This document shows, piece by piece, positions 1-64,000 of a DNA stretch of 64,000 nucleotides (positions are counted from its first letter, which is position 1; each line of letters starts with the position of its first letter). The notes beneath the pieces were generated by a model, which was given only the letters and a program-made list of their open reading frames with translations, did not search any database and had not been told where the DNA came from. The stretch is taken from assembly GCA_015680685.1 (NCBI GenBank), contig MNCI01000323.1, positions 59,305 through 123,304 of the forward strand, read 5' to 3'. Both the position numbers and the translations under genes were made by a program. The DNA comes from Gnetum montanum (taxonomy: Eukaryota > Plantae > Gnetophyta).

Positions 1-553
1 TTTCTTTAGCAAGCCATCTTACAAGCAATCTTTCACAATGTGTGACCCCAAGTGTGTCTCCAAGTGAGAGCCCAAGTCTTCCCCTTAGTATCAATCTCCC
101 CTCCCAAGTTCCCCCTGAAGCCTTTTTATAGGGTTCAAAAGTAGGTAGGTAAGTTACAAAATATCTTGGGTGGTTATAACCACCATAGAGATAAAAAAGC
201 TGCAGGTGACAAGTGTCCTATTTAGTTGCCAAGTGTCTTCATTCAGTTGCCAAGTGTTCACCATGAAGAGAAACAAGTTGCAGTTGACAAGTGGCCTTTT
301 TAGTTGCCAAGTGGCCTTTGTGGAGATAAAGAGGTTGTAGTTGACAAGTGGCCTTTGTGGTGGTTATAACCACCATTTCCATTGACAAGTGTTCAATTCA
401 CATAGGACTTTGAACAATTTTTGCACAAATTTCCTTTTTAAATCATAAAATATTTTATTGTTATTTAAATCATAGTAGTAGAGATAGTAACCATGGAGTT
501 AATGCATACATGGATGGGTTAATATATAAATATATATGTAAGTGTGTACAACC
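1..553 (-). repeat. LTR-like repeat family X, copy 1 (runs off the window start)
   Basis: Colinear with ~33927-34593 (shared blocks tagcaagccatcttacaagcaatc, gcctttttataggg, ccaccatagagataaaaaag, ttcctttttaaatcataaaatattttatt, gagatagtaaccatgga, tacaaccgaa). Minus-strand TATA-like cctataaaaaggc is preceded by short repeats (ttgacaagtg/ttgccaagtg), as in a U3 region. Confidence 0.7.
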
Positions 554-919
554 GAATGCATAAATGGAGTAGCACTCTCACGTTTTCAATACAAAGCTAG
601 TGTCACGTTATGTAGATAGTATATTATTTAATTATAGTTTAATCATGTAGATAGTATATAGTTTATAGTGTCAACACATAGCATTGTTTGCCATTATGTA
701 GTTTGTGTAATGGTCATCATAGTCCAGGTTCAGCATGAAGATGCCATTGATGAGTCTGGCCATCGTTTGTATGAACGCGCTCATGTTGGACAATCATTTG
801 TATGAGCAAATTTTAGTTCATCATCTTTAAAGTTGCTGCCACTGTTAATGACTTGAAATTCGGATCAACATCAGGGTCGTTTTGCAGATAACAGAGTTGG
901 GAGTACTGGGATTCTATAT

Positions 920-1005
920 CTTGTATTTTTGGCATGGCCACGAGATTGTTCTTGGAGCTATAGTGCACAACCTCAAATCCGACGATGACCTGGAAACCAG
1001 ATCTA
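920..1005 (-). pseudogene. Short fragment resembling the transmembrane 9 superfamily (TM9SF/EMP) luminal domain
   Basis: SGFQVIVGFEVVHYSSKNNLVAMPKIQ resembles the plant TM9SF motif GYxIVGFEVVPCSxKxxxxxMxKL; only ~28 aa. Confidence 0.4.
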
Positions 1006-1096
1006 GATCTATATCTGGTGCTTTGCTGCTGCGAAAATAGTGCCAACAAATGATGTAGACACAGGAACAGGGACCCTTCCTTCTTCTTTTTGTTCC

Positions 1097-1740
1097 TCAA
1101 TTTTCGTTGGGCTTGGCTCGCCTGGGTCTAGAGTGTCTGAACTTCTGAAGCTCATCAGCATGAGCAACACCAAGCACAGAAGATGCATAAATACCAAGAT
1201 TACCCACAATCCTCTTCTCAGAAATCAGCTCCACATATGCAGTCATGCTATTGGCCACCATTGGCGCCTCCCACTGCCGCGTGTGATGGAACAGTCCCAT
1301 CTCGGCCAGAATGGAATCGAACCTGCACGTGCTCACAACCAAAGACCCGCTCTCCACAGCTCGATCATGGAAAAGGGCCTCCATGTGCTCCATGAACTCA
1401 GGCTCGTCGGTGATGTCAAGGTAATCGATGCCAGCGGCAACGCAGGTGGTGACGACAGGTTTATCATAGAGGCAGAACAGGCCCACGTAGGCGAAAACGA
1501 GGCGGGTGCATGCGCACAGTCGCTGCAGTGAATCTGGGTCAAAGACATCGACCTCTAGAATTGAAACCATGACTAGTAGTGAAGGAGGGAAGGCCTAGTG
1601 TATGACGTCGGTGAGCCGGCTACGATTGCGTCTGGCGACACCGATTCGCAGGTCCGGCTGATGCACGACCGTGACTCCAAGCAAGCACCAGATGACGTAT
1701 TTACTGGTGAAGCCCAATGCCCCAAAAACCACGGCATCTA
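1097..1740 (-). pseudogene. SCCPDH: Saccharopine dehydrogenase-like oxidoreductase, N-terminal half, decayed
   Basis: DAVVFGALGFTSKYVI (Rossmann GASGFTG motif, ~1690-1740) then ORF 1097-1570 with YLDITDEPEFME, VVSTCRFDSILAEMG and RIVGNLGIY; frameshifted and truncated after RRAKP. Confidence 0.85.
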
Positions 1741-2351
1741 GCTCTTTCTTCTTCTTCTTCTTCACTTTTTCGTTCTGACAAATATCATTGCTAGCCTCAC
1801 TTGCCTCATCTATTTTTTCGACATCTCCTTCCGATTCTATGGTTCACTGTGGCAAATATCGTTAACTTCATTTTTGTTATTCTCATCCTTTCACTTTGAC
1901 TTTCTCTTCTTCTGATTATCCAGCCCTTTGATTCAAATATGTGAAGCATTTTATTGCAACAACATAACCTAAACTTAGAGTATCTTTGTATACGTTTCCA
2001 CAGCTACCCTCTCCTACCAAATTAGCTGCACTGAGAGGGTCAGTGCCTGCGATGAGTTCTTGGAGGGAGATTTTTTAAAAACTGTTCACCCAACCCAGGA
2101 ATCTGTAACTTGGCCTTTTTGTTTTTCCTTTTATGAAATAGGATACCCATATAAACTAGCAAAATAAAACCAATTAAAAGGTTGTTAACGCAGCACAATT
2201 TTCAGAATTCTACTACTCCTAGCATTTTATAGAATTGGTGATGATGCTGTACAAACTTGACATGGATACTGTTCCATGAAATGGCCAAAATGTGCCAATA
2301 GTTCTCATTTTTTTTGACTCGAGGATAGGTTGTTATTCAGTCATGGAGGTA

Positions 2352-3215
2352 TGATGAATCATAGTTTGTCAAGCCTCGATATCGGATCCTCGATATTGGG
2401 TATGCGATATCATAGCCTGGATAATGATATCGAATACACGATATCATGAATCCTGTGTAGGCCTATAAATATAGCATTCAAGAACATAGGAAGGAGTCAG
2501 TTGGTAAGTCTTAGGATAAATTCTTTTTGTCAATTTATAGTTAGTTTCAATTCTTTCCCCAATGCATGCCCACAATGTGATGATTGTAATTGTATGGAAC
2601 CTTTGTTTGAGTGTGATGTACTTGGACACGCACACGATCAATAATAAAGATTGAGATTACTCCATCATTGCAGCATTCACTTAGCTTTTAATTACTTTAA
2701 TTGTTAATTATTTATTTTTTTCTTTTTAGTTCATATTTCCTTTATTGTCATTTACACTACTTATTGATTAACACGGAATGAGTACCACTTAATCATGAAC
2801 ATGTAAGTGTAACTACTTGGTAACCCAGTAGTGTATCTAGTAGTGATCAAGTAATATATGCTTGGTAATTCTAGAAGTAGTACATGAAGTCCAAGATGCA
2901 TAAAAATGATTAAATATGGATGCTCATCACACTTAGGGTTAGCATAGATTTCATTTTCCATTGTCCATTACCTTAATTAAGATTGTTCCCCATCGTCTCT
3001 AGCAGTAGCACTAGTTTAGGATCCCATCATTCACCTCACTATAGACTAAACCATACGTGACAAAGAAAATACTAGTCTAGGTGGGAAGATAGCGAACTAT
3101 GATCAATGTGTAACTATCTAGATACCACGACAAGTCCGTCTGCGAAGTTTGACTGGATCGTTCGTACATGCTCGTATTCATATGGTTGAGCGTAGGAGTA
3201 CCTTGCCACTCATCA
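2352..3215 (+). mobile_element. 3' LTR of an Athila-like element (divergent subfamily) with its PPT
   Basis: ttattcagtcatggaggta (PPT, ~2333-2351) directly precedes TGATG; GATATC repeats and ctataaata follow; ends ...gtaccttgccactcatCA like the other Athila-like LTRs in the window. Confidence 0.8.
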
Positions 3216-6200
3216 CTTGGCAAGGGAAGTTTCTTTAATTCACTTGGTAACCTTTCATTGAATATCAAATTCTTGTAATTTTATAGCACGTTTTTCACTA
3301 GGATCTTGTAATTTTGCTAATGCAATGATGTCTAAATCTAGAACGATAACAAAAAGCTTTTCATTTAACAAATAGTAGTGAAATTTATTTAAAGTGTTAA
3401 TCACAACATATAATTGTTTTTCTATAGGTGAGGATTTTAATTCTGCATCTTTCAATGGTGTAGACATAAAAGCTATAGGTCTTTCACCTTGATTAATGAT
3501 ATCTTGGATTAAGATAGCAACAATAGGAACATCATTAGAAAAAGCATATAAATAGAAATCATTTTCACACCAAGGAGAAGCTAAAATAAGAGCACCTATC
3601 ATAGGTTCTTTAATAGCAAGGAAATCATGTTTTCTTTCTTCTGTCCAATGCACATTACTATCTTTCTTAAGCATTTCATTTAATGGTCTAACTAATTCAG
3701 CATAAACAGGGATAAATCATCTAACAAAATTAACTTTCCCAAAGAAAGCTCTTAAATTAGTCTTAGATAAAGGATAAGGTACTTCTAAAATATCATTTAC
3801 CCTCTCATGATCAATCATAATTCCTTATTTAGTTATTATATGACCAAGAAACTTACCACTTTGAACACCAAAGATGGATTTCTTTACATTTAAAGTGACA
3901 TTAAATCATCTACATCTTATGAAAATATTTCTAAGGTCTCTAAGGTATGTACCTCAAACTTTACCAAAAATGGTTAAATCATCTAGATAAAGAATAATGC
4001 ATTTCTTTATTAGTACTCTATAAAAGATGGAACCAACATTTATAAGAATGAAGGGCATCTTAGCAAATTGAAAAGTTCCCCATATTGTCGTAAAGGTACT
4101 CTTATATTGGTCCTTCTTACTAAAATCTGATTATATTTTGAATATTTTTCTAAAAAGGAATACATTTGTGCACCATTCACAATTTGCAAAAGTTCTTCCA
4201 TAAAAGGAAGTGGGTAATTATCTTTAATATAAGAAGTATTACGGTTATGAAAATCAATACATAATCGGAATTCACTTGTTCATTTTCTAATAGGCACTAA
4301 ATTTGATATCCAACTTGAATGTCTTACAAGATAAATAATTTTAGATTCAAAAATTTTATTAATTTTAGCTTTCATCAAAGTTTCTATCTTCATATTAATA
4401 GGTCTAAACTTTTTTCTAAATGGTTTTGTTTTGGGTTTAACAAGTATAGTATGTGTTATCATGATGGGATTAAAAGTTTTAAGATCCTCATAAGCCAAAG
4501 CTAAAACATCATTAAATTCATGTAATAATTCAATCAAGTTTTGTTTTTCATCTTCATGTAAGTAGGCTCCTATCTTAATAGGGTGGTATTGTCCATTATT
4601 TTGAATTTGATTTTTTTTTTGTTTTAGCAGAAGCACTAATACCAATCTAGTGCAGGGGTGTTGCACCTCAATAGATCCCAATAGAAACCAATTCATAACT
4701 TCCAAGCAGGTTTAGCTTAAAAAGTAAGAACAAAACAATAAAATATAGAAAATCTTCCATATATTAAGATAATTCTCAAAATACATATAAAATACTAGCA
4801 AATATAAAGAGCCAAGCTCAACTCACAACTCTCCCAAGGATCTTAGAGGCCACACTTATCCCCTCTCAATCCTCAATTACTCACAATGGAGCCCAAGCTC
4901 AAGACAAGACACTTATAAGAGATTATCCTAATCTCTCTCAAGTGATCTTCCTTGCATCTCACTCAACTTCCTTCCACAAGCTCTCCTCCCTCAACTCTCA
5001 CAAGCTTTCTCGCCTGCTCATGGTACATTTGTCAATTATTATTTTTAGATATTTCTTCATTTTTGATATGTAAGTCATCAAATAAAGCTTCTCTAGTTGC
5101 TATTTAAGGAGATATTTTATTTAAAAATATGACATCAATGGTTGTATCTTCTTAAGAAATTTTCAAACATTGATCACTAAATTCACCCTTGGAAAATAAA
5201 AATTCATAAACGTGATTATCATCATCAAAAACTTGGAAAGAAAAGATATTATATGGAATAGAATAAGACTTAACCTTTTGAATAATAATTTCAAAATCAC
5301 AAGCATTGTGTCTAAAAGGGACATCTAAAGTAGTGATCGTTTGACTAATGCATCAAGAACATAATTTTCTTCTCTAGGAACATTTTCAATGAATATATGA
5401 TCAAAATCCTTAAAAGGTTTAAGGATATAATATATATATGTTTTCATGGTAGTATCCTTATCATAAAAAATTCCATTAACTTGATTTACTATTAGTTGAG
5501 TCACTATAAATCTTGAGTTTGGATATGTTATAATATTGAGCTAGCTTGACCCTGTGTATAAGTGCTTCATATTCAACCAGGTTGTTTGTCATAGGTTATG
5601 TGAAATTAATGGCTTTAAGGATAGAAGCTTCACCAAGAAGTATGAGCATTATTCTGGCTCCACATCCTTTCTTAGAAGAGGCACCATACACTCTTAATAT
5701 CCAAGTGTTTAGGTTAGAAAAATCTAAAAGATCAATCCTTTGATCAATGTAATAATGATCATCATCAAAATTTAGCTCACCTTCTAATGTTTCAATGGTT
5801 AGAACCTCATTTATATCTTTGTCCTTTTCTGATGGTAGTGGATCACCAAAAAGAAATGGTTTTCCATCATGTTGATGATAAGGTAAGATATCTTCATAAA
5901 TTTCCTCACATTTTCTAAAATCTTAATAATATTAGGTGGAATATGTATAAGCAAAAGGATTTAGTTCTAACATTTCACTCACATTATCATTTATAGCATA
6001 TTCGCTAAGTCTAAATTTAATTACTCCAATAAAAAGATTGGTATTTTGGTTTTCCAAAGATTGGTTTTGTTGATTAAAGGTTGTTACCACATGTTTATAA
6101 AAAGTTTCTCTTGGTATAACAACATATTCAAATTTTTCTTAAATGAGAATTAAAAATTTTGAAAATTTTGATCTAAAGAAGCCCCCAAACTGGGCTTTGA

Positions 6201-8400
6201 AAGTCCTTGATAGAAGCACATAATAATTGGGCAACATATCAACTATTAAAATATCTATATAACATGTGAAAGTATGGTATTGTTAAAGTTTCACTTTCAC
6301 TCCTTTTAATGACCCTACCACAAGTACGTTAGATCTATCAAGTTGTATCACACTTCTTGCTTGTGGTAGCATTTGTGCTCCTAACATTTTACATACATGT
6401 AATGGCATGACACTAATAGTTGCACCAAAATCCATTGAGCAATTATGAACATTCTTACCTTAAATAATCAAGGTTATTAAGAAAGGAGGTTGATCTTTAC
6501 TGTTTAACATAAAATTTCCTGAGTTTTGTATTGATAAAGCATTAGTACTTTCTGAAAATTGAACTTGTTGTTTGGTCATCAAGGATTTTATTGGTTTTAG
6601 ATGTATGAGCTATCTTTTGGATCACATCTTTTATTTCATTAAAATGTAAAAGATCATACATTGAAATGCTAGCTTTAATTCTTTTCAAATCCTTAACTAA
6701 ATCATAAGCTTTATGTTCATCTTTGACTTCATGTTGAGGTGAAGTTCTTCTAAGTATAGAAGATGAGTTTGATTCTTATTGAATGTTTACTTAAGATGAT
6801 CACATTTGATTAATTGTTATTTTGACTAGGAACGCTTTTGTTGGGAGCAGTGTAAGTGTTATTCCTAGTTTGTTGTTGAGTAGTGTTCATAATGTCACTA
6901 AGTCTACAATAGTAGGTGTTATGTGAGTTGGGATCACTCACCATGGCTTGTTCACATGAGGTGACTTCTTCATTTTCTCTTTCATGAGGTATGTTGAGGA
7001 TCATAATTGCAACTTTTCCATTTTGTTGATTTTGGGCATTATCACCATATAACGATAAAAATTGAGGATAAGTTTTTTTCAAAATGTTACCTAGTATTAT
7101 GAAGATGACAATGATAATCATTGATTGATGTGCTTGCTTTTTTAGATTGTATATGAACTTTGTTATTATTTCACTTTGGTTCAACTACTTCATTTGAAAG
7201 TTTTTGAAGAGAAGTTAATATTTGGGTCATTTGATTCTCTTTTTGATTAGTAGACTCATTAGATATTTCATTTGGGTTTATAATAGATTATATTAAAGCT
7301 TGTAATTTATCATTATTCAAATTAGTATTTGATAGTAAAAATAAAGAAGAGATTAGACATTGAAAATAATTATTTTTAGGTTGAGAAATTTGGAAGGGAG
7401 TAGTGGTTTGAAACATAGTGTTATTCATTGGAAAAGTTTGTGATGGTAAGATACTAGATTACATAGGATTGCTAATACTAATTATCCCAAATAGAGTTTG
7501 AACACTATTCATTAAGGCAGTTTGTTCTAGCTCAATAGCTTTAGTCATTGCTCCTTGTAATTCTATTATGTTACAATTAGATTTGATGGCATAGGCAAAG
7601 AATGGATTGATGGTGGAGAGGTAAAAATTGAGGATACCTTCAGGTTGTGGACACATCTTATTTATCACATAAGCTAGTTGATGGAGAAATCTTAAATTAT
7701 AGTCACGAATATGTTTCCTAGGTAGTTTTCTTAGACCTATAAAGTTTCTTGAGGCTAAGGCAGGATTAGTGAATTTATCAAATTGGAGTAGAAACTTATT
7801 TTTAAAGTTTAGCCATGAGGCATTAGGAAGAATTAAAACCATTGCGTAGCTTTGCCTTTGAAAGTAGTCATAAAGACTCTACACACTATATCATTTTTAG
7901 TAATATTGTAGATGCTTAGAAAAGTGTCAAAGCATTCTACATGTTATCATGTGTCACTGGTAAAAGATGTAGGGTCAAAGAACAAATTAACATTTTGTTA
8001 AGGTTTAGGAACGTTATGATAGTTTGTAAAATTAAAGGGATTGCTAACCAGAGAAGCGGAAGGTGGATTGGCTGCCATCCTAGTTTGAATCCTTGTTATG
8101 ATAGAGTTTGGAAAATGTGGAGCTCATTTTCTTCTTAATGTAAAATGACAGGTAGTTGGTAGATTAGGGGCAAAGGTAACAGATCTTCATTGAGGAGTTC
8201 TATGGGAAGATTATTGGTTCATAAAATAAAAAGATCATGAAATATTAATGTTACTAAAATGAAAAAAGTAAAGAAACTAGAAAAATTTTCATCTACTATT
8301 ATTTTTTTAAGAAAAACTAACATTACAATATATAAAATTTTTTTAAAAATAGTAAATGTAGAATTTTAGAAAAGTAAATTTAAAATAGAATGATGTTATT
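3216..8400 (-). mobile_element. Degenerate Ty3/gypsy Tat-like retrotransposon: gag-PR-aRH-RT-RH, integrase and LTRs missing
   Basis: gag ~7460-7950 (WLNFKNKFLLQF...IRDYNLRF); protease ~6200-6500 (HNCSMDFGATISVMP); archaeal-type RH ~5340-5720 (WILRVYGASSKKGCGA, TNNLVEYEAL); RT ~3700-4600 (PFRKKFRPIN, SSWISNLVPIRK, ILYLDDLTIF); RH 3255-3674 (ERPIAFMSTPLKDAEL). Confidence 0.85.
4620..5027. mobile_element. ~400-bp TG...CA-bounded insertion (solo-LTR-like fragment) interrupting the Tat pol
   Basis: Non-coding segment between aRH and RT, begins TG and ends CA; flanks ttttt/tttgt (imperfect 5-bp TSD). Confidence 0.35.
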
Positions 8401-8531
8401 GAGAAAACCATCTTACCAAGGTATTCTTTCATGGTCCTACAAGACTACAATCACAAATACGCATTCTACATTCTCCATTTAAACTTTAAACTTTATTCTA
8501 CAATCACAAATACACATTCCACATTCTACCA

Positions 8532-11500
8532 AGGTATACGATTTTTATATCTTTTATGGTTTATCACCTATGCTGATGAGGGAAAGGGTGAAAAGACTAA
8601 CTAATTAACTTTAACTAACTAAGTTCTAATGCCTAGCATCAGTATCCGTCCCACTTGTTATTCACACCCTAAACCAATGCAACCTTCTGGGATTACCAAG
8701 CATAACGCACGTGCTCAAAGCGGTCGTACTGAATATACTTAACTATGAGAGTTGAGGGTTGAGAGAGATTAAGTCCTTAAGAAAGCATTTAAATAATTAA
8801 CAATAATTAAAGTCCTATTTAGCTTAGTCCATGCACTGTAAGGTTTATCCATAAGTTCATCTTTATTGTCATACACAATTGTGTGCTCAGGTACAAAATT
8901 GCTCGAATAAAGATCCATTCACTTTGGGACTCCTACTGCGGGCACATGGAAATTATTCTAACTATGGAATGGAGAAATGGCAAGAGTTTGGCTATGGTCT
9001 AGATCTAGATGGTGAAACAAGGGAGAGCCACCTCTTATTTATAGATTTGGTAGCGCGCTACGATATCGCGTACATGATATCGTAGGGAAGGATGTGATAT
9101 GGCATACGTGATATCGTGGCCCATGCGATATCGCATCCCATCATACCCCCATGACTGAATAAAAAATCATTCTTGAGTTCCTTACAAAATATTGGAAAGG
9201 TATGGGATTATTGACTCGAATGGAACTAATGGTGAATGAGATGACATGTGAACAGATCATCATTACAAAACATGACAAAACTGGTGTTCATGACAACAAG
9301 AGTGAACACTTTATACATTTGACATCAGGCCTTATTTGGTAGCTGAGAGAAAGAGAGAGAGAGAAAGAAGTGTGTTGCTGCCAATGCCAAAATTGCACCT
9401 TTCATTGTCCATCCGTAAGCGCACCATCAATCTTGTCCCTTACATAACTGCTTCAGCACTGATCCATTCCAAGTGTTTCCTTCAGATCCAATCCGTTGTT
9501 GTATGATTGCCATCTGCACACACAACATAGTCTTATATTAGCCAGGGTAAATGAATCACAATGCAGTTGATACCTTGCTTCGATGAAAGGTCCATTGGCT
9601 AAGTTGTGGTATGGCTGATTGCATATTCTGGAGATATAATATTGGTGACTACGAAAGGTGTAGAGGTTAGGAGAAAATTGAAAAAATTATGTCAGGACCC
9701 CCATGACTAAGAGAAAACCTCCAGTAGTGATAGAATGGAGAAAGAAAAGGAATAAGAAAGATGGAGAAAAATAGACAACGGTAACGTCAATGAAATGGAT
9801 GTCAAGATGAAAATTAACAAAATAAGGTTGATTGCAAAAATGTTTAAGGGAAAGAATTTAACTGGTGCACCAAATAGGAATGCCAGTGGGTCCTCCCCAA
9901 AGCAGGCTCATGCCCTTAATGCCCTAACATTCCCACATTCAAAGAGTCCATAGGCCCTAGAAATGTCATTTGGAGATAATAGTTAAAGTCTTAACCACAA
10001 GAATTTACCCAAAAGAAAACAATGCATCAACCAAAATATAGACTACTGATACAGCCAGCAATGAGGTAAACAATGGAGAGAAGGATGGAGAGAAGAGAGC
10101 GGAATGGAATCCCAAAAACAAGGTGGTGTATAGCCCCTAGTGTATTTCATGTTTAATGTGACTTAGCAGATCCCATTCAAAGTCCGGCCTCAACAAACCA
10201 CATCCAGTGACTTCATATTAATGCATTCGGCTAAACCATCCACTTGAAGTAACAAGAATGCTTCCACCCAAAGAGTCACCAACATTTAGATGAAACGAAA
10301 GAGGATATAGGAAGCAAGGAAGGGCTTTAGTTAGAGGGAACATTTTTATTTTAGTTCCATAACTAGTGCTTGTAGCCCGAATGATTATTTTGTCTCAGGG
10401 GTATGCTTTGAATTCTCACTATTTTTTTTATGTTTATACGTGAGAACCACACCATGCAAAGACTTTTTTATTTTTATTTGCTCAACTTCCCAATAAGGTG
10501 GCAACGTCGGAATTGTAAAAAAACTCAAGAAGAAAAAATCCAAGCACCCAAGAGAATGGCTAGCACAAAATCATCAAATCCCCTTGAAGTCACACCCTTT
10601 TCAATCCTTGAGTCCTTCTTTAGTTTGAGAAATGCCCAGTCACCGATTCGTTGATAGTTCTTATTATTTTGAAGAGAGAGACTGTATAGTTCCAAGCCAA
10701 GAGAGACCATAGAAATTACGGATACACGGATGATGTGGACTCATTGCTTGTTATATCAAAAGAACCATACCTTAGTATCAACATCATAACTTAAAGGTAA
10801 AAACCAAACATTGGCAACCAAGATAATACAGTTCATACCATCTTTGGAGCACTTATTGCGTGACAAACTTAACAAAATGGATAAACACACACACTCACAC
10901 AAATAAAAGAAAAGGTATGAACAATGTTGCAAAACAAAAATAAGAAAAGTTAAAGAAATTTGTAAAACAAAAATGTGCAAAACAGAAACTTAAAATAATT
11001 GAGGGCTCCAAATGATCAACATAGGTGGCCATCTCCCCCATGACTGAATTGAAAGGGAGAGATCTCAAATAATGAGCACTTATTTGAATTTTTTAGAAGT
11101 GTCCAACTTCTCCCAATTGATGTTTTCAGGTTAAGGGTTGGAAGTTTGCGACGCTCATACTCCAATGTATCTATGCTTTCATTGTGGTTGCAAGTTGTTC
11201 CCCTAGTTGGTTCCATGCATATTGATGGGTTTCTCTCTTGATTAGTTGTCAACCACTATGTGTTCTCTTGTTGTGTGGTTGCTACATATAGCCACCTTTG
11301 TATCTGAGTTTCCTGGGCACACCAGTTGCATGCAGGAGATGCTGAGAATTCCTCCATGTCATCACCCTCTGTATCACTGTATGTGATGCATGGAACTTTC
11401 TTCCTCTCGATATTTCCTTAAATTTTTTCCTTAGATATTTTCAAGGAAATATCATGGATTTCTAGGCATGCATTTATTATACTCAACCATGCCCTTCCTA

Positions 11501-14500
11501 TTATTATCGGGAAGTCCCCTTTGTCATTGTTTATTTGGATCACCAGGAAATCAACTGGGTATGACCAACCACACATGGTGGTAACAATGTCCTCCACAAG
11601 TCCCAAGGGCATAGTGATGGATTGGTTAGCCAACTCTAATTGAATATTTCTCTTCTTAAGTGGAGGCAAGTTCCAGGCTTTATACATTTCTTGCGATATT
11701 AAGTTGACTCTAAAACCTGAGTCAAGAAGAGCCTTATGTGGTTAATTCCCAGTGACTTGAAGGTAGATTAAGGAACTTCCAGGATTAGAGAGTTTCTTGG
11801 GAATGTGGCCCACCTTGATCCAGTCGATAACGGTATGTGTTAACATAACTGTGTGTATTAAGCTCTGTTGTTGGTTTGAAGGGAGCTCTGAAGCCTTATT
11901 TGTTGGAGGAGCATGTATGGACTCAACCGCTTGTGGTTGTGAGAGCTTTTTTGGGCTTTTGGTTCTAAAGAAATATCTTCTTTTTGTGCAATTTTTAGAA
12001 CCAGTAGTGGGTTGAAGGTTTACAGCTCTCGTAACATTACGTTGATACGGTTGAGTGGGGAGTTCGCCTTGCATCATTGGAGCGAGTGGTAGTGAAACTA
12101 TCGGCGTAAGAGTGATGGATGGATTTGAAAGATGGTAGGTATGTGGTGTTTCTCCCATAGGAGAAGGAGTCCTAAAATACTCCCAAACTTGGTAGTGACG
12201 TTGTGGGCTTACATAACCCATAGAGTCACTTGGAGAAACTAGCTGCTGCACGTAATAGCCATATGGGTCTGGTTGCTAGTAAGGATATTGTTGTCTAGGC
12301 GGTGGCATCCTCCATGACTATGGGTATTACCACTACTAGTGTTTCCTGATGGGTTGTGGTGCAGTTCCACTTGGATAATATGTTAATGTTTGGTGGAACT
12401 GCCTTGGGTTACCTTGGGGATAAAGTAATCAACGAGGTGCTTTCCGTTTGTTAAGTCTTGGGTTGAATGCATACACCCCAGACTCTTACAGATGTGAGAT
12501 TATTGGGTAACATCCCTTAGGATGGTCATATTGGTAGATCTCACATCCACTGTCATTATCTGTATCAAAGTCCAAAACCTCATCAGTGATAGTCATTTTT
12601 CCCTTACCTTTGTTACGTGCATAGTTTGAATCTCTCCTCTTTTTCTTATCATGGTCACTACTTTGCTCCATAGACTCCTCTACGATTTTCAAAACAGTTT
12701 TGAATCTACTATCCAAGGAGTCCCACATTTGATCTACCTTAGCTAACACTTCAGTTGTTAGCTTTTAAAGTGGAAAGGTTTTTCTATTCACCAACTTCTC
12801 AAGTGGTCACTCATCCTCTTCCTCACAGAATCTTACTCCCTTCTTTCGGAGGGAAGGATCGTAGTTATATTCTTCTACATTTTCTTTTTTTCGTAGCTCT
12901 CCTTCTTCCTTAGCTACTTGCTCCAACAGTCTATGCACCTCATGGGACCTAAGTTCAAATAATCTCCCTTGGGCATATGTCCCAAGGGTTCTCCTAGTTT
13001 CATGTCTTAGCCCATCTACAAGATGGCATAGTTGATCCCGTTGTGCGTAACCATGGCCCAGGCAACGATGTAGCAATGCATAATATTGTCCCATGGCAGC
13101 ATCCAAGGACTCATGAGTTCCCTGCTTCCATCCTTGGATTTTTTTCGTAAGTTGGACACTAGAGAGTACGTTTGATATTTATCATTAAACAGTTCTAGCA
13201 TTGTACTCCACCTCCTAATGGTTTCTGATTCTAAGGACTAGTACCAACTTTTCACTTCCTTTATGAGTATCCTTGGGAACAACTTTAACTTTTTCCACTC
13301 GGTTTCAATGTTCTGCAAGGTGTAGGAATCATGAAATGCCTATAAGTGATTTTGCATATCAGCGTTGTATCCCCCCTCAAATCGTGGGATATTATTCATG
13401 TCTAGTCTCTTGATCTGACTATCTTTCTGGTGCCTTGTAGGTATTCTAATGGCCTCCGTAATGTCTAACATACTTTGGGTGGCAAGTAGGGGTTCATCGT
13501 TGTCATTTCTTTCATGGCATTTGTGATGCCTACACAGTTCCCTACTTTCCCTTCTTCCATGCCTTGACTCCCTAGAGTGCCCTCATCCTCATTCTTGACT
13601 CTCTCGTTGAGGTATCTCATTTTGCTTATCTTTATCCTTATCCTCATGGTTGGGCTCTTTGTGACTGCATCCTGATGTGGAAGGAGAGGATGAGTAATGC
13701 GATGAAGGGGAAGAGGCAGGAGAACCATCGCCATGACGATGTTTCCTACCTTCTCTTTGGTAATCCCAACCCTGATCGTGATGACGATCAGAATGCTCAT
13801 CCTTATCATTTGTTTGTGTTCCCTCACCGAACACTTGGTGTTTTTGGGCATCAAAACCAAGGTTGTGTATCGTGGAGCGAAGTTTCTGATACACCACCTC
13901 CTCACTATCGCTAGGAGAGGGAACATCATTTTGTGGAGAACCTATTGAGATAGATTCACCACCCCTAAATTCCCTTATGACAAGTGAAGCATTATGGGAT
14001 CCTTTTCCCTTCATTGATGTGTGGTAACTCTCCTGCCGTGTGTCCCGTTGATGTTGCGCTGCTATGGGATGGTAATCCCTTATTTCATAATCACATACAA
14101 TGTATTCAGCATATAGCTACATCATGTCTATCTATGCAAGAGCACGAAGGAGCATGTTAGGGACTACCCAGTCTGGAGGTAACACTATGTTACCTTGCAA
14201 GTCTCGCCAACGCAGTTGTTCATCTTGGTGGAGGATAAAGGTAAAATTGGATACATACTCATCGTGATGAGTATATACTACCCGATACTATTGAGGAACT
14301 GGTGGATCTGGGTTACATGTGTTAGACCGCCAACTATCTCTTGTGTGATCCCCAGGTGGTGAAGTGCTTTTATGAGAAGAAGAAGACATTGTTATCTTGT
14401 CAGTGTGCTATTGACCATTGTTTAAAATTTCTTCTAATTAATCCTAAGGGTTTTTTTAAGCTTCCCAATGATGTGGATGATTTCCTATGTTCTACATAGC

Positions 14501-15363
14501 TCACAAACAACTTAGTCCCCGGCAATGGTGCCAATGATGAGTGGCGAGGTACCCCTACACTCAACCATACGAATACAAGCGTTACACGCATGATCCGTTC
14601 AAACTCCATAGACTAAGTGCCTACACGCCTTATGGAAAACCTAAGGTTAATCATTTGTTGTCTTCCCAAACTTACTTGTATTTGTCACGGTTGTATGGTT
14701 AAGTAAGTCTCAGGTATATGATTTTTATATCTTTTATGTTTTATCACCTATGCTAATGAGGGAAAGGGTGAAGAGACTAAGTAATTAACTTTAACTAACT
14801 AAGTTCTAATGCCTAGCATCAGTATCCATCCCACTTTCCATTCACACCCTGAATCAATGCAACCTTCTGGGATTACCTAATGCTAATTGTTACTGGGATT
14901 ACCAAGCATAACACATGTGCTCAAAGTGGTCATACTGAATACACTTAACTATGAGAGTTCAAGGTTGAGAGAGATTAAGTCCTTAAGAAATTATTTAAAC
15001 AATTAACAATAATTAAAGTCCTATTTAGCTTAGTCAATGCACTGCAAGGTTTATCAAAAAGTTCATCTTTATTGCCGTACACAATTGTGTGCTCAGGTAC
15101 AGAATTGCTTGAATAAAGATCCGTTCACTTTGGGACTCCTACTGCGGGCACATGGAAATTATTCTAACTATGGAATGGAGAAATGGCAAGAGTTTGGCTA
15201 CAGTCTAGATCTAGATGGTGAAATAAGGAAGAGCCGCCACTTATTTATAGATTTGGTGGCAAGCTGCGATATCGCGTACGCAATATCGCAGGGAATGATG
15301 CGATATAGCATATACAATATCGCGTACACGATATCACGGCCCATGAGATATCGCGTCCCATCA
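8532..15363 (-). mobile_element. Non-autonomous Athila-like LTR retrotransposon, copy A (gag-PR, no RT/RH/INT)
   Basis: 5' LTR 14535-15363; tRNA-Asp-type PBS TGGCACCATTGCCGGGGA (~14516-14533); gag fragments 12486-14014; protease 11418-11760; internal PPT ~11030-11050; PPT 9144-9160; 3' LTR 8532-9143, truncated at its distal end. Confidence 0.88.
14535..15363 (-). repeat. 5' LTR of Athila-like copy A (829 bp)
   Basis: TGATG...CATCA termini; aligns with 8532-9143; abuts the PBS. Confidence 0.9.
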
Positions 15364-15549
15364 AAGATGCTTTGGATTCTTTCTTGTGAGGCTTATGGAT
15401 CCAAAGTTAAAACGATTCCATGTTGAAATTTCTTGAATCTCTAGAACTAAATTTTTCAATGTTACAGATTTTTGGTGCTAGAATGAGGGTCTCTACTTAA
15501 CTTCTTTGCTAAAATCCAATTTCAATTTTTCCATCAGTGTTGGAGTTTT

Positions 15550-16450
15550 TCAAAACCTAGCATGTAACCTGTAACCTACAAACCATTGTCAGGTTTTTCT
15601 CAAAACCCAACATGTGGCTTGTGACTAGTTTTGCTCCTTTTAATTTTTCTAAGTACTGTGTTTTCCCAGAACCTAGCATGTGACCTACAACCATTCCAGA
15701 CTATTTAACTTTTTCAAAACAATTTTTAGGCTTTCTTGAAGCTCAACATATAGCCTACCACCAATTCCAAGTGCAACAAATTCCAAAATTTAGTGTTGGA
15801 TCTCCCTAAGACCCAGCATGTGGCCTACAACCAGTGTCATTTTTAACAACCTTGCATTGGTGCTAGGTCTCATTCTAGGTCTCCCTAAGGCCCAGCATAT
15901 GGCTTGTGACTTGTTTCAATTTTTTGTAAATTAAAATTTTTAGCTACATTATGTAGCACTACTCCCATTCCTTGCACTTTAAAACACCAAAATTAATTTT
16001 AAATTTTTTCTGCAGTGCAATGCACAACGTTGCCATAGCTACCTACACTAACTTTGCAGTTGCAGTGTACTACGATCTCTGTTCTTATCATTCCCTCTTT
16101 GTAGTTTCTTGGCCATTTGTTCTTCATGTGCTAAGAAAAACTTAAAACAAAATTTTTCAAAAAAATTTATTACTACTTTGTAGTTGTAGCGTAGTTAAGA
16201 CTGTGCAGTCTCACACACTGACTTCCACATGTTGTGCAATCTCACATGTTGAGACTTCCACATGCTTGGTAGTCTCACAAGATGAGGCTTTTACAAGCTG
16301 TGTTTTCTCACATGTTGAAGCTTCCACATGTTGAGACTTCCACATGTTGGGCAACCTCACATGTTGAAACTTCCACACATTGAGACTTCCACACACTAGG
16401 TAGTTTCACACGCTGTGAAAGTCTAACATGCTAAAGCTTCACACTGAAGC
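15550..16450 (+). repeat. Two degenerate tandem arrays in the leader of a Ty3 element
   Basis: Recurrent aacc(t/c)agcatgtg.cct.caacc units (15550-15910) and ~16-bp cacatgttgagacttc units (16210-16450), upstream of a gag relic. Confidence 0.7.
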
Positions 16451-16589
16451 TTCATACACTATGGGCCTTACACACTACAAACTTGTAGCTTACTTAAGCA
16501 TTAGAAACTTTAAATGTCTTTATTACTTTGATCAATTTATTAGTTTTCTACATTTTATACCTTTTACATCCATAGTTCTACCTCACAAC

Positions 16590-18300
16590 ATTGCATACAT
16601 GGCCTCATACTAGGGGGTTGTCCAAATCTAGGATCCTAAGGATTTGACTATAGTTGGGCATAGATAGTCCATTAGGCGAATGGGGCAAGAACTAGCTTAC
16701 ATGAACATAAATGAGAAATATTAAACTTTATCTATGTGAAAATTTAAGCTAGCTAGCTTATCCCTTGCAAATATTTCGAATTAAAATGTCAATTTTAGAT
16801 TATCCACAAGAATGGAAAGGAGTATATTCCCTCAACTTATGACCAAATCAAACTAACTAATTTCCATATCCATATGTTGGCACAATTAGTAGAACTAGAG
16901 GAGGTGAGTAAGGAGATTATTTCAAATGAAAACCAAGAGGAACAAGCTAAGTTTGAGGTTGAGTATGAACTAGATAATTTAATAGGGGATCTCTTACACT
17001 GGTCAACTCTAAAGGCAACTGTCCCTAAGTCCACATCTCTCATATCTTCTATGAATTAAATTTTCCAATCTATCACCTTTTATCCTACCATGTTCAGCCT
17101 AACACTGGTTGTTATAGCACACCAATCTTAGCTAGCATTCCACTTCATCTCCCTATTTTTATCAATACCATTTACAATCCAACCTCATTCTATGCAACCA
17201 TCACACGTGGTATCTACCACACCTCATCCTTTCATCATACCTGTAAGCCCCTCTTTAGGATCCCAAGCTTTCCACATTCTCTTTGCTTCATTTATTCCTT
17301 GTGTCAACTCAAACCTCCTTCTCCTTATTTAACCTACTTGGGATAGTGCTTACATAACCACTTCCATCTATTCCAATGCCAATTGCATAGCCTCAAGCTA
17401 TTCAACCCCCTTCACAACCATTAGTACAAACATCGCAACCTACAAGGATGTGCCAAGGCTTAGATCAAGCCTTCCAAATGATTCAAGACCTTAACGAAGA
17501 GCTATGGAAGCTTAAAGCCAGCACAACACAAGTAGTGAAGGTTATGGATTTCTACCAAATAACATTACTTGTGGACATGCTTATACCAAACTTCACCAAA
17601 TACAATGGTGAAGGGGAACTGAATCCACATCTAGTCATCTTTTATTCTGAGTGTATTCTATTACAAGCTTAGCCTCATACAATATTATGCATTTTCCCTA
17701 TGTCTCTTAAGGGAAAGATTATAGATTGGTATCAAACCTTGCATAGAGGCTCCATATCTTCCCTTAAAAACTTAATAAACCACTTTGTCAACTACTTTAG
17801 ATATAACTTAAAGCTTGATACAACATTAGACCAACTTATGAAGGTGAAGTAAAGGCCACTTGAACTAGTAAAAAGGTTCATTTAGAGATGGAATTCAATG
17901 CTCAATGAGATTCCAAAGGCTATCTCTGAAAGTCACCTCTTGACCATCTTCAAGGAAGTAGTGAATGACTTCATCAAGTTAAAACTTTACTACTGAGAGT
18001 CCCAATCACTAAGCCAAGACTTTTTTGCAAACTAAGAACATCGAGGAAGTTGCTAAGGCTTGCAATGATCCAGCCTATGTGTCCTATAAAAATCAACACG
18101 AAGGAGGGATATGAAGATAACTATGAAAGAACAAAAAATCATGGCTGCAGTATGCAAGGATACAAGACAAGCAAAAAGGTGGGGATCACTACCACACAAT
18201 GCATCTTCTAACTCATCACAACTATCCACCTCCTATGCTCCAATCAACCAAGATCAAACTTTGGATAAAAGGATAGGACTAAGTATACCAGCTTTTCTAT
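16590..18300 (+). mobile_element. Degenerate Ty3/gypsy (Tat/Ogre-like) gag
   Basis: PNFTKYNGEGELNPHL...CIFPMSLKGKIIDWYQTLHRGSISSLKNLINHFV, a retrotransposon gag signature, with stops and frameshifts. Confidence 0.7.
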
Positions 18301-20107
18301 GAAGCCCTCTAAGCTTTTAGAATAGTTAAATATAATTGTATACAACATAAGCTAGTGTCTGAGGAGGCTCATAAGAGGCACAATCATCTTTGCAACATAG
18401 CTAGGAACCCAATAATAGCAACCAAAGAAGATCCAAAACCTTGTAGCCTCCTCCTACACTACATTATCAATTACCTACTCTTGCCTTCCCACTGCTCACT
18501 CATTACTCTCTTCTTGCCACTTTGTAGGCCTAAACCACGTGCAACACCTTGGCTACTCCATTGTATTACTACACCACCTCCCACCTATGCAAGCCCTAGA
18601 TGGAGGCCACACAAGCCTAATTGCCAAGCGCTCCTTATGATGCCAAGCGCTCCTTATGATGCCAAGCCACAGAAACCCTTTGCTCTTTCCTATGTTGGAA
18701 AACCCTCACCTCCTACATCCCACATGCCTCTATCGCTCTACTACTTTTCCATCGCCATTTTTAAGCACAACTCATTTCCATGGCTGCTGCTAGCATAATG
18801 GACATGTGGCCTAGCAACAGGCCATATAGAGCTATATAGGGCCAACAATAGGCTACGTTGGCCCTATAGATGGCTACACTCTAGCCTTGCAATGGGCCAT
18901 GTAGCCCCTAACTCTTGGCCAAATTGCTAAAACCCTCTTACTGCCCTCACATTTCGCTAATGTTGACCTTTTGGTATATCAAAACCTTCAATAAAATGGA
19001 GAATATAGATCGTGTATTTGTGATTGTAGCCTTACAGGACCATGAAATAATATAATAAGCAAGGACTTCAAATAAAGAAACAAGATTTTAAAACAAGAGC
19101 TTAAAGAATCAAGTGTTCAAAACGAGAGCTCAAAGAACCAAGACTTTAGAACGATAGCTACATTAAGATGATGAAACAAAGACTAAAGCGGACAAGATGT
19201 GAACATGGATTGAAACAAAGTATATGAGCCAAATAACGATGTTTCAAGGACTATGGGGATGCTGATCTACTGAAGAAATGACTTATGATCCAAACTTGGC
19301 TTACAGGATGAACATCCATAGTTGACATCAAACGTCCCACCTGAAGAATGGACGTCCAAGGATAGACATCTCTTTTGAATTAAAAAGTGTTGTAGATAGA
19401 CATTCATAGTGAGACATAGACATTCATACTGGAAGATAGATGTCCATACCAAGAACATGGACATCTCTGTTAGCCATTACCTAGCCATTGAATGAAATCC
19501 GAGAAGTCTTTGGAAACTTGAAAAGCATAAAGCAAAGTGGAATTCATGAGAATAGAAAGCATTGTTCATTGTTAAATCTATTCAAGACTACTCAAAGATA
19601 TTTTGTATTTGTTCTTCATTGAATTATCATTTATAGAATTTTTTTTTCTTCTTCATTGATTCATCATTTATATATATTGTATGTAGTGAGCTTCAATTTC
19701 AAGGACTCTATAAATCAAGTTACATTCTCTCCTTGATCTTTTTCTTTCTTTCTTTGTAGCCCCATAGGGTTGATGTGCTTCTTTCAAGAAGCCATCTTCA
19801 TTGAGCTTATTGGGGCCTTGAGGGGTTGAGTGGTTTTTGTAGTGACAAAACACTCCAAAGCAGAGCTAACGTTTTGTAAAGGTTACGAGATCCTTGAAAC
19901 CACATGTTGATTTTATTGGGACCTTGTGATGTTGAGTGATTTTGTAGTGACGAAACGCTTCAAAGTAGAGCTCAAATCTTGTAAAGGTTGTAGTGCCCTT
20001 TAAACGACATCTTCCAAGGAACAAAGTTCAGAGGTGTGCATGAATTCTACCCTCCAAGTATGGAGGTACCCAAGTTGAGGAACCACATAAAGATTATGTT
20101 TAATTTT

Positions 20108-23100
20108 TGATGAGTGGCGAGGTACCCCTACACTCAACCATACGAATACGAGCATTACATGCACGATCTAGTCAAACTCCGCAAACTAAGTGCCTACATG
20201 CCTTATGGAANNNNNNNNNNNNNNNNNNNNNNNNNNNNNNNNNNNNNNNNNNNNNNNNNNNNNNNNNNNNNNNNNNNNNNNNNNNNNNNNNNNNNNNNNN
20301 NNNNNNNNNNNNNTTCACACCCTAAACCAATGCAACCTTGGTTACCAAATGCTACTCGTTGCTGGGATCACCAAGCGTAATTCACGTGCTCGAAGTGGTC
20401 GTACTGAGGCACTTAACTAGAAGAGAAGGGTTGAGAGATATTTAATGACTAGTAAAGAATTTAAATGATAAAAAATAAATAACAATAAATAAAATCCCAT
20501 TTAGCCTATTCCATGCACTACAAGGTTTATCTAAGAAGTTCATCTTTATTGCCATACACAAACATGTGTTCAGGTACAATATTTGCTCGAATAAAGATCT
20601 GTTCACTTTGGAGCTCCTACTATGGGCACATGGAAAATATTCTATCTCTGGAGGGATCAAACTACTAGAGTTTTGCTACGGTCTAGGCCTAGAATGAGAA
20701 ACAAGGGAGAGCTGCCTCTTATTTATAGATTTGATGATGCACTACGATATTGCGTATGTGATATCGCAGGGGAAGACGCGATATCACGTACGTGATATCA
20801 CGGCCCATGCGATATCGCGTCCCATCATACCCCCATGACTGAATAAAAATTCTTCCTCAAGTTCCTTACAAAATATTGGGATAGTATGGGATTACTGACT
20901 CAAATGGAACTAATGGGATGATGTGTGAATGGACCATCATTACAAGAAAAGACAAAACTGGTGTTCATGACAACAAGAGTGAACACCTTATACATTTGAC
21001 ATCAGGCCTTATTTGGTAGCTGAGAGAAAGAGAGAGAGAAAGAAGTGTTGCTGCTCCTAATGCAAAGATTGCACTTTTCATTATCCATCCATAAGTGCAC
21101 CGTCGATCTTGCTCCTTGCATAGTTGCTTCAGCACTGGTCCATTCCAAGTGTTCCCTCCAGATCCAATCCATTGTTGCATGATTGTCATTTGCACACACA
21201 ACACAGTCTTTATATTAGCAAGGGTAAATGAATCACAATGTAGTTGATACCTTACTTCGATGAAAGGTCCATTGGCTAGGTTGTGGTATGGCTGATTGCG
21301 AGTCTGGAGATATAATAGTGATGACTATCGAAGGTGCAGGGGTTAGGAGAAAATTGAAAAAATTGGGCCTCGTACCCCCATGACTAATCGCGAACCTCCG
21401 GTAGTGAGAGAATGGAAAAAGAAAAGGAACAAGAAAGATACCCAAAAAGAGACAACTATAACGTCGATGAAATGGATGTCAAGATGGAAATGAACAAAAT
21501 AATATAGATTGCAAAAATGTTAAGGGAAAGAATTTAACTAATGCACCAAATAGGAATGTCAGTGGGTCCTCCCGAAAGCAGGCTCATGCCCTGAATGCCT
21601 TGACATTCCCACATTCAAAGAGTCCGTAGGCTCTGGGAATGTCATTTGGAACAAGAGTTAAAGTCTTAACCACAAAAATTTACCGAAAAGAAAATAATGC
21701 GTCAACCAAAATATACACTAATGATACAATCAGCAATGAGGTGAACAATGGAGAGAAGGATGGAGAGAAGAGAATGGAATGGAATCCCAAGAACAAGGTG
21801 GTGTACAGCCCCTTGTGTAGTTAATGATTAATGTGACTTAGTAGATCCCATTCCAAGTCCGGCCTCAAACAAACTACTTCCAGTGACTTCGCATTAATGC
21901 ATTCGGCTAATCCATCCCCTTGACGCAACAAGAATGCCTTCCCAAAGAGCCACCACCATTCCAACAAAACGAAGGAGGAGAGAATGGGAAGTGAGAGGGG
22001 CATTAGTTAGAGGGAACATTTTTATTTTGAGATCCATAACCAGTGCTTGTAGCCCAAATGATTATTTCATCTAAGGGGTGTGCTTTGAATTCTTACAGTT
22101 TTTTTTTATGTTTATGCGTGAGAACCACACCATGCAAAGACTTTGTTATTTTTATTAACTCAACTTCCTGATAATTGGGTAACATCGAAACAATAAGAAA
22201 ACTCAAGAAGAAAACATCCAAGAACCCAAGAGAATGGCCAACACAAATGCATCAAGTTCCCTTCAAGTCACACCCTCTTCAATCCTTGAGTCCTTCCTTA
22301 GTTTGAGAAATGCCCAATCACAGATTCATTAATAGTTCTTATTTAGAAGGAGATTGTACATTTCCAAGCTGAGAGAGACCATAGAAATTGGTGGATGTAC
22401 GGATGAAGTCGACTCATTTCCTGCCATATTAAAAGACCCATACCTTAGTATCAACATCATGACTTAATGGTAAAAACAAAACATTAGCAATCAATAGAAA
22501 AATAGTTCATACCATCATTAAGAACACTTATTGGGTGACAAACTTACAAGATGGATAACACACACACACAAAATAAAAAAGTATAATGAGGTTGTAAACA
22601 AAATAAGAAAAGTTAAAGAAATTTGTAAAACAAAAATGTGCAAAACAAAAACGTGTAAAACAAAAATGTGTAAAAGAAAAAGGTGTAAAAAATTGTGTAA
22701 AAAAACATGTAAAAAAAATGTGAAAAACAATAACTTAAAAGAACTAAGGGCCCCAAATGATTAGCATAGGTGGCCATCTCCCCCATGACTGAATGGAAAG
22801 GAAGAGATCCGAAATAATGAACTCCTATTTGAATTTCTTAGAAGTGTCCAACTTCTCCCAATTGATGTTCTTCAATTAAGGGGTGGAAGTCGGCAACACT
22901 CATACTCCAATGTATCTATGCCTTCATTGTNGCAGCACTGATACTCCAATGTATCTATGCCTTCATTGTTGGCATGAGTTATTCTCCCAGTTCGTTCTAT
23001 GCATGTTGGTGGGCTGCTTCCTTGATCAGCTGTCAACCACTGGGTTTTCTCTTGTTGTGTGGTTGCTACATACAGGCACCTTTGTATCTAAGTTTCTAGG

Positions 23101-26100
23101 ACACACCGATTGCATGCAGGAGATGTTAAATTTTACATCACCCATGATTGTTGCATGTCATCACCCTCTGAGTCACTGTATGTGATGCATGGAAATTTCT
23201 TCTTCTTGATCTTTCCATAAATTTTTACCTTAGATATTTCCAAGGAAAGATCATGGATTCCTAGGCATGTGTCTATTGTGTTTAGCCATGCCCTTCCCAT
23301 TATAATTGGGAAGTCCCCTTCATTGTTGTTAACTTCTATCACCAGCAAATCAGCTGGGTATGACCAACCACACACAATGGTAACAATGTCCTCCACTAAT
23401 CCCAAGAAAATGGTGATGGATTGGTCTGCCAGCTCTAGTTGAATGTTTCTCTTCTTAAGTGGAGGCAGGTTCCAGGATTGATACATTTCTCATGATATTA
23501 AGTTAACTCTGGAACCTGAGTCAAGAAGAGCCTTACGTGGTTCGTTCCCGGCGACTTGGAGGTAGATTAAGGGACTCCAAGGGTCAGATATTTTCTTGGG
23601 AAGGTGGCCTACCTTGATCCAATTGGTTATGGTATGTGTTAACATAACCGTATGCGTTGAGCTCTGGTATTGGTTTGAAGGGAGCTTCGAAGCCTTATGT
23701 GTTGGATGAGTGTGCATAGACTTAACTGCTTATGGTTGTGAGAGCTTGTCTAGGCTTTTGGTTTTGAAGAAAGGTCTTCTTTTCTTGTGGTTGTCAGAAC
23801 CAGCAGCGGGTTGAAGGTTCACAGCTCTCGTAGCATTACGTTGCTGCGGTTGATTGGGGAGTTCCCCTTGCATTTTTGGAGCAGGAGGTAGTGGAACTAC
23901 CAGTGGAAGAGAGGCAGACGGATTTGGAGGATGGTATGGATATGGAGTGTCTCCTGAAGGAGAAGGAGTCCTTCTAAAGTACTCCTGAACTTGGTAGTGA
24001 TGTTGGGGAGTTGTGTGACCCATAGAGTCACTTGGAGAAACTGGTTGTTGCACGTAGTAGCCATAAGGATCAAGTTGTCGGTAAGGGTATTGTTGTTTCG
24101 GCGGTGGCATCCCCCATGACTATGGGTATTGCCACTACTGATGTTGCCCGATGGGTTGTGGTAGAGTTCCACTTGGATAGTACGTCAACAATTGGTGGAA
24201 CTATCTTGGGTTACCTTGGGGATAAGGTAACCTTCGGGGTGTCTTCCGTCTGTTAAGTCTCGGGTTGAGTGCATACATCTCAGACTCTTGTAGATGTGAG
24301 ATGATTGTACAACATCCCTTAGGATGGTCATATTGGAAAATCTCACATCCATCATCATTGTTTGTATCTGAATCCACAACCTCATTGGAAATAGTTATTT
24401 TCCCCTTACCTTTGTCACGTGCAGGGCCTAAATATCTCCACTTTTTCTTGTCCTTGTCACTGCTTCGTTCCTCCTTAGATTCCTCTACAATCTTTAGGAC
24501 AGTTTCAATTTTACTATCTAAGGAGCTCCATACATCATCTACCTTAGCCGATACTTCCGTTGTTAGCTTTTGAAGCGGAAAGGTTTTTCTATTCACCAAC
24601 TCTTCAAGTGGTGACTCATCCTCTTCATCGCAACATCTCATTCCCCTCTTCCGGAGGGAAGGATCATGGTAATATGCTTCTGTGCTCTCTCTTTTTTGTA
24701 GCTCCCCTTCTTCTTTGGCTACTTGCTCCAACAATCGATGAACTTCATGGGATCTAAGTTCTGATAATCTCTCTTGGGCATAAGTCCCAAGGGTTCTCCT
24801 AGTTTCATACCATAGCCCATCTACGATGTGGCGGAGTTGATCCCACTATGCATAATCATGGCCCAGGCAACGATGTAGCAATGCATAGTAGCGGCCCATG
24901 GCAACATCCAAGGGTTCGTGAGTTCCTTGCTTCCATCCTTGGATCTTCTTACGAAATTTAGACACTCTAGAGTACGTTTCATATTTATTGTTGAAGAGTT
25001 CTAACATCGTACTCCACCTCCTAATGGTTTCTAGTACTAGGGACTGGTACCAACTCTCTGCTTCCTTTATGAGTGTCCTAGGAAACAACTTTAATTTCTA
25101 CCACTCATTCTCTATGTTTTGCAAGGCATAGGCATCATGGAATGCCTATAAATGATTTTGCAGATCAATGTTGTATCCCCCTTCGAAGCATGGGATATTA
25201 TTCATGTCTAAGCACTTGATCCGACTATCTTTTTGATGCCTTGTTGGTATTCTCACTACCTCCGTTATATCTAGCATGCTTCGGGTGGCAAGTAGGGGTT
25301 TATCATGATCATCTCTTTCATGACATCTATGATGCCTTTCTAGTTCCCTACTTTCCCTTCATTCATGCCCTTGTCCTTGCTCTGGACTCTCTCATCGAGG
25401 TCTCTCATTTTGCCTACCTTTATCCTCACCATTATGCTCTTGGTGACTGCACCCTAATGTGGAAGGAGAGGGTGAATGATGTGATGAAGGGAAAGAAGAA
25501 GGAAAACCATCACCATGACGATGTTTCTTACCTTCTCTTCGGTAGCTTCGGCCCCGATCGTGATGATGATCTGAATGCCTGTCCTTGTCATGAGTTGTTG
25601 TTCCCTTAGTGAATAGCTGGTGTTCACAGGGATCAGGACCATGGTTGTGTATCATGGAGCGTAGGTTCTAATACCCCACCTCCTCACTATCTTTAGAAGG
25701 GGGAACATCTTTTGATAGAGAACCATTTATAAGTGGTTCACCATCTCCCATTTACGTAGGACATGCAGGACCCCTTTTCCCTTCAACAATGTATGATGGC
25801 TCTCCTACCTTAAGTCCCTTAAACATTGTGTGGTTGTGGGATGGTAATCCCTCATGTCAAAATCTACCGCAATGTATTCAGCGTATAATTCCATCATGCC
25901 TATCTATGCCAGAGCACGGAGGAGCATGTTAGGGACTGCATGATATGGAGGTAACACTATGTTACCTTGTAAATCTCTCCAACGCATCTATTCATCCTGA
26001 TGGAGGATAAAAGTAAAATTGGGTATATACTCATCGAGATGAGTATATACCACCCTATACTGTTGAGGAACTGGCTAATTTTGGTTATGTGTTTTAGACT

Positions 26101-26879
26101 GCCGACTGTCTCTTGTATGATCCCTAGGTGGTGAAATGCTCTTATGAGAAGAAGAAGAAGACATGATGTCTTATCAATGTGCTAATTAACTATTATATAA
26201 TTTTTTTTAATTAACCCTAAGGTTCATTTAAGGTCCCAAGGATGTGGGTGATCTCCTATGTTCTACTTAGCGCACAAACACTTAGTCCTCGGCAACGACG
26301 CTAATGATGAGTGACGACGTTCCCCTACACTCAACCATACAAATACGAGCATTACACGTGCGATCTGGTTGAACTCCACAAACTAAGTGCCTACACACCT
26401 TATGGAACACTTAAGGTTAATCATTCATTGTATTCCCAGACTTACTTGTATTTGTCACAGTTGTATGGTTAAATAAGTTTGAGGTATATGATTTTTATGT
26501 CTTTTCTATTTTATCTTCTATGCTGACGAGGTGAAGGGTGAGGAGACTAATTAACTAACTTTAACTAACTAACTAAGCCTTAATTAACCTAGCATCAGTA
26601 TCCGTTCCCACTTACCGTTCACACCCTAAACCAATGCAACCTTGGTTACCAAACGCTAGTCGTTGCTGGGATCACCAAACGTAAAGCATGTGCTCGAAGC
26701 GGTTGTACTAAGGCACTTAACTAGGAGAGAAGGGTTGAGAGAGATTTAATAACTAATAAAGCAATTAAATGATAAACAGTAAATAAAAATAAATAAANTG
26801 CCTCTTATTTATAGATTTGATGGTGCACTGCAATATCGTGTATGTGATATCGTGGCCCATGCGATATTGTGTCCCATCA
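20108..26879 (-). mobile_element. Non-autonomous Athila-like LTR retrotransposon, copy B, complete with TSD
   Basis: 3' LTR 20108-20827 and 5' LTR 26305-26879; perfect TSD ATTTT (20103-20107 / 26880-26884); PBS TAGCGTCGTTGCCGAGGA; gag 24201-25655; protease ALLDSGSRVNLIS 23133-23540; no RT/RH/INT. Confidence 0.92.
21002..22003 (-). pseudogene. Putative hydrophobic extra (env-like) ORF of the Athila-like element
   Basis: ORF pieces 21821-22003, 21233-21445 and 21002-21199 share one frame (~334 codons with internal stops) with hydrophobic stretches; the homologous region is present in copies A (~9300-10330) and C (~40375-41454). Confidence 0.45.
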
Positions 26880-28539
26880 ATTTTGATGGTTGTTCCAATT
26901 TCAATTGGGGAAATTATTCAACCCACCTTCTAAGTTCATGATCCTCAAGTGGTATCGGAACCCTGGTACTCCCGATTTGGAGCATAACAACTCTAGAGTG
27001 AACAATGAAAGGAGGATCATACATCAAGTCACCAATGTTCAATGGGGTCACCTTTACATGCTGGAAGACTCAAATGCAAGAATTCTTTAAGTACGTGAGG
27101 TTCTTAGTGTGGGCATTCATCTTGGATGGATGCACTCAACTCATTAGAAGCATTTTTGGTAGCAAAGGTAAGACTAGAGGCAAGCAATCTAAACTTTCAA
27201 ATATTGATACCTTTTCTATGAAATGCTAGATATGTGGTAGAAGAGGCCATATGACCTCTGAATGCCCTAATGTTTTCAAGTTACAAGAAAATGAGTATAG
27301 TGAAGAAAGGAGAAAAAGTAACATCTATATAAATTGGGATGATGAAGAGGAAACAAGCAATACATCCGAAGATTCATATCTCTCATGTATAGCCTTGGTA
27401 AATTAAGAATCCATCAATGATTTAATTTCTAATGATCAAGTTGAAGAAGCTAAAGATGAAGCTGAAGAAGATGAGATGTCTTTGAAAGAAAGGTATGACC
27501 TATTGTGTAATAAGATTTTGTATATTCAAAGTCTTTGCATTAAACTAAAGAAGAGATTAAAAAAGAAAAGGACCAAAAATTGTTTCAACTCAATGAAAGG
27601 TATGTATATCTCTTACAAGAAAACTCAAACCTAAGGGCTGAGAATCAAAGACTAACCTTGTCTTATGAGCAAATCAAAAGTAAACTTGCACATACAAAAC
27701 TATGGAACGAGAGACTTATCAATCAAAGGAAAGGAATCCCTACACATAGTTTAGGATAAGGAAGAGATCCACATGACAAAAGCGGACTTGAAAGTTATCA
27801 ACAAGCAAATGCATCAACAAGTACTTCATCCAAATAGGGAGTGTTAGAAGTCAGACAGAATTAACCAACAAAAACGTAAGACATCCATAGCCTATTTAAA
27901 CCAAACTTTGCATCTTGTTGAGGACTTTTGGATCATTTTTCTTTTAGCCAAACTAGAGACTTTTGAAGCAGTGAAAAAACTTTAAAAGTCCATAGTCATT
28001 CCCAACCGATGCTGATCATCGGAGTAGAGAGAATCAACAAAAGGCAAAGTTCATGAATAGATTTGTGCAAACATAGTAGCAAAACATACCTTGGGACTTG
28101 CATTAGCTTAAAGGCATCCTTGTATTTCTTGGATTTCTAAAGCCCATAATTTGTATTTTTTTGAACCTTTGCTTCCAACATTTTATTTCATAATGATTAA
28201 TATCAAAGTTTGAGGTTCAGCTTGTTTTACTATATTTTCTCAATTTCTCCATTCTTGTTTTCTACACTATACTCTAAAACCAAAATTTTTATTTGTACTT
28301 ATTTTTATTGCCTATTACTAGACATATAAATCTTCAATCGATCGACAAGACCATTTGAAGCACTCCAAATTCTTTTTTGAGGCCTGTTGTGTCCAAAGTT
28401 AAACTGTTTCATATGGGAATTTTCGACCTTCCAACACTGAATTTTTCTGTCACTACACCAGATCAATTACCTAGAGTGCATCCATCCTCTCAAGTTTGCA
28501 CTATGGTATGCACTATAGTAATTTGAAATTAGGATCTTT

Positions 28540-31200
28540 GACAATCTTTATGATCTTCAAAGGAAATTCTTGAAAATAAGTCAAATTGATACGTTATTGT
28601 AGTTCAAAGTAAGTATGGTAGCAAATATGAATCTAAAGATCTCAATACATTTGTAGACCCAAAGGATATATTGGACAACCAATACATTCATGCCATGAAA
28701 CATAAAATTGATTCAACAAAGTGGCTAGCCATCCTATATGCAACAAAAATTAACCATACAAATGTTTGATAATAATATATTTTTTGTCCCAAATATTTTG
28801 TTACATAGCAGTAAAGAAAAACATGTTGCTAATCTCCAAGGGATCCAAACCTACATAACCCACATGTGCACTCTTTCCTTGAGATGGGAATTTATCTTCA
28901 ACTTTTTAACCTTAGATGATGTTAAAGTCAAAGAAGTAATGCTAATAAAAATGCAAGTTCTATTTAATATATTAGTTGTAAGATATTACGTTGGTGAATC
29001 TAAAGAACTACCTCTAATGTGCTCTAAGTAGAATTTTTTCAATCATTCTACATTTGATTGTAACCTTGCCAATACTTGTTTAACTAACTTTCAAATGTGC
29101 TCAGGACTACTTTTTGTATCCTCCTTTGATATATTTCAAGTCTTGAGCCATTTTGTCCCATGAAAGAGCCTTGTTCTCTTATACTTTACAAGGAAATCTT
29201 TGAAAAACATGGGTTGTTCTGATGCTGTAAAATTTTGAGTATAAACAATAAGTTGACATAGAGCTTCATCTTATAAGGGAAGCATATTATACTTCAAAAT
29301 CAACATGCAATACCATGTTTATAGTTTTATATATTCTATCTTTAATTCATTTAATATAAATAAATACATAAATTTTTTGCACCATTTCCATATATTGTCA
29401 GTGTTTCACGCTAAAACCCAATCCCCACATTGCACACCCATATAGCATAGTAGGATAAATGACATTACGAAAGATTTATTTTTTGACTTTCCAATGACAT
29501 ATTCCTAATTCCCTACACTTGTTTTTAAGTGCATAGAGAACTTTAATTCCTCTAATAAATGACACAATGGAGATCTAACTATGTAAAGGAGTTCACAATT
29601 TCTATATGAGCAAATCCAAAACTAAAGCTATAATTTACATTTATTGTAACCCATATGATCCATTTAGTTTTTGGCACATTGACTTCAAACCAATTGAAAG
29701 ACAAAATTTTCAAAACTTGCAACATATTTTGCATACTTGACTTAGATGTAGAAATTCATGCAACATCATTTGCATATAAAGTATATTTATGACCAAAGAG
29801 TAAGAGGAAAAATAGAAGCAAACATAGTGGGAGGAGGTCAAGCATAAGCGCGAGTAGGAAGAGAGAAGAAGACAATGAAGGAATCCAAACATGAGCAAGA
29901 ACTTCTGCAAAGAGAGCACTAAGTGGCACTTCAACATGCAGCTGAAGACAGAGTCTAATGAGATGGATCACCACCAAAGGAAGACCATGTAAGGACCATT
30001 AAACAATGGTTCAAGTTTAGGAGGTGCCTCTTCTTAGAGCTGAGATTGACCTTCATCACTTTCAACAATAGCATTAGAGCTTGGTTACGGAAGGTTACCT
30101 ATCATAGGAGGAAAGATACAAGCTTCAATCTATAAACTGTAGGATATTAATGAGAACTTTAACCTTACCAAAAATGACAAGGAAAGGGCAATTTGGAACT
30201 TTATTCACAAAGTTCATAGGTTCACTTGTACATGTGGGCTCTTTCCTTTTCTGTGAAGGGTAGCCCCACCTTTAAGTACATTCGTGGATTCAATTGTAGG
30301 GATTTGGGTTTTCTAGGTAATGTAAGACATATTAAGACATCAAATAGGTGTTTAGGAGGGTGTTATGTACCACCATATTTTGGCTTACCCTTTCAAGATA
30401 TGCTACATATGAAGGGAATGCTTCACCCCCAATAGGAGCTTTGTAAATATCTTTTTAATACAATCCTAATGATGTTTTCGAAAAAGGAAAAGAATAAGAA
30501 AAGATCACTTTTGCACGACTAGTCTTGCAATACATCCAAAAAGAGATTTAAAAAACCTGATTATAGAGGACAACCTTTTTTTACTCAAATTTTCTCTAGA
30601 ATTAACATTTATCATCTAAGATATAGTCCTTCAACTAAATAATCACTTCCTCATACAACTCTGCAAGAATAAGTAATTGATTAAGCCTCTCCAATAACAT
30701 TTTTCAAATCATTGAATCCTATGTTTTTGCAAAAACAACAAAACAAACAAAAACCTTTTGGTTGGGTTTCTTTGCAACTTCCATTCAATGTTTAAAGGTG
30801 ACTAAGTGATCAATATACTTTTCATGAATCCTCATCTTCTTATAAAATGAGGTGCTTCATCATTGAAAGACAAGTGGTGGGAAAATATTGCAATTTAGCT
30901 CAGCAATAGTATAAGATGAGTTGGAACTCAAAGAATGTTACAACATGAAAAATAAATAGGACAAAAGCCTTGTTAGAAGCATTTGTTGATTATTGATTCC
31001 AAATGTTACATGAATATTGTTATCTTAAATAACATCCTAATAAGCTTCAAATCTATTCTATGAAGGGGATATTGTTGGCCATCTATATGCTTAGAAGGGT
31101 TATCATGATTTGATTATTCAAAAATATAAAGTGAACACTTAGGATGTTTTTCCTAGAATTTTGTGATGATATATACTAAGTCATTCAAATGCATTTAAGT
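28540..31200. mobile_element. Heavily degraded TE debris (Copia-like pol and LTR scraps)
   Basis: DPKD...YIHAMKHKIDS (~28655-28715) resembles the start of Copia RT; no intact domains. Confidence 0.3.
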
Positions 31201-31947
31201 ACCCAATGGATATTTAAGATATTCTTAAACATAATGACATGTTAGCATAGTGGCAAGTCTTGGCATGAAAAACTCAGGTCACAAATTCGATTTCAGTGAA
31301 CATTATTAAATTATGGATTGAAAAAAATGTCCATAAAATCTATTTTAAAATGGGTGTGGTCTAATAGATCCAAAAGGCTCTCAGTATATGCAAGTAAAAT
31401 TCAGTTTCAGTTTCAATAAATTTTATTGAATTGAAGCACCAAAGAATCATTCATTGTTTCAGTAAGATGCTTCAATAACTAGTTATAACAAAATTTGAAG
31501 GTTCTGAAACAAAAAACCAAAGGTACAAATTAAAACTTGTTGCATTATGAACTTACAAATCTAATGATTTGAACACTGTGCTTACAACTATTGTCAATAT
31601 ATTTTCATTCTTTCTTCATGTAAGGTTCTAATCTCAATACTACTATCTTACAAACATCACGTATCGTGAATAGTTGGAATATGTAATGCTCAATGGAGTC
31701 ACATTTCACTTGCTGATAGTCAATTTGCATTTATAAGAGTTTTTAACTAGGAAAAATATTACATGTATAATGTTCGCTTCTTTAAAATTTAAAAGCATGT
31801 AGACATGTAGAGAATTTACACAAATTTAATTTTATACTCCAAATTTGGGAATGTTTAGTATTGCTTATTCTGAAGAGTTTAAATTTGTTAAATGTCCTTT
31901 AGGTAAATGCATTTCTATGTGTATTCCTTGGATGCGATTTGGCGCAG

Positions 31948-32039
31948 CATCTGAGGCATTACATAACCATCAAGGGGAAACTTTATTCCAAAAAGCATGC
32001 ATTGGGTGCCATTACCAAGGTGGCAACGTTATACAACCT
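31948..32039 (+). CDS. petJ: Chloroplast cytochrome c6A, heme-binding exon
   Basis: cag| ASEALHNHQGETLFQKACIGCHYQGGNVIQP |gt: intact CxxCH; matches plant cyt c6A (GATLFNRACIGCHDTGGNIIQP); canonical splice sites. Confidence 0.85.
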
Positions 32040-32211
32040 GTAATAATCTTCTCCTAAATGTTGCTATTCATTGCACTGGTTGATTTTGCATATATTTTTT
32101 ATACACTGTCAATGATCAGCCATTCCGTTTGGTTCATAATATCAATATATAAAGAAATAATTAAACACAATTTATTGTTTAGTTCATTGAGGGAACTATT
32201 TGTGGTTGTAG

Positions 32212-32243
32212 GGAGGAATTCTAACACTAGAAGATCTAGATAG
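32212..32243 (+). CDS. petJ: Chloroplast cytochrome c6A, next exon
   Basis: tag| GGILTLEDLD(R) |gt corresponds to cyt c6A GATLFTKDLER and is in frame with the previous exon. The other exons were not found in the window. Confidence 0.8.
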
Positions 32244-33133
32244 GTTTATTCTGCATATTTCTTGTTTTGCATTGACTTTTGCCATTGGATTTTATCATCA
32301 CATTGTACTACACGCTAAACACAAATATTGTGTTTAAATCTCCATGATTTTTCTTCAGAAAATTGCCTATTTTCTCCTTTATTTTAGGGTATCAAAATGG
32401 TTCTTATTATTTGAAACACTAATAACAATTCTTTACCAAAGTGTTTCAAAAGTTCTTTGCATGAAAACTATATCATCAAGGTGGCCCTTTTCTTTTATTG
32501 GGTCCTTTGCTTTATGCCTCCTCCACTTTGTCTTCCCATCAATTTCTTGCAAGCAACTGTAAAACAACTAGTAAGTTCTTTGCTATGATGCTACAGAAGA
32601 TTCCTCACAAGGAAATGAAACCAAATGCTTACCAATCATAATGTTACAGACCTAGAACCAGGTAAAAATGCACTCAGTGTGTCAGTCTACCATTTCTTAT
32701 GCACCATGGAAAGTTCCTGTCAAAGGAATACAACCAAATGTTTTTGAACCAAAATGCTACAAAAGGATAATGAACTAGTGCCACGTTTGGGGTGCTAATT
32801 CTTGAGTTACCACGATGATGAGACGCGAATTGCACAGGCCGTGATATCGCATCCCCTGCAATATCACGTACGTGATATCGCGTCGTTCCCTGCGATATCG
32901 CGTATGCGATATCACGATCTGCTGCCATTTGTAATCCTAGGCGTAAAATAGCAAAGCTCTAGCGGATTGATCACCCCAGAGATAGAATATTTTCCATGTG
33001 CCCACAGTAGGAGTCCCCCAAGTGAACGATTCTTTATTCGAGTAGCTTTGTACCTGAAGGCAAGTTGTGTATGACAATAAAGACAAGCTTTGTGGATAAA
33101 CCTTGCAGTGTATGGATAGGTTTAATTAATGTT

Positions 33134-34593
33134 TGTTAGTGACCGTTTGGGATGCAACCACCAATGAGTGTCCTCGAATAGGATTTAGGTGCCTGCTGAT
33201 CTCTGGCAACACCAAGGCCCAGATACCTCCAAATAAACTCAGTAGTTAATGTGAGTATGTGTGTGTGCTGTTGTGGTGTGCGGTTGTGTGAAATGTAACG
33301 ATTGCATTATGTGTAAACTATGAATGACTTACTTTAAAGAGATTCAGCCAACTTTGCCAANNNNNNNNNNNNNNNNNNNNNNNNNNNNNNNNNNNNNNNN
33401 NNNNNNNNNNNNNNNNNNNNNNNNNNNNNNNNNNNNNNNNNNNNNNNNNNNNNNNNNNNNNNNNNNNNNNNNNNNNNNNNNNNNNNNNNNNNNNNNNNNN
33501 NNNNNNNNNNNNNNNNNNNNNNNNNNNNNNNNNNNNNNNNNNNNNNNNNNNNNNNNNNNNNNNNNNNNNNNNNNNNNNNNNNNNNNNNNNNNNNNNNNNN
33601 NNNNNNNNNNNNNNNNNNNNNNNNNNNNNNNNNNNNNNNNNNNNNNAGGCTCTCTTACAACAATCCCAATAGCAATCCCTATACGTTGCACAATAACAAA
33701 ATTTACTACTAAAATGCTCTTAAGGCTTTTAAACACAAGTGCTTCTATGGCAATATTTTAATAGAAATTTCTATCGAGCAACAAGAACAGTAAGAGCAAT
33801 CTAAAAATCCAAAAATTACTTGCCAAGGATGATACTATCTAAACCACTAGCTAAACAATTTAAACAAAACAAAAAATAAAATACATAACTCATAGGACCC
33901 TGACAAAGAGGCTGAAATCTTTACCCTAGCAAGCCATCTTACAAGCAATCGTTCACAATTTCTTCTTTACAAAGCTCTTCTCAAGACCCCAAGTGTGTCT
34001 TCAAGTGAGAGCCTAACTGCTAACTAGTAGCCTTCCAAAGTGTGATGTATGAAACCTCCAATATCATATTTCTCCTTGACCCCTAAAGCCTTTTTATAGG
34101 GCTCAAAGGTAGTTAGGTAAGTTACATATTTAAAAATATCTTACCTAACTTTTCTCCCAAGTAACTTGGCCAACCAATTAGGAGATTCCTTGCCCAACAA
34201 GTTAGGAGGTTACTTGCCCAACAAGTTAGGTAAGTTACAAAAAATCTTGTATGGTTGTACCCACCATAGAGATAAAAAAGGATACAATTGACAAGTGTCT
34301 TCATGATAATCCAAATTAAAATTANNNNNNNNNNNNNNNNNNNNNNNNNNNNNNNNNNNNNNNNNNNNNNNNNNNNNNNNNNNNNNNNNNNNNNNNNNNN
34401 NNNNNNNNNNNNNNNNNNNNNNNNNNNNNNNNNNNNNNNNNNNNNNNNNNNNNNNNNNNNNNNNNNNNNNNNNNNNNNNNNNNNNNNNNNCCATAACTAT
34501 CTTTTCCTTTTTAAATCATAAAATATTTTATTTTCCTTGTAGTGATAGAGATAGTAACCATGGATTTGATATATGTATGCGTATACAACCGAA
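33134..34593 (-). repeat. LTR-like repeat family X, copy 2, inserted into the LTR of Athila-like copy C
   Basis: Homology to the Athila LTR stops at ttaattaatgtt|TGTTAG (33134); the minus-strand end is ...cactaACA; 33927-34593 is colinear with 1-553; contains two N-gaps. Confidence 0.65.
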
Positions 34594-34617
34594 GTTATAT
34601 CAGGGCCGATTCCATCT

Positions 34618-35031
34618 TCATCTTCTTTGCACTTTGTCAACAGCATTTTCATCTTCCATCTTTGGAGGGGAACTAGGCAGTATTCTCTCCACGGTGGAAA
34701 TAAATTCTTGAATAGAATCTTCTGACATTCGCTCTTCACAATCCTCAATTATCATATGAACTTCAATTGTTGTAGTAGGTCTAAGATTTAAAACTTGAAG
34801 CTTCTCTACCTTGGTAATTTCAAATTGTTTTACTGTTTCTAAGAACTCTCTAACCGATTCCTCATTTTGCTCACATACTACAGACTGTACTAGATAATCG
34901 AAAACCTTGCACTCTGAAGGAGCTGCAGAGCCTATAGAGCCTAAGGGATCTTGAGTAGCTCCTCTAGATCGTAACAATTTGAGGAATTCAAAATTTGAGA
35001 GTACCCTAGCATTAGCATCCTTTATTTTCAT
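34618..35031 (-). pseudogene. RPC17: Intronless copy of RNA polymerase III subunit C17 (RPC17/RPC9/CRCP, Rpb4 family); ORF open
   Basis: MKIKDANARVLSNFEFLKLLRSRGA...SECKVFDYL...ITKVEKLQVLNLRPTTTIEVHMIIEDCEERMSED; 137 codons uninterrupted; lies inside nested retroelements. Confidence 0.85.
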
Positions 35032-35483
35032 GGTATTCAAAGAAGCTCCAAGTCACTAGGTCCTGAGAGCCCTAGAGCTAGATTAAGTTATCGATTTGAC
35101 CTCTGTAAATCACGTTTCATCCAAAAATCATTTTCCGTTGAGCCGCATTCATTTCTAAAAATCATTTTATGCTTCGCTGTTGTCTTCCTTGTCCTCCACC
35201 CACACGCTATCAAATAAGGCCCTGGTGTTGACTCGTGTGTGCGTGCTTAGTACTGCAGAAATGCTCAATAAACACAGGTGTAGCTGCCACTGCTGCAAGA
35301 GATCCCTCTTCCAGTGCATAGGAAGGTAAGTAACGCATCCGATGATGGAGGGTTTCTTCAAGATCAAACCCTAGGCACTGTCTCACGCGTCTGGTGCTAA
35401 ACCTCTAGATACAGTGCGCTGGAGGTCTCTTTCAACCACGCTCTACTTCTGTTGCCATTTCAAGCTCCTGCATAAGGAACCTT

Positions 35484-36075
35484 ATGGCTCTCGTCAACCT
35501 AAAATTAACTAAAAATAATTTCTATGGTCGTCTTCTTTCCTGGACAGGCAGCTTCCACAAACTGCAATTTTTGAGCTTCACTTTCAACCAATTTAGCAGG
35601 GACATTCCAGTGTCACTCGCCAATCTCTCCCAACTTGACTTTACACATAACGGACTGATGGGCACAGCACCTTCTTCTTGGATAGGAAAAGTCTGTAGTC
35701 ACATGGTTTACTTGAATGTGGGGAAATACTATTTCATAAGTGAAGACGACGTCAGCACCCATTCTTATCTTGGAAGCTCTATCCAATTGCTTTGTCTTAC
35801 AGGAACTACGTCTTTACCAAAACATGCTAACTGGAACTTTACCAGTCAATTTGGTGAGCTTCTGGCCAAATATGCAGGACATGGATGTGTTTTCCAACTT
35901 CATAACTGGAAGCATCTCTGCAAGCTTAGGAAATCTGTCTTCTCTCTATTGGTTTCAATTGGATGATAATACATTGAGCTGCAGCATCCCTTCTCAGATT
36001 GCAAATTTGAAGTCTCTGCAGGATTATGGTCTTTGAGACAACAAATTTCTTGGCAAGATTCCCACTGAAACCTCT
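35484..36075 (+). pseudogene. Plant extracellular LRR (RLK/RLP) fragment, frameshifted
   Basis: LxLxxNxF/LxGxIP repeats (NLKLTKNNFYGRL, LRLYQNMLTGTLP, LGNLSSLYWFQLDDNTLSCSIPSQIANL). Confidence 0.8.
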
Positions 36076-36077
36076 CT

Positions 36078-36128
36078 CCTAAACCATACGCTGTAAGTGA
36101 AAGTAATCCACTCCTGCTTCTTCACCAT
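36078..36128 (-). pseudogene. Short TM9SF-like fragment
   Basis: MVKKQEWITFTYSVWFR resembles TM9SF IIKExERITFTYEVxF; very short. Confidence 0.35.
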
Positions 36129-39100
36129 GTTGCCTCCTCATAATGGGCTGTTCCAAATGCTTTTGCCATTTGCCAAGGCGGATGATCTTGAATGTACCTG
36201 GCTTTCAAGAGCATTTCATAGCCCAAACAATATAACTCTCAATTCCAAGGCATCATTTGGTTTCTACAAGTAGCCTTAGATTCATTACCTTCCCATACCT
36301 TATGGAGATTAACTAAAACCCACTTCTTGACTTGTACATCAATACATGTTGGTAGATCCAGTGAATACTTCTTTGACACTAAAATAGCTAGTAGAGGAAT
36401 GTCATGAACTCTGAACAATTGATCATTTGTCTTAAACAAAACTGTATTNNNNNNNNNNNNNNNNNNNNNNNNNNNNNNNNNNNNNNNNNNNNNNNNNNNN
36501 NNNNNNNNNNNNNNNNNNNNNNNNNNNNNNNNNNNNNNNNNNNNNNNNNNNNNNNNNNNNNNNNNNNNNNNNNNNNNNNNNNNNNNNNNNNNNNNNNNNN
36601 NNNNNNNNNNNNNNNNNNNNNNNNNNNNNNNNNNNNNNNNNNNNNNNNNNNNNNNNNNNNNNNNNNNNNNNNNNNNNNNNNNNNNNNNNNNNNNNNNNNN
36701 NNNNNNNNNNNNNNNNNNNNNNNNNNNNNNNNNNNNNNNNNNNNNNNNNNNNNNNNNNNNNNNNNNNNNNNNNNNNNNNNNNNNNNNNNNNNNNNNNNNN
36801 NNNNNNNNNNNNNNNNNNNNNNNNNNNNNNNNNNNNNNNNNNNNNNNNNNNNNNNNNNNNNNNNNNNNNNNNNNNNNNNNNNNNNNNNNNNNNNNNNNNN
36901 NNNNNNNNNNNNNNNNNNNNNNNNNNNNNNNNNNNNNNNNNNNNNNNNNNNNNNNNNNNNNNNNNNNNNNNNNNNNNNNNNNNNNNNNNNNNNNNNNNNN
37001 NNNNNNNNNNNNNNNNNNNNNNNNNNNNNNNNNNNNNNNNNNNNNNNNNNNNNNNNNNNNNNNNNNNNNNNNNNNNNNNNNNNNNNNNNNNNNNNNNNNN
37101 NNNNNNNNNNNNNNNNNNNNNNNNNNNNNNNNNNNNNNNNNNNNNNNNNNNNNNNNNNNNNNNNNNNNNNNNNNNNNNNNNNNNNNNNNNNNNNNNNNNN
37201 NNNNNNNNNNNNNNNNNNNNNNNNNNNNNNNNNNNNNNNNNNNNNNNNNNNNNNNNNNNNNNNNNNNNNNNNNNNNNNNNNNNNNNNNNNNNNNNNNNNN
37301 NNNNNNNNNNNNNNNNNNNNNNNNNNNNNNNNNNNNNNNNNNNNNNNNNNCACCAACTGTTCACGGCAGGAACAACCACTCACACTAAGGATGGACACTT
37401 AGATCGTTACAACGATCGGGGCCGAAGTAGCCGAAGAGAAGGTAAGAAACATCACCACGGTGATGGATCCCCTTCCTCTTCTCCTTCAGCTCACCATTCA
37501 CACTCTCCTTCTACATCTGAGCGCAACCATCGTGAGCATAACGGAGAGGGTAAAAGTAAAAAGGAAGATGAAAGACCTCGACAGGAAGTTCGAGAGGAGT
37601 TAGGACAAGGGCAAGGACATAGGGAGAGTAGGGAACCACCACGAAGACATCATAGATGTCATGATAGAGATGATCATGACGAACCCCTACTCGCAACCTG
37701 AAGCATGCTCGATATCACAAAGGTAGTTAGGATCCCCACAAGGCACTTAAAAGATTGCAGGATCAAGTGTTTGGACATAAATAATATCCCACATTTTGAA
37801 GGGGGATACAACGCTAATCCTCAACATCATTTACAGGCATTCCACGATGCTTGTGCCTTGAAAAATATAGATAATGAGTGGTAGAAGCTTAAGTTGTTCC
37901 CAAGGACACTCACTAAAGAAGCAGAGAGCTGGTACCGGTCCTTAGAACCAGAAATCATCAGGAGGTGGAGTACGATGCTTGAACTGTTCAACAACAAATA
38001 TCAGACGTACTCCAGAGTGTCCAATTACCGTAAGCAAATCCAAGGCTGGAAACAAGGTGCTTATGAACCCTTGGATGTTGCCATGGCTTGTTACTATACA
38101 CTGCTACATTGTTTCCCACGCCATGGGTATGCTAAGCAGGATCAACTTCGCCACATCATGGATGGGCTAAGGAATGAAACGAGAAGAACTCTTGGGACTT
38201 ACGCCCAAGGGAGACTTTCCCAACTTAGAGCCCATAAAGTTGAAAGTTTGTTGGAATAAGTAGCACAAGAAGAGGGTGAGCTACGTAAGAGGGAAAGTAC
38301 GAAAGAATACAACCGTGATCCCTTCCTTTGCAAGAAGGGAGTGAAATTCTGTGATGAGGAGGATGAGTCACCACTCGAAGAGTTGGTGAANCAATACCCT
38401 TACCGGCAGCCCGATCCTTACAGTTATTATGTGCAGCAACCAGTTTCTCCAGGTGACTCTATGGGTCACACTACCCCCTAACATCACTACCAAGCTCGAG
38501 AGTACTTCTGGAGGACTCCTTCTCCTTCGGGAGATATCTCACATTCAGTCCATCCTCTAACTCCACCCGCACCTCTTCCACCTGTAGTTCCCATACAACC
38601 TATTCCAACAATGCAAGGGGAATTACCTACCCAACCGCAGCAACGTAATGTCGCGAGAGCTGTAAATATTCAGCATGTAAATATCCAACCAGGTACTAGT
38701 TCTGACAATAACTGTACAAAAAAGAGACCTTTTTTTAGAACTAGGAGCCCAGACAAACTCTCGCAACAACAAGTGGATGGGTACATGTATAGGCCTCTAA
38801 CCACTAACGCTTCGGAGAACCCTTTAGTCCAAAAGAGCGTAATGCATACGGTTATGTTAACACATACCGTAACTGACTAGATCAAGGTAGGCCACCTTCC
38901 CAGGAAACTAACTAACCCTAGGAGTCCCTTTATTTATTTGCAGATCGCTGGAAATGCACCACATCAGGATCTTCTTGACTCGGGTTCTGGAGTCAACTTA
39001 ATTTCACAAGAGATGTATCAGGCCTGGAACCTGCCCCAACTTAAGAAGAGGAACATCCAACTGGAGCTGGCAAACCAGTCCATCACCATTCCCTTAGGAT

Positions 39101-42100
39101 TGGTGGAGGATGTTATTACCACTGTGTGTGGTTGGTCCTACCCAGCTGACTTTCTGGTGATCAAAGTGAACAACAACGAATGGGACTTCCCAATTATAAT
39201 GGGAAGGGCATGGCTAAGCACAGTAGATGCATGCCTTAGGATCCACGATCTTTCCTTGGAAATCTCTAAGATAAACATATGTCGAAAGATCGAGAAGAGG
39301 ATAGTTCCATGCATCACATACAGTGATTCATCGAGTGATGACATTGAGGAAATGTCTCCATGTAATAGGTGTGCCCAAGAAACTCTGCAACAAAGATGCC
39401 TGTATGTAGCAACCACACAAGAAGTATTAGACACCCAGTGGTTGACAGCTTCTTCTAGGAGCAAACAAATATGCATGGAATGAACTGAGGAAAATCATGC
39501 CAACAACCGTGGCATAGACACATTGGAATGTGAGCGTCGCCAACTTCCACCCCTCAACTTAAGATCATCAATTGGGAGAAGTTGGGCACTTCTTAGAAAT
39601 TCNNNNNNNNNNNNNNNNNNNNNNNNNNNNNNNNNNNNNNNNNNNNNNNNNNNNNNNNNNNNNNNNNNNNNNNNNNNNNNNNNNNNNNNNNNNNNNNNNN
39701 NNNNNNNNNNNNNNNNNNNNNNNNNNNNNNNNNNNNNNNNNNNNNNNNNNNNNNNNNNNNNNNNNNNNNNNNNNNNNNNNNNNNNNNNNNNNNNNNNNNN
39801 NNNNNNNNNNNNNNNNNNNNNNNNNNNNNNNNNNNNNNNNNNNNNNNNNNNNNNNNNNNNNNNNNNNNNNNNNNNNNNNNNNNNNNNNNNNNNNNNNNNN
39901 NNNNNNNNNNNNNNNNNNNNNNNNNNNNNCTAAGGTATGTTTCTTTTGATATGGCAGGCAATGAGATCACTTCATCCATCCATCCACCAACTTCTATGGT
40001 TTCCCTTGGCTTGGAAATGTATAGTTCCCTTCCAATAAGAACTTTAATAAATCAGTGACTGGGTATTCTCAAACTAAGAAAGGACTCAAGGATTGCAAAG
40101 GGTGTGACTTCAAGGGAACTTAATGCTTTTGTGTTGGTCATTCTCTCGGATGCTTGGATGTTTTCTTCTTAAGTTTTCTTACTATTCCGATGTTACCCAA
40201 TTATTGGAAGCTGAGACAATAAAAATAAGAAGTCTTTGCATGGTGTGGTCCCCATGCATAAAAACACAAAATACAAAAAAAAAACCAAAGTAAGGATTCA
40301 AAGCACACCCCTTAGACGGAATAACTTTGGGCTGCAAGCACTGGTTATGGAACCAAAGTGTTCCCTCTAACTAAGGCCCTTCTCGCTTCCAGTTCTCTCC
40401 TTTGTTTCGTCGGAATGGTGGTGGCTCTTCAAAGATGCATCCTCATTATCTAAGTGGATGGTTAGCCAAATGCATTGATGCGAAGTCACTGGAAGTGGTT
40501 GGTTTGAGCCCGAAGTTGGAATGAGACTTGCCAAGTCACATTAACCATAAAACACACAAGGGGCTATACACCACCTTGTTCTTGGGATTCCACTCCACTT
40601 CTCTTCTTTCCATCATTCTCTCCATTGTTCACCTCATTGCTGGTTGTATCATTAGTGTATATTTTGGTAGATATATTATTTTCTTTTTGGTAAATTCTTC
40701 CGGTTAAGACTTTAACTCTTGTTCCAAAGGACATTCCCAGAGCCTACAGACTCTTTGAATGTGGGGTTGTCAGGGCATTAAGGGCATGAGCCTACTTTGG
40801 GGATTACCCACTGACATTCCTACTTGGGACATTAGTTAACTTCTTTTCCTTAACATTTTACAATTAATTTTATTTTTGTTCATTCCCATCTTGATATCTC
40901 TTTCATTGATGCCATAGTTGTCCCTTTTTACCTATCTTTCTTACTCCTTTTCTTTCTCCATTCTAACGCTACTGAAGGTTTTTGATTAGTCATGGGGGTA
41001 CGGGGCCTACTTTTTCGATTTTTCTCCTAAGCCCCGAATTTTTTCATTTCTCTTCCTAACCCCTACACCTTTGGTAGTCATCATCTACATATTCCTAGGT
41101 CCATATCAGCCATACCACAACCTAGCCAATGAACCTACACCGAAGCAAGGTATTGTTTACTTAATGATTCAATTACCCTTGCTAATATATGATTGTGTTG
41201 TGTGTGCAGATGACAATCATACAACAACGGAATGGATCTGGAGCAAACACTTGGAATGGAGCAGCGCTAAAGCAGCTATGCAAGGAGTAGAATTGATGAT
41301 GCGCTTACGAATGGACAACGGAAGGCACAATCTAGGCATTGGCAACAGCAAGACTCTTCTCTCTTCTTCTCTTCTATTCTTTTTCCTCTTTTCTCTCAGC
41401 TGCCAAATGTGGCCTGATGTCATTGTAATAAGGTGTTCACCCTTGTTGTCATGAACACTAGTTTTGTCAAGTCTTGTAATAATGAACAGTTCACATGTCA
41501 TTCCATTAGTTCCATTCCCCTCAATAATCCCATACCTACCTGATATTATTGTAAGNNNNNNNNNNNNNNNNNNNNNNNNNNNNNNNNNNNNNNNNNNNNN
41601 NNNNNNNNNNNNNNNNNNNNNNNNNNNNNNNNNNNNNNNNNNNNNNNNNNNNNNNNNNNNNNNNNNNNNNNNNNNNNNNNNNNNNNNNNNNNNNTTAATT
41701 AATGTTATTTATTGCTTTCCTAGTAACGCGGCATGAGTACAACTTGGTTACGAGCGTTGATGAACGTGTACGGCTAGCCAAGAAATCGGCTACTCATCGT
41801 GATTATATATACTCACCCTTACCTCCTAGAACATGGGACAAGTACGACTTGATTACGAGCATCTACGGATGCGTACGGCTAGTCAAGGAATCGGGTGCTT
41901 GTCACACTTAGGTTAGTTAAGTGCCTCAGTATGACCGCTTCGAGCACGTGTGTTACGTGTGGTAATCCCAGTAACGATTAGCATTTGGTAGCCACAGTTG
42001 CACAGTTCAGGGTGTGTACGACAAGTGGGAACGGATGCTGATGCTAGGACTTAGTGTTGTAGTTAGAATTAGTTTTAGTCTCTCAACTCTTCACTGTTAG

Positions 42101-42794
42101 CATAGGAGATAAATCAGAAAATACCAAAAAAATCATATACCTCGGACTTACTTAACCATACACCATGACAACAACAAGTAAGTCTTGGAAGACAACGATT
42201 AATTAACCCCAAGTGTTCCTTACAGCGTTTAGGCATTTAGTCTGTGGAGTTCGACCAGATCGCGCGTGCTACGCTCGTTTCGTATGGTTGAGTGTAGGGG
42301 TACCTCGCCACTCATCACACGATGTCAACATTTGCACAAGCAACAGACAAGGCTTTTACAAAGTGAAAAGAGCATTCACGACTCTACCATGAGGTTTGTT
42401 TATGACTGTGAGGTTGGTAATTGCTATAAAAATGACCCATGCTACCACCCTCAATTCTAGTGTTGGCAAAATGAGGAGAACAAGCAATAGACAAATATAT
42501 AATTTTAGTTTAATCAACTATCTATTACAGCTAAATTCATGCCATGATTTGAATACAATTATGATACTACAGAGTGTAACAAGGAAGCACAACTTTGCAA
42601 GGTCCACATGAACAAAATAAGTAGGTACAACTAAGGGAGGTTCTATTCTATTCTATTCTATTGTCCAATCTAGTAGTTAATTAAGATATCCCAAAAGTTG
42701 ATGTGACATCGATCAATCAAGAGGGAAAATACTTGAATCATGGTCATATACACATGCTGGCGATGTCCACAAACAAAATAACATCTAGGACATT

Positions 42795-44235
42795 CTTTAT
42801 TTATAGTGTTTTTGGTAAACATGTGACTCGTTGGTAACTGCAAAGCACAATCACAGTCAGAAATTTACTAATTGGGCTGATGGTACTATATTTTTTATGA
42901 CAAGAAAATTTAAAACTTTCTTTGTAGCATGAAAAATTTATAAAATTTCTTCAACCAACTTCTTAACAACAGAACAATTTAGCAAATTAGGCAAGTACAA
43001 ACAATAAAATATTTAAAAAGAGAAATAAAGTGGAATTACAATAGTGTAACTAAAAAGTATTAGTAACCTGCTTATTAGAGGGATGATGCTCAAATACTAG
43101 CGTGGGGTGATGCATGGGTGCTAAGTGGGATGGGTTGGGTCCTATGACTAGGTGATGATCTGGCGACATCATCAGAAATAAAGGTTGGGTAGCATGGGGT
43201 CTGGACGGATGCTAAAGTCTCGCGGCTATGTTTTGGGGACATTGAGGGATGGTCCAAGGTCTAGAGGGATGCTGGAGTCTTGTGGCTGGGTTTTGGGGAC
43301 ATTGGGGGATGGTCCGAGTGTGGTATGTCATCATGTGGGTTTATTTTGAATGGGCCAAATTGAGTTGGCTTGTGCTATACACCCTTGTACATATTTTTTT
43401 GGATTAATTTATTTTGAATTTTTCTCCAAAAAAAAGTACTAGTAACTTGTTAATTATTGAATTGCAGAGTTACCATATGTAACATCATGTAACTACCATG
43501 GCAACATAGAAGCATTATTTGGTAATTTTGAATAATTCCATAACTATATGTTAATAATTTTGCCCAAAAAATTTCAACTTAAATATGACGTAACTATATA
43601 TTAATCATTAATCATAATTTCTATTAATAATAGCCATAATAAAATTCTTTCAATTTCAAAAAAAAAACCTTACACATGGATTTTTAAATGTTATGCATGC
43701 CAAAATCTAGTTAGAAATGTTCAAGTGATTTCTTGATCCACTACTAGATATCATGGTGCACTTAAAACTTATAATTTTGATTCTAATGTTCTCTATATTT
43801 ATGGTGTTTTTTGTAAATATATGACTCGTTGGCAACTACAAATCACAGTCACAGTCACAAATTTGAATATACTTTTTTATACCAAGAAACTTGAAAACTT
43901 TGGGTGTAACATAACTTTATAAAACTTCTTCTACCAAATTCTTCATAGAAAATTAAGCAAATACAAGCAAAAAGTATAAAACAAGAGATATACAATGGAA
44001 TTACAACATCACAACAAAGAGTACCATTGTGGCAGTATAATGGTTACCAAATGTAAAATCAGGTGACTACCCTAGCAAGATAGGATCATTATTTCGTAGT
44101 TTTGAATAATTTCATAACTATATGTTAATAATTTTGCCCAAAAAATTACAAGTTATGTATGGCATAACTATACATTAGCCATGAATCATAATTTCTATTA
44201 ATAATGGCCGTAGTAAAATTCTCTCAGTTTCAAAA
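42795..44235. repeat. Old tandem duplication of non-coding DNA
   Basis: 42795-43040 aligns with 43795-44010, and 43510-43660 with 44085-44235. Confidence 0.7.
43071..43430 (+). mobile_element. Short non-LTR retroposon (5'-truncated LINE or SINE-like)
   Basis: Ends in an A-run; flanked by a 19-bp direct repeat aaaaagtaYtagtaacYtg (43052-43070 / 43431-43449); internal ~60-bp duplication; absent from the sister copy of the duplication. Confidence 0.6.
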
Positions 44236-44819
44236 ATAGGTTACAAAATATTGGAAATTCCATTAAATTTGTTATCTGGAATTCAAAAGCATTGCAAAGA
44301 TATATGTATCCACTCAAAAGGATAGTAATTCCAATGATGTTGTTCTATCACGGATTTCCTCTACTTTGTTTTGAATCTCCATTGATAAACTGGAGGCCTC
44401 CATGTGGGAATTCATTCCTTCTAGGCAAGTACATTTTTCAGTAGCACTACTCTCTAAATCATTTCAAGTGTTACACTACATCTTGTAGACATTAAACAAA
44501 ATTTTTTACTACAATGGAATACACATCATTCTCTAAAAAACTGAAAATAAAATTTGTGTTACAAATAGTAATTTACTTTTGAAATTGGAAACATGATGGT
44601 CAAAATGATCTTAGCATATAAATTACTTAGGTCCTAAATGTTATATTAATTATACATGGAATAAATATATCTCTAACCAAATTGCAAGTGGGATCTTTCT
44701 AAGATTAATCCCCTCCACCAAAAGAGAAATAAATTTAAATGTAACTCTTTCCCATTTCAGCTTTCATAACTACTGATTCATTAATGTCTAAAGCTGAGTG
44801 AATATATTCACAATTTATA

Positions 44820-47800
44820 ATCGCAATATAAAAAAATACAATCTTTATTGCTCACACAACTTTTTACAAGAAGCAAGGAATACTTTAGAGGTGCAATACG
44901 TAGCACTCTAGATCTCTCTTGCTTTTTAGCGTACAAGGAATGCTTTGAAAGGCACACAATGCAGCACTTTCAGATCTCTCTTATACCACTCTAGAGTAAT
45001 GAATGCTTCACAGATGCACAAGGCGCAACAATCTGGATGTCTCTTACTCTTTTACTCACACTCTTTTACTCACACTAGACAACTCTCTAACTCTTTGTTA
45101 TATGCTCTCAAAACTTTTTGGACCTCTACTTCTACTTACAAGACTTTATATAGGCGTGCAGCCACCACCTTACAATCAGATAAACATTACATAGTGGAAG
45201 ACAACATGATTGCAAATATTACATTCTAGCAAACATTATTATATGGAATATTTGATACATGATTCTTTTTATGGGGCAGTGTCAAGTGTGCTTGGTGGAG
45301 AATCACTTTCTCTTGGTGTGGTCATTTATTTTGCCTTGAATTCCTCTAAATGTGATGTGTCCATAGTACTGTCAGCAATTATGCCTGCGAGATAAAGAGT
45401 TTTCTCATATCCACCATGACGTCGAAAGGTTTCAATGTGTGGTTCCAAGTTGTAAAGCTCAAGGGTACATGGCACGCATTGCTGATTTTGACAGGTCATA
45501 ATGATATCATAAGTGATAATGGTGTACACATCCTAGAAAAAGGCATAACTAAAAGTATTGTCTCAATCAATGCATCTAGATATACAAGTTGTCAAAAAAT
45601 ATAATGATGGATTAATGGTTTAACCAAAATGCCAATTTTTGGATTCAAGATGAGCATAATAGAGCAAGTCACCATGATAAGAGGGAAGTCGATGATAAAG
45701 GTTCCTAGGATATCCATTTGGTATATGTAAAGAGGAGAGACCAAAACGTGCCCACCAATCCCAAAATAAAACATTTTTATTTGAAGGATAATTAATAGGA
45801 CTCATTTCTATTTTATAAAGGTGGACAGGATCAAGCTAATACAATGGCCAACACAAAATTTCAAGAGGATTACCATGTTGGATGTCAATATAAGTCATGA
45901 GTTTGCAGTGGATGGGGATGACAGACAAATCCTCTCTTTCATCTTGGATTGTAAACACCTTTTGGACTATAGTGGTATATGGGGATATATTTTGGTTTAT
46001 TAATAGGAAGGAATCCCACCATGGTTCACATTCATGTTTGTAGAATGCTTGCTCTGCAAAAGACATATAAGTTTCATGACAATGTAGATGCCTAAGCTAT
46101 CAACAGTAGCGCAATGTCCATCCTTCTTGCTGTAATAGATCTACAAGACTTATATACAAGTTTAATACAAACATATTATGAGAAAAATAATAATTAAAAT
46201 TGAAATTCTCTAGTAAGGAAATCTGCTAGAGAATTATTCTTTCCATCTAAATATTGAGTTTCAAAAGAAAATTTAGGTAGAAACAAATACCATTGAATTA
46301 ATTTTGTATGAGCAACTTTGTTAAGATTTTTCTTTATGTGTATTGTGATAATTGAGTTGGGGTGTATTGTGATAATTGAGTTGGGGTGCATTGAATTTAC
46401 TAGAAGCATATCAACAAATATGAATAATACCATCTATTTCTTCTTTTAAGGTAGCTCCCCAAAATTCATAGGATGCATTTTCCTCAAGAATGAATCTACC
46501 ATTAGTTGGGAGTCTAAGCTTTGGAAGATGTAGACATTTTTCTTTAATTTGTTTAATATTAGTTTTATGTTGTTCAGTCGAAGCTCCAACATTAGAACTT
46601 AATTGTTGATTTAACAATTTTCTGTCTTTAGCAAGATGTTGATAAAATCCTGAAACATAATTGATGCAACTAAGAAACTGTTGAAGTTGAGTTTTATCAG
46701 TAATAATGTCAGGAAAATTCTTGATTGCAATTAGCATGTCGGTTTGCAGATGGATATGTCCATGTGAAATTTCTAAACCAAGAAAATTCACAGTTGGTTG
46801 AGCTATAGTCATTTTCTTTTTAGAAGGTGATAGGACTAATCCATTTTCATCCACTAATTCATAGAATTTTTCTAAATGTTGAAGATGGTCTGCTGCATTT
46901 TTGCTCATGATTAAAATATCGTCAATATGTATAATAATAAAAGGATATTCAATAAATATTTTATCTATACATTGTTAAAATATAGAGGGGGTAGTTTTCA
47001 ACCCAAAGGATAAAATTTTCCATTCGTAAAGTCCACTGAGGACTGTAAAAACAGTTTTCCATTAGTCAGGTTTGTGAAGTTGGATTTGCCAAAATCCAAA
47101 TTTTAAATCAAATTTTGAGTAAATGTTCATATGTTGTAATCGTTGAAGTAAATCATCTTTACTCGAAATGGGATTTTAAATAGATTTAACAATATCATTC
47201 AGGGGTTTATAATTAACCACTAGCCTTTTTTTACCGCAAACTATTTCTGCTCTTTTATTAATGTAAAAAGAAACACATGCAAGGAACTAGTGATAAGTTG
47301 AATGAGTTGTTTTTGTAGTAATGTCTAAATTTCCTGATCACATTCTTTACGTACTTCAAGTGACATTCCAATATGATGTGCCTTACTTTGGATTTTGACA
47401 TTATCTTTTAAATCTATCATACACCAATGTTGTTTTTTATGATGGAAAACAATCAGATCTGATGCTAATCTAAGCAATTTCCTTTTTATAGTATCAAAAG
47501 CATCATGATGGTGTGATATTTGATTTATGACCCAATCTATTTTTTGAGTTTTTTGTTTAAGTAGTGTTTCAAATCTAATTTTATAAGTAGATTGTCTAGG
47601 AAAAAAATATTTCTTAAAATAATATTTTAAGAAGTAATAGCATATGGTTATAAAGTTTGTAAATTATCAGTACCAACTAATAAATCATAGGATGGAATAT
47701 TAAACTGATAAACTTGCAAAAACATGATGGTTCTTTTAGGAGTATAGATGGGAATGGAGGTTTGCATTTCTATTGTTCTATGTTGTGTATTAAACACAAC

Positions 47801-50057
47801 CATTTGCTTTTCGCCATTTTTCCAACAAAAGTCAAGAAGAACTTTAGGTCCAGCTAAAGATATTTTTACTCCACTATCAATCAAAGCATTAATAGGATAA
47901 GATTTTAAACTAGGTAGTTTAATATGAAAAGTACAAAAAAGTAATGATGTTTTTACCTAATTTTTGTTAACTAATTGAATTGGTGAAGCTTGTTTACCTT
48001 GTTCTTCATAAATTTTTCGTTGTTCACTTTTCTCTTCTTGTTTTAATTCCTATAATTATCTGTTGGCCCATTCAATGAACGTTTGCAATTGTTGTATCCT
48101 ATGAGTTCGCCATAAGGATCTTTGTGTTGGATCATTAGCATTTAATGGTTGTTTGTTTTATTTTTTCACATTCTTCTTCTAATTTTAATAAATCTTTGAG
48201 TTGTTCTTCATCAGGTGGTTGAGAATCTTCATGAAATAAAGCTTGTTCTTTTAAATATCTTTTATGTAGTTTGATTTCCTCTTTCTTTTCATTAATTTTA
48301 TGTTCAAAGAAAATACATTTGTGAATATGATCAACAAGTGGAGTTTTCTTTACAGCTTTCTACAAATTCTCAAGTTGGTTGTTTAATTCTTACAGAATTA
48401 AATTATCATCAGGATTATGATATTGAGGAATGTGACCTTTTATATATGGCCTAGTAGAAGGTCTAAAACAAGATGGGTTATTTTTATAAAAATTGATATT
48501 ATAGTAAAAAACATCAAAATCATCTGAATCCAAATTAAGATCGGGATAATCATCATATTTATGATCAAAAGGAAGCCATTCCATACCTTCAAATAAATAG
48601 TCATATGATGTATGTATTATGATATCCCCTTATTGTAAACCAATATCTTCATTTGTAACCCAATCATAATATTGTTCATTTAATGGATGTTTTTCAATAA
48701 AATTAATCTTATTTTGATGATAAGATTTCTGAGGGCATTGATTTGAAAAATGTGGACCTTGGCAAAGATAACATTTAATATTTTTTCAAGGAAGTTTTCT
48801 TTGTCTACGTTTAAACATTCCTCTAAACCTTTTTCCTTCTGGTCGTATTGTTTGAGGTTTTCTATGCCATTATTGCTATCTTCTTAGTCTTTTTCATTTT
48901 TTATTTTTTTTTTGGGATGTTGTTCTTTTTTGGCAACATGCTTTTTCTTTGTAAAACATTTCTTTTGGATAGATCTCTAAACAGATAGATTTTCCTATTT
49001 TTTTTTTACTAAGATCTACTATTTGGCGTTGTGCTTGTTGGTCATAGCAAAGTTCTTTATTAATGTTGGTAATAAATTTCCTAATTTCACCAAAACTCAT
49101 TTCTACTAAGACTAAATTTTAATGTTTTACTTCAGCCAAATATTTGTTACAAAATGGTTGGAGTCAACAACCTGGTAGATGCTCTTTTGCGCCAATCTCA
49201 TGCGTCAATTTTCCATTATAATATAATTCTTCCATCGTGTCTAAAAATCTATATAAATCTTGGATTTTAGGTTATCTAGCTTTAAAAAATCTATCCCTAT
49301 ATAAATTTTCTTGATTTTTTCTATTTCCTACAAATTCTTTTGTAATAGCATTTAAAATAAAAACACTCGGTGCATTAATCAACTTTCTTTTGATTGGATT
49401 AGGAATATGGTTCCACCATTGTTTAAAGATACCTCTAAAAAGATAAGTAGCATTCTAGATAGCTTGTCTAGAGGTTTTTCTTTTTAATAAAATCTGAATA
49501 AACAAATAACTATAAATTGAGTCAATGAATTCTTGTCTTTCTTATAGATTTTTATTATCCATTGTAAAAATTGGGCTTTTATCTTGAGCTTTTCGTACTT
49601 GAATTGCAGCAAAATCTATAAGATCTTCTATTTGTGTATTAGAAGTTTTGGATAGTAAGATCTTTTCTTCAAAATCTGAGGTAGTACCTCCTTCTAATTC
49701 AGTACTACTAGTAGAGGGTGTTTTGATGTGAATACCACTAGTATTAGCACTGACTTTTGATTTTCTTCTTTTTTTTTCTCTCCTAATTCGTTTTGTTTTC
49801 TCCTGTATCTTGTAGTATGTGATTTTCCTATGTGAGGTGGAGATCCCAGAATAGGTAATTCTTTTAGTGAAGATAGAACACTCGTTTGTACTTTTGGTAC
49901 CCAGACGCTATGTATTTGTATGAAATTATTATATATAATGTCTAACTTTTTATCTTGTTTTGCTACCATTTCTTCTATATTATCAATATTTGTATTTGCC
50001 CAGTTTTGGAGTTGTACTATATTAAAAGGTTGGAGTTTTGCAGTTGTACTATATCAG
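44820..50057 (-). mobile_element. Endogenous caulimovirid A, left arm plus central single-copy spacer
   Basis: Decayed CP with CYLCQGPHFSNQC knuckle, protease ALIDSG (~47875), RT IHIDDILIMS (~46920), RH ending NSLADFLTREFQF (46194), extra ORF 45269-46140, TATA 45145-45152, AATAAA 44844-44849; no integrase or LTRs. Confidence 0.9.
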
Positions 50058-53000
50058 AAGCTAGAGATAAAACCCCAATTTTTACAATGGACGATAAAAA
50101 TCTACAAAAAAGACAAGAAGTCATTGACTCAATTCATTATTATTTGTCCATTCAGATCTTATTAGAAAGAAAAACCTCTAGACAAGTTACTCGGATGCTA
50201 CTTATCTTTTTAGAGGTATCTTGAAACAATGGTGGAACCATATTCCTAATCTAATCAAAAGAAAGCTGATTAATGCACTGAGTATCCTTATTTTAAATGC
50301 TATTACAAAAGAATTTTTAAGAAATAAAGAAAATAAAGAAAATTTATATAGGGATAGATTTTTTAAAGATAGATTAACTAAAATCCAAAATTTATATAGA
50401 TTTCTAGATACGATGGAAAAATTATATTATAATGGGAAATTGACGTATGAGATCGGGGCAAAAGAGCATCTACTGGGTTGTTTACCCTAACCATTTTGCA
50501 ACAAATATTTAGTTGAACTAAAACGTTAAAATTTAGTCTTAGTAGAAATGAGTTTTGGTAAAATTAGGCGATTTATTACCAACATTAATAAAGAACTTTA
50601 CTATGACCAGCAAGCACAATGCCAAATAGTAGATCTTAGTAAAAAATTAGGAAAATCTATTTGTTTGGAGATCTGTCGAGAAGAAAGGTTTTACAAAGAA
50701 AAAGCATGTTGTCAAAAAAGGACAACATCCTAGAAATAATGCAAAATACCAAAAAGATAGCAACAATAGCGTAAAATACCTCAAAGAATACGATCAGAAG
50801 GAAGAAATGTTAGAGAAATGTTTAAATGTCGATAAAGAAAACTTCCTCAAAAAGATATTAAATGTTATCTTTGCCAAGGTTCACATTTTTCAAATCAATG
50901 CCCTTAGAAATCTTATCATCAAAATAAGATTAATTTTATTGAAAAAGATCAATTGAATGAACAATATTATGATTGGGTAACAATTGAAGATATTGGTTTT
51001 CAATAAGGGGATATTATAATACATACATCAAATGACTATTCATCTGAAGATATGAAATGGCTTCCTTTTGATCATGACTATAATGACTATCCTGATTCTA
51101 ATTTCAATTCAAATGATTCTGATGTTTTCTATTGTAATATGAATTTTTATAAAAATTGCCCATCTTCTTCATCCTCTTTTAGACCTCTTGCTAGGCCATA
51201 TAGAAAAGGTTGAATTTCTCAATGTCATAATCCTAATGATGATTTAATTCTACAAGAATTAAACAATCAACTTGAGAATCTGTAGAAAGCTTTAAATAAA
51301 ACTCCTCTTGATCATATTCACAAATGTATATCCCTTTAACATAAAATTAAAGAAAATAAAGAGGAAATCAAATTGCATAAAAGAAATTTTAAAAAACAAG
51401 CTTTATTTTATGAAGATTCTCAACCATCTGATTCTTATAACGATGAAGAACAACTCGAAGACTTATTAAAATTAGAAGAAGAATGTGAAGAAATAAAACA
51501 AACAAAGCCATTAAATGCTAATGATCCAACACAAAGATTATTATGAAAAACTCATAAGATACAACAATTGCAAATGTTCATTGAATGGGCCACAAGAGAA
51601 TTATAGGAATTAAAACAAGAAGAGGAAAGTGAACAATGAAAGATCTATGAAGAACAAGGTAAACAAGCTTCACCAATCCAATTAGTTAACAAAAATCAGG
51701 TAAAAACATCATTACCTATTTGTACTTTTTATATTAAACTACCTGGTTTAAAATCTTATCCTGTTGATGCTTTGATTGATAGTGGAGCAGAAATATCTTT
51801 AGCTCGACCTAATGTTTTTCCTGACTTTTGTTGAAAAAATGGTGAAAAGCAAATGGTTGTGTTTAATACACAACATAGAACACTAGAAATGCAAGCCTCC
51901 ATTCCCATCTATACTCCTAAAAGAACAATCATGTTTTTGCAAGTTTATCAGTTTAATATCCCATCCTATGATTTATTAGTTAGTACTGATAATTTAAAAA
52001 ATTTAGAACCATATGTTATTACTTTTCAAAATATTATTTTACCAAATATTTCTTTTCTTAGACAATCTACTTATAAAATTAGATTTGAAACACTACCTAA
52101 ACAAAAAAATCAAAAAATAGATTGGGCCATAAATCAAATCTTACACCATCATGATGCTTTTGATACTACGAAAAGAAAACTGTTTACATTAGCATTAGAT
52201 GATCCTATTGTTTTTGGTCATAAAAAACAACATTAGTGTAGGATAGACTTAAAAGATAATGTCAAAATCCAAAGTAAGGCACATTATATTGGAATGTTAC
52301 CCGAACTACGTAAAGAATGTGATCAAGAAATTCAAACATTACTACAAAAACAACTCATTCAACCTAGCATTAGTTCCTTTGTATGTGCTACTTTTTACGT
52401 TAATCAAAGAGAAGAAATAGTTCGCAGTAAAAAAAAGGCTAGTGGTTAATTATAAACCCCTAAATGATATTGTTAAATCTGTTCAACATCCTATTCCAAG
52501 TAAAGATGATTTACTTCAAAGATTACAACATACACACATTTACTCAAATTTTGATTTAAAATCCAAATTTTGATTTAAAATCTGGATTTTGGCAATTCCA
52601 ACTTCACAAACCTAACCGATGAAAAATTGTTTTTACAGTCCCTAATGGACTTTACGAATGGACAATTTTACCCTTTGGGTTGAAAACTACCCCTTCTATA
52701 TTTCAACAATGTATGGATAAAATATTTTTTGAATATCCTTTTATTATTATATATATTGACGATATTTTAATCATGAGAAAAAATGTAGCAGATTATCTTT
52801 AACATTTAGAAAAATTCTATCAATTAGTGGATGAGAATGGATTAGTCTTATCACCTTCTTAAAAGAAAATGACTATAGCTCAACCAACTATAAATTTTCT
52901 TGGTTTAGAAATTTCACATGGACAAATCCATCTACAAATCCACATGCTAACTGCAATCAAGAATTTTCTCGACATTATTACTAATAAAACTCAACTTCAA

Positions 53001-53534
53001 TGATTTCTTCATTGTATCAATTATGTTTCAAGATTTTATCAACATCTTTCTAATACTAGAGCTTGGACTGAATAACATACAGTCGTTGTCAAACAAATTA
53101 AAGAAAAATGTCAACATCTCCCAAAGCTCAGACTCGCAACTAATGGTAGACTTATTCTTGAGACAGATGCATCCTATGAATTTTGGGGAGCTGCCTTAAA
53201 AGAAAAAATAGATGGTATTATTCATATTTGTCGATATGCTTTTGGTAAATTCAATGCACCCCAAATCAATTATCACAATACACATAAAGAACTTCTAGCT
53301 ATCATCAAAGGTGTTGAAAATTTCAGAATATTTTTAGCTGATAAATATTTTATCATCAAAAACAACTTAAAACACTTTGATAAGTATTTAGCCATGAAAA
53401 ATATTAACAAACTCACTCATACGAGATTGATCTGATGGTCTCTATTTCTAACTAATTTTTCTTTTGAAACTCAATATTTAGATAGAAAGAATAATTCTCT
53501 AGCGGATTTCCTTACTAGAAAATTTCAATTTTAA
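50058..53534 (+). pseudogene. Caulimovirid CP-AP-RT-RH polyprotein, decayed
   Basis: Domain order capsid/zinc knuckle, aspartic protease, RT (KFDLKSGFWQ, GLYEWTILPFGLKTTPSIFQ, YIDD), RNase H; multiple stops and frameshifts. Confidence 0.88.
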
Positions 53535-53587
53535 TTATTATTATTCTCATAATATGTTTATATTAAACTTTTATATAAGTCTTGTAG

Positions 53588-54470
53588 ATCTATTATAGCA
53601 AGAAGGATGGACGTTGCGCTATTCACGGTGACTCAGGCATCTACATTATCATGAAACTTATATGTCTTTTGTAGAGCAAGCATTCTACAAACATGAATGT
53701 GAACCATGGTGGGATTCCTTCCTGTTAATAAACCAAACTATATCCCCATATACCATTATAGTCCAAAAGGTGTTTACAAGCTGAGACGAAAGAGAAGATT
53801 TGTCTATCATCCCTATCCATTGCAAACTCATGACTTATATTGACATCCAACTTTGTGATTTTGATAATTTGTATGACAATCCTCCTGAAATTTTACCTTG
53901 GCCATTGTATCAACCTGATCCTGTCCATCTTTATAAGATAGAAATGAGTCCTATCAATAATCCTTCAAATAATACTTTTTTATTTTGGGATTGGTGGGCA
54001 CGTTTTGGTCATTCCCTTACACATATACCAAATGGATATCCTAGGCACCTGTACCATCGACTTACCTCTTATCATGGTGACTTGCTCTATTATGCTCATC
54101 CTGAATCCAAAAATTGGCATTTTGGTCAAACCCATAATCCACCGATATATTTTCTGACAACTTCTATATCTAGACACATTGATTGGGACAATACTTTTAG
54201 TTATGCCTTTTTCTAGGATGTGTACACCACTAACACCTATGATATCATTATGACCTATCAAAATCAGCAATGCGTGCCATGCTTTACAACCTAGAACCAC
54301 GCATTGAAACCTTTCAACGTCATGGTGGATATGAGAAAACTCTTTATCTTGCATGCATAATTGCATACAGCACTATGGACACATCACATTCATAGGAATA
54401 TAAGGCAAAAGAAATAACCACACCAAGAGAAAGTGATTCTCCACCAAGCATGCCTGACACTACCCCATAA
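53588..54470 (+). pseudogene. Caulimovirid post-RH ORF of unknown function (~290 aa reconstructed)
   Basis: WPLYQPDPVHLYKIE, FWDWWARFG, YHGDLLYY and DVYTTNTYDI are conserved in the left arm (45269-46140) and, at amino-acid level, in virus B. Confidence 0.7.
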
Positions 54471-54586
54471 AAAGAATCTTGTATCAAATATTCCATATAA
54501 TAATGTCTGCCAGAATGTAATATTCACAATCATGTTGTCTTCCACTATGTAATGCTTATTTGATTATAAGGTGGTGGCTGCATGCC

Positions 54587-54879
54587 TATATAAAGTTCTA
54601 TAAGTAGAAGAAGAGGTCTAAGAAGTGTTGAGAGCATATAACAGAGAGTTAGAGAGTTTTCTAGTATGAGTAAAAGAGTAAGAGATATCCAGATTGCTAC
54701 CCCTTACGCATCTGAAGCATTCCTTACTTTGGAGTGGTACAAGAAAGATCTGAAAGTGTTGCGCCATGCGCCTTTCAAAGCATTCCTTGTACGTTGAAAA
54801 GCAAGAGAGATCTAGAGTGCTACGTATCATGCCTCTAAAGTATTTCTTGCTTCTTGTTAAAATCTATGTGAGCAATAAA
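54587..54879 (+). promoter_or_regulatory. Viral pregenomic RNA promoter TATA (54587-54594) and poly(A) signal AATAAA (54874-54879)
   Basis: cctatataaag followed ~285 nt later by aataaa; both are mirrored in the left arm; this is the caulimovirid terminal-redundancy layout. Confidence 0.7.
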
Positions 54880-55299
54880 GATTGTGTATTTTTATATTGC
54901 GATACTCTTTGATCAATTTCACATGTCCACTCCCTCATGAGAGCTTGTTTGTCCAAGTCAAGTGGCAATGATTCCATGAATAGAAAAATGATTATTGAAG
55001 AATGGGTTATCTACTCCTTGTCCATTGTGTAAACTTTTGTGCACAAGTCTTTACATAAGCCCTAGGGTCTCATCTATCCTATAAATAGAGGGGGTGTGTA
55101 TGACCCCTAATAACCACCCTCTAAAAATTAGTACATTTTTTTCCTTTTCCAATCCTCTAAAAACATGGAATTATATTTATATTAGCAACTAATAATGATG
55201 TGACTCATAATGATGGGAGGATTATAGGGCCTATGTATCTCCTTTCCTCATTAGACTTAATAAATTGAAAGGTTAATCTCAGTTCCTAAGCTATATTAA

Positions 55300-55980
55300 C
55301 TAAATTTGTGATGTACACAATCACCCTAATTGCAATTCATAGTCATTCTACTTGCTCTGGCCCATGTCCATTCACACTTCAATATTGTTTTTTCACACTA
55401 ATTTTATGAATTTCTCTATCATTGGGTATTAATCTTTCAATTTCTATAGTTGTGTTAAAAGATTAATGTCACTTCTTGATTTGTATCAACTACAAAACAT
55501 GTACTTGTTAACTTCTTCATCTCAAGAACTAAATTTTTTATGCACTCCATCCAATGCGGTTGCAATTTTCCATTTTATGTTACACATCAACAATAATATG
55601 TTGTACAAATAAGCTATTTGAATGGCATGTTAGGATGGATTGCAAATTATTCCATCAAATCAAACATTGAAAATGACAATGTTATTATGTTTGACAATGT
55701 ATAAATTCTCCAACACATCTAATACAAATATAACCCCCTCTTCTTCTTCTTTAATCTCCAAACACTGCACAATCCTTAATTTGTAAGGTTGCATTGCAAA
55801 TATTGCTTTGTGATATCTATTGATCATACCAATTTGTACTCATTGTCAATCTTTGGGTCTCAAACTCTAATGGAATATTGCAATAAAACTTATTCTCAAT
55901 GAAATGCATCATCCTATCTCAAACACCTTAAATAGTGTTGTTTCATTCTGAAGTTATGATCTCACTTCCTTAATCATCTT
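55300..55980. repeat. Degenerate repeat block, same family as 62830-64000
   Basis: The unit ttgtatcaactac..aacatgtacttgttaac...atgcactccatc occurs at ~55480 and recurs at ~63060, ~63295 and ~63610. Confidence 0.6.
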
Positions 55981-55985
55981 TACCA

Positions 55986-56746
55986 TTTTTTTTGTGAAAA
56001 AGTCAAGTAATTTCATTAGAGAAGAAGGTAATATACAAAGCCTTGGGGTAAAAACCCTAGCAGCCCACAAAAATAAAATGATCACCCCCAAGGGGGATGG
56101 AACACCACACAAGGAACACATGTTCCAAAAGCAAAAACTGGGTGTCAAAGGTGGCCTAGCTTAGAAAATCCATAGTAAGGAAGAGTAGAAAATTGTCCAA
56201 TTTCTAAGCTATTTGAAGTATTATAGTCAAAACCAAACCCCAAGAATCCCATTGCATGTATCGGATAACCCCTCTTGGTCCTTGTAAGCTATGCCTTCAG
56301 AGGGGTCTTGGAAGTTTAGTATAGGAGCATCATGACCATTACTAGGCATGCACTGCATCCAAGACCACCCTGTAATGTTCTGATACAACAAAAGCCATGA
56401 CCTCTTGAAATTCCTTATACTACTCCTCCTACTGCTTCTGGGCGGCTTCTTCTAGGGTGGTGGCCTTATCTAGGTGGAGCTTAGTAGAAGTAGTCCTTAT
56501 GAATCTCCTTAGTCTAGCCCACAAGGCATTGTGGTTTATTCCCATGACCACATATGGACATCTTGCCATACGAAACTAGCACCTAGCATTTGACTCATGT
56601 GCAATGTCCTAGTTCATCTTCATTTGCTGCTCCGCCAAAAGGACCCTAGTCCATTGTTTGTTCTCCTCTTCCTCTCTTCTAAGCCACTCCTGCTCCTCCC
56701 ACCCCTCCTTCCATAAGTCAATATGGATATGGATGTCAATCTCAAA
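55986..56746 (-). mobile_element. Probable LINE 3' end with poly(A) tail
   Basis: Minus strand ends ...ttgtatattaccttcttctctaatgaaattacttgactttttcacAAAAAAAA, typical of a plant L1 3' UTR; same orientation as the LINE 5' part at 60255-62815. Confidence 0.5.
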
Positions 56747-59700
56747 AATATGTACGTAATTGTATCCGAGTTTTTTCTATTGCTCTACTTCCTCCAAGGA
56801 AAAAAATGAAAGTGAGACTGGGCGAAGATTGATGCCATTGATCTTCAAATCACATTCAGAGAAGTGCATACATTGCAGGGATTGTAGGGGATTCAAACTC
56901 ATAAGAGGGTAGATCTCACGTTGTTTCGAAAAGCGAAGGAAGCTTCAAACATGAAGAAGCAATACAGAAATGTGAAAATTTATCTATAGGAGGTAGATGC
57001 ACCAAAAAGATTGTGTTGATCACATCCATCAATTGCCATGATATGGGGTTGGGAGAATGCCAGCAAGATTGGATTTCGAATAGCATTGCAACTTATCCCC
57101 TCACTCCTTGGGCCTTACTGTGCACCTTACACCTATAGCAAATCACTCAATCTAAGAAGTCTTCGAGAACAATATCAAATCAAATAGGCAAATAAACACA
57201 GAAGATACTTGTAACAAGAGTATAACTTGACTTTGATACCAACTCTTGCCAAAATCACTCTCTTCGCATTGCAAACTCAACGCTCAAAGATTAAAAATAG
57301 AAAAAGCACAAAAACAATACTTCAAGATAAGAAAAAGCTTCAAAGTTCATATTATTCGCATTGGAACTAGGCCAAATATACAAGCAGAGAAGCAACTAAG
57401 GGATCCTTGGGAGAAGAATGCTTCAAAGGTGCTATGAGCTGCTCTTTGGATCTCTTTCTTCCAATGTCTCTTAACTTTGCTTTGGTACATATTCATAGTT
57501 GAGGCTAGAGCCTCTATAATCTTCTTGGTGCAATCCAACTATACAAGCACTAGTGGATGACAACTCATACTACACTTACAAAAGATAAGGGTGTACAACA
57601 CCCTAACATGATACATTAGTCCACTTTTACTATGGCACTGCTTTATAGTACAATAATTTACATAGTGGCAGACATAATCATGATTCTTTATGCATCTCCA
57701 AGAGAATCATAGCTACCATGTGATCCTACCTCATCATCGACTAAAGGGGAATCCCAAATTCTAGAGTTAGAAGGAGTTTCAGGTTTTCCACAAAGATATG
57801 TGACATTTTCATTACCTCCATTGTGGTACATATAAGCAACACAATAATCAATCATTTTCAAGTCAAGAGATCTGGGATTGAGATTGTGACAAGTACAATG
57901 TTGCTGGATATCATATGTATTAGAAGTGTAGATATCCTAGTAGAAAGAGCACCTCTAAGGGGTAGTCCAATCTAATTATCTTTTAAAATAGGAAACAAGA
58001 AAATAAGAAGGTGGCTCATTGAATAGCTCAATATTCTAGGCTTGGGCTTGTAAGTTCCTATAGTAAAGGTAATCACCATGATAATCATTACGACGGTTAA
58101 GGAGATGAGTTGTGTAAGATTCATGGAGATAATTAGGTAACTATCCAAACCTTTGCCACCATAGCCAAAATAGCTCATTAGGTAGGATCCAGGGATTGAT
58201 TTCTATTTTATATACATGAAAGGGACTTGGTTGATAATGAGGCCAATTAAGAACGTGTTTAGGAGTAGCTTCAAAACAAAGATCTTGTAGTTCTATATTA
58301 GTTTGGCATCAAACTTCTCTGAAGGTGGAGTCACCAAGTCTTGGAAGGAATGTTTGAATGGAAATATTTGATAATGATGCATTTGTCTGAAGGTACCTGA
58401 TGAACCATTAAAAACTTTATTTCCACCCTTCTTGGAAAGATTCTTCGATGAGCATAGTTAGATATTAACCTAGTATGTGCTACCTTATTGAGGGCCTTCG
58501 TACTTAAATACTTATCAAAATGATTTAAATCACTTCTAACTTTAAAATGCATGTTCTATAAGAACAGCCTAAATTTATCTATGTCTTTTATAATGGCCAG
58601 AAGCTCTTTGTGTGTGTTGTGATAGCTTTATAGAACATCATTAAATTTTTCTTAAGCATACTTGCATATCCAGATAACATTGTCCTTTTCTTCTTTGAAA
58701 GCAACTCCCTAGAATTCATGGGAAGCATCGATTTCAAGAATCAACTGTCCATTAGTAGGTAGTTGTAACCTAGGTAGATTAGAGAATTGTTGCTTAATCA
58801 GAGCAATAATTTTTGTATGCTTTGAAGTCCATTCTGGAGTATTTTCACCTAACCTTTCATTAAGGAGCATTTTGTAGATGTTTATAAAAGCTAGATACAT
58901 AGTTTACACAACCAAGAAATCCCTAAAGTTGTGTTTTGTCCTTCAGTTCATTTGGAAATGTCTTTATAGCTTCTAGGACATGTGGCTACAAATATATCGT
59001 GTCATTTCTTATTTTTAATCCTATGAATTCTATAGAATTGGCTATGGTCATCTTGGTAGGAGATAAGACTAAACCATTATTGTCTATTAATTGTTTAAAT
59101 ATCTCCAGATGTTCAAGATGTTGTTAAGGATTCTTACTCATAACTAAAATATCATCTATCTATACAAGAATAAAGATCTTACCAAATATTTGGTCCATAC
59201 ACTTGAAAAATAGAGGGGGCCGTTTTGATTCCAAAAGGTAAGACCATCCATTCATATAATCCTCCTGGCACAGTGAAAATTTTTTTCCACCTATCATTTG
59301 GTTCGACTTGTATTTGTCAAAATCCTAAGTTTAAGTCAAACTTAAAATAAACATTAGTATGAAGGAGGAGTTGAAATAGATCATCCATGCGAGGTATAGG
59401 ATGTTGGACTAGTTTGATTAAATCATTTAAAGGGTTGTAATTAACTACAAATCTTTTCTTCCCTCTAACTTGTTTTGTGCATTTGTTTACATATAATACA
59501 GCACAAGAAAACATACTAGTGCTAGGTTGGATTAGTTTTTCATCTAGTAATGCTTGTATTTCTTGATTGCATTCTTTCTTTAGACTTGAAGGCATACCAA
59601 TATGATGTGCCTTTGTTTTGATTTTTATATTATCTTTGAATTCTATCCTACACCATTGTTCTTTCTTGTGTTTGAACACTCTAGGATCATCATTAGCTGA

Positions 59701-60254
59701 TTCTAGTAACGTATTTGTTGTTAGGCTAAATTTGGTTTATAGATTGTGCACATTATTTAAAACCCATTACCTATTAGATTGTTTGTTGGAAGATTGTAGT
59801 GATGGGAACCTACTAATATATCTATGTTGCAGGGAGAAGTTTTCTCCAAAAAAACTTACATATGTGAAACCTATTGTATAAGGTTCTAGTCTTTGTAAGT
59901 TGTCTGTCCCAATAAGCATGTCGTAATATTTTATCTCACAATGGACTATTGTAAGATATAACAGTCTTCCCTTATTTTTTTTTATGGGTATAGTTGCTTT
60001 ATGCTTATGATACATCTTCTCTATGTTAAACCTAATATCATTTTCTTCTATAGGTTCCCATAAGTGAAATGGGATTACATTCCATTTAGAAATGGATATA
60101 TTAGCACCTAAATCTATTAGTATGTCTACAAAATATCATTTATAATTTTATAACTTAATAAAAAATATACAAATAGGTTTATGTAGTCTTTACCTGAGAA
60201 TTAGCATTTATTTTTAATATAGACATGACTTGATTTTCTGCCTGATATTCCTAA
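56747..60254 (-). mobile_element. Endogenous caulimovirid B (distinct species): AP-RT-RH, extra ORF, intergenic region, PBS, start of movement protein
   Basis: ILIDLGANISIS (~60095-60125), RT 59000-59680 (RGKKRFVVNYNPLND, FKFDLNLGF), RH LILEIDASHEF (~58710), extra ORF ~57690-58440, tRNA-Met PBS TGGTATCAAAG 57231-57241, MP motif SLEEVEQxKKLGYNYVHI ending ~56747. Confidence 0.88.
57231..57241 (-). promoter_or_regulatory. tRNA-iMet primer binding site of virus B
   Basis: TGGTATCAAAG (canonical TGGTATCAGAGC) between the viral intergenic region and the MP-like ORF. Confidence 0.75.
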
Positions 60255-62815
60255 GTTCCAACTCTTGCCCCATAAACGGCCTCAGCAACGTCTGGTTCTC
60301 AACATGCCCTAACACTTTCTAAATTAGAATAGAAATCTTCCTCATATCCCTCTACTGCCAAATGATCACCCAATAGGTCTGTACCACCTCTACAACTAAC
60401 TTCGCACCCCCCACCGTCTCCCCCTCAAGCATAAGCTATACCTTTTTCTTAACTTGGTCATGCCCTTTTGCCAAAGCAAAGAAAAAACACATGTTACAGT
60501 CCCCCTCTCTTAACCAGTTGATTCAAGCCCATTGACGCGAATAAATCTTCTCTTCTAATGCCAATTCTTGTAACTCCCCAAGCACTTCACATTCCTCATT
60601 AGCTAGATCAACCCCATTTTCTTACCTCATTTGTATCTCCCTTAGTCTAGCTTGTAGCTACATGTGGTATGCCCTTAAATCGTATTTGTCCTTAGACACT
60701 CTAGACCATATTTTTTTCTTTAGCGCAATCCTTATTTCAAGAATTCTCTAGGTTTCTAATCACGTGATTATCCCTACCACATGTCTTGGACCAGCGACCT
60801 CAAGCACGCCTTCCCCAACCACGTACGCTTGAAATGGAAAGGCCTGGGAACTAATCCCTTATGATTTCATATCTGATAAAGAATCAACCTATGGTCCAAT
60901 AATTGTCTTTCCCTTCCCACCACCTAAATGGTGAGCTCCAGTACCATCCTCATACTAACCCACACATGGTCAATCCATGACTGGACCCAATCTTTTCCCT
61001 TCCTCCTATTACTCCATGTAAATTGACAGCCCATAATTTCCATGTCCACTAAATCATGATCTCTCATAAATGCAATGCATTCCATTCCCGCTAGGGGATC
61101 CATGGTTTCCCCTTCTATTTTCTCCCATGGGTACAATCATTGATTAAAATCACTGATCACAATCCATCTTTGCTTATTGGAAACCACCTGTGCAACCTAT
61201 CACAATTCTTGCACTTGAATCTCCTAATTTTGAGCACCATAAACATTTGGCAATCAAACATTCTCTTAAATCACATGAACCTTCTGACTCCATTGGGTTC
61301 ATTGATCAGCGTGATCTAAAATTGAGAGAGAATAGCCAACCCTTCAGCTCGACCCTTGCACGAAACCATCTACAACTGCCAGCCCACCCACCTCAACAAA
61401 CTGGATTTGGACACTTGCAACTTCGTTTCCTGCAAGCAAACCACATCACATCCTTCACTTCAAATAATCATTTTTAGGTATTCCATTTGTAGGAAGTACC
61501 TTGTCCCTTGCAATTCGAAGATAGAACCTTCATGGGTGACCTAGTGAGCATCTATGGTAGACCTCTTTCACAATCCTCTATAATCCCAAATTGATGTCAA
61601 ATTGTGTTAGCTTCTTCCGGGTCATCAACTTCCTCGAACACCTAGCCTTCCCCCCTACAAGGGAAATTGAGGCCATGCCCATCAAATCTTTAGTCTATTC
61701 TTGTTGGGGTTCTATGATGTCTTGCATTCGGGGCCTTAGAAGAACCCCTAGCAACCATAATCCAACTTCCCCATGGTGGACACTCACCACTTGGAGAAAC
61801 TAGATCTACTTTAGTCCCAACTTTCATTGTACAAGGTGTCTACTTGGCCGACTCTTCCATTAACGACTCTTCCACCAATGCTCCCTCCTTTTGCACCTCT
61901 GAAGTCTTATGCACAGCATGCCCATTGGTAATCCTAAACCAACTAGCTTGTTCTTGCTACGCTGGTGGTTGTTTCCATTTTAACTTTGTCTTGGCTTGGG
62001 CCTTGCAATCAGTAGCCAAATGCCCTTTCTCCCTACAGACAAAAATCTCCTTATCGACTAGCATGGGACTAGGGTTTCCAATGTTCTCGTACTCTATGCA
62101 GATCATCTCCATGCTAGAGGAAAGATCCAAAATAGCTTCGTTCACCAAATCCTTTGACAACAATAGTCGCCAAACATAGAAACACACAATCCATTTGCTC
62201 CATGGAGCAAGTGAAATGGTCAAGCATGATAAAATTTCCAAGAAATCTAGCAAGGGTTTCCAAGAAGTCTGTGGTCCATCATTCCCATGGAATGCTTAAG
62301 GCCCAAATCCACATAGGCACCCTACTAAACAAATCCTTCTCTCTGTGGGCACCTAACCTCCATTGTGTCAAGGCAAGCCCACACACCCCATAGAGCTACA
62401 AACCTCCAACTAAAACAGCTCTTCCAATAGACAACAAACCCCAATATCGACTAGTCCCCATGTAGTCTATGCCCACTGCTTTATCAAGTCCAAACAAGGC
62501 TACACTCTGCTAGAGACAAACCTCCCAATGAGACTCAACTCCATCGTTTTCACTTTGTCCACTAGGGTCCCACACACGTTCAGCCTCATACTCCCCTCCT
62601 ACCTGCTACAGGCATCGACTCCTCCTACTCCTAATTTCTAGCCCCCTAAAGATGCTAACACTTGGTCATCCCCACCTCCAAAATGAGCTTCCCGCATTTC
62701 CCATCCCCACTAGCCCAATTCTGCTTGCAACACCACCACTCTTTACACCCCCGCCCGCTGCAATCTCTACCCCAACACCAGCACCCACTCCTACTCCCAT
62801 GCCCTCTCTAGCCAT
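60255..62815 (-). mobile_element. L1-type LINE, 5' part: ORF1 and ORF2 endonuclease; RT absent
   Basis: ORF1 with VPMWIWALSIPWE and knuckle-like FVCREKGHLATDC; APE motifs WIVISDFNQ and GCQFTWSNRR...QSWIDHVWVS; INWLREGDCNMCFF; breaks after ENQTLLRPFMGQELE. Confidence 0.85.
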
Positions 62816-62829
62816 TTCAAAATCATCAT

Positions 62830-64000
62830 TCTAGAAGTTTGCTAATGTTTTGGAATGTCTTTCATTTGTTCGTCCTAATCACTGATGTTAGGCTCTATTT
62901 CTACTTGTCAATTCACTATTACTTGCAAAGCCTCATACTAACTAATATTGTCTTCTACTAGTAATTCAATGGTGTTATTAAACATCACCTTTGATGGCTT
63001 TACATCTCAAATTTCTTCTTTTTCAATTTTGATAATTCAAAGTTTAATGACACTTCCTAAGTTGTATCAACTACACCAACATGTAATTGTAAATTTATTC
63101 TTTCTAACGAGTAAACCTCTAATGTACTCAGCCAACAAAATTACAATTCCTAGTAATTACAATACTTGCAATGCCTCAAGTCTCTTCATACATCAACATT
63201 GTTGTTTTACATCAATTTGATGATTTTTTGTGTCTTTGGGTATCGCTCTCTCAACTTTCACAATTGCATTGGATGATACTTGTCATGTCTCAAGTTGTAT
63301 TAACTACAACAACATGCACTTGTTAACTTGTTCATTTTAATAATTGAATATATGATGCATTCCACCCACCTTGATTCTCATTTCTCATACCACATTACAC
63401 ACCAATAACAATTTGTTGTTCCACTAAGCTATTTTAGTGGCAAGTTGAAATGGATTGTGAATAACTCAATAATAGCAAGTAATCTTAGTTGCAATTTCTC
63501 ATAATAACTATTGAGATTTACTATAATGTTCCATTGTATGGATTTTATTCTCCTCAAATTACTAATGTTTCATTTTCTATAATTAAATGATAAATGTTAT
63601 TTCTTTAGTTGTATCAAAAACACCAACATGTACTTGGATATTGTTTGCTCTCATGAACTAAAATTCAAATGCACTTCATCTCCCTAATCGCAACTCATAA
63701 TCATTCTGCTTATAATGCCCCATGTTCCTTCATAAGTCAATATTGTTGTTTTGAATCAATTTAATAAATTTCTATCCTTGGCTATTGATCTTTCCATTTA
63801 TATGGTTGAGAGGAAAACCTGACTTCATCGATTTGATTGCATTCTTAATCCTTATTGTTAAACAACAATCATACTTGTCAATTTCCTTGCTAGCGATTCT
63901 AGTTTTAAATGTTCATGCAAAATATTGCGATTTACTTGTAGTGCTTTAAAATTATTTTTTGATATCACATTACATGAATTTTCTTCTACTTAAATTTCTA
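62830..64000. repeat. Degenerate ~250-300-bp tandem-like repeat block
   Basis: Three recognisable copies of the unit also found at ~55480. Confidence 0.6.

Follow-up and report, generated by a model that had tools for sequence, protein, structure and literature searches.

A mosaic of host-gene sequences with an LTR-type end, nested in the LTR of another element in Gnetum montanum

In a stretch of 64,000 nucleotides from Gnetum montanum (the whole of the DNA analysed, hereafter the window), a block at 33134-36448 joins part of a very abundant repeat to a coding sequence for the RNA polymerase III subunit RPC17 and to further host-like sequence. What kind of element brought these pieces together, and how did they reach their present position? 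We used contigs from DNA runs of four related organisms, together with RNA runs X21 and X24; all statements on contigs, depth and reads refer to the matches listed.

Insertion point and scaffold gaps

The host element (element C) is bounded by the TSD CACGA at 32811-32815 and 42318-42322, and the foreign block begins exactly at 33134, within the 5' LTR of this element. The features around the break are as follows.

32816-33133, plus strand: 5' LTR of host element C, initial 318 bp, broken by the insertion after TTAATTAATGTT
33129-33133, no strand: ATGTT, putative left copy of a 5-bp TSD of the insert
36449-37350, no strand: scaffold gap of 902 N, expected to contain the right end of the insert and about 1.4 kb of element C

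In the 5' LTR of C, TTAATTAATGTT is followed by TGTTAG across 33133/33134, whereas in the 3' LTR it is followed by ATTTAT. Read further, the 5' LTR continues from TTAATTAATGTT into TGTTAGTG and the 3' LTR into ATTTATTGC. One terminus of the insert is visible precisely at the break in the host LTR, preceded by ATGTT; it reads TG on the plus and CA on the minus strand. These observations support the reading of the block as an insertion that breaks the LTR of a TSD-bounded element with a sharp TG-type end, and the CACGA on both sides, together with the break at 33133/33134, confirms the nesting described in the initial annotation.

On the right, the block runs into the gap at 36449-37350, so that its end is hidden there, as the right copy of ATGTT would also be. 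About 1.4 kb of element C is missing at this gap, made up of 611 bp from the LTR and some 765 bp from the leader. The 902 N are too few for these 1.4 kb plus an LTR of 1.3 kb, so either the gap is mis-sized or the inserted element is truncated. Two further gaps, at 33361-33646 and at 34325-34490 (166 N), cut the block. No inverted repeat involving the left end was found within 33100-36448, the right end being in the gap.

The LTR-like repeat and its orientation

The left part of the block (copy 2) shares its backbone with the start of the window (copy 1), and the following features were distinguished.

33134-34324, minus strand: LTR-like repeat of very high copy number, taken as a 3' LTR ending ...CTAACA at 33134, from its depth, variant contigs and homology to 1-425
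34093-34098, minus strand: TATAAA within the conserved block CCCTATAAAAAGGC; copy 1 also has TATAAA (125-130)
34165-34236, minus strand: three 24-bp tandem subrepeats, upstream (in the minus sense) of the TATA box and U3-like
34500-34512, minus strand: polypurine tract (PPT) AAAAAGGAAAAGA, 13 nt, with its copy-1 counterpart at 430-439
34513-34593, minus strand: conserved 3' tail of the internal region, about 100 bp, common to copy 1 (440-556)
1-556, minus strand: copy 1 of the backbone, with partial LTR, PPT and tail, cut by the window edge

Summed word depth was 1e5-1e6 across 33134-34309 in all four DNA runs, comparable to the LTR of element C, and amounted to 2-9 thousand in the internal 3' tail and 86-2600 in the cargo. 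The approximately 40-fold fall is located in the gap at 34325-34490, just on the LTR side of the purine tract; since depth in the LTR is patchy, dropping to 130-570 at 34061-34067, this step is soft evidence. The repeat includes the gap at 33361-33646 and extends into that at 34325-34490, and its start (in the minus sense) would lie near 34460. Deletion-variant contigs join 33244 to 33841 (runs X4 and X6) and 33266 to 34076 (X1), which implies that the sequences flanking the first gap belong to one repeat.

Five colinear pieces with 71-91% identity (BLAST E 4e-18 to 0.023) relate window positions 1-556 to 33927-34593, and the two copies align with 71% identity over 405 aligned non-gap columns. 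The 166-N gap is spanned by the copy-1 match with correct spacing (212 bp in copy 1 vs 203 bp), and the homology stops at ...ACAACCGAA. Hence, the repeat is shared with the window start as had been proposed, with the correction that the homology runs from 33927 rather than from 33134; depth and contigs assign 33134-33926 to the same high-copy repeat as additional sequence. Apart from 1-556, no second copy of the repeat was found in the block or in the rest of the window.

The signals in the backbone make a minus-strand orientation most likely, in which the visible repeat would be the 3' LTR and RPC17 would lie in sense, the reverse of what the initial annotation implied. This orientation is favoured by TATAAA, which occurs on the minus strand only and is conserved in both copies, by the subrepeats upstream of it, by the conserved 13-nt purine run and by the drop in depth beside this tract. 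It is favoured as well by the minus-strand position of the RPC17, cellulose synthase (CesA) and saccharopine-dehydrogenase-like cargo, transduced genes being described as usually in sense orientation (PMC11963269). No other purine or pyrimidine run in 33134-36448 is as long as AAAAAGGAAAAGA. Copy 1, which is ungapped here, shows TT and then TG after its polypurine tract; in copy 2 the boundary between LTR and tract falls inside the 166-N gap. Copy 1 also bears subrepeats of its own, of 20-57 bp, at 203-356. On the plus strand, a terminal ...GTAACCA gives way to TGG at 34559/34560, an observation that speaks against the minus reading.

Cargo, parent gene and copy number

Beyond the backbone, the two copies carry the following sequences.

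34611-35031, minus strand: cDNA-derived copy of RPC17/RPC9 (Rpb4-like), recognised by Pfam, protein alignment and RNA reads of the parent
35032-35397, minus strand: upstream flank of RPC17, resembling expressed RNA as far as 35397
35478-36033, plus strand: fragment of an LRR receptor-kinase ectodomain, antisense to RPC17, with one frameshift near 35720-35760
36207-36388, no strand: conserved segment of higher copy number, with a depth like that of the 3' tail
674-793, minus strand (copy 1): decayed scrap of a cellulose-synthase catalytic core, aligning with CesA3 residues 209-245
1100-1843, minus strand (copy 1): 5' half of a saccharopine-dehydrogenase-like coding sequence, contiguous, with one frameshift

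An intact RPC17 ORF of 137 aa (34621-35031, minus strand) matches Pfam RNA_pol_Rpb4 (E 3.7e-16) and can be aligned from its first residue to RPC9/RPC17 proteins of gymnosperms, which are its best matches. The copy starts 18-27 nt from the end of the repeat; a frameshifted remnant of the acidic tail occupies 34611-34636, and the homology ends within the part coding for this tail, about 18 nt from the backbone. The ORF runs uninterrupted through the two places, one preceding KDAN and one following SECKV, at which the genomic exon P0011 of a conifer shows introns. This agrees with the earlier description of an intronless RPC17 beside the repeat, intronless being judged here from the conifer homologue. 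No 3' UTR, no poly(A) or A-run and no TSD of its own were found at the copy. The uninterrupted ORF and the missing 3' UTR and poly(A) indicate that the cargo is RNA-derived. A LINE-type processed pseudogene was considered and rejected, as the poly(A) tail and flanking TSD are absent; an intronless copy of this kind was therefore not a LINE-type retrocopy captured later.

RNA reads lie contiguously on the RPC17 ORF. At nine listed places in the ORF, another letter appears in all X24 reads and in all but two of the X21 reads. At 34671 the DNA family keeps A, with G in only 4.7/821 and 12/572 depth units, whereas 16/16 and 11/12 RNA reads have G. Left of 34637 the reads continue into acidic-tail coding sequence. 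Because they carry other letters in the ORF and run into the acidic tail, the RNA reads derive from a distinct, expressed parent gene. The window copy is decaying, since most of the listed differences are non-synonymous (10 of 11) and conserved residues are lost: at nine of these ten, the other letter encodes the residue conserved in homologues. At 35397 the RNA reads pass into other sequence, and 35032-35397 is either the 5' UTR of the parent or a second captured transcript. The segment that had been left without a name beside RPC17 is present, and its part at 35085-35397 loses that status through its resemblance to expressed RNA.

The opposite-strand LRR fragment reported earlier was recovered at 35478-36033 (plus strand), where it matches GSO1/FLS2 ectodomains with E 8e-35. 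In contrast, the TM9SF-like scrap found no backing: five ORFs covering 35903-36270 gave no Pfam match at E up to 10 and no PDB match. There was no Pfam or Atlas signal in 36207-36388, and right of 36388 other copies diverge from the window sequence. None of the 62 stop-to-stop ORFs of at least 25 aa in 33134-36448 matched a retroelement family in Pfam, as expected from the claim that gag and pol are missing; the only Pfam matches, in three ORFs, were RPC17 (one) and LRR (two). Copy 1 does bear different cargo on the same side and in the same orientation, with CesA at 674-793 and a sequence at 1100-1843 that aligns with residues 3-63 and 71-226 of a 457-aa saccharopine-dehydrogenase-like homologue (both minus strand).

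The block is without pol, yet multi-copy. Cargo position 34689 was covered by at least 15 (X1) and at least 16 (X4) distinct contigs among the matches listed, and the junction between backbone and RPC17 was bridged (34569 to 34601, shorter side 33 letters) in three of the four DNA runs, which come from different organisms. The cargo and the repeat-to-RPC17 junction are present as many non-identical copies in the four related organisms; therefore, the block moved or multiplied as a unit. Depth differed by part, with 86-450 in the RPC17 core, 370-2100 in 35085-35414 and 3.5-9.8 thousand in 36207-36404, because of deletion derivatives; at least five contigs lack most of RPC17. Together with the sharp LTR-internal end, the multi-copy cargo and junction support the proposed arrival by transposition. 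The wider proposal of a non-autonomous gene-capturing family stands as regards the lack of gag and pol, the host pieces and the different cargo of copy 1; its assertion of repeated capture goes further than the two cargo sets and the two diverging contigs from one run.

Origin of the block and comparison with known systems

We assign a probability of about 0.6 to the reading that 33134-36448 represents the 3' portion of a non-autonomous, degenerate LTR retrotransposon in minus-strand orientation. Host transcripts joined by reverse-transcriptase template switching probably make up its internal region. Spliced host mRNA would have been co-packaged in virus-like particles and captured, template switching would probably have built it into the internal region, and an autonomous relative may have mobilised the product in trans. 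The 5' LTR, the PBS and the second ATGTT would be concealed in the gap at 36449-37350; with the second LTR, PBS and TSD in unsequenced DNA, membership as a LARD-like LTR retrotransposon is putative. Among the observations that run against this reading, a single LTR is visible, no PBS was identified in the sequenced part, the 902-N gap is too small for what it should contain, and the LRR fragment is antisense, which simple template switching on mRNA does not predict. A bolder version, which we consider doubtful, has this highly abundant LTR family catching genes time and again at one fixed site. It would keep only about the final 100 bp ahead of the PPT and join different spliced mRNAs to it in sense (RPC17 in one lineage, cellulose synthase plus the saccharopine-dehydrogenase-like sequence in another), each chimera being amplified to many copies across a genus. 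If true, the family would be among retrotransposons what Pack-MULEs are among DNA transposons, with template switching at a preferred site.

A similar element on the plus strand is improbable. Its 5' LTR would be 33134-34559 (TGTTAG...GTAACCA), followed by a PBS-like TGG, with RPC17 internal and antisense. Such a layout accommodates the TG at 33134 and the CA at 34558-34559 followed by TGG, found in both copies, as well as the plus-strand AATAAA at 33232 and 33875, and it puts the LRR fragment in sense. However, it would make three of the four identified cargo genes antisense and leave the conserved purine tract without a role; the plus strand of copy 2 has no TATAAA. Moreover, the depth of 34491-34556 (3.8-8.5 thousand) is like that of the internal flank and unlike that of the LTR body (1e5-1e6).

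Another vehicle is unlikely, be it a Helitron, some other element that captures DNA directly, or a series of unrelated nested insertions; the LRR fragment, the LTR piece and a pre-existing retrocopy of RPC17 would then be passengers or neighbours. Mixed cargo orientations, unequal copy numbers and the absence of a second LTR, PBS and TSD from the sequenced part would suit it, but the deletion derivatives account for the copy-number differences, the left end of the insertion is the TG/CA-type terminus of a high-copy repeat, inverted terminal repeats are lacking in the visible part, and RPC17, intronless and without poly(A) or TSD of its own, cannot be a LINE-type retrocopy. With its TGTTAG / CTAACA, the end that is visible is presumably not Helitron-type. 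It is highly improbable that short repeat-rich contigs were misplaced into gaps of element C, in which case the mosaic would not be a single locus. The three gaps through the block, the 902-N gap that cannot hold the expected sequence and the divergence of other copies right of 36388 point that way, whereas the 33133/33134 junction and 34491-36448 (repeat tail, RPC17 and LRR) are each ungapped. Furthermore, copy 1, which has no gap there, backs the join across 34325-34490 by its colinearity and spacing (212 bp vs 203 bp), the join across 33361-33646 is backed by deletion-variant contigs in three runs, and the repeat-RPC17 junction is bridged in three of four independent DNA runs.

The preferred reading, a non-autonomous LTR retrotransposon with captured transcripts, invites comparison with Pack-MULE and Pack-TYPE elements, whose capture acts on DNA and retains introns, and which are bounded by TIRs and TSDs (9 bp in MULEs). 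Like the block, they are non-autonomous and carry and multiply mosaics of host gene fragments; unlike Pack-MULEs, the block has no TIRs in its visible part, its cargo is intronless and its visible end is LTR-type. On the preferred reading, the locus is a clear case of gene capture by an LTR element in a seed plant with a large genome, and one that lends itself to dissection. The coding sequence for an RNA polymerase III subunit, intronless and nearly complete, is borne by an element without pol; it has multiplied across several related species and is caught here in mid-decay, with the parent gene still expressed. It would gain greater importance only if the family captures many mRNAs at one preferred site, or if some RPC17 copies are expressed and retained under selection.

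Gene capture by LTR elements is documented for maize Bs1, rice and sorghum (PMC13317346, PMC5131818, PMC3726574). As described there, these elements resemble the block in having no pol of their own and internal pieces from several unlinked host genes, and copies of Bs1-type elements have identical switch points, which implies secondary retroposition; in the block, copies likewise have the repeat-to-RPC17 fusion point in common. Bs1 is given as 1-5 copies, whereas the cargo of the block occurs as many non-identical copies in four related organisms; the block further differs in its one nearly full-length captured ORF, its single visible LTR and the lack of evidence for a translated chimeric gene. 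In LTR-mediated retroposition as described by Tan et al. 2016 (PMC5131818), retrotransposon ORFs likewise give way to part of an mRNA, copied without introns or poly(A), and the chimeras can act as non-autonomous elements; the template-switch model set out there does not predict the antisense LRR piece. Gymnosperms are reported to have about 400,000 TE-captured gene fragments per genome, with Ty3 and Ty1 LTR elements with captured exons among those figured (PMC13477047). That survey likely concerns the same lineage, as the best RPC17 matches are gymnosperms; most of its host TEs have a single fragment and 13.7% two or more, compared with at least two or three in the block. As LTR capture is already described in Bs1, rice, sorghum and gymnosperms, the 'retro-analogue of Pack-MULEs' put forward earlier is not a new category. 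The block adds a case to a known process, LTR gene capture, which is massive in gymnosperms and known to shape their gene space.

Insertion of the block into a host LTR element

The window comes from a seed plant and is draft scaffold sequence with gaps; three runs of N cross the region (33361-33646, 34325-34490 and 36449-37350). Self-comparison and LTR alignments revealed three copies of a host LTR element with gag and protease:

8532-15363, copy A, gag and protease only (Pfam)
20108-26802, copy B, gag and protease only (Pfam)
32816-42317, plus strand, copy C, gag and protease only (Pfam); CACGA at 32811-32815 and 42318-42322

Reverse transcriptase, RNase H and integrase were absent from all three copies (Pfam, ORFs of at least 70 aa), and these copies may themselves be non-autonomous.

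The 5' LTR of copy C is broken at 33133/33134, where TTAATTAATGTT is followed by TGTTAGTG. At the equivalent place in its own 3' LTR, TTAATTAATGTT runs uninterrupted into ATTTATTGC. Comparison of the break with this 3' LTR shows that 33134 is the exact first position of the inserted block (33134-36448), which has a TG-type end there. Hence, the cut LTR and the CACGA target-site duplication (TSD) on both sides confirm that the block is nested in copy C, as the initial annotation had proposed. Before homology restarts on the right at 37351-37386, some 611 bp of the LTR and some 765 bp of the leader of copy C are missing. Both this missing sequence and the right end of the insertion must lie within the 902-N gap, and the stated size of this gap is therefore too small.

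Further pieces of repeated sequence were observed elsewhere in the window. An extra LTR-end piece stands ahead of copy B (20108-20210), and in copy A the left LTR stops ~180 bp short of the end present in B and C. A lone 80-bp piece of the host-element LTR end at 3138-3222 has 80-86% identity to 14529-14613, 20108-20186 and 42240-42318. Moreover, 44820-49591 and 54903-50058 form an inverted pair of ~4.8 kb with 87% identity, consisting of retroelement sequence with reverse transcriptase and RNase H, of which weaker relatives occur at 58505-59691.

The backbone shared with copy 1

A very high-copy repeat spans 33134-34324 and runs on into the second gap. Alignment of 33927-34593 with a second copy of this backbone at window positions 1-556 (copy 1) yielded five colinear matching pieces (71% identity, 405 aligned columns), and the spacing over the 166-N gap was consistent with the ungapped copy 1. 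Two conserved features were recognized:

34093-34098 (block) and 125-130 (copy 1), minus strand, TATAAA in a conserved block
34500-34512, purine tract of 13 nt beyond the inferred start of the repeat; the longest in the block, and conserved in copy 1

Tandem subrepeats lie upstream of TATAAA in the minus-strand sense, and the purine tract is followed by a tail of 80-110 bp, common to both copies, that ends in ...ACAACCGAA. Viral contigs scanned with a 27-nt LTR motif gave 0 matches. Metagenomes scanned for a 19-nt motif of the tail gave one locus, which on reading was an unrelated microbial or phage-like contig and hence a chance match. Rfam returned a single sub-threshold chance match over 32700-37500, outside the block.

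Host-derived sequences and the parent RPC17 gene

Two host-derived pieces were identified in the block, and two host fragments, both on the minus strand, to the right of the copy 1 tail:

34621-35031, minus strand, intact RPC17 ORF of 137 aa (Pfam RNA_pol_Rpb4, E 3.7e-16)
35478-36033, plus strand, LRR receptor-kinase ectodomain fragment with one frameshift (E 8e-35 to GSO1 and FLS2)
674-793, minus strand, decayed cellulose-synthase core scrap, aligned to CesA3 residues 209-245
1843-1100, minus strand, contiguous 5' half of a saccharopine-dehydrogenase-like coding sequence (E 8e-51, best library match)

Homology to RPC17 (RPC9), an RNA polymerase III subunit, starts ~18 nt past the end of the tail. 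The best named matches of the ORF were the gymnosperms Cryptomeria, Ginkgo and Taxus (55-67% identity). It aligned from residue 1 with plant RPC9/RPC17, with most of the acidic tail absent. By eye, 34611-34636 still resembles the acidic-tail coding sequence of the parent with a 1-nt indel, which indicates that the ORF was closed by a frameshift. The ORF continues unbroken where P0011, a conifer genomic exon, has introns on both sides, in line with the intronless copy annotated initially, and neither a 3' UTR nor poly(A) was found at this copy. Eleven differences between the window ORF and its family or parent were listed, ten of them non-synonymous; at nine of these ten, the residue conserved among homologues is the one encoded with the other letter. 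The changes were mostly transitions. The ORF is still open by luck, without visible constraint.

Raw RNA reads from two runs (350 and 29 reads placed at ≥80% identity) covered 34623-35414. The RNA carried the non-window letter at all nine listed ORF places, the exceptions being two reads of run X21 at different places. At 34671, the DNA family shares the A of the window, while 16 of 16 RNA reads in one run and 11 of 12 in the other had G. Moreover, six reads continued left of 34637 into acidic-tail coding sequence. These letters and the run-on imply that the source of the RNA is a separate, expressed parent gene; the reads inform on this parent and not on the TE copies. The stretch 35085-35397 is also similar to an expressed RNA. 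For 35170-35370(-), an exhaustive HMMER search for a donor gave five matches, all to long repetitive proteins with incoherent Pfam content, which were dismissed as compositional noise. Two stretches of ~40 bp (35981-36020 and 36088-36128) matched abundant RNA (77-123 reads each); these reads continue into unrelated sequence on both sides, and the similarity to such highly expressed transcripts is short.

Only three of the 62 block ORFs of at least 25 aa matched Pfam (one RPC17, two LRR), and none matched gag, pol or EMP70. Thus, the reported lack of gag and pol and the opposite-strand LRR fragment were both upheld. The TM9SF-like scrap was rejected for lack of support: five ORFs over 35903-36270 had no Pfam match at E up to 10, and 36125-36238(-) had no PDB match. 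A by-eye resemblance of 36242-36448(-) to an integrase C-terminus found no Pfam match either, and Atlas recognized the stretch weakly, pointing to unnamed bacterial or phage clusters alone; the resemblance was dismissed. In DNA contigs of three runs, a 155-bp skip joined 35690 to 35846, with GT..AG ends and five other letters instead. An intron was considered and rejected, as the LRR reading carries on across with a frameshift only and the skip is not clean. It was therefore treated as an indel, which either varies among copies or belongs to a paralogue.

The saccharopine-dehydrogenase-like piece beside copy 1 corresponds to residues 3-63 and 71-226 of a 457-aa homologue. Plus-strand ORFs in 557-3300 had no Pfam match. 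The same backbone thus carries different cargo at its two copies, as had been suggested. Elsewhere, 6545-6775(-) resembles the HEAT repeats of cohesin SCC3/SA (Pfam E 2.4e-4, under the curated cut-off) and may represent one more captured piece of host sequence. On the same strand, it is flanked by RNase H pieces on one side (5328-5595, 3258-3716) and by a retrotransposon gag on the other (7462-7878).

Related copies and origin of the block

Four DNA runs, each labelled as a different organism, supplied contigs that were placed at ≥80% identity. Summed word depth, which is not a copy number and speaks only for many non-identical copies, was 1e5-1e6 over 33134-34309, similar to the host LTR; the tail and 36207-36404 reached 2-9 thousand, and the cargo 86-2600. 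At 34689, two runs contained 15 and 16 distinct contigs, and hence many non-identical copies. In three of the four runs, the tail and the RPC17 end were joined on a contig, in a variant form that skips 31 bp. Single contigs joined 33244 to 33841 and 33266 to 34076, so that the pieces on either side of the first gap are linked. Most of RPC17 was missing from five contigs, and these deletion derivatives explain the higher depth of the parts neighbouring RPC17.

We favour the interpretation that the block is a minus-strand element, of which the 3' LTR, polypurine tract and 3' tail are visible and in which host sequences have taken the place of the interior. This is supported by the sharp LTR-type end and the step in depth, by the TATA box, U3-like subrepeats and polypurine tract, all on the minus strand, and by the sense orientation of three of the four cargo genes. 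Its weak points are the antisense LRR piece, the undersized gap, and the 5' LTR, primer-binding site and TSD, which are out of sight. Rival explanations read the same block on the plus strand, invoke another vehicle or nested events, or attribute the arrangement to a scaffolding artefact. A bolder idea, based on the two cargo sets and two diverging contigs, is that a preferred docking site was reused for serial captures.

In the favoured minus-strand element, host mRNA would have been captured via template switching inside virus-like particles, and the chimera would then have been mobilised in trans. A partial mRNA copy that has neither introns nor poly(A) agrees with this route, which excerpts of two sources describe for Bs1 and animal LTR-mediated retrocopies (PMC13317346, PMC5131818). 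The locus is most likely a further, well-resolved case of known LTR-mediated gene capture. The same excerpts treat it as established that LTR retrotransposons of maize, rice and sorghum pick up fragments of host genes, and an excerpt on gymnosperms gives ~400,000 captured fragments per genome and illustrates LTR cases (PMC13477047).

Follow-up and report, generated by a model that had tools for sequence, protein, structure and literature searches.

Viral content and architecture of the locus

The window analysed here, a 64,000-nt stretch of Gnetum montanum DNA, contains one caulimovirid fragment twice, as inverted copies on either side of a 466-bp single-copy stretch (Table 1). Both copies, referred to below as arms, span the capsid, protease, RT, RNase H, promoter and leader regions and face away from the centre, and the loop between them is contiguous with the left arm only. 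A repeat search of the window linked the arms through 19 collinear inverted segments, and blastn recovered two inverted blocks at ~87% identity counting gaps. In a global MAFFT alignment the arms are 89.6% identical (4205 matches, 489 mismatches, K2P 0.114), with identity even along their length (0.86-0.94 per 300 columns). An earlier sequence-only reading had proposed two outward-facing copies of the same caulimovirid, about 90% identical by eye in one 180-bp segment; the inverted segments, the blastn blocks and the Pfam matches bear out the arrangement, and the whole-arm alignment bears out the figure. The locus is confirmed as a palindrome in which one caulimovirid fragment occurs twice, decayed and in mirror image, and an inverted-repeat conformation of pararetroviral DNA is present here.

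Table 1. Positions in the window of the palindrome's features and of the neighbouring third copy
Feature	Position	Strand	Remarks
Left arm, capsid region to leader	44820..49591	-	outer end 44820, 24 nt past AATAAA
Right arm, same viral fragment	50058..54903	+	outer end 54903, 24 nt past AATAAA
Single-copy spacer, 466 bp	49592..50057	-	extends left arm's polyprotein as far upstream as ~residue 443 of P0001
21-nt direct repeat	50002-50022 and 50034-50054		20/21 identical, offset 32 nt; read directly
Five in-frame stops common to the arms, right	50527-9, 50758-60, 51004-6, 51283-5, 51604-6	+
Five in-frame stops common to the arms, left	49119-21, 48876-8, 48630-2, 48360-2, 48050-2
Capsid zinc knuckle ORF piece, left arm	48633..48785	-	C-x2-C-x4-H-x4-C; right-arm counterpart ~50900-50940
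Aspartic protease motif, right arm	51778..51789	+	DSGA
Aspartic protease motif, left arm	47867-47878	-	DSGV
RT core, right arm	52623..52799	+	YIDD at 52752-52763
RT core, left arm	within 46414-46974	-	HIDD at 46918-46929
RNase H domain, right arm	53076..53432	+	polyprotein homology stops at 53531; integrase absent downstream
Conserved region after RNase H	53785..54216	+	no Pfam match; in left arm and third copy too
TATATAAA box, right arm	54587..54594	+	presumed pregenomic promoter
TATATAAA box, left arm	45145-45152	-	presumed pregenomic promoter
AATAAA, right arm	54874..54879	+	24 nt inside arm end
AATAAA, left arm	44844-44849	-	24 nt inside arm end
Third caulimovirid fragment, outside palindrome	56723..60189	-	~65% identical to arms; comparison copy
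PBS-like TGGTATCAAAGT in third copy	57230-57241	-

The viral identity of the arms, also claimed earlier, is upheld by RVT_1 and RT_RNaseH Pfam matches in both and by alignment to the nearest protein, P0001 (1768 aa; Pfam MP, RT and RNaseH), which is 62% identical and collinear with both arms. Over the RT-RNaseH region, identity to P0001 is 60-63%, and the 120 relatives listed for this protein include endogenous plant polyproteins, Petunia vein clearing virus, a Vaccinivirus and badnaviruses. P0001 carries PF01107, the 30K-type movement protein domain; the arms begin downstream of the movement-protein region. The conserved region that follows RNase H is recognizable by peptides, such as KIEMSPIN and FWDWWARFG, common to the left arm and the third copy. 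No integrase domain was found in the 18 ORF pieces scanned or in the Pfam list of P0001, and no LTRs were seen, since blastn of the locus against the window returned the inverted matches and the third copy only. With RT/RNase H, zinc knuckle and protease present, and with integrase, LTRs and target-site duplication absent, the arms are those of an endogenous caulimovirid.

The structure is real, as its turn and left junction are bridged in contigs of two differently labelled organisms. The turn is crossed by a 1083-nt contig of run X1 (49283-50365) and by a 430-nt contig of X6 (49737-50168), and the left junction by further contigs of X1 (44737-44926) and X6 (44737-44930); these are public contigs labelled as different organisms, of which X1 may be the sample behind the window assembly. 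None of the contigs listed crosses the right junction at 54903. Positions 44000-56000 are free of N runs, both arms are covered in all four organisms holding the locus, and each of the nine records that hold it is registered as DNA.

Ends, turn and relation to the primer site

Both arms stop at one viral base, reached 24 nt after AATAAA and reading ...TATTGCGAT, in agreement with the earlier claim of a shared end ~25 nt past the poly(A) signal. Similarity between the host flanks does not rise above that of shuffled controls (score 23, null 23.3 +/- 2.3), and neither a target-site duplication nor an A-rich tail was detected at the outer ends; the lack of a duplication had been noted before and stands on this flank comparison. 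No host flanking DNA lies inside the inverted repeat, whose two outer limits fall at one and the same viral base. A chromosomal inverted duplication carrying host flank, which the earlier reading had named as one outcome that would overturn its proposal, is contradicted by this ending and by flanks that are unrelated at shuffle level.

At the turn, the single-copy stretch had been estimated at ~465 bp and described as a continuation of the left arm's polyprotein. Both points hold for the 466 bp, which are collinear with residues 545-631 of P0001 (E 7e-8) and, weakly, with residues 443-484 (E 0.035). In a viral genome that spans several kb, the inner break points of the arms are separated by just 466 nt, and a short AAGCT-type match is found at the turn (49587-49591 / 50058-50062). 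A duplicated oligomer reported at this position exists, as a 21-mer rather than the ~19-mer first described. Its second copy, out of frame and finishing 3 nt short of the right arm, was either re-copied at the joint or put there as filler. Its attribution to template slippage stands in part, as the duplication fits template switching by a polymerase and fits host end-joining filler DNA equally. Host end joining of the polymerase-theta type also leaves re-copied segments of this sort, so that sequence does not separate viral RT from a host repair polymerase as the enzyme involved.

Caulimovirid fragments form a cluster in the window, in which the third copy lies 1.8 kb from the palindrome. This copy runs in the order protease, RT, RNase H, PBS-like TGGTATCAAAGT and movement-protein N-terminus, and it offers a measure of where the arms end. 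Four common motifs lie 181/181, 657/683, 823/849 and 958/984 nt from the arm end (right/left), and 174, 665, 831 and 957 nt from the PBS-like site of the third copy. The arm end thereby falls 1-26 nt from that site by the four-anchor distances and within 1 nt of it by MAFFT. Semi-global alignment of the last 40-330 nt of the arm placed the end from -113 to +76 nt relative to the same site, and base-level alignment of the arm end to the third copy was no better than shuffles at 60, 100 and 150 nt (73-265 of 300 reached the score). No good match to a tRNA-Met primer-binding site occurs where the arms end, in either arm or flank, and neither flank holds a remnant of one. The sole match inside an arm has 2 mismatches, lies within a leader repeat and is at chance level (6 in the window, where 4.1 are expected). 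The searches recovered no copy of this virus extending beyond the arm end and, among the contigs compared, no other copy with the same terminus at a likeness of at least 80%. The suggested tie between the shared end and the tRNA-Met priming site therefore survives in position but not at base level; the link would be a positional one, drawn through a 65%-identical neighbour, and is unproven. The shared end is equally well described as lying about the poly(A) site.

Divergence of the arms and their common stop codons

Differences between the arms fall on the three codon positions at 137/1029, 98/1029 and 85/1030, without an excess at third positions, and on non-coding sites at 136/1353. The 885 comparable codons comprise 650 identical ones, 51 with synonymous and 184 with non-synonymous differences. 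In this set the residue of P0001 is retained 60 times by the right arm and 51 times by the left, and each arm has 13 private stops. The arm differences look neutral, and the arms have decayed about equally. Mostly synonymous differences would have pointed to two viral isolates; at 184:51, non-synonymous to synonymous, the arms differ in the opposite sense, and two isolates diverged under selection are ruled out by the neutrality of the differences.

Each arm had also been credited with its own lesions, which is correct for the private stops (21 and 17 in the tblastn frames) and for the frameshifts, each of those examined being private to one arm, but five in-frame stops are common to both. All five lie in the capsid to pre-protease part, whereas private stops are split 19:19; the chance that all five would fall in the capsid-side half is 0.5^5, or ~0.03, a post hoc figure. 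Common stops imply either an already defective common ancestor of the two arms or an early exchange of sequence between them. Recent conversion tracts left no sign, as the longest identical run, 51 nt, falls short of the null mean of 59, so conversion, if any, would have had to be early only. A newly made intermediate of an infectious virus accommodates the five common stops only with a further assumption.

Origin of the palindrome and related systems

Our preferred reading, held tentatively and at somewhat less than an even chance, is a single, old integration of fold-back viral DNA, through which a caulimovirid fragment would have entered the chromosome already palindromic. A subgenomic viral DNA strand would have stopped between the movement-protein and capsid regions, and the stalled strand would have folded back and been copied to its own fixed 5' end. 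Read in this way, the plus strand of the window would represent minus-strand DNA from a 5' end at 44820 to a stalled 3' end at ~50033. The shared outer end would be the 5' end of this DNA and would immediately precede the tRNA-Met primer-binding site, which in this virus would sit almost at the poly(A) site. After the stall, a 21-nt piece would have been re-copied before synthesis switched onto the strand's own sequence at the AAGCT-type match, and the plus-sense copy would then have run off the template end at 54903. A chromosome break may then have captured the self-complementary strand, which host repair would have made double-stranded without duplicating the target. The five common stops could derive from early gene conversion between the arms, or from a source genome that was capsid-defective and helper-dependent.

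Outward arms, together with a spacer that continues the left arm only, give the polarity expected if a minus strand, growing upstream in virus sense, snapped back. One exact viral terminus on both arms, about where minus-strand DNA is primed, suggests that a defined extrachromosomal molecule was inserted. The fold-back replication intermediate proposed by the sequence-only reading thus gains from the outward arms, the common end and the neutral differences; the shared stops, the primer site and the identity of the enzyme do not sustain it. A loop of 466 nt is, moreover, large for self-priming.

The same coincidence of outer ends and the same neutral arms of equal age are predicted if host end joining had linked two separate linear subgenomic viral DNAs head to head, each with one end at the minus-strand discontinuity and the other at a random break, and the pair had been inserted as a unit. 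The 21-nt templated duplicate resembles the filler DNA of microhomology-mediated end joining, and concatemers and multicopy rearranged endogenous caulimovirids attributed to NHEJ or microhomology repair are covered in a review (PMC10377300). This route needs two breaks within 466 nt (an estimated ~1-in-8 on a ~7.5 kb genome), both defined ends must face outward, and, to account for the common stops, a single defective population would have to be the source of both molecules; we consider it unlikely, while giving it real weight. It is less probable still, and in our view doubtful, that a single viral fragment was inserted, decayed for a while and was then copied inverted by chromosomal fold-back or template-switch repair. 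A period of single-copy decay does predict five common stops against ~19 private ones per arm, and Valli et al. ascribe tomato inverted-repeat pararetroviral loci to chromosomal micro-rearrangements (PMC9868043). Such a copy must nevertheless end exactly at the virus/host boundary, between flanks that have nothing in common, and uniform decay does not predict the capsid-side skew of the common stops.

Two independent insertions of a fixed-terminus element, adjacent and in opposite orientation, would make the common end point unsurprising, in a window that is itself a cluster of caulimovirid fragments. Set against them are the equal decay of the arms and their five shared stops, inner ends that lie no more than 466 nt apart on the viral map without intervening host DNA, the presence of both arms in every organism holding the locus and the lack, at a likeness of at least 80%, of a further copy with this terminus among the contigs compared, which together render such a coincidence very improbable. 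Least credible of all, and scarcely to be expected, is that a host LINE-type reverse transcriptase produced the insert as a retrocopy, with the shared end as the 3' end of a polyadenylated viral RNA. An end 24 nt past AATAAA is at a typical cleavage distance, but both ends lack an A-rich tail, a target-site duplication is absent, and twin priming inverts different parts of an RNA, not two copies of the same part.

Taken further, the fold-back reading would make the locus a fossil snap-back minus-strand DNA of a capsid-defective, RT-competent, helper-dependent caulimovirid, and inverted-repeat loci of the type supplying 22-nt siRNA defence would be born ready-made as hairpin by-products of reverse transcription, without later rearrangement; this extension is speculative and, on our assessment, improbable. 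The palindrome itself supplies a testable rule for genome surveys, in which outer ends are fixed at the priming site, turn points vary and arms always face outward. The evidence base is a single old, decayed locus, whose key link, that of terminus to primer site, is the unproven one.

The entry route of integrase-less plant pararetroviruses and the origin of their inverted-repeat loci are described as still speculative, and such loci are credited with making antiviral hairpin RNA (PMC10377300, PMC9868043). Examples include the tomato 'TSAs' (Valli et al. 2022, PMC9868043) and cases in soybean and banana (PMC10377300). Plants are already known to carry inverted viral inserts of broadly this type, and the present locus is a variant of inverted-repeat endogenous caulimovirids. 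Like it, TSA-type loci consist of rearranged caulimovirid DNA in an inverted repeat, with arms that vary in identity and measure from a few hundred bp to several thousand. By the published account (PMC9868043), however, they hold varied viral portions in no general pattern and are ascribed to chromosomal rearrangement. Membership of the TSA type also entails transcription and the production of 22-nt small RNAs. Here, the same long collinear fragment with one terminal base occurs twice, and the locus is known from DNA alone. Chromosomal fold-back duplications after double-strand breaks in yeast and human likewise show microhomology at the turn and a short single-copy spacer between the inverted copies, but they carry flanking chromosomal DNA, whereas the repeat here halts at the viral end on both sides.

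Tobacco virus-host junctions were reportedly placed at genome discontinuities or in the intergenic region by Jakowitsch et al. in 1999. For the endogenous RTBV-like segments of rice, viral ends are described as concentrated at genome discontinuities and in the intergenic region, a pattern taken to reflect illegitimate recombination that integrated a replication form (Kunii et al. 2004, PMC526188). The present viral end resembles the tobacco and rice junctions in lying in an intergenic region near the priming of DNA synthesis; those are single junctions clustered in a region, whereas two junctions of one locus here share the exact same base, with the link to priming a positional one. Hepadnaviruses, animal pararetroviruses without integrase, offer a parallel in their double-stranded linear DNA, a by-product of reverse transcription at whose priming sites the integrated ends are clustered. 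AAV snap-back genomes and copy-back DI RNAs likewise combine a truncated genome, the same terminus at both ends and a polymerase switch to the complementary strand, but involve other polymerases and genome types and are not integrated fossils. Hairpin (snap-back) DNA of cauliflower mosaic virus is said to have been described in infected cells by Marco and Howell in 1984 and by Turner and Covey. Those hairpins are episomal and occur in infected tissue, whereas the palindrome here is integrated and has a 466-nt loop; we know of no integrated example of such DNA. The likeness lies in the molecule itself, as a minus strand continued into a plus-sense copy of itself and made double-stranded gives the geometry found at this locus.

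Structure and viral identity of the inverted repeat

The two arms form a long inverted repeat, in which a repeat search recovered 19 collinear inverted segments spanning both and blastn merged the arms into two inverted blocks. Virus sense runs outward from the centre in each arm, and N runs are absent from the palindrome part of the window. Global alignment of arm against arm yielded 4205 matches, 489 mismatches and 19 gap events, an identity of 89.6% (K2P 0.114), close to the roughly 90% that the sequence-only reading had estimated for one 180-bp segment. This identity is even throughout, at 0.86-0.94 per 300 columns, and equal in coding and non-coding parts.

Pfam matches to RVT_1 and RT_RNaseH occur in both arms. 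The nearest database protein, P0001, is a polyprotein of 1768 residues that has movement-protein, RT and RNase H domains and lacks an integrase; over the RT-RNase H query piece, identity to it is 62%. In tblastn alignments, P0001 residues 641-1768 match the right arm and residues ~590-1765 the left arm, collinearly and across many stops and frame changes. The spacer is the upstream continuation of the left arm, with one ORF piece matching P0001 residues 545-631 (E 7e-8) and a second matching residues 443-484 (E 0.035), a weak yet collinear hit. The earlier description of two outward-pointing caulimovirid copies, separated by a single-copy stretch of about 465 bp that continues the left arm's polyprotein, is thereby borne out, the former point by repeat search, blastn, Pfam and tblastn. 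Judged by sequence, arms and spacer are caulimovirid. The 120 relatives of P0001 listed include endogenous polyproteins from many plants as well as exogenous caulimovirids, namely Petunia vein clearing virus, a Vaccinivirus and badnaviruses. The best listed match besides P0001 itself is ~43-50% identical, so the lineage is sparsely sampled.

The gene content is the same on either side of the turn. A capsid zinc knuckle is present in both arm translations, as are a protease motif (DSGA/DSGV), an RT motif (YIDD/HIDD) and, after RT, RNase H. Downstream of RNase H, both arms carry a conserved region of unassigned function, then a TATATAAA box, a leader of ~280 nt with tandem repeats and, as the last element before the arm end, AATAAA. 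Neither integrase nor LTR was found at the palindrome, and no direct repeat or target duplication was found at its junctions, the latter as previously claimed; an LTR retrotransposon was rejected on these three grounds. Rfam detected no family within 43000-61000, and ARAGORN no tRNA gene in the window.

Both outer ends lie 24 nt past AATAAA, at ...TATTGCGAT, which upholds the claim of a single shared terminal nucleotide. Beyond 44820 and 54903 the flanks are unrelated to each other (best local score 23, against 23.3 +/- 2.3 for shuffles), and the presence of host DNA within the inverted repeat was rejected for this reason. At the turn, the duplication previously described as a ~19-mer is a 21-mer that recurs 32 nt on with 20/21 identical positions; its second copy, which is not in frame, stops 3 nt short of the right arm start. 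AAGCT, the right arm's first bases, is complementary to the final bases of the left arm proper, and subsequent divergence is too great for a microhomology at the turn to be called with confidence. Each arm also carries a private tandem duplication, and the left-arm array varies between samples, since contigs of the public sequencing runs X1 and X6 lack 24 nt at 46338.

Features of the window (window positions)
Feature	Position	Strand	Remark
Ty3-type LTR retrotransposon remains	3255-7878	-	RT_RNaseH 3255-3716; Retrotrans_gag 7459-7878
N runs	20211-41694		nine, 1 to 902 nt
ORF piece	35409-35966		weak leucine-rich-repeat match
Left arm	44820-49591	-
Leader segments matched by extra contigs	44855-45002; 45262-45335		left arm
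PBS-like TGGTATAAGAGA	44977-44988		left-arm leader; rejected
Tandem duplication, 24-nt unit x2.3	46338-46393		private to left arm
Range of common stops, left arm	48050-49121
Spacer	49592-50057		466 bp, single copy
21-mer, first copy	50002-50022
21-mer, second copy	50034-50054
Right arm	50058-54903	+
Range of common stops, right arm	50527-51606
Tandem duplication, 19-nt unit x2	52545-52582		private to right arm, RT region
Repeat adjoining right arm end	54913-55230
Third copy	60189 down to 56723	-	1.8 kb from palindrome
PBS-like TGGTATCAAAGT	57230-57241		third copy
C-over-G skewed stretch	60545-64000		GC skew ~-0.33
Zinc-knuckle-like ORF piece	61957-62295	-	no Pfam match

Nine public runs from four studies match part of the stretch, and contigs were aligned to the locus from six runs bearing six organism labels (X1, X2, X6, X8, X10 and X11). 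Two contigs span the turn, one of 1083 nt from X1 (49283-50365, 1 other letter) and one of 430 nt from X6 (49737-50168, 5 other letters). Contigs of the same two runs also span the left junction (44737-44926 and 44737-44930, respectively). X1 may be the source sample of the window; X6 has differences of its own. Both arms are covered in X1, X2, X6 and X8 alike. The right junction at 54903 is spanned by none of the contigs listed, and a joint of 44820 to 54903 is absent among the 15 of 32 joints listed for contigs of these four runs. From X10 and X11, which bear two other organism labels, only short partial matches were obtained (3 and 2, respectively), and these indicate neither cover nor an empty site.

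The repeat adjoining the right arm end attracts very many contigs in each of these four runs: its summed contig depth is 860-3570, versus ~1-160 in arm bins and 44-142 in the next bin on the right. Copies of this repeat elsewhere reach further left, so the one here is cut short ~10 nt from the end of the viral sequence, and the part it lacks is not present at the left flank. The window as a whole holds a small cluster of viral inserts. The Ty3-type remains share only 22% identity with P0001, the skewed stretch beyond the third copy is probably another decayed retroelement, and the nine N runs show gaps in the assembly upstream of the palindrome.

Arm divergence and common stop codons

Differences between the arms are spread over codon positions 1, 2 and 3 at 137/1029, 98/1029 and 85/1030, with 136/1353 in non-coding sequence. 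The arms can be compared at 885 codons; 650 of these are the same, and the remainder comprises 51 synonymous and 184 non-synonymous differences. This distribution lacks the third-position excess of two viral isolates diverged under selection, an origin that was rejected on that basis. The P0001 residue is kept by the right arm alone 60 times and by the left arm alone 51 times, private stops number 13 per arm within the 885-codon set, and each frameshifting indel examined at residues ~1380-1450 is private to one arm. Transitions outnumber transversions 2.4-fold, and CpG-type changes make up 41 of the 489 differences. The pattern looks like two copies of the same age decaying neutrally and symmetrically. 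Plant neutral rates are ~0.5-1.3e-8 per site per year, which with K = 0.114 would place the age of the arms at ~4-11 million years.

Five in-frame stops occupy the same codons in both arms, in addition to 21 private stops in the right arm and 17 in the left (tblastn frames). Protein context relative to P0001 is conserved around four of the five; the fifth sits within low-complexity, basic sequence, and its frame is less secure. Because these stops are common to both arms, the arms' common ancestor was already broken, unless the arms exchanged sequence early. All five fall in the capsid to pre-protease part and none in protease, RT or RNase H; private stops are split 19 before and 19 after that boundary. 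The chance of such a skew is 0.5^5, or ~0.03, calculated post hoc, and the clustering could hint at a capsid-defective, RT-competent source genome or be due to chance.

The common stops may have several origins. They may stem from early gene conversion between then near-identical arms; recent conversion has left no sign, with 51 nt as the longest identical run where the null mean is 59. They may also derive from a capsid-defective, helper-dependent source genome, and PMC5491270 describes non-autonomous pararetroviruses inferred from grass genomes. A further possibility is that they may date from a period as a single decaying insert, with duplication later. G-to-A hypermutation was rejected as their origin, given that the codons are TAA/TAG and P0001 has no tryptophan there.

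Nature of the common arm end

The sequence-only reading asked whether the tRNA-Met priming site follows the arm end, and the third copy is the sequence through which this can be examined. This fragment, with ~65% nucleotide identity to the arms, spans without interruption protease, RT, RNase H, the intergenic region and the movement-protein N-terminus, and its PBS-like site lies ~200 nt ahead of the ORF start. Four short motifs (anchors 1-4) occur in the same order in both arms and the third copy. From anchors 1, 2, 3 and 4, the distances are 181, 657, 823 and 958 nt to the right arm end, 181, 683, 849 and 984 nt to the left arm end, and 174, 665, 831 and 957 nt to the PBS-like site of the third copy. 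In the MAFFT alignment, no more than 1 nt separates that site from the arm end. When the terminal 40-330 nt of the arms were aligned semi-globally to the third copy, the placement was unstable, with the end falling between -113 and +76 nt, and scores at 60, 100 and 150 nt, the three lengths shuffled, were no better than those of shuffles. Relative to the third copy, the arm end appears to lie where a PBS is expected to within ~10-25 nt, a positional and not a base-exact agreement. The PBS-like TGGTATAAGAGA in the left-arm leader was rejected as a candidate, as it has 2 mismatches, belongs to a tandem-repeat unit and occurs at chance frequency.

The arm end is also at about the position of pregenomic RNA cleavage. 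The primer-site and poly(A)-site readings would be one and the same if the two sites were almost directly adjacent in this lineage, an arrangement that would resemble the R-U5 end of an LTR. Caulimovirid replication places a 5' terminus of DNA at the primer site, and both arm ends lack an A-tail; for these reasons a DNA end is preferred over an RNA end. A LINE-type retrocopy of viral RNA was rejected because the A-tail is absent at both ends. The third copy is continuous through its PBS-like site, so not all inserts here break at the primer site.

The same virus continuing past the arm end was not found in the viral contig set, the metagenomes or the public-run contigs. The viral contig set contained no relatives of P0001 and 0 matches to the arm-end motif joined to a PBS start pattern. 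Of two metagenome scans, one was empty and the other gave a single RT locus, L001, 38% identical, with similarity limited to RT-RNaseH and without a PBS. At 80% likeness, contigs not from the two arms match parts of the leader only, depart ~50 nt before the arm end and in no case continue past 44820; these extra contigs are confined to two left-arm leader segments and then diverge. It seems that part of the non-coding leader is common to other viral copies that differ elsewhere, which recalls the common regulatory sequences of partner pararetroviruses described in PMC5491270.

Origin of the palindrome and comparison with known loci

The most economical account of the sequence would be a single insertion of self-complementary viral DNA. 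A minus-strand DNA with its fixed 5' end at 44820 would have stalled at ~50033, upstream of the capsid region (window plus strand), re-copied 21 nt, and then been copied plus-sense from itself until running off the template end at 54903. The strand would then have been caught at a break and completed to a duplex by host repair, with the 466-bp spacer representing the loop of the fold. One such insertion would account together for the near inner ends, the outward polarity and the exact common terminus. Head-to-head joining of two linear molecules, each broken at one end and sharing the defined other end, could give the same picture at the price of one more coincidence. A later chromosomal fold-back duplication of a single insert is possible as well and gives the best account of the common stops, but it must have stopped by chance exactly at the viral edge.

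The fold-back interpretation is plausible. Arm differences are not mostly synonymous and the flanks show similarity only at shuffle level, and on both points the original proposal holds; its link between end and primer is positional, and it did not foresee the common stops, which force an extra assumption onto it. As for the maker of the turn, the sequence is compatible with either viral RT or a host polymerase.

Hairpin DNAs exist in CaMV, reportedly described by Marco and Howell in 1984. No description of an integrated palindrome derived from a snap-back or replication-intermediate molecule was found in the open-access literature searched. Inverted-repeat endogenous pararetrovirus loci of tomato are presented in PMC9868043 and the review PMC10377300 as giving rise to hairpin transcripts and 22-nt siRNAs, and are ascribed there to micro-scale chromosomal rearrangement, with viral parts lacking a pattern. 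For rice ERTBV, and for tobacco as cited there, PMC526188 notes that viral ends occur in the intergenic region and at discontinuities.

Follow-up and report, generated by a model that had tools for sequence, protein, structure and literature searches.

We tentatively read an unannotated gene that lies behind the RNase H region of endogenous caulimovirids in Gnetum montanum, here termed ORF2, as the decayed second gene of a two-gene pararetrovirus lineage outside Florendovirus, whose probably soluble, non-enzymatic product may have served as an accessory protein damping the antiviral defence of the host. Purifying selection acted on ORF2 during the lifetime of the viruses; the three copies that we analysed are dead. 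They are found in a window, by which we mean the whole stretch of DNA that was analysed, of 64,000 nt (assembly GCA_015680685.1, contig MNCI01000323.1, positions 59,305-123,304 of the forward strand). The window contains virus A twice, as an inverted pair, and virus B once. The right arm of virus A occupies 50058-54903 on the plus strand and the left arm 49591-44820 on the minus strand; aligned over 4694 bases, the two show 89.6% identity, with 346 transitions versus 143 transversions. The unpaired centre between them (49592-50057) is also viral and forms a continuation of the left arm. Virus B is on the minus strand, from approximately 60190 to 56720. The viruses show the features of Caulimoviridae, namely a movement protein (MP), a coat protein (CP) that contains a zinc knuckle, protease (AP), reverse transcriptase (RT), RNase H (RH) and a tRNA-Met primer site, lack an integrase, and their RT nests inside this family in phylogenetic trees.

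RT and RNase H were identified by the Pfam families RVT_1 and RT_RNaseH, and ORF2 follows directly after RNase H. The partial, decayed ORF1 of the virus A right arm (50128-53534, plus strand) comprises the coat protein with its zinc knuckle, protease, RT and RNase H. Its decayed counterpart in the left arm spans 46194-49673 (minus strand), and that of virus B (58445-60189, minus strand) retains protease, RT and most of RNase H. In the right arm ORF2 extends over 53554-54470 (plus strand). The initial annotation had let it begin at 53588; its first codon is instead the ATG at 53554, from which 19 nt separate the stop of ORF1, and the frame contains four stops within its first 245 codons, a frame change near 54285-54288 and one more stop past it. 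The left-arm copy (45269-46174, minus strand) is a single frame of 301 codons with seven stops. ORF2 of virus B (57688-58404, minus strand, the start coordinate being where reading began) is a single frame with six stops that has lost its 5' end; the terminal part of RNase H is missing from this virus as well. In four RNA runs with a matching species label, of which 2-26% was read, depth was zero on all three ORF2 copies, which carries little information as the copies are dead. Near the start of ORF2 there are splice-acceptor-like sites and, at 53572, a TATA-like box, signals that are common in AT-rich DNA. Downstream of ORF2, virus A has a region that we regard as intergenic from its position (54471-54903, plus strand), with a TATA-like box at 54587, an AATAAA at 54874 and the arm end at 54903. 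In virus B, a tRNA-Met primer-binding site with one mismatch (57229-57241, minus strand) lies 447 nt past the ORF2 stop. Beyond it the start of the movement protein was recovered (56723-56944, minus strand; tblastn, 46% identity over 74 aa, E 2e-12) with the polyprotein P0004 described below, as expected for a circular genome that was opened elsewhere.

The conserved blocks of ORF2 lie at 53899-54335 (plus) and 45850-45404 (minus) in the two copies of virus A and at 58245-57808 (minus) in virus B, in identical order in all three. All 13 peptides quoted in the initial annotation are present in the six-frame translation. Its description of a W/Y/H-rich protein after RNase H in both viruses also holds, with RT and RNase H upstream by Pfam and with W, Y and H making up 15-18% of the ORF2 residues compared to 8.4% in P0004. 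BLASTP aligns ORF2 of A and B with 58 of 150 residues identical (39%, E 4e-30). All three copies being broken, one might ascribe this likeness to leftover similarity of non-coding DNA or to a chance match between aromatic-rich sequences. However, of the 36 frame pairs between A and B the ORF pair alone scores 294, the rest scoring 94 or less; the local score of 290 compares with 37.9 +/- 6.5 in 1000 shuffles (maximum 70); and silent differences occur in 24/52 and 27/56 of the codons that specify the same residue. Together with the existence of an intact relative, P0102, these tests refute such an explanation, to which we assign practically no likelihood.

Third codon positions are the least conserved ones in ORF2 between A and B. 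The dN/dS ratio is 0.38 for the left arm versus B (160 codons) and 0.32 for the right arm versus B (136 codons), computed on the copies as they stand, with dS near saturation (1.6-1.7) and decay after integration included. Since both near-saturation and post-integration decay bear on the ratio, the latter by raising it, its direction is safe and its value rough. The corresponding pN/pS ratios are 0.64 and 0.56, with bootstrap upper limits of 0.78 and 0.69, and the RT controls give a dN/dS of 0.15-0.17. Thus, the purifying selection that had been proposed from the sequence alone is borne out by an A-B ratio of approximately 0.3-0.4, well away from the value near 1 that would have spoken against it. 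Between the two arms of virus A, RT diverged neutrally (0.87) and ORF2 gives 0.43 (pN/pS 0.46, bootstrap 0.26-0.81), a value that is not fully explained. The three ORF2 copies share an amber stop at one position of the alignment (54214-54216, 45535-45533 and 57939-57937). Programmed read-through at this site is not favoured, as a shared stop would arise by chance in about 10% of cases (nine columns at risk) and the column is open in P0102. The ORF2 products have predicted masses of about 33-35 kDa (32.8-34.8), acidic isoelectric points of 5.3-5.6 and are soluble by hydropathy.

A HMMER pass over 1,835,955,588 representative proteins returned P0102 as its single match (E 1.6e-23). This intact protein of 278 aa is found on three contigs, the largest of 6965 nt. 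It is 24-29% identical to the ORF2 copies of the window, with 28 invariant columns, and keeps the motifs W-P-x-Y, H-x-Y-x-I, F-W-x-W-W-x-x-x-G and H-x-D-x-x-Y. Its tail is acidic (21 of the last 35 residues are D, E, S or T), and it lacks hydrophobic segments (hydropathy over 19 residues peaks at 0.71), basic clusters and GW/WG repeats. GW/WG repeats and a basic RNA-binding patch are features of some silencing suppressors. The ORF2 family has no Pfam family and no match at E 10 among the PDB sequences. The best Atlas families (0.90 and 0.84), unnamed clusters of low recognition, were rejected. A word-seeded search with the left-arm ORF2 recovered none of 111 candidates, and scans with ORF2 alignments found nothing in 114 and 142 stretches of viral contigs or in 314 of metagenomes. 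Neither these searches nor the comparisons with P4 and TAV described below yielded a full-length match to a characterised protein, in line with the initial annotation. An AlphaFold model of P0102 from a four-row alignment is not confident (pLDDT 34.8), and Foldseek with this low-confidence model returned no row under E 0.1. We found no description of the ORF2 family in the literature, in which such sequences are rarely printed. Nine of the 22 runs listed (four studies) contain related DNA. In four DNA runs, with four organism labels and one of them maybe the window's own source, ORF2 of both viruses is matched by several contigs that differ from each other, which therefore represent multi-copy endogenous families. 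An intact natural relative makes structure and function of the protein approachable without recourse to the broken copies.

The RT-RNase H region of virus A matches P0004, an intact polyprotein of 1768 aa (205 kDa) with the order MP-CP-AP-RT-RH, at 60%. MP, RT and RNase H of P0004 were identified by Pfam, and the protein ends as ORF1 of virus A does. It is 60-67% identical to virus A across RT/RNase H; its RT core is 67% identical to that of the virus A left arm and 62% to part of that of virus B. The best other RT core among 216 proteins reaches 58% (P0006 from Cryptomeria), and reference-like genomes reach 53% (98 rows). Scans of viral contigs with P0004 (0/30) and P0007 (0/8) were negative. 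We infer a genome plan of MP-CP-AP-RT-RH followed by ORF2 from P0004 together with the viral fragments of the window, P0004 and P0102 presumably belonging to the same kind of virus. The zinc knuckle of the coat protein (window 50863-50901, and also in P0004) has the spacing C-x2-C-x3-H-x4-C, one residue short of the usual one; among 218 fetched proteins the short spacing occurs in 5 and the usual one in 115.

Trees were built from 60 rows (quick) and 27 rows (careful), chosen by hand from the fetched matches. The window viruses and P0004 form a clade (support 97/95), whose neighbours are a Taxus element (89/82), Cryptomeria elements (91/85) and then the petuviruses (84/78), the deeper supports being modest. 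The genus-level RT cut-off is 62% in PMC13308828 and 55% in an older scheme (PMC10377300), both with RT limits that differ from ours. The RT tree thus places the lineage outside the genera compared, and the poorly described genus suspected in the initial annotation is likely: the lineage is likely a genus-level branch beside the conifer elements, unless it corresponds to one of the 35 unnamed OTUs (1-35) of PMC13308828. Petuvirus and Pinus nigra virus 1 have a single ORF with a C-terminal extension, whereas ORF1 of both arms and P0004 stop after RNase H, and the ORF2 family does not match these post-RNase H extensions.

The closest parallel to this plan is that of the florendoviruses, whose ORF2 (PMC4241990; DUF8797/PF31063 in PMC13658181) is likewise a second ORF in another frame after an MP-CP-AP-RT-RH polyprotein. 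In both groups the tail is acidic, and a His-led strand and an F-x-x-W-W-x-x-F/Y-G block are present. One could regard the window viruses as aberrant florendoviruses and the gene simply as florendovirus ORF2 (DUF8797). The two-ORF plan is the same, judging from the order in P0004 and from ORF2 coming next in the window, and the W-rich block is shared; moreover, one florendovirus ORF2 of 35 kDa, close to the masses found here, is reported in PMC13658181. However, an AU test rejects placing the window viruses inside a clade with six florendoviruses (p 8.4e-10; the first tree was known before the test), this clade having been labelled by MP-core matches of 31/33 and 29/33 residues to Suppl. Data 4 of PMC4241990. 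The RT core of P0004 is at most 58% identical to florendoviruses, and differences are also seen in the zinc knuckle, the coat domains and the core of the movement protein. Florendovirus identity of the viruses is thus largely refuted, and this explanation is very improbable. The proteins also differ, florendovirus ORF2 having 45-58 kDa according to PMC4241990 and the window family about 33-35 kDa.

To compare the proteins themselves, we used 20 florendovirus ORF2 rows, taken from 43 clustered open segments at 66 loci, for which a Pfam search found no common family. The two profiles have one block of 34 columns in common (probability 6-7, E 0.006), which comprises an aromatic strand with His at its head, then Pro, then F-x-x-W-W-x-x-F/Y-G. 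This match was reached by 0/60 column shuffles and 2/60 block shuffles. The motif WxxWWxxxG, which the initial annotation had named for florendoviruses, was nearly right: 15/20 rows carry a block of the type F/V/W-x-x-W-W-x-x-(F/Y)-G, with the same spacing as FWDWWARFG in the right arm of virus A (53983-54009, plus strand). A pattern for this block, which is partly circular as it was drawn from these sequences, occurs in 4/4 ORF2 family members and 15/20 florendovirus rows. Among 323,707 other residues there are just two further instances, both located in the tails that follow RNase H in florendovirus-sister viruses, and reference-like caulimovirid ORFs (223,413 residues) have none. Beyond the 34 columns there is no significant likeness. 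The global profile alignment is no better than shuffles, of which 58/60 and 59/60 reach its score and 47/60 do so after the motif. When the profile of florendovirus ORF2 was run on 76 sequences, none of the four family members obtained an E value below 0.047.

A model of florendovirus ORF2 (L021:2283-3518) has a pLDDT of 70.9, with about 90 in the core. It finds no Foldseek match in the PDB (best VIA Z 3.8), although a missing match is not equivalent to a new fold. The predicted order of elements is common to this protein and P0102, namely strand, W-helix, two helices, two strands and helix. With the caveat that the P0102 model is unreliable, strands begin, counted in residues from the W helix, at 55 and 73 in P0102 and at 51 and 69 in the florendovirus protein; in both, a helix comes next at 85. 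In the florendovirus-sister viruses P0150, P0161 and P0173, a domain like florendovirus ORF2 is fused to the polyprotein behind RNase H, and the florendovirus profile, run on 76 sequences, detects it with E values between 2e-5 and 2e-4. The W block of the ORF2 family is also present in P0150 and P0173, and WWSLYG is common to P0150 and P0102; the tails of these viruses match the ORF2 family over 18 columns (probability 4.9). The odds of a remote kinship between the ORF2 family and florendovirus ORF2 are about even, common ancestry being unproven because the likeness stops at the 34-column block. The common W block hints that the ORF2 gene is older than Florendovirus. Florendovirus ORF2 has been called genus-specific, without homologue, since 2014 (PMC4241990), and another lineage, distant from it, whose compact ORF2 contains that gene's most conserved block provides a handle on which residues matter.

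An orphan ORF after RNase H is a known pattern, seen in florendoviruses, wendoviruses and Wollendovirus 1. Wendovirus ORF4 and Wollendovirus 1 ORF2 resemble the present gene in being orphan ORFs after RT/RNase H of endogenous caulimovirids, and are set apart by their descriptions in PMC13308828 and PMC9794742: Wollendovirus 1 ORF2 has 568 aa and belongs to clade C, and wendoviruses have four ORFs. In CaMV the last ORF after RNase H encodes P6/TAV, and ORF2 might be a very diverged form of this translational transactivator and viroplasm protein. Apart from the identical genome position, Foldseek with the florendovirus ORF2 model places three TAV/P6 proteins in the best 16 of at least 500 weak rows (ranks 9, 14 and 16). 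These rows are insignificant (E 0.5-0.9, TM 0.12-0.13), a lead only, and relevant only if florendovirus ORF2 is kin to the window gene. By sequence, however, the ORF2 profile does not match 19 TAV/P6 proteins (probability 0.28, E 0.22), and florendovirus ORF2 fails as well (E 0.18). The Cauli_VI domain, present in 4/8 of the TAV-type ORFs scanned, is absent from the ORF2 family, and TAV proteins have 273-556 aa compared to about 300 aa for ORF2. Moreover, TAV goes with split genomes, and genera with an MP-CP-RT polyprotein lack it, as stated in PMC5902531; a transactivator role is unlikely because a single-polyprotein genome has no use for TAV-type reinitiation. We, therefore, set aside the transactivator named in the initial annotation and consider a diverged TAV quite improbable. 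More broadly, one might speculate that the post-RNase H orphan genes of clade B (the window ORF2, florendovirus ORF2 and the fused tails), perhaps with TAV/P6, have their common origin in a single ancient accessory domain, whose new fold is arranged around a W-W-x-x-F/Y-G helix and which served as an ancestral counter-defence module, the present lineage being an unnamed genus with a compact 280-aa form; in its entirety this is unlikely.

The precedent for a counter-defence role is P4 of RTBV (Tungrovirus ORF IV), likewise an accessory gene located downstream of the polyprotein ORF of a virus that has no TAV. RTBV is the one tested virus of this plan; its P4 lacks transactivator activity and interferes with 21-nt siRNA (PMC5902531), and so with siRNA-based defence. 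RTBV and the window viruses belong to different major clades. The ORF2 family shows no similarity in HHalign (probability 0.21, E 0.29) to a 389-aa ORF of L169, which we take to be RTBV P4 from the sizes of the genome and its ORFs. We suggest that ORF2, located downstream of a 5-kb polyprotein ORF and otherwise hard to translate, would be expressed from a separate subgenomic or spliced mRNA, as is presumed for florendovirus ORF II (PMC5902531). Its product would have a folded core rich in W, Y and H, followed by an unstructured, acidic tail, and would act via protein or RNA contacts. By analogy only with P4, its role might be counter-defence, a guess based on the conserved aromatic core, the lack of a catalytic or membrane signature, selection that is more relaxed than on RT, and the RTBV precedent. 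The silencing suppressor named in the initial annotation is likewise an analogy. The dissimilarity to P4 and the absence from P0102 of GW/WG repeats and of a basic RNA-binding patch argue against it.

An aromatic-rich core with an acidic tail would suit a scaffold as well as an effector, and ORF2 could instead encode a structural or transport helper, such as a virion-associated protein, an inclusion-body matrix protein or a vector-transmission factor. Structural and transmission helpers usually lie upstream of the polyprotein, which speaks against this, as does the lack of a family match when 414 ORFs of 99 reference-like caulimovirid loci were compared (best E 1.3). Caulimovirids do carry such accessory genes, for example an aphid transmission factor (PMC4241990). 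A helper function is conceivable but doubtful. Our best guess would thus place a counter-defence accessory protein ahead of a structural or transmission helper, followed by a diverged TAV.

The two arms of virus A terminate at an identical base, which lies 449 and 433 nt past their respective ORF2 stops. As this distance is close to that of the primer site of virus B, the arms end where the minus-strand primer-binding gap is expected. The arms have four ORF1 stops in common, of 20 and 22, approximately the expectation for independent decay. Hairpin DNAs occur in CaMV. The inverted pair fits a scenario in which a reverse-transcription product in fold-back (hairpin) form was opened and integrated, because the ends lie at the gap, a viral loop is found at the centre, the RT divergence is neutral and few ORF1 stops are shared. 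Linearisation near the primer site is reported in PMC13658181.

Other elements surround the viruses. A decayed L1-type LINE with DUF4283 and endonuclease (60200-63000, minus strand) abuts virus B upstream of its protease. An LTR element is present three times (8532-15363, 20314-26787 and 37351-42317), twice in direct and once in inverted orientation, the copies being 73-86% alike; gag- and protease-like text is recognisable in it by eye, with no Pfam match and no RT in the copy scanned. Directly past the right arm of virus A lies a high-copy host repeat (54913-55270), which reaches a DNA contig depth in the thousands and appears weakly in RNA reads.
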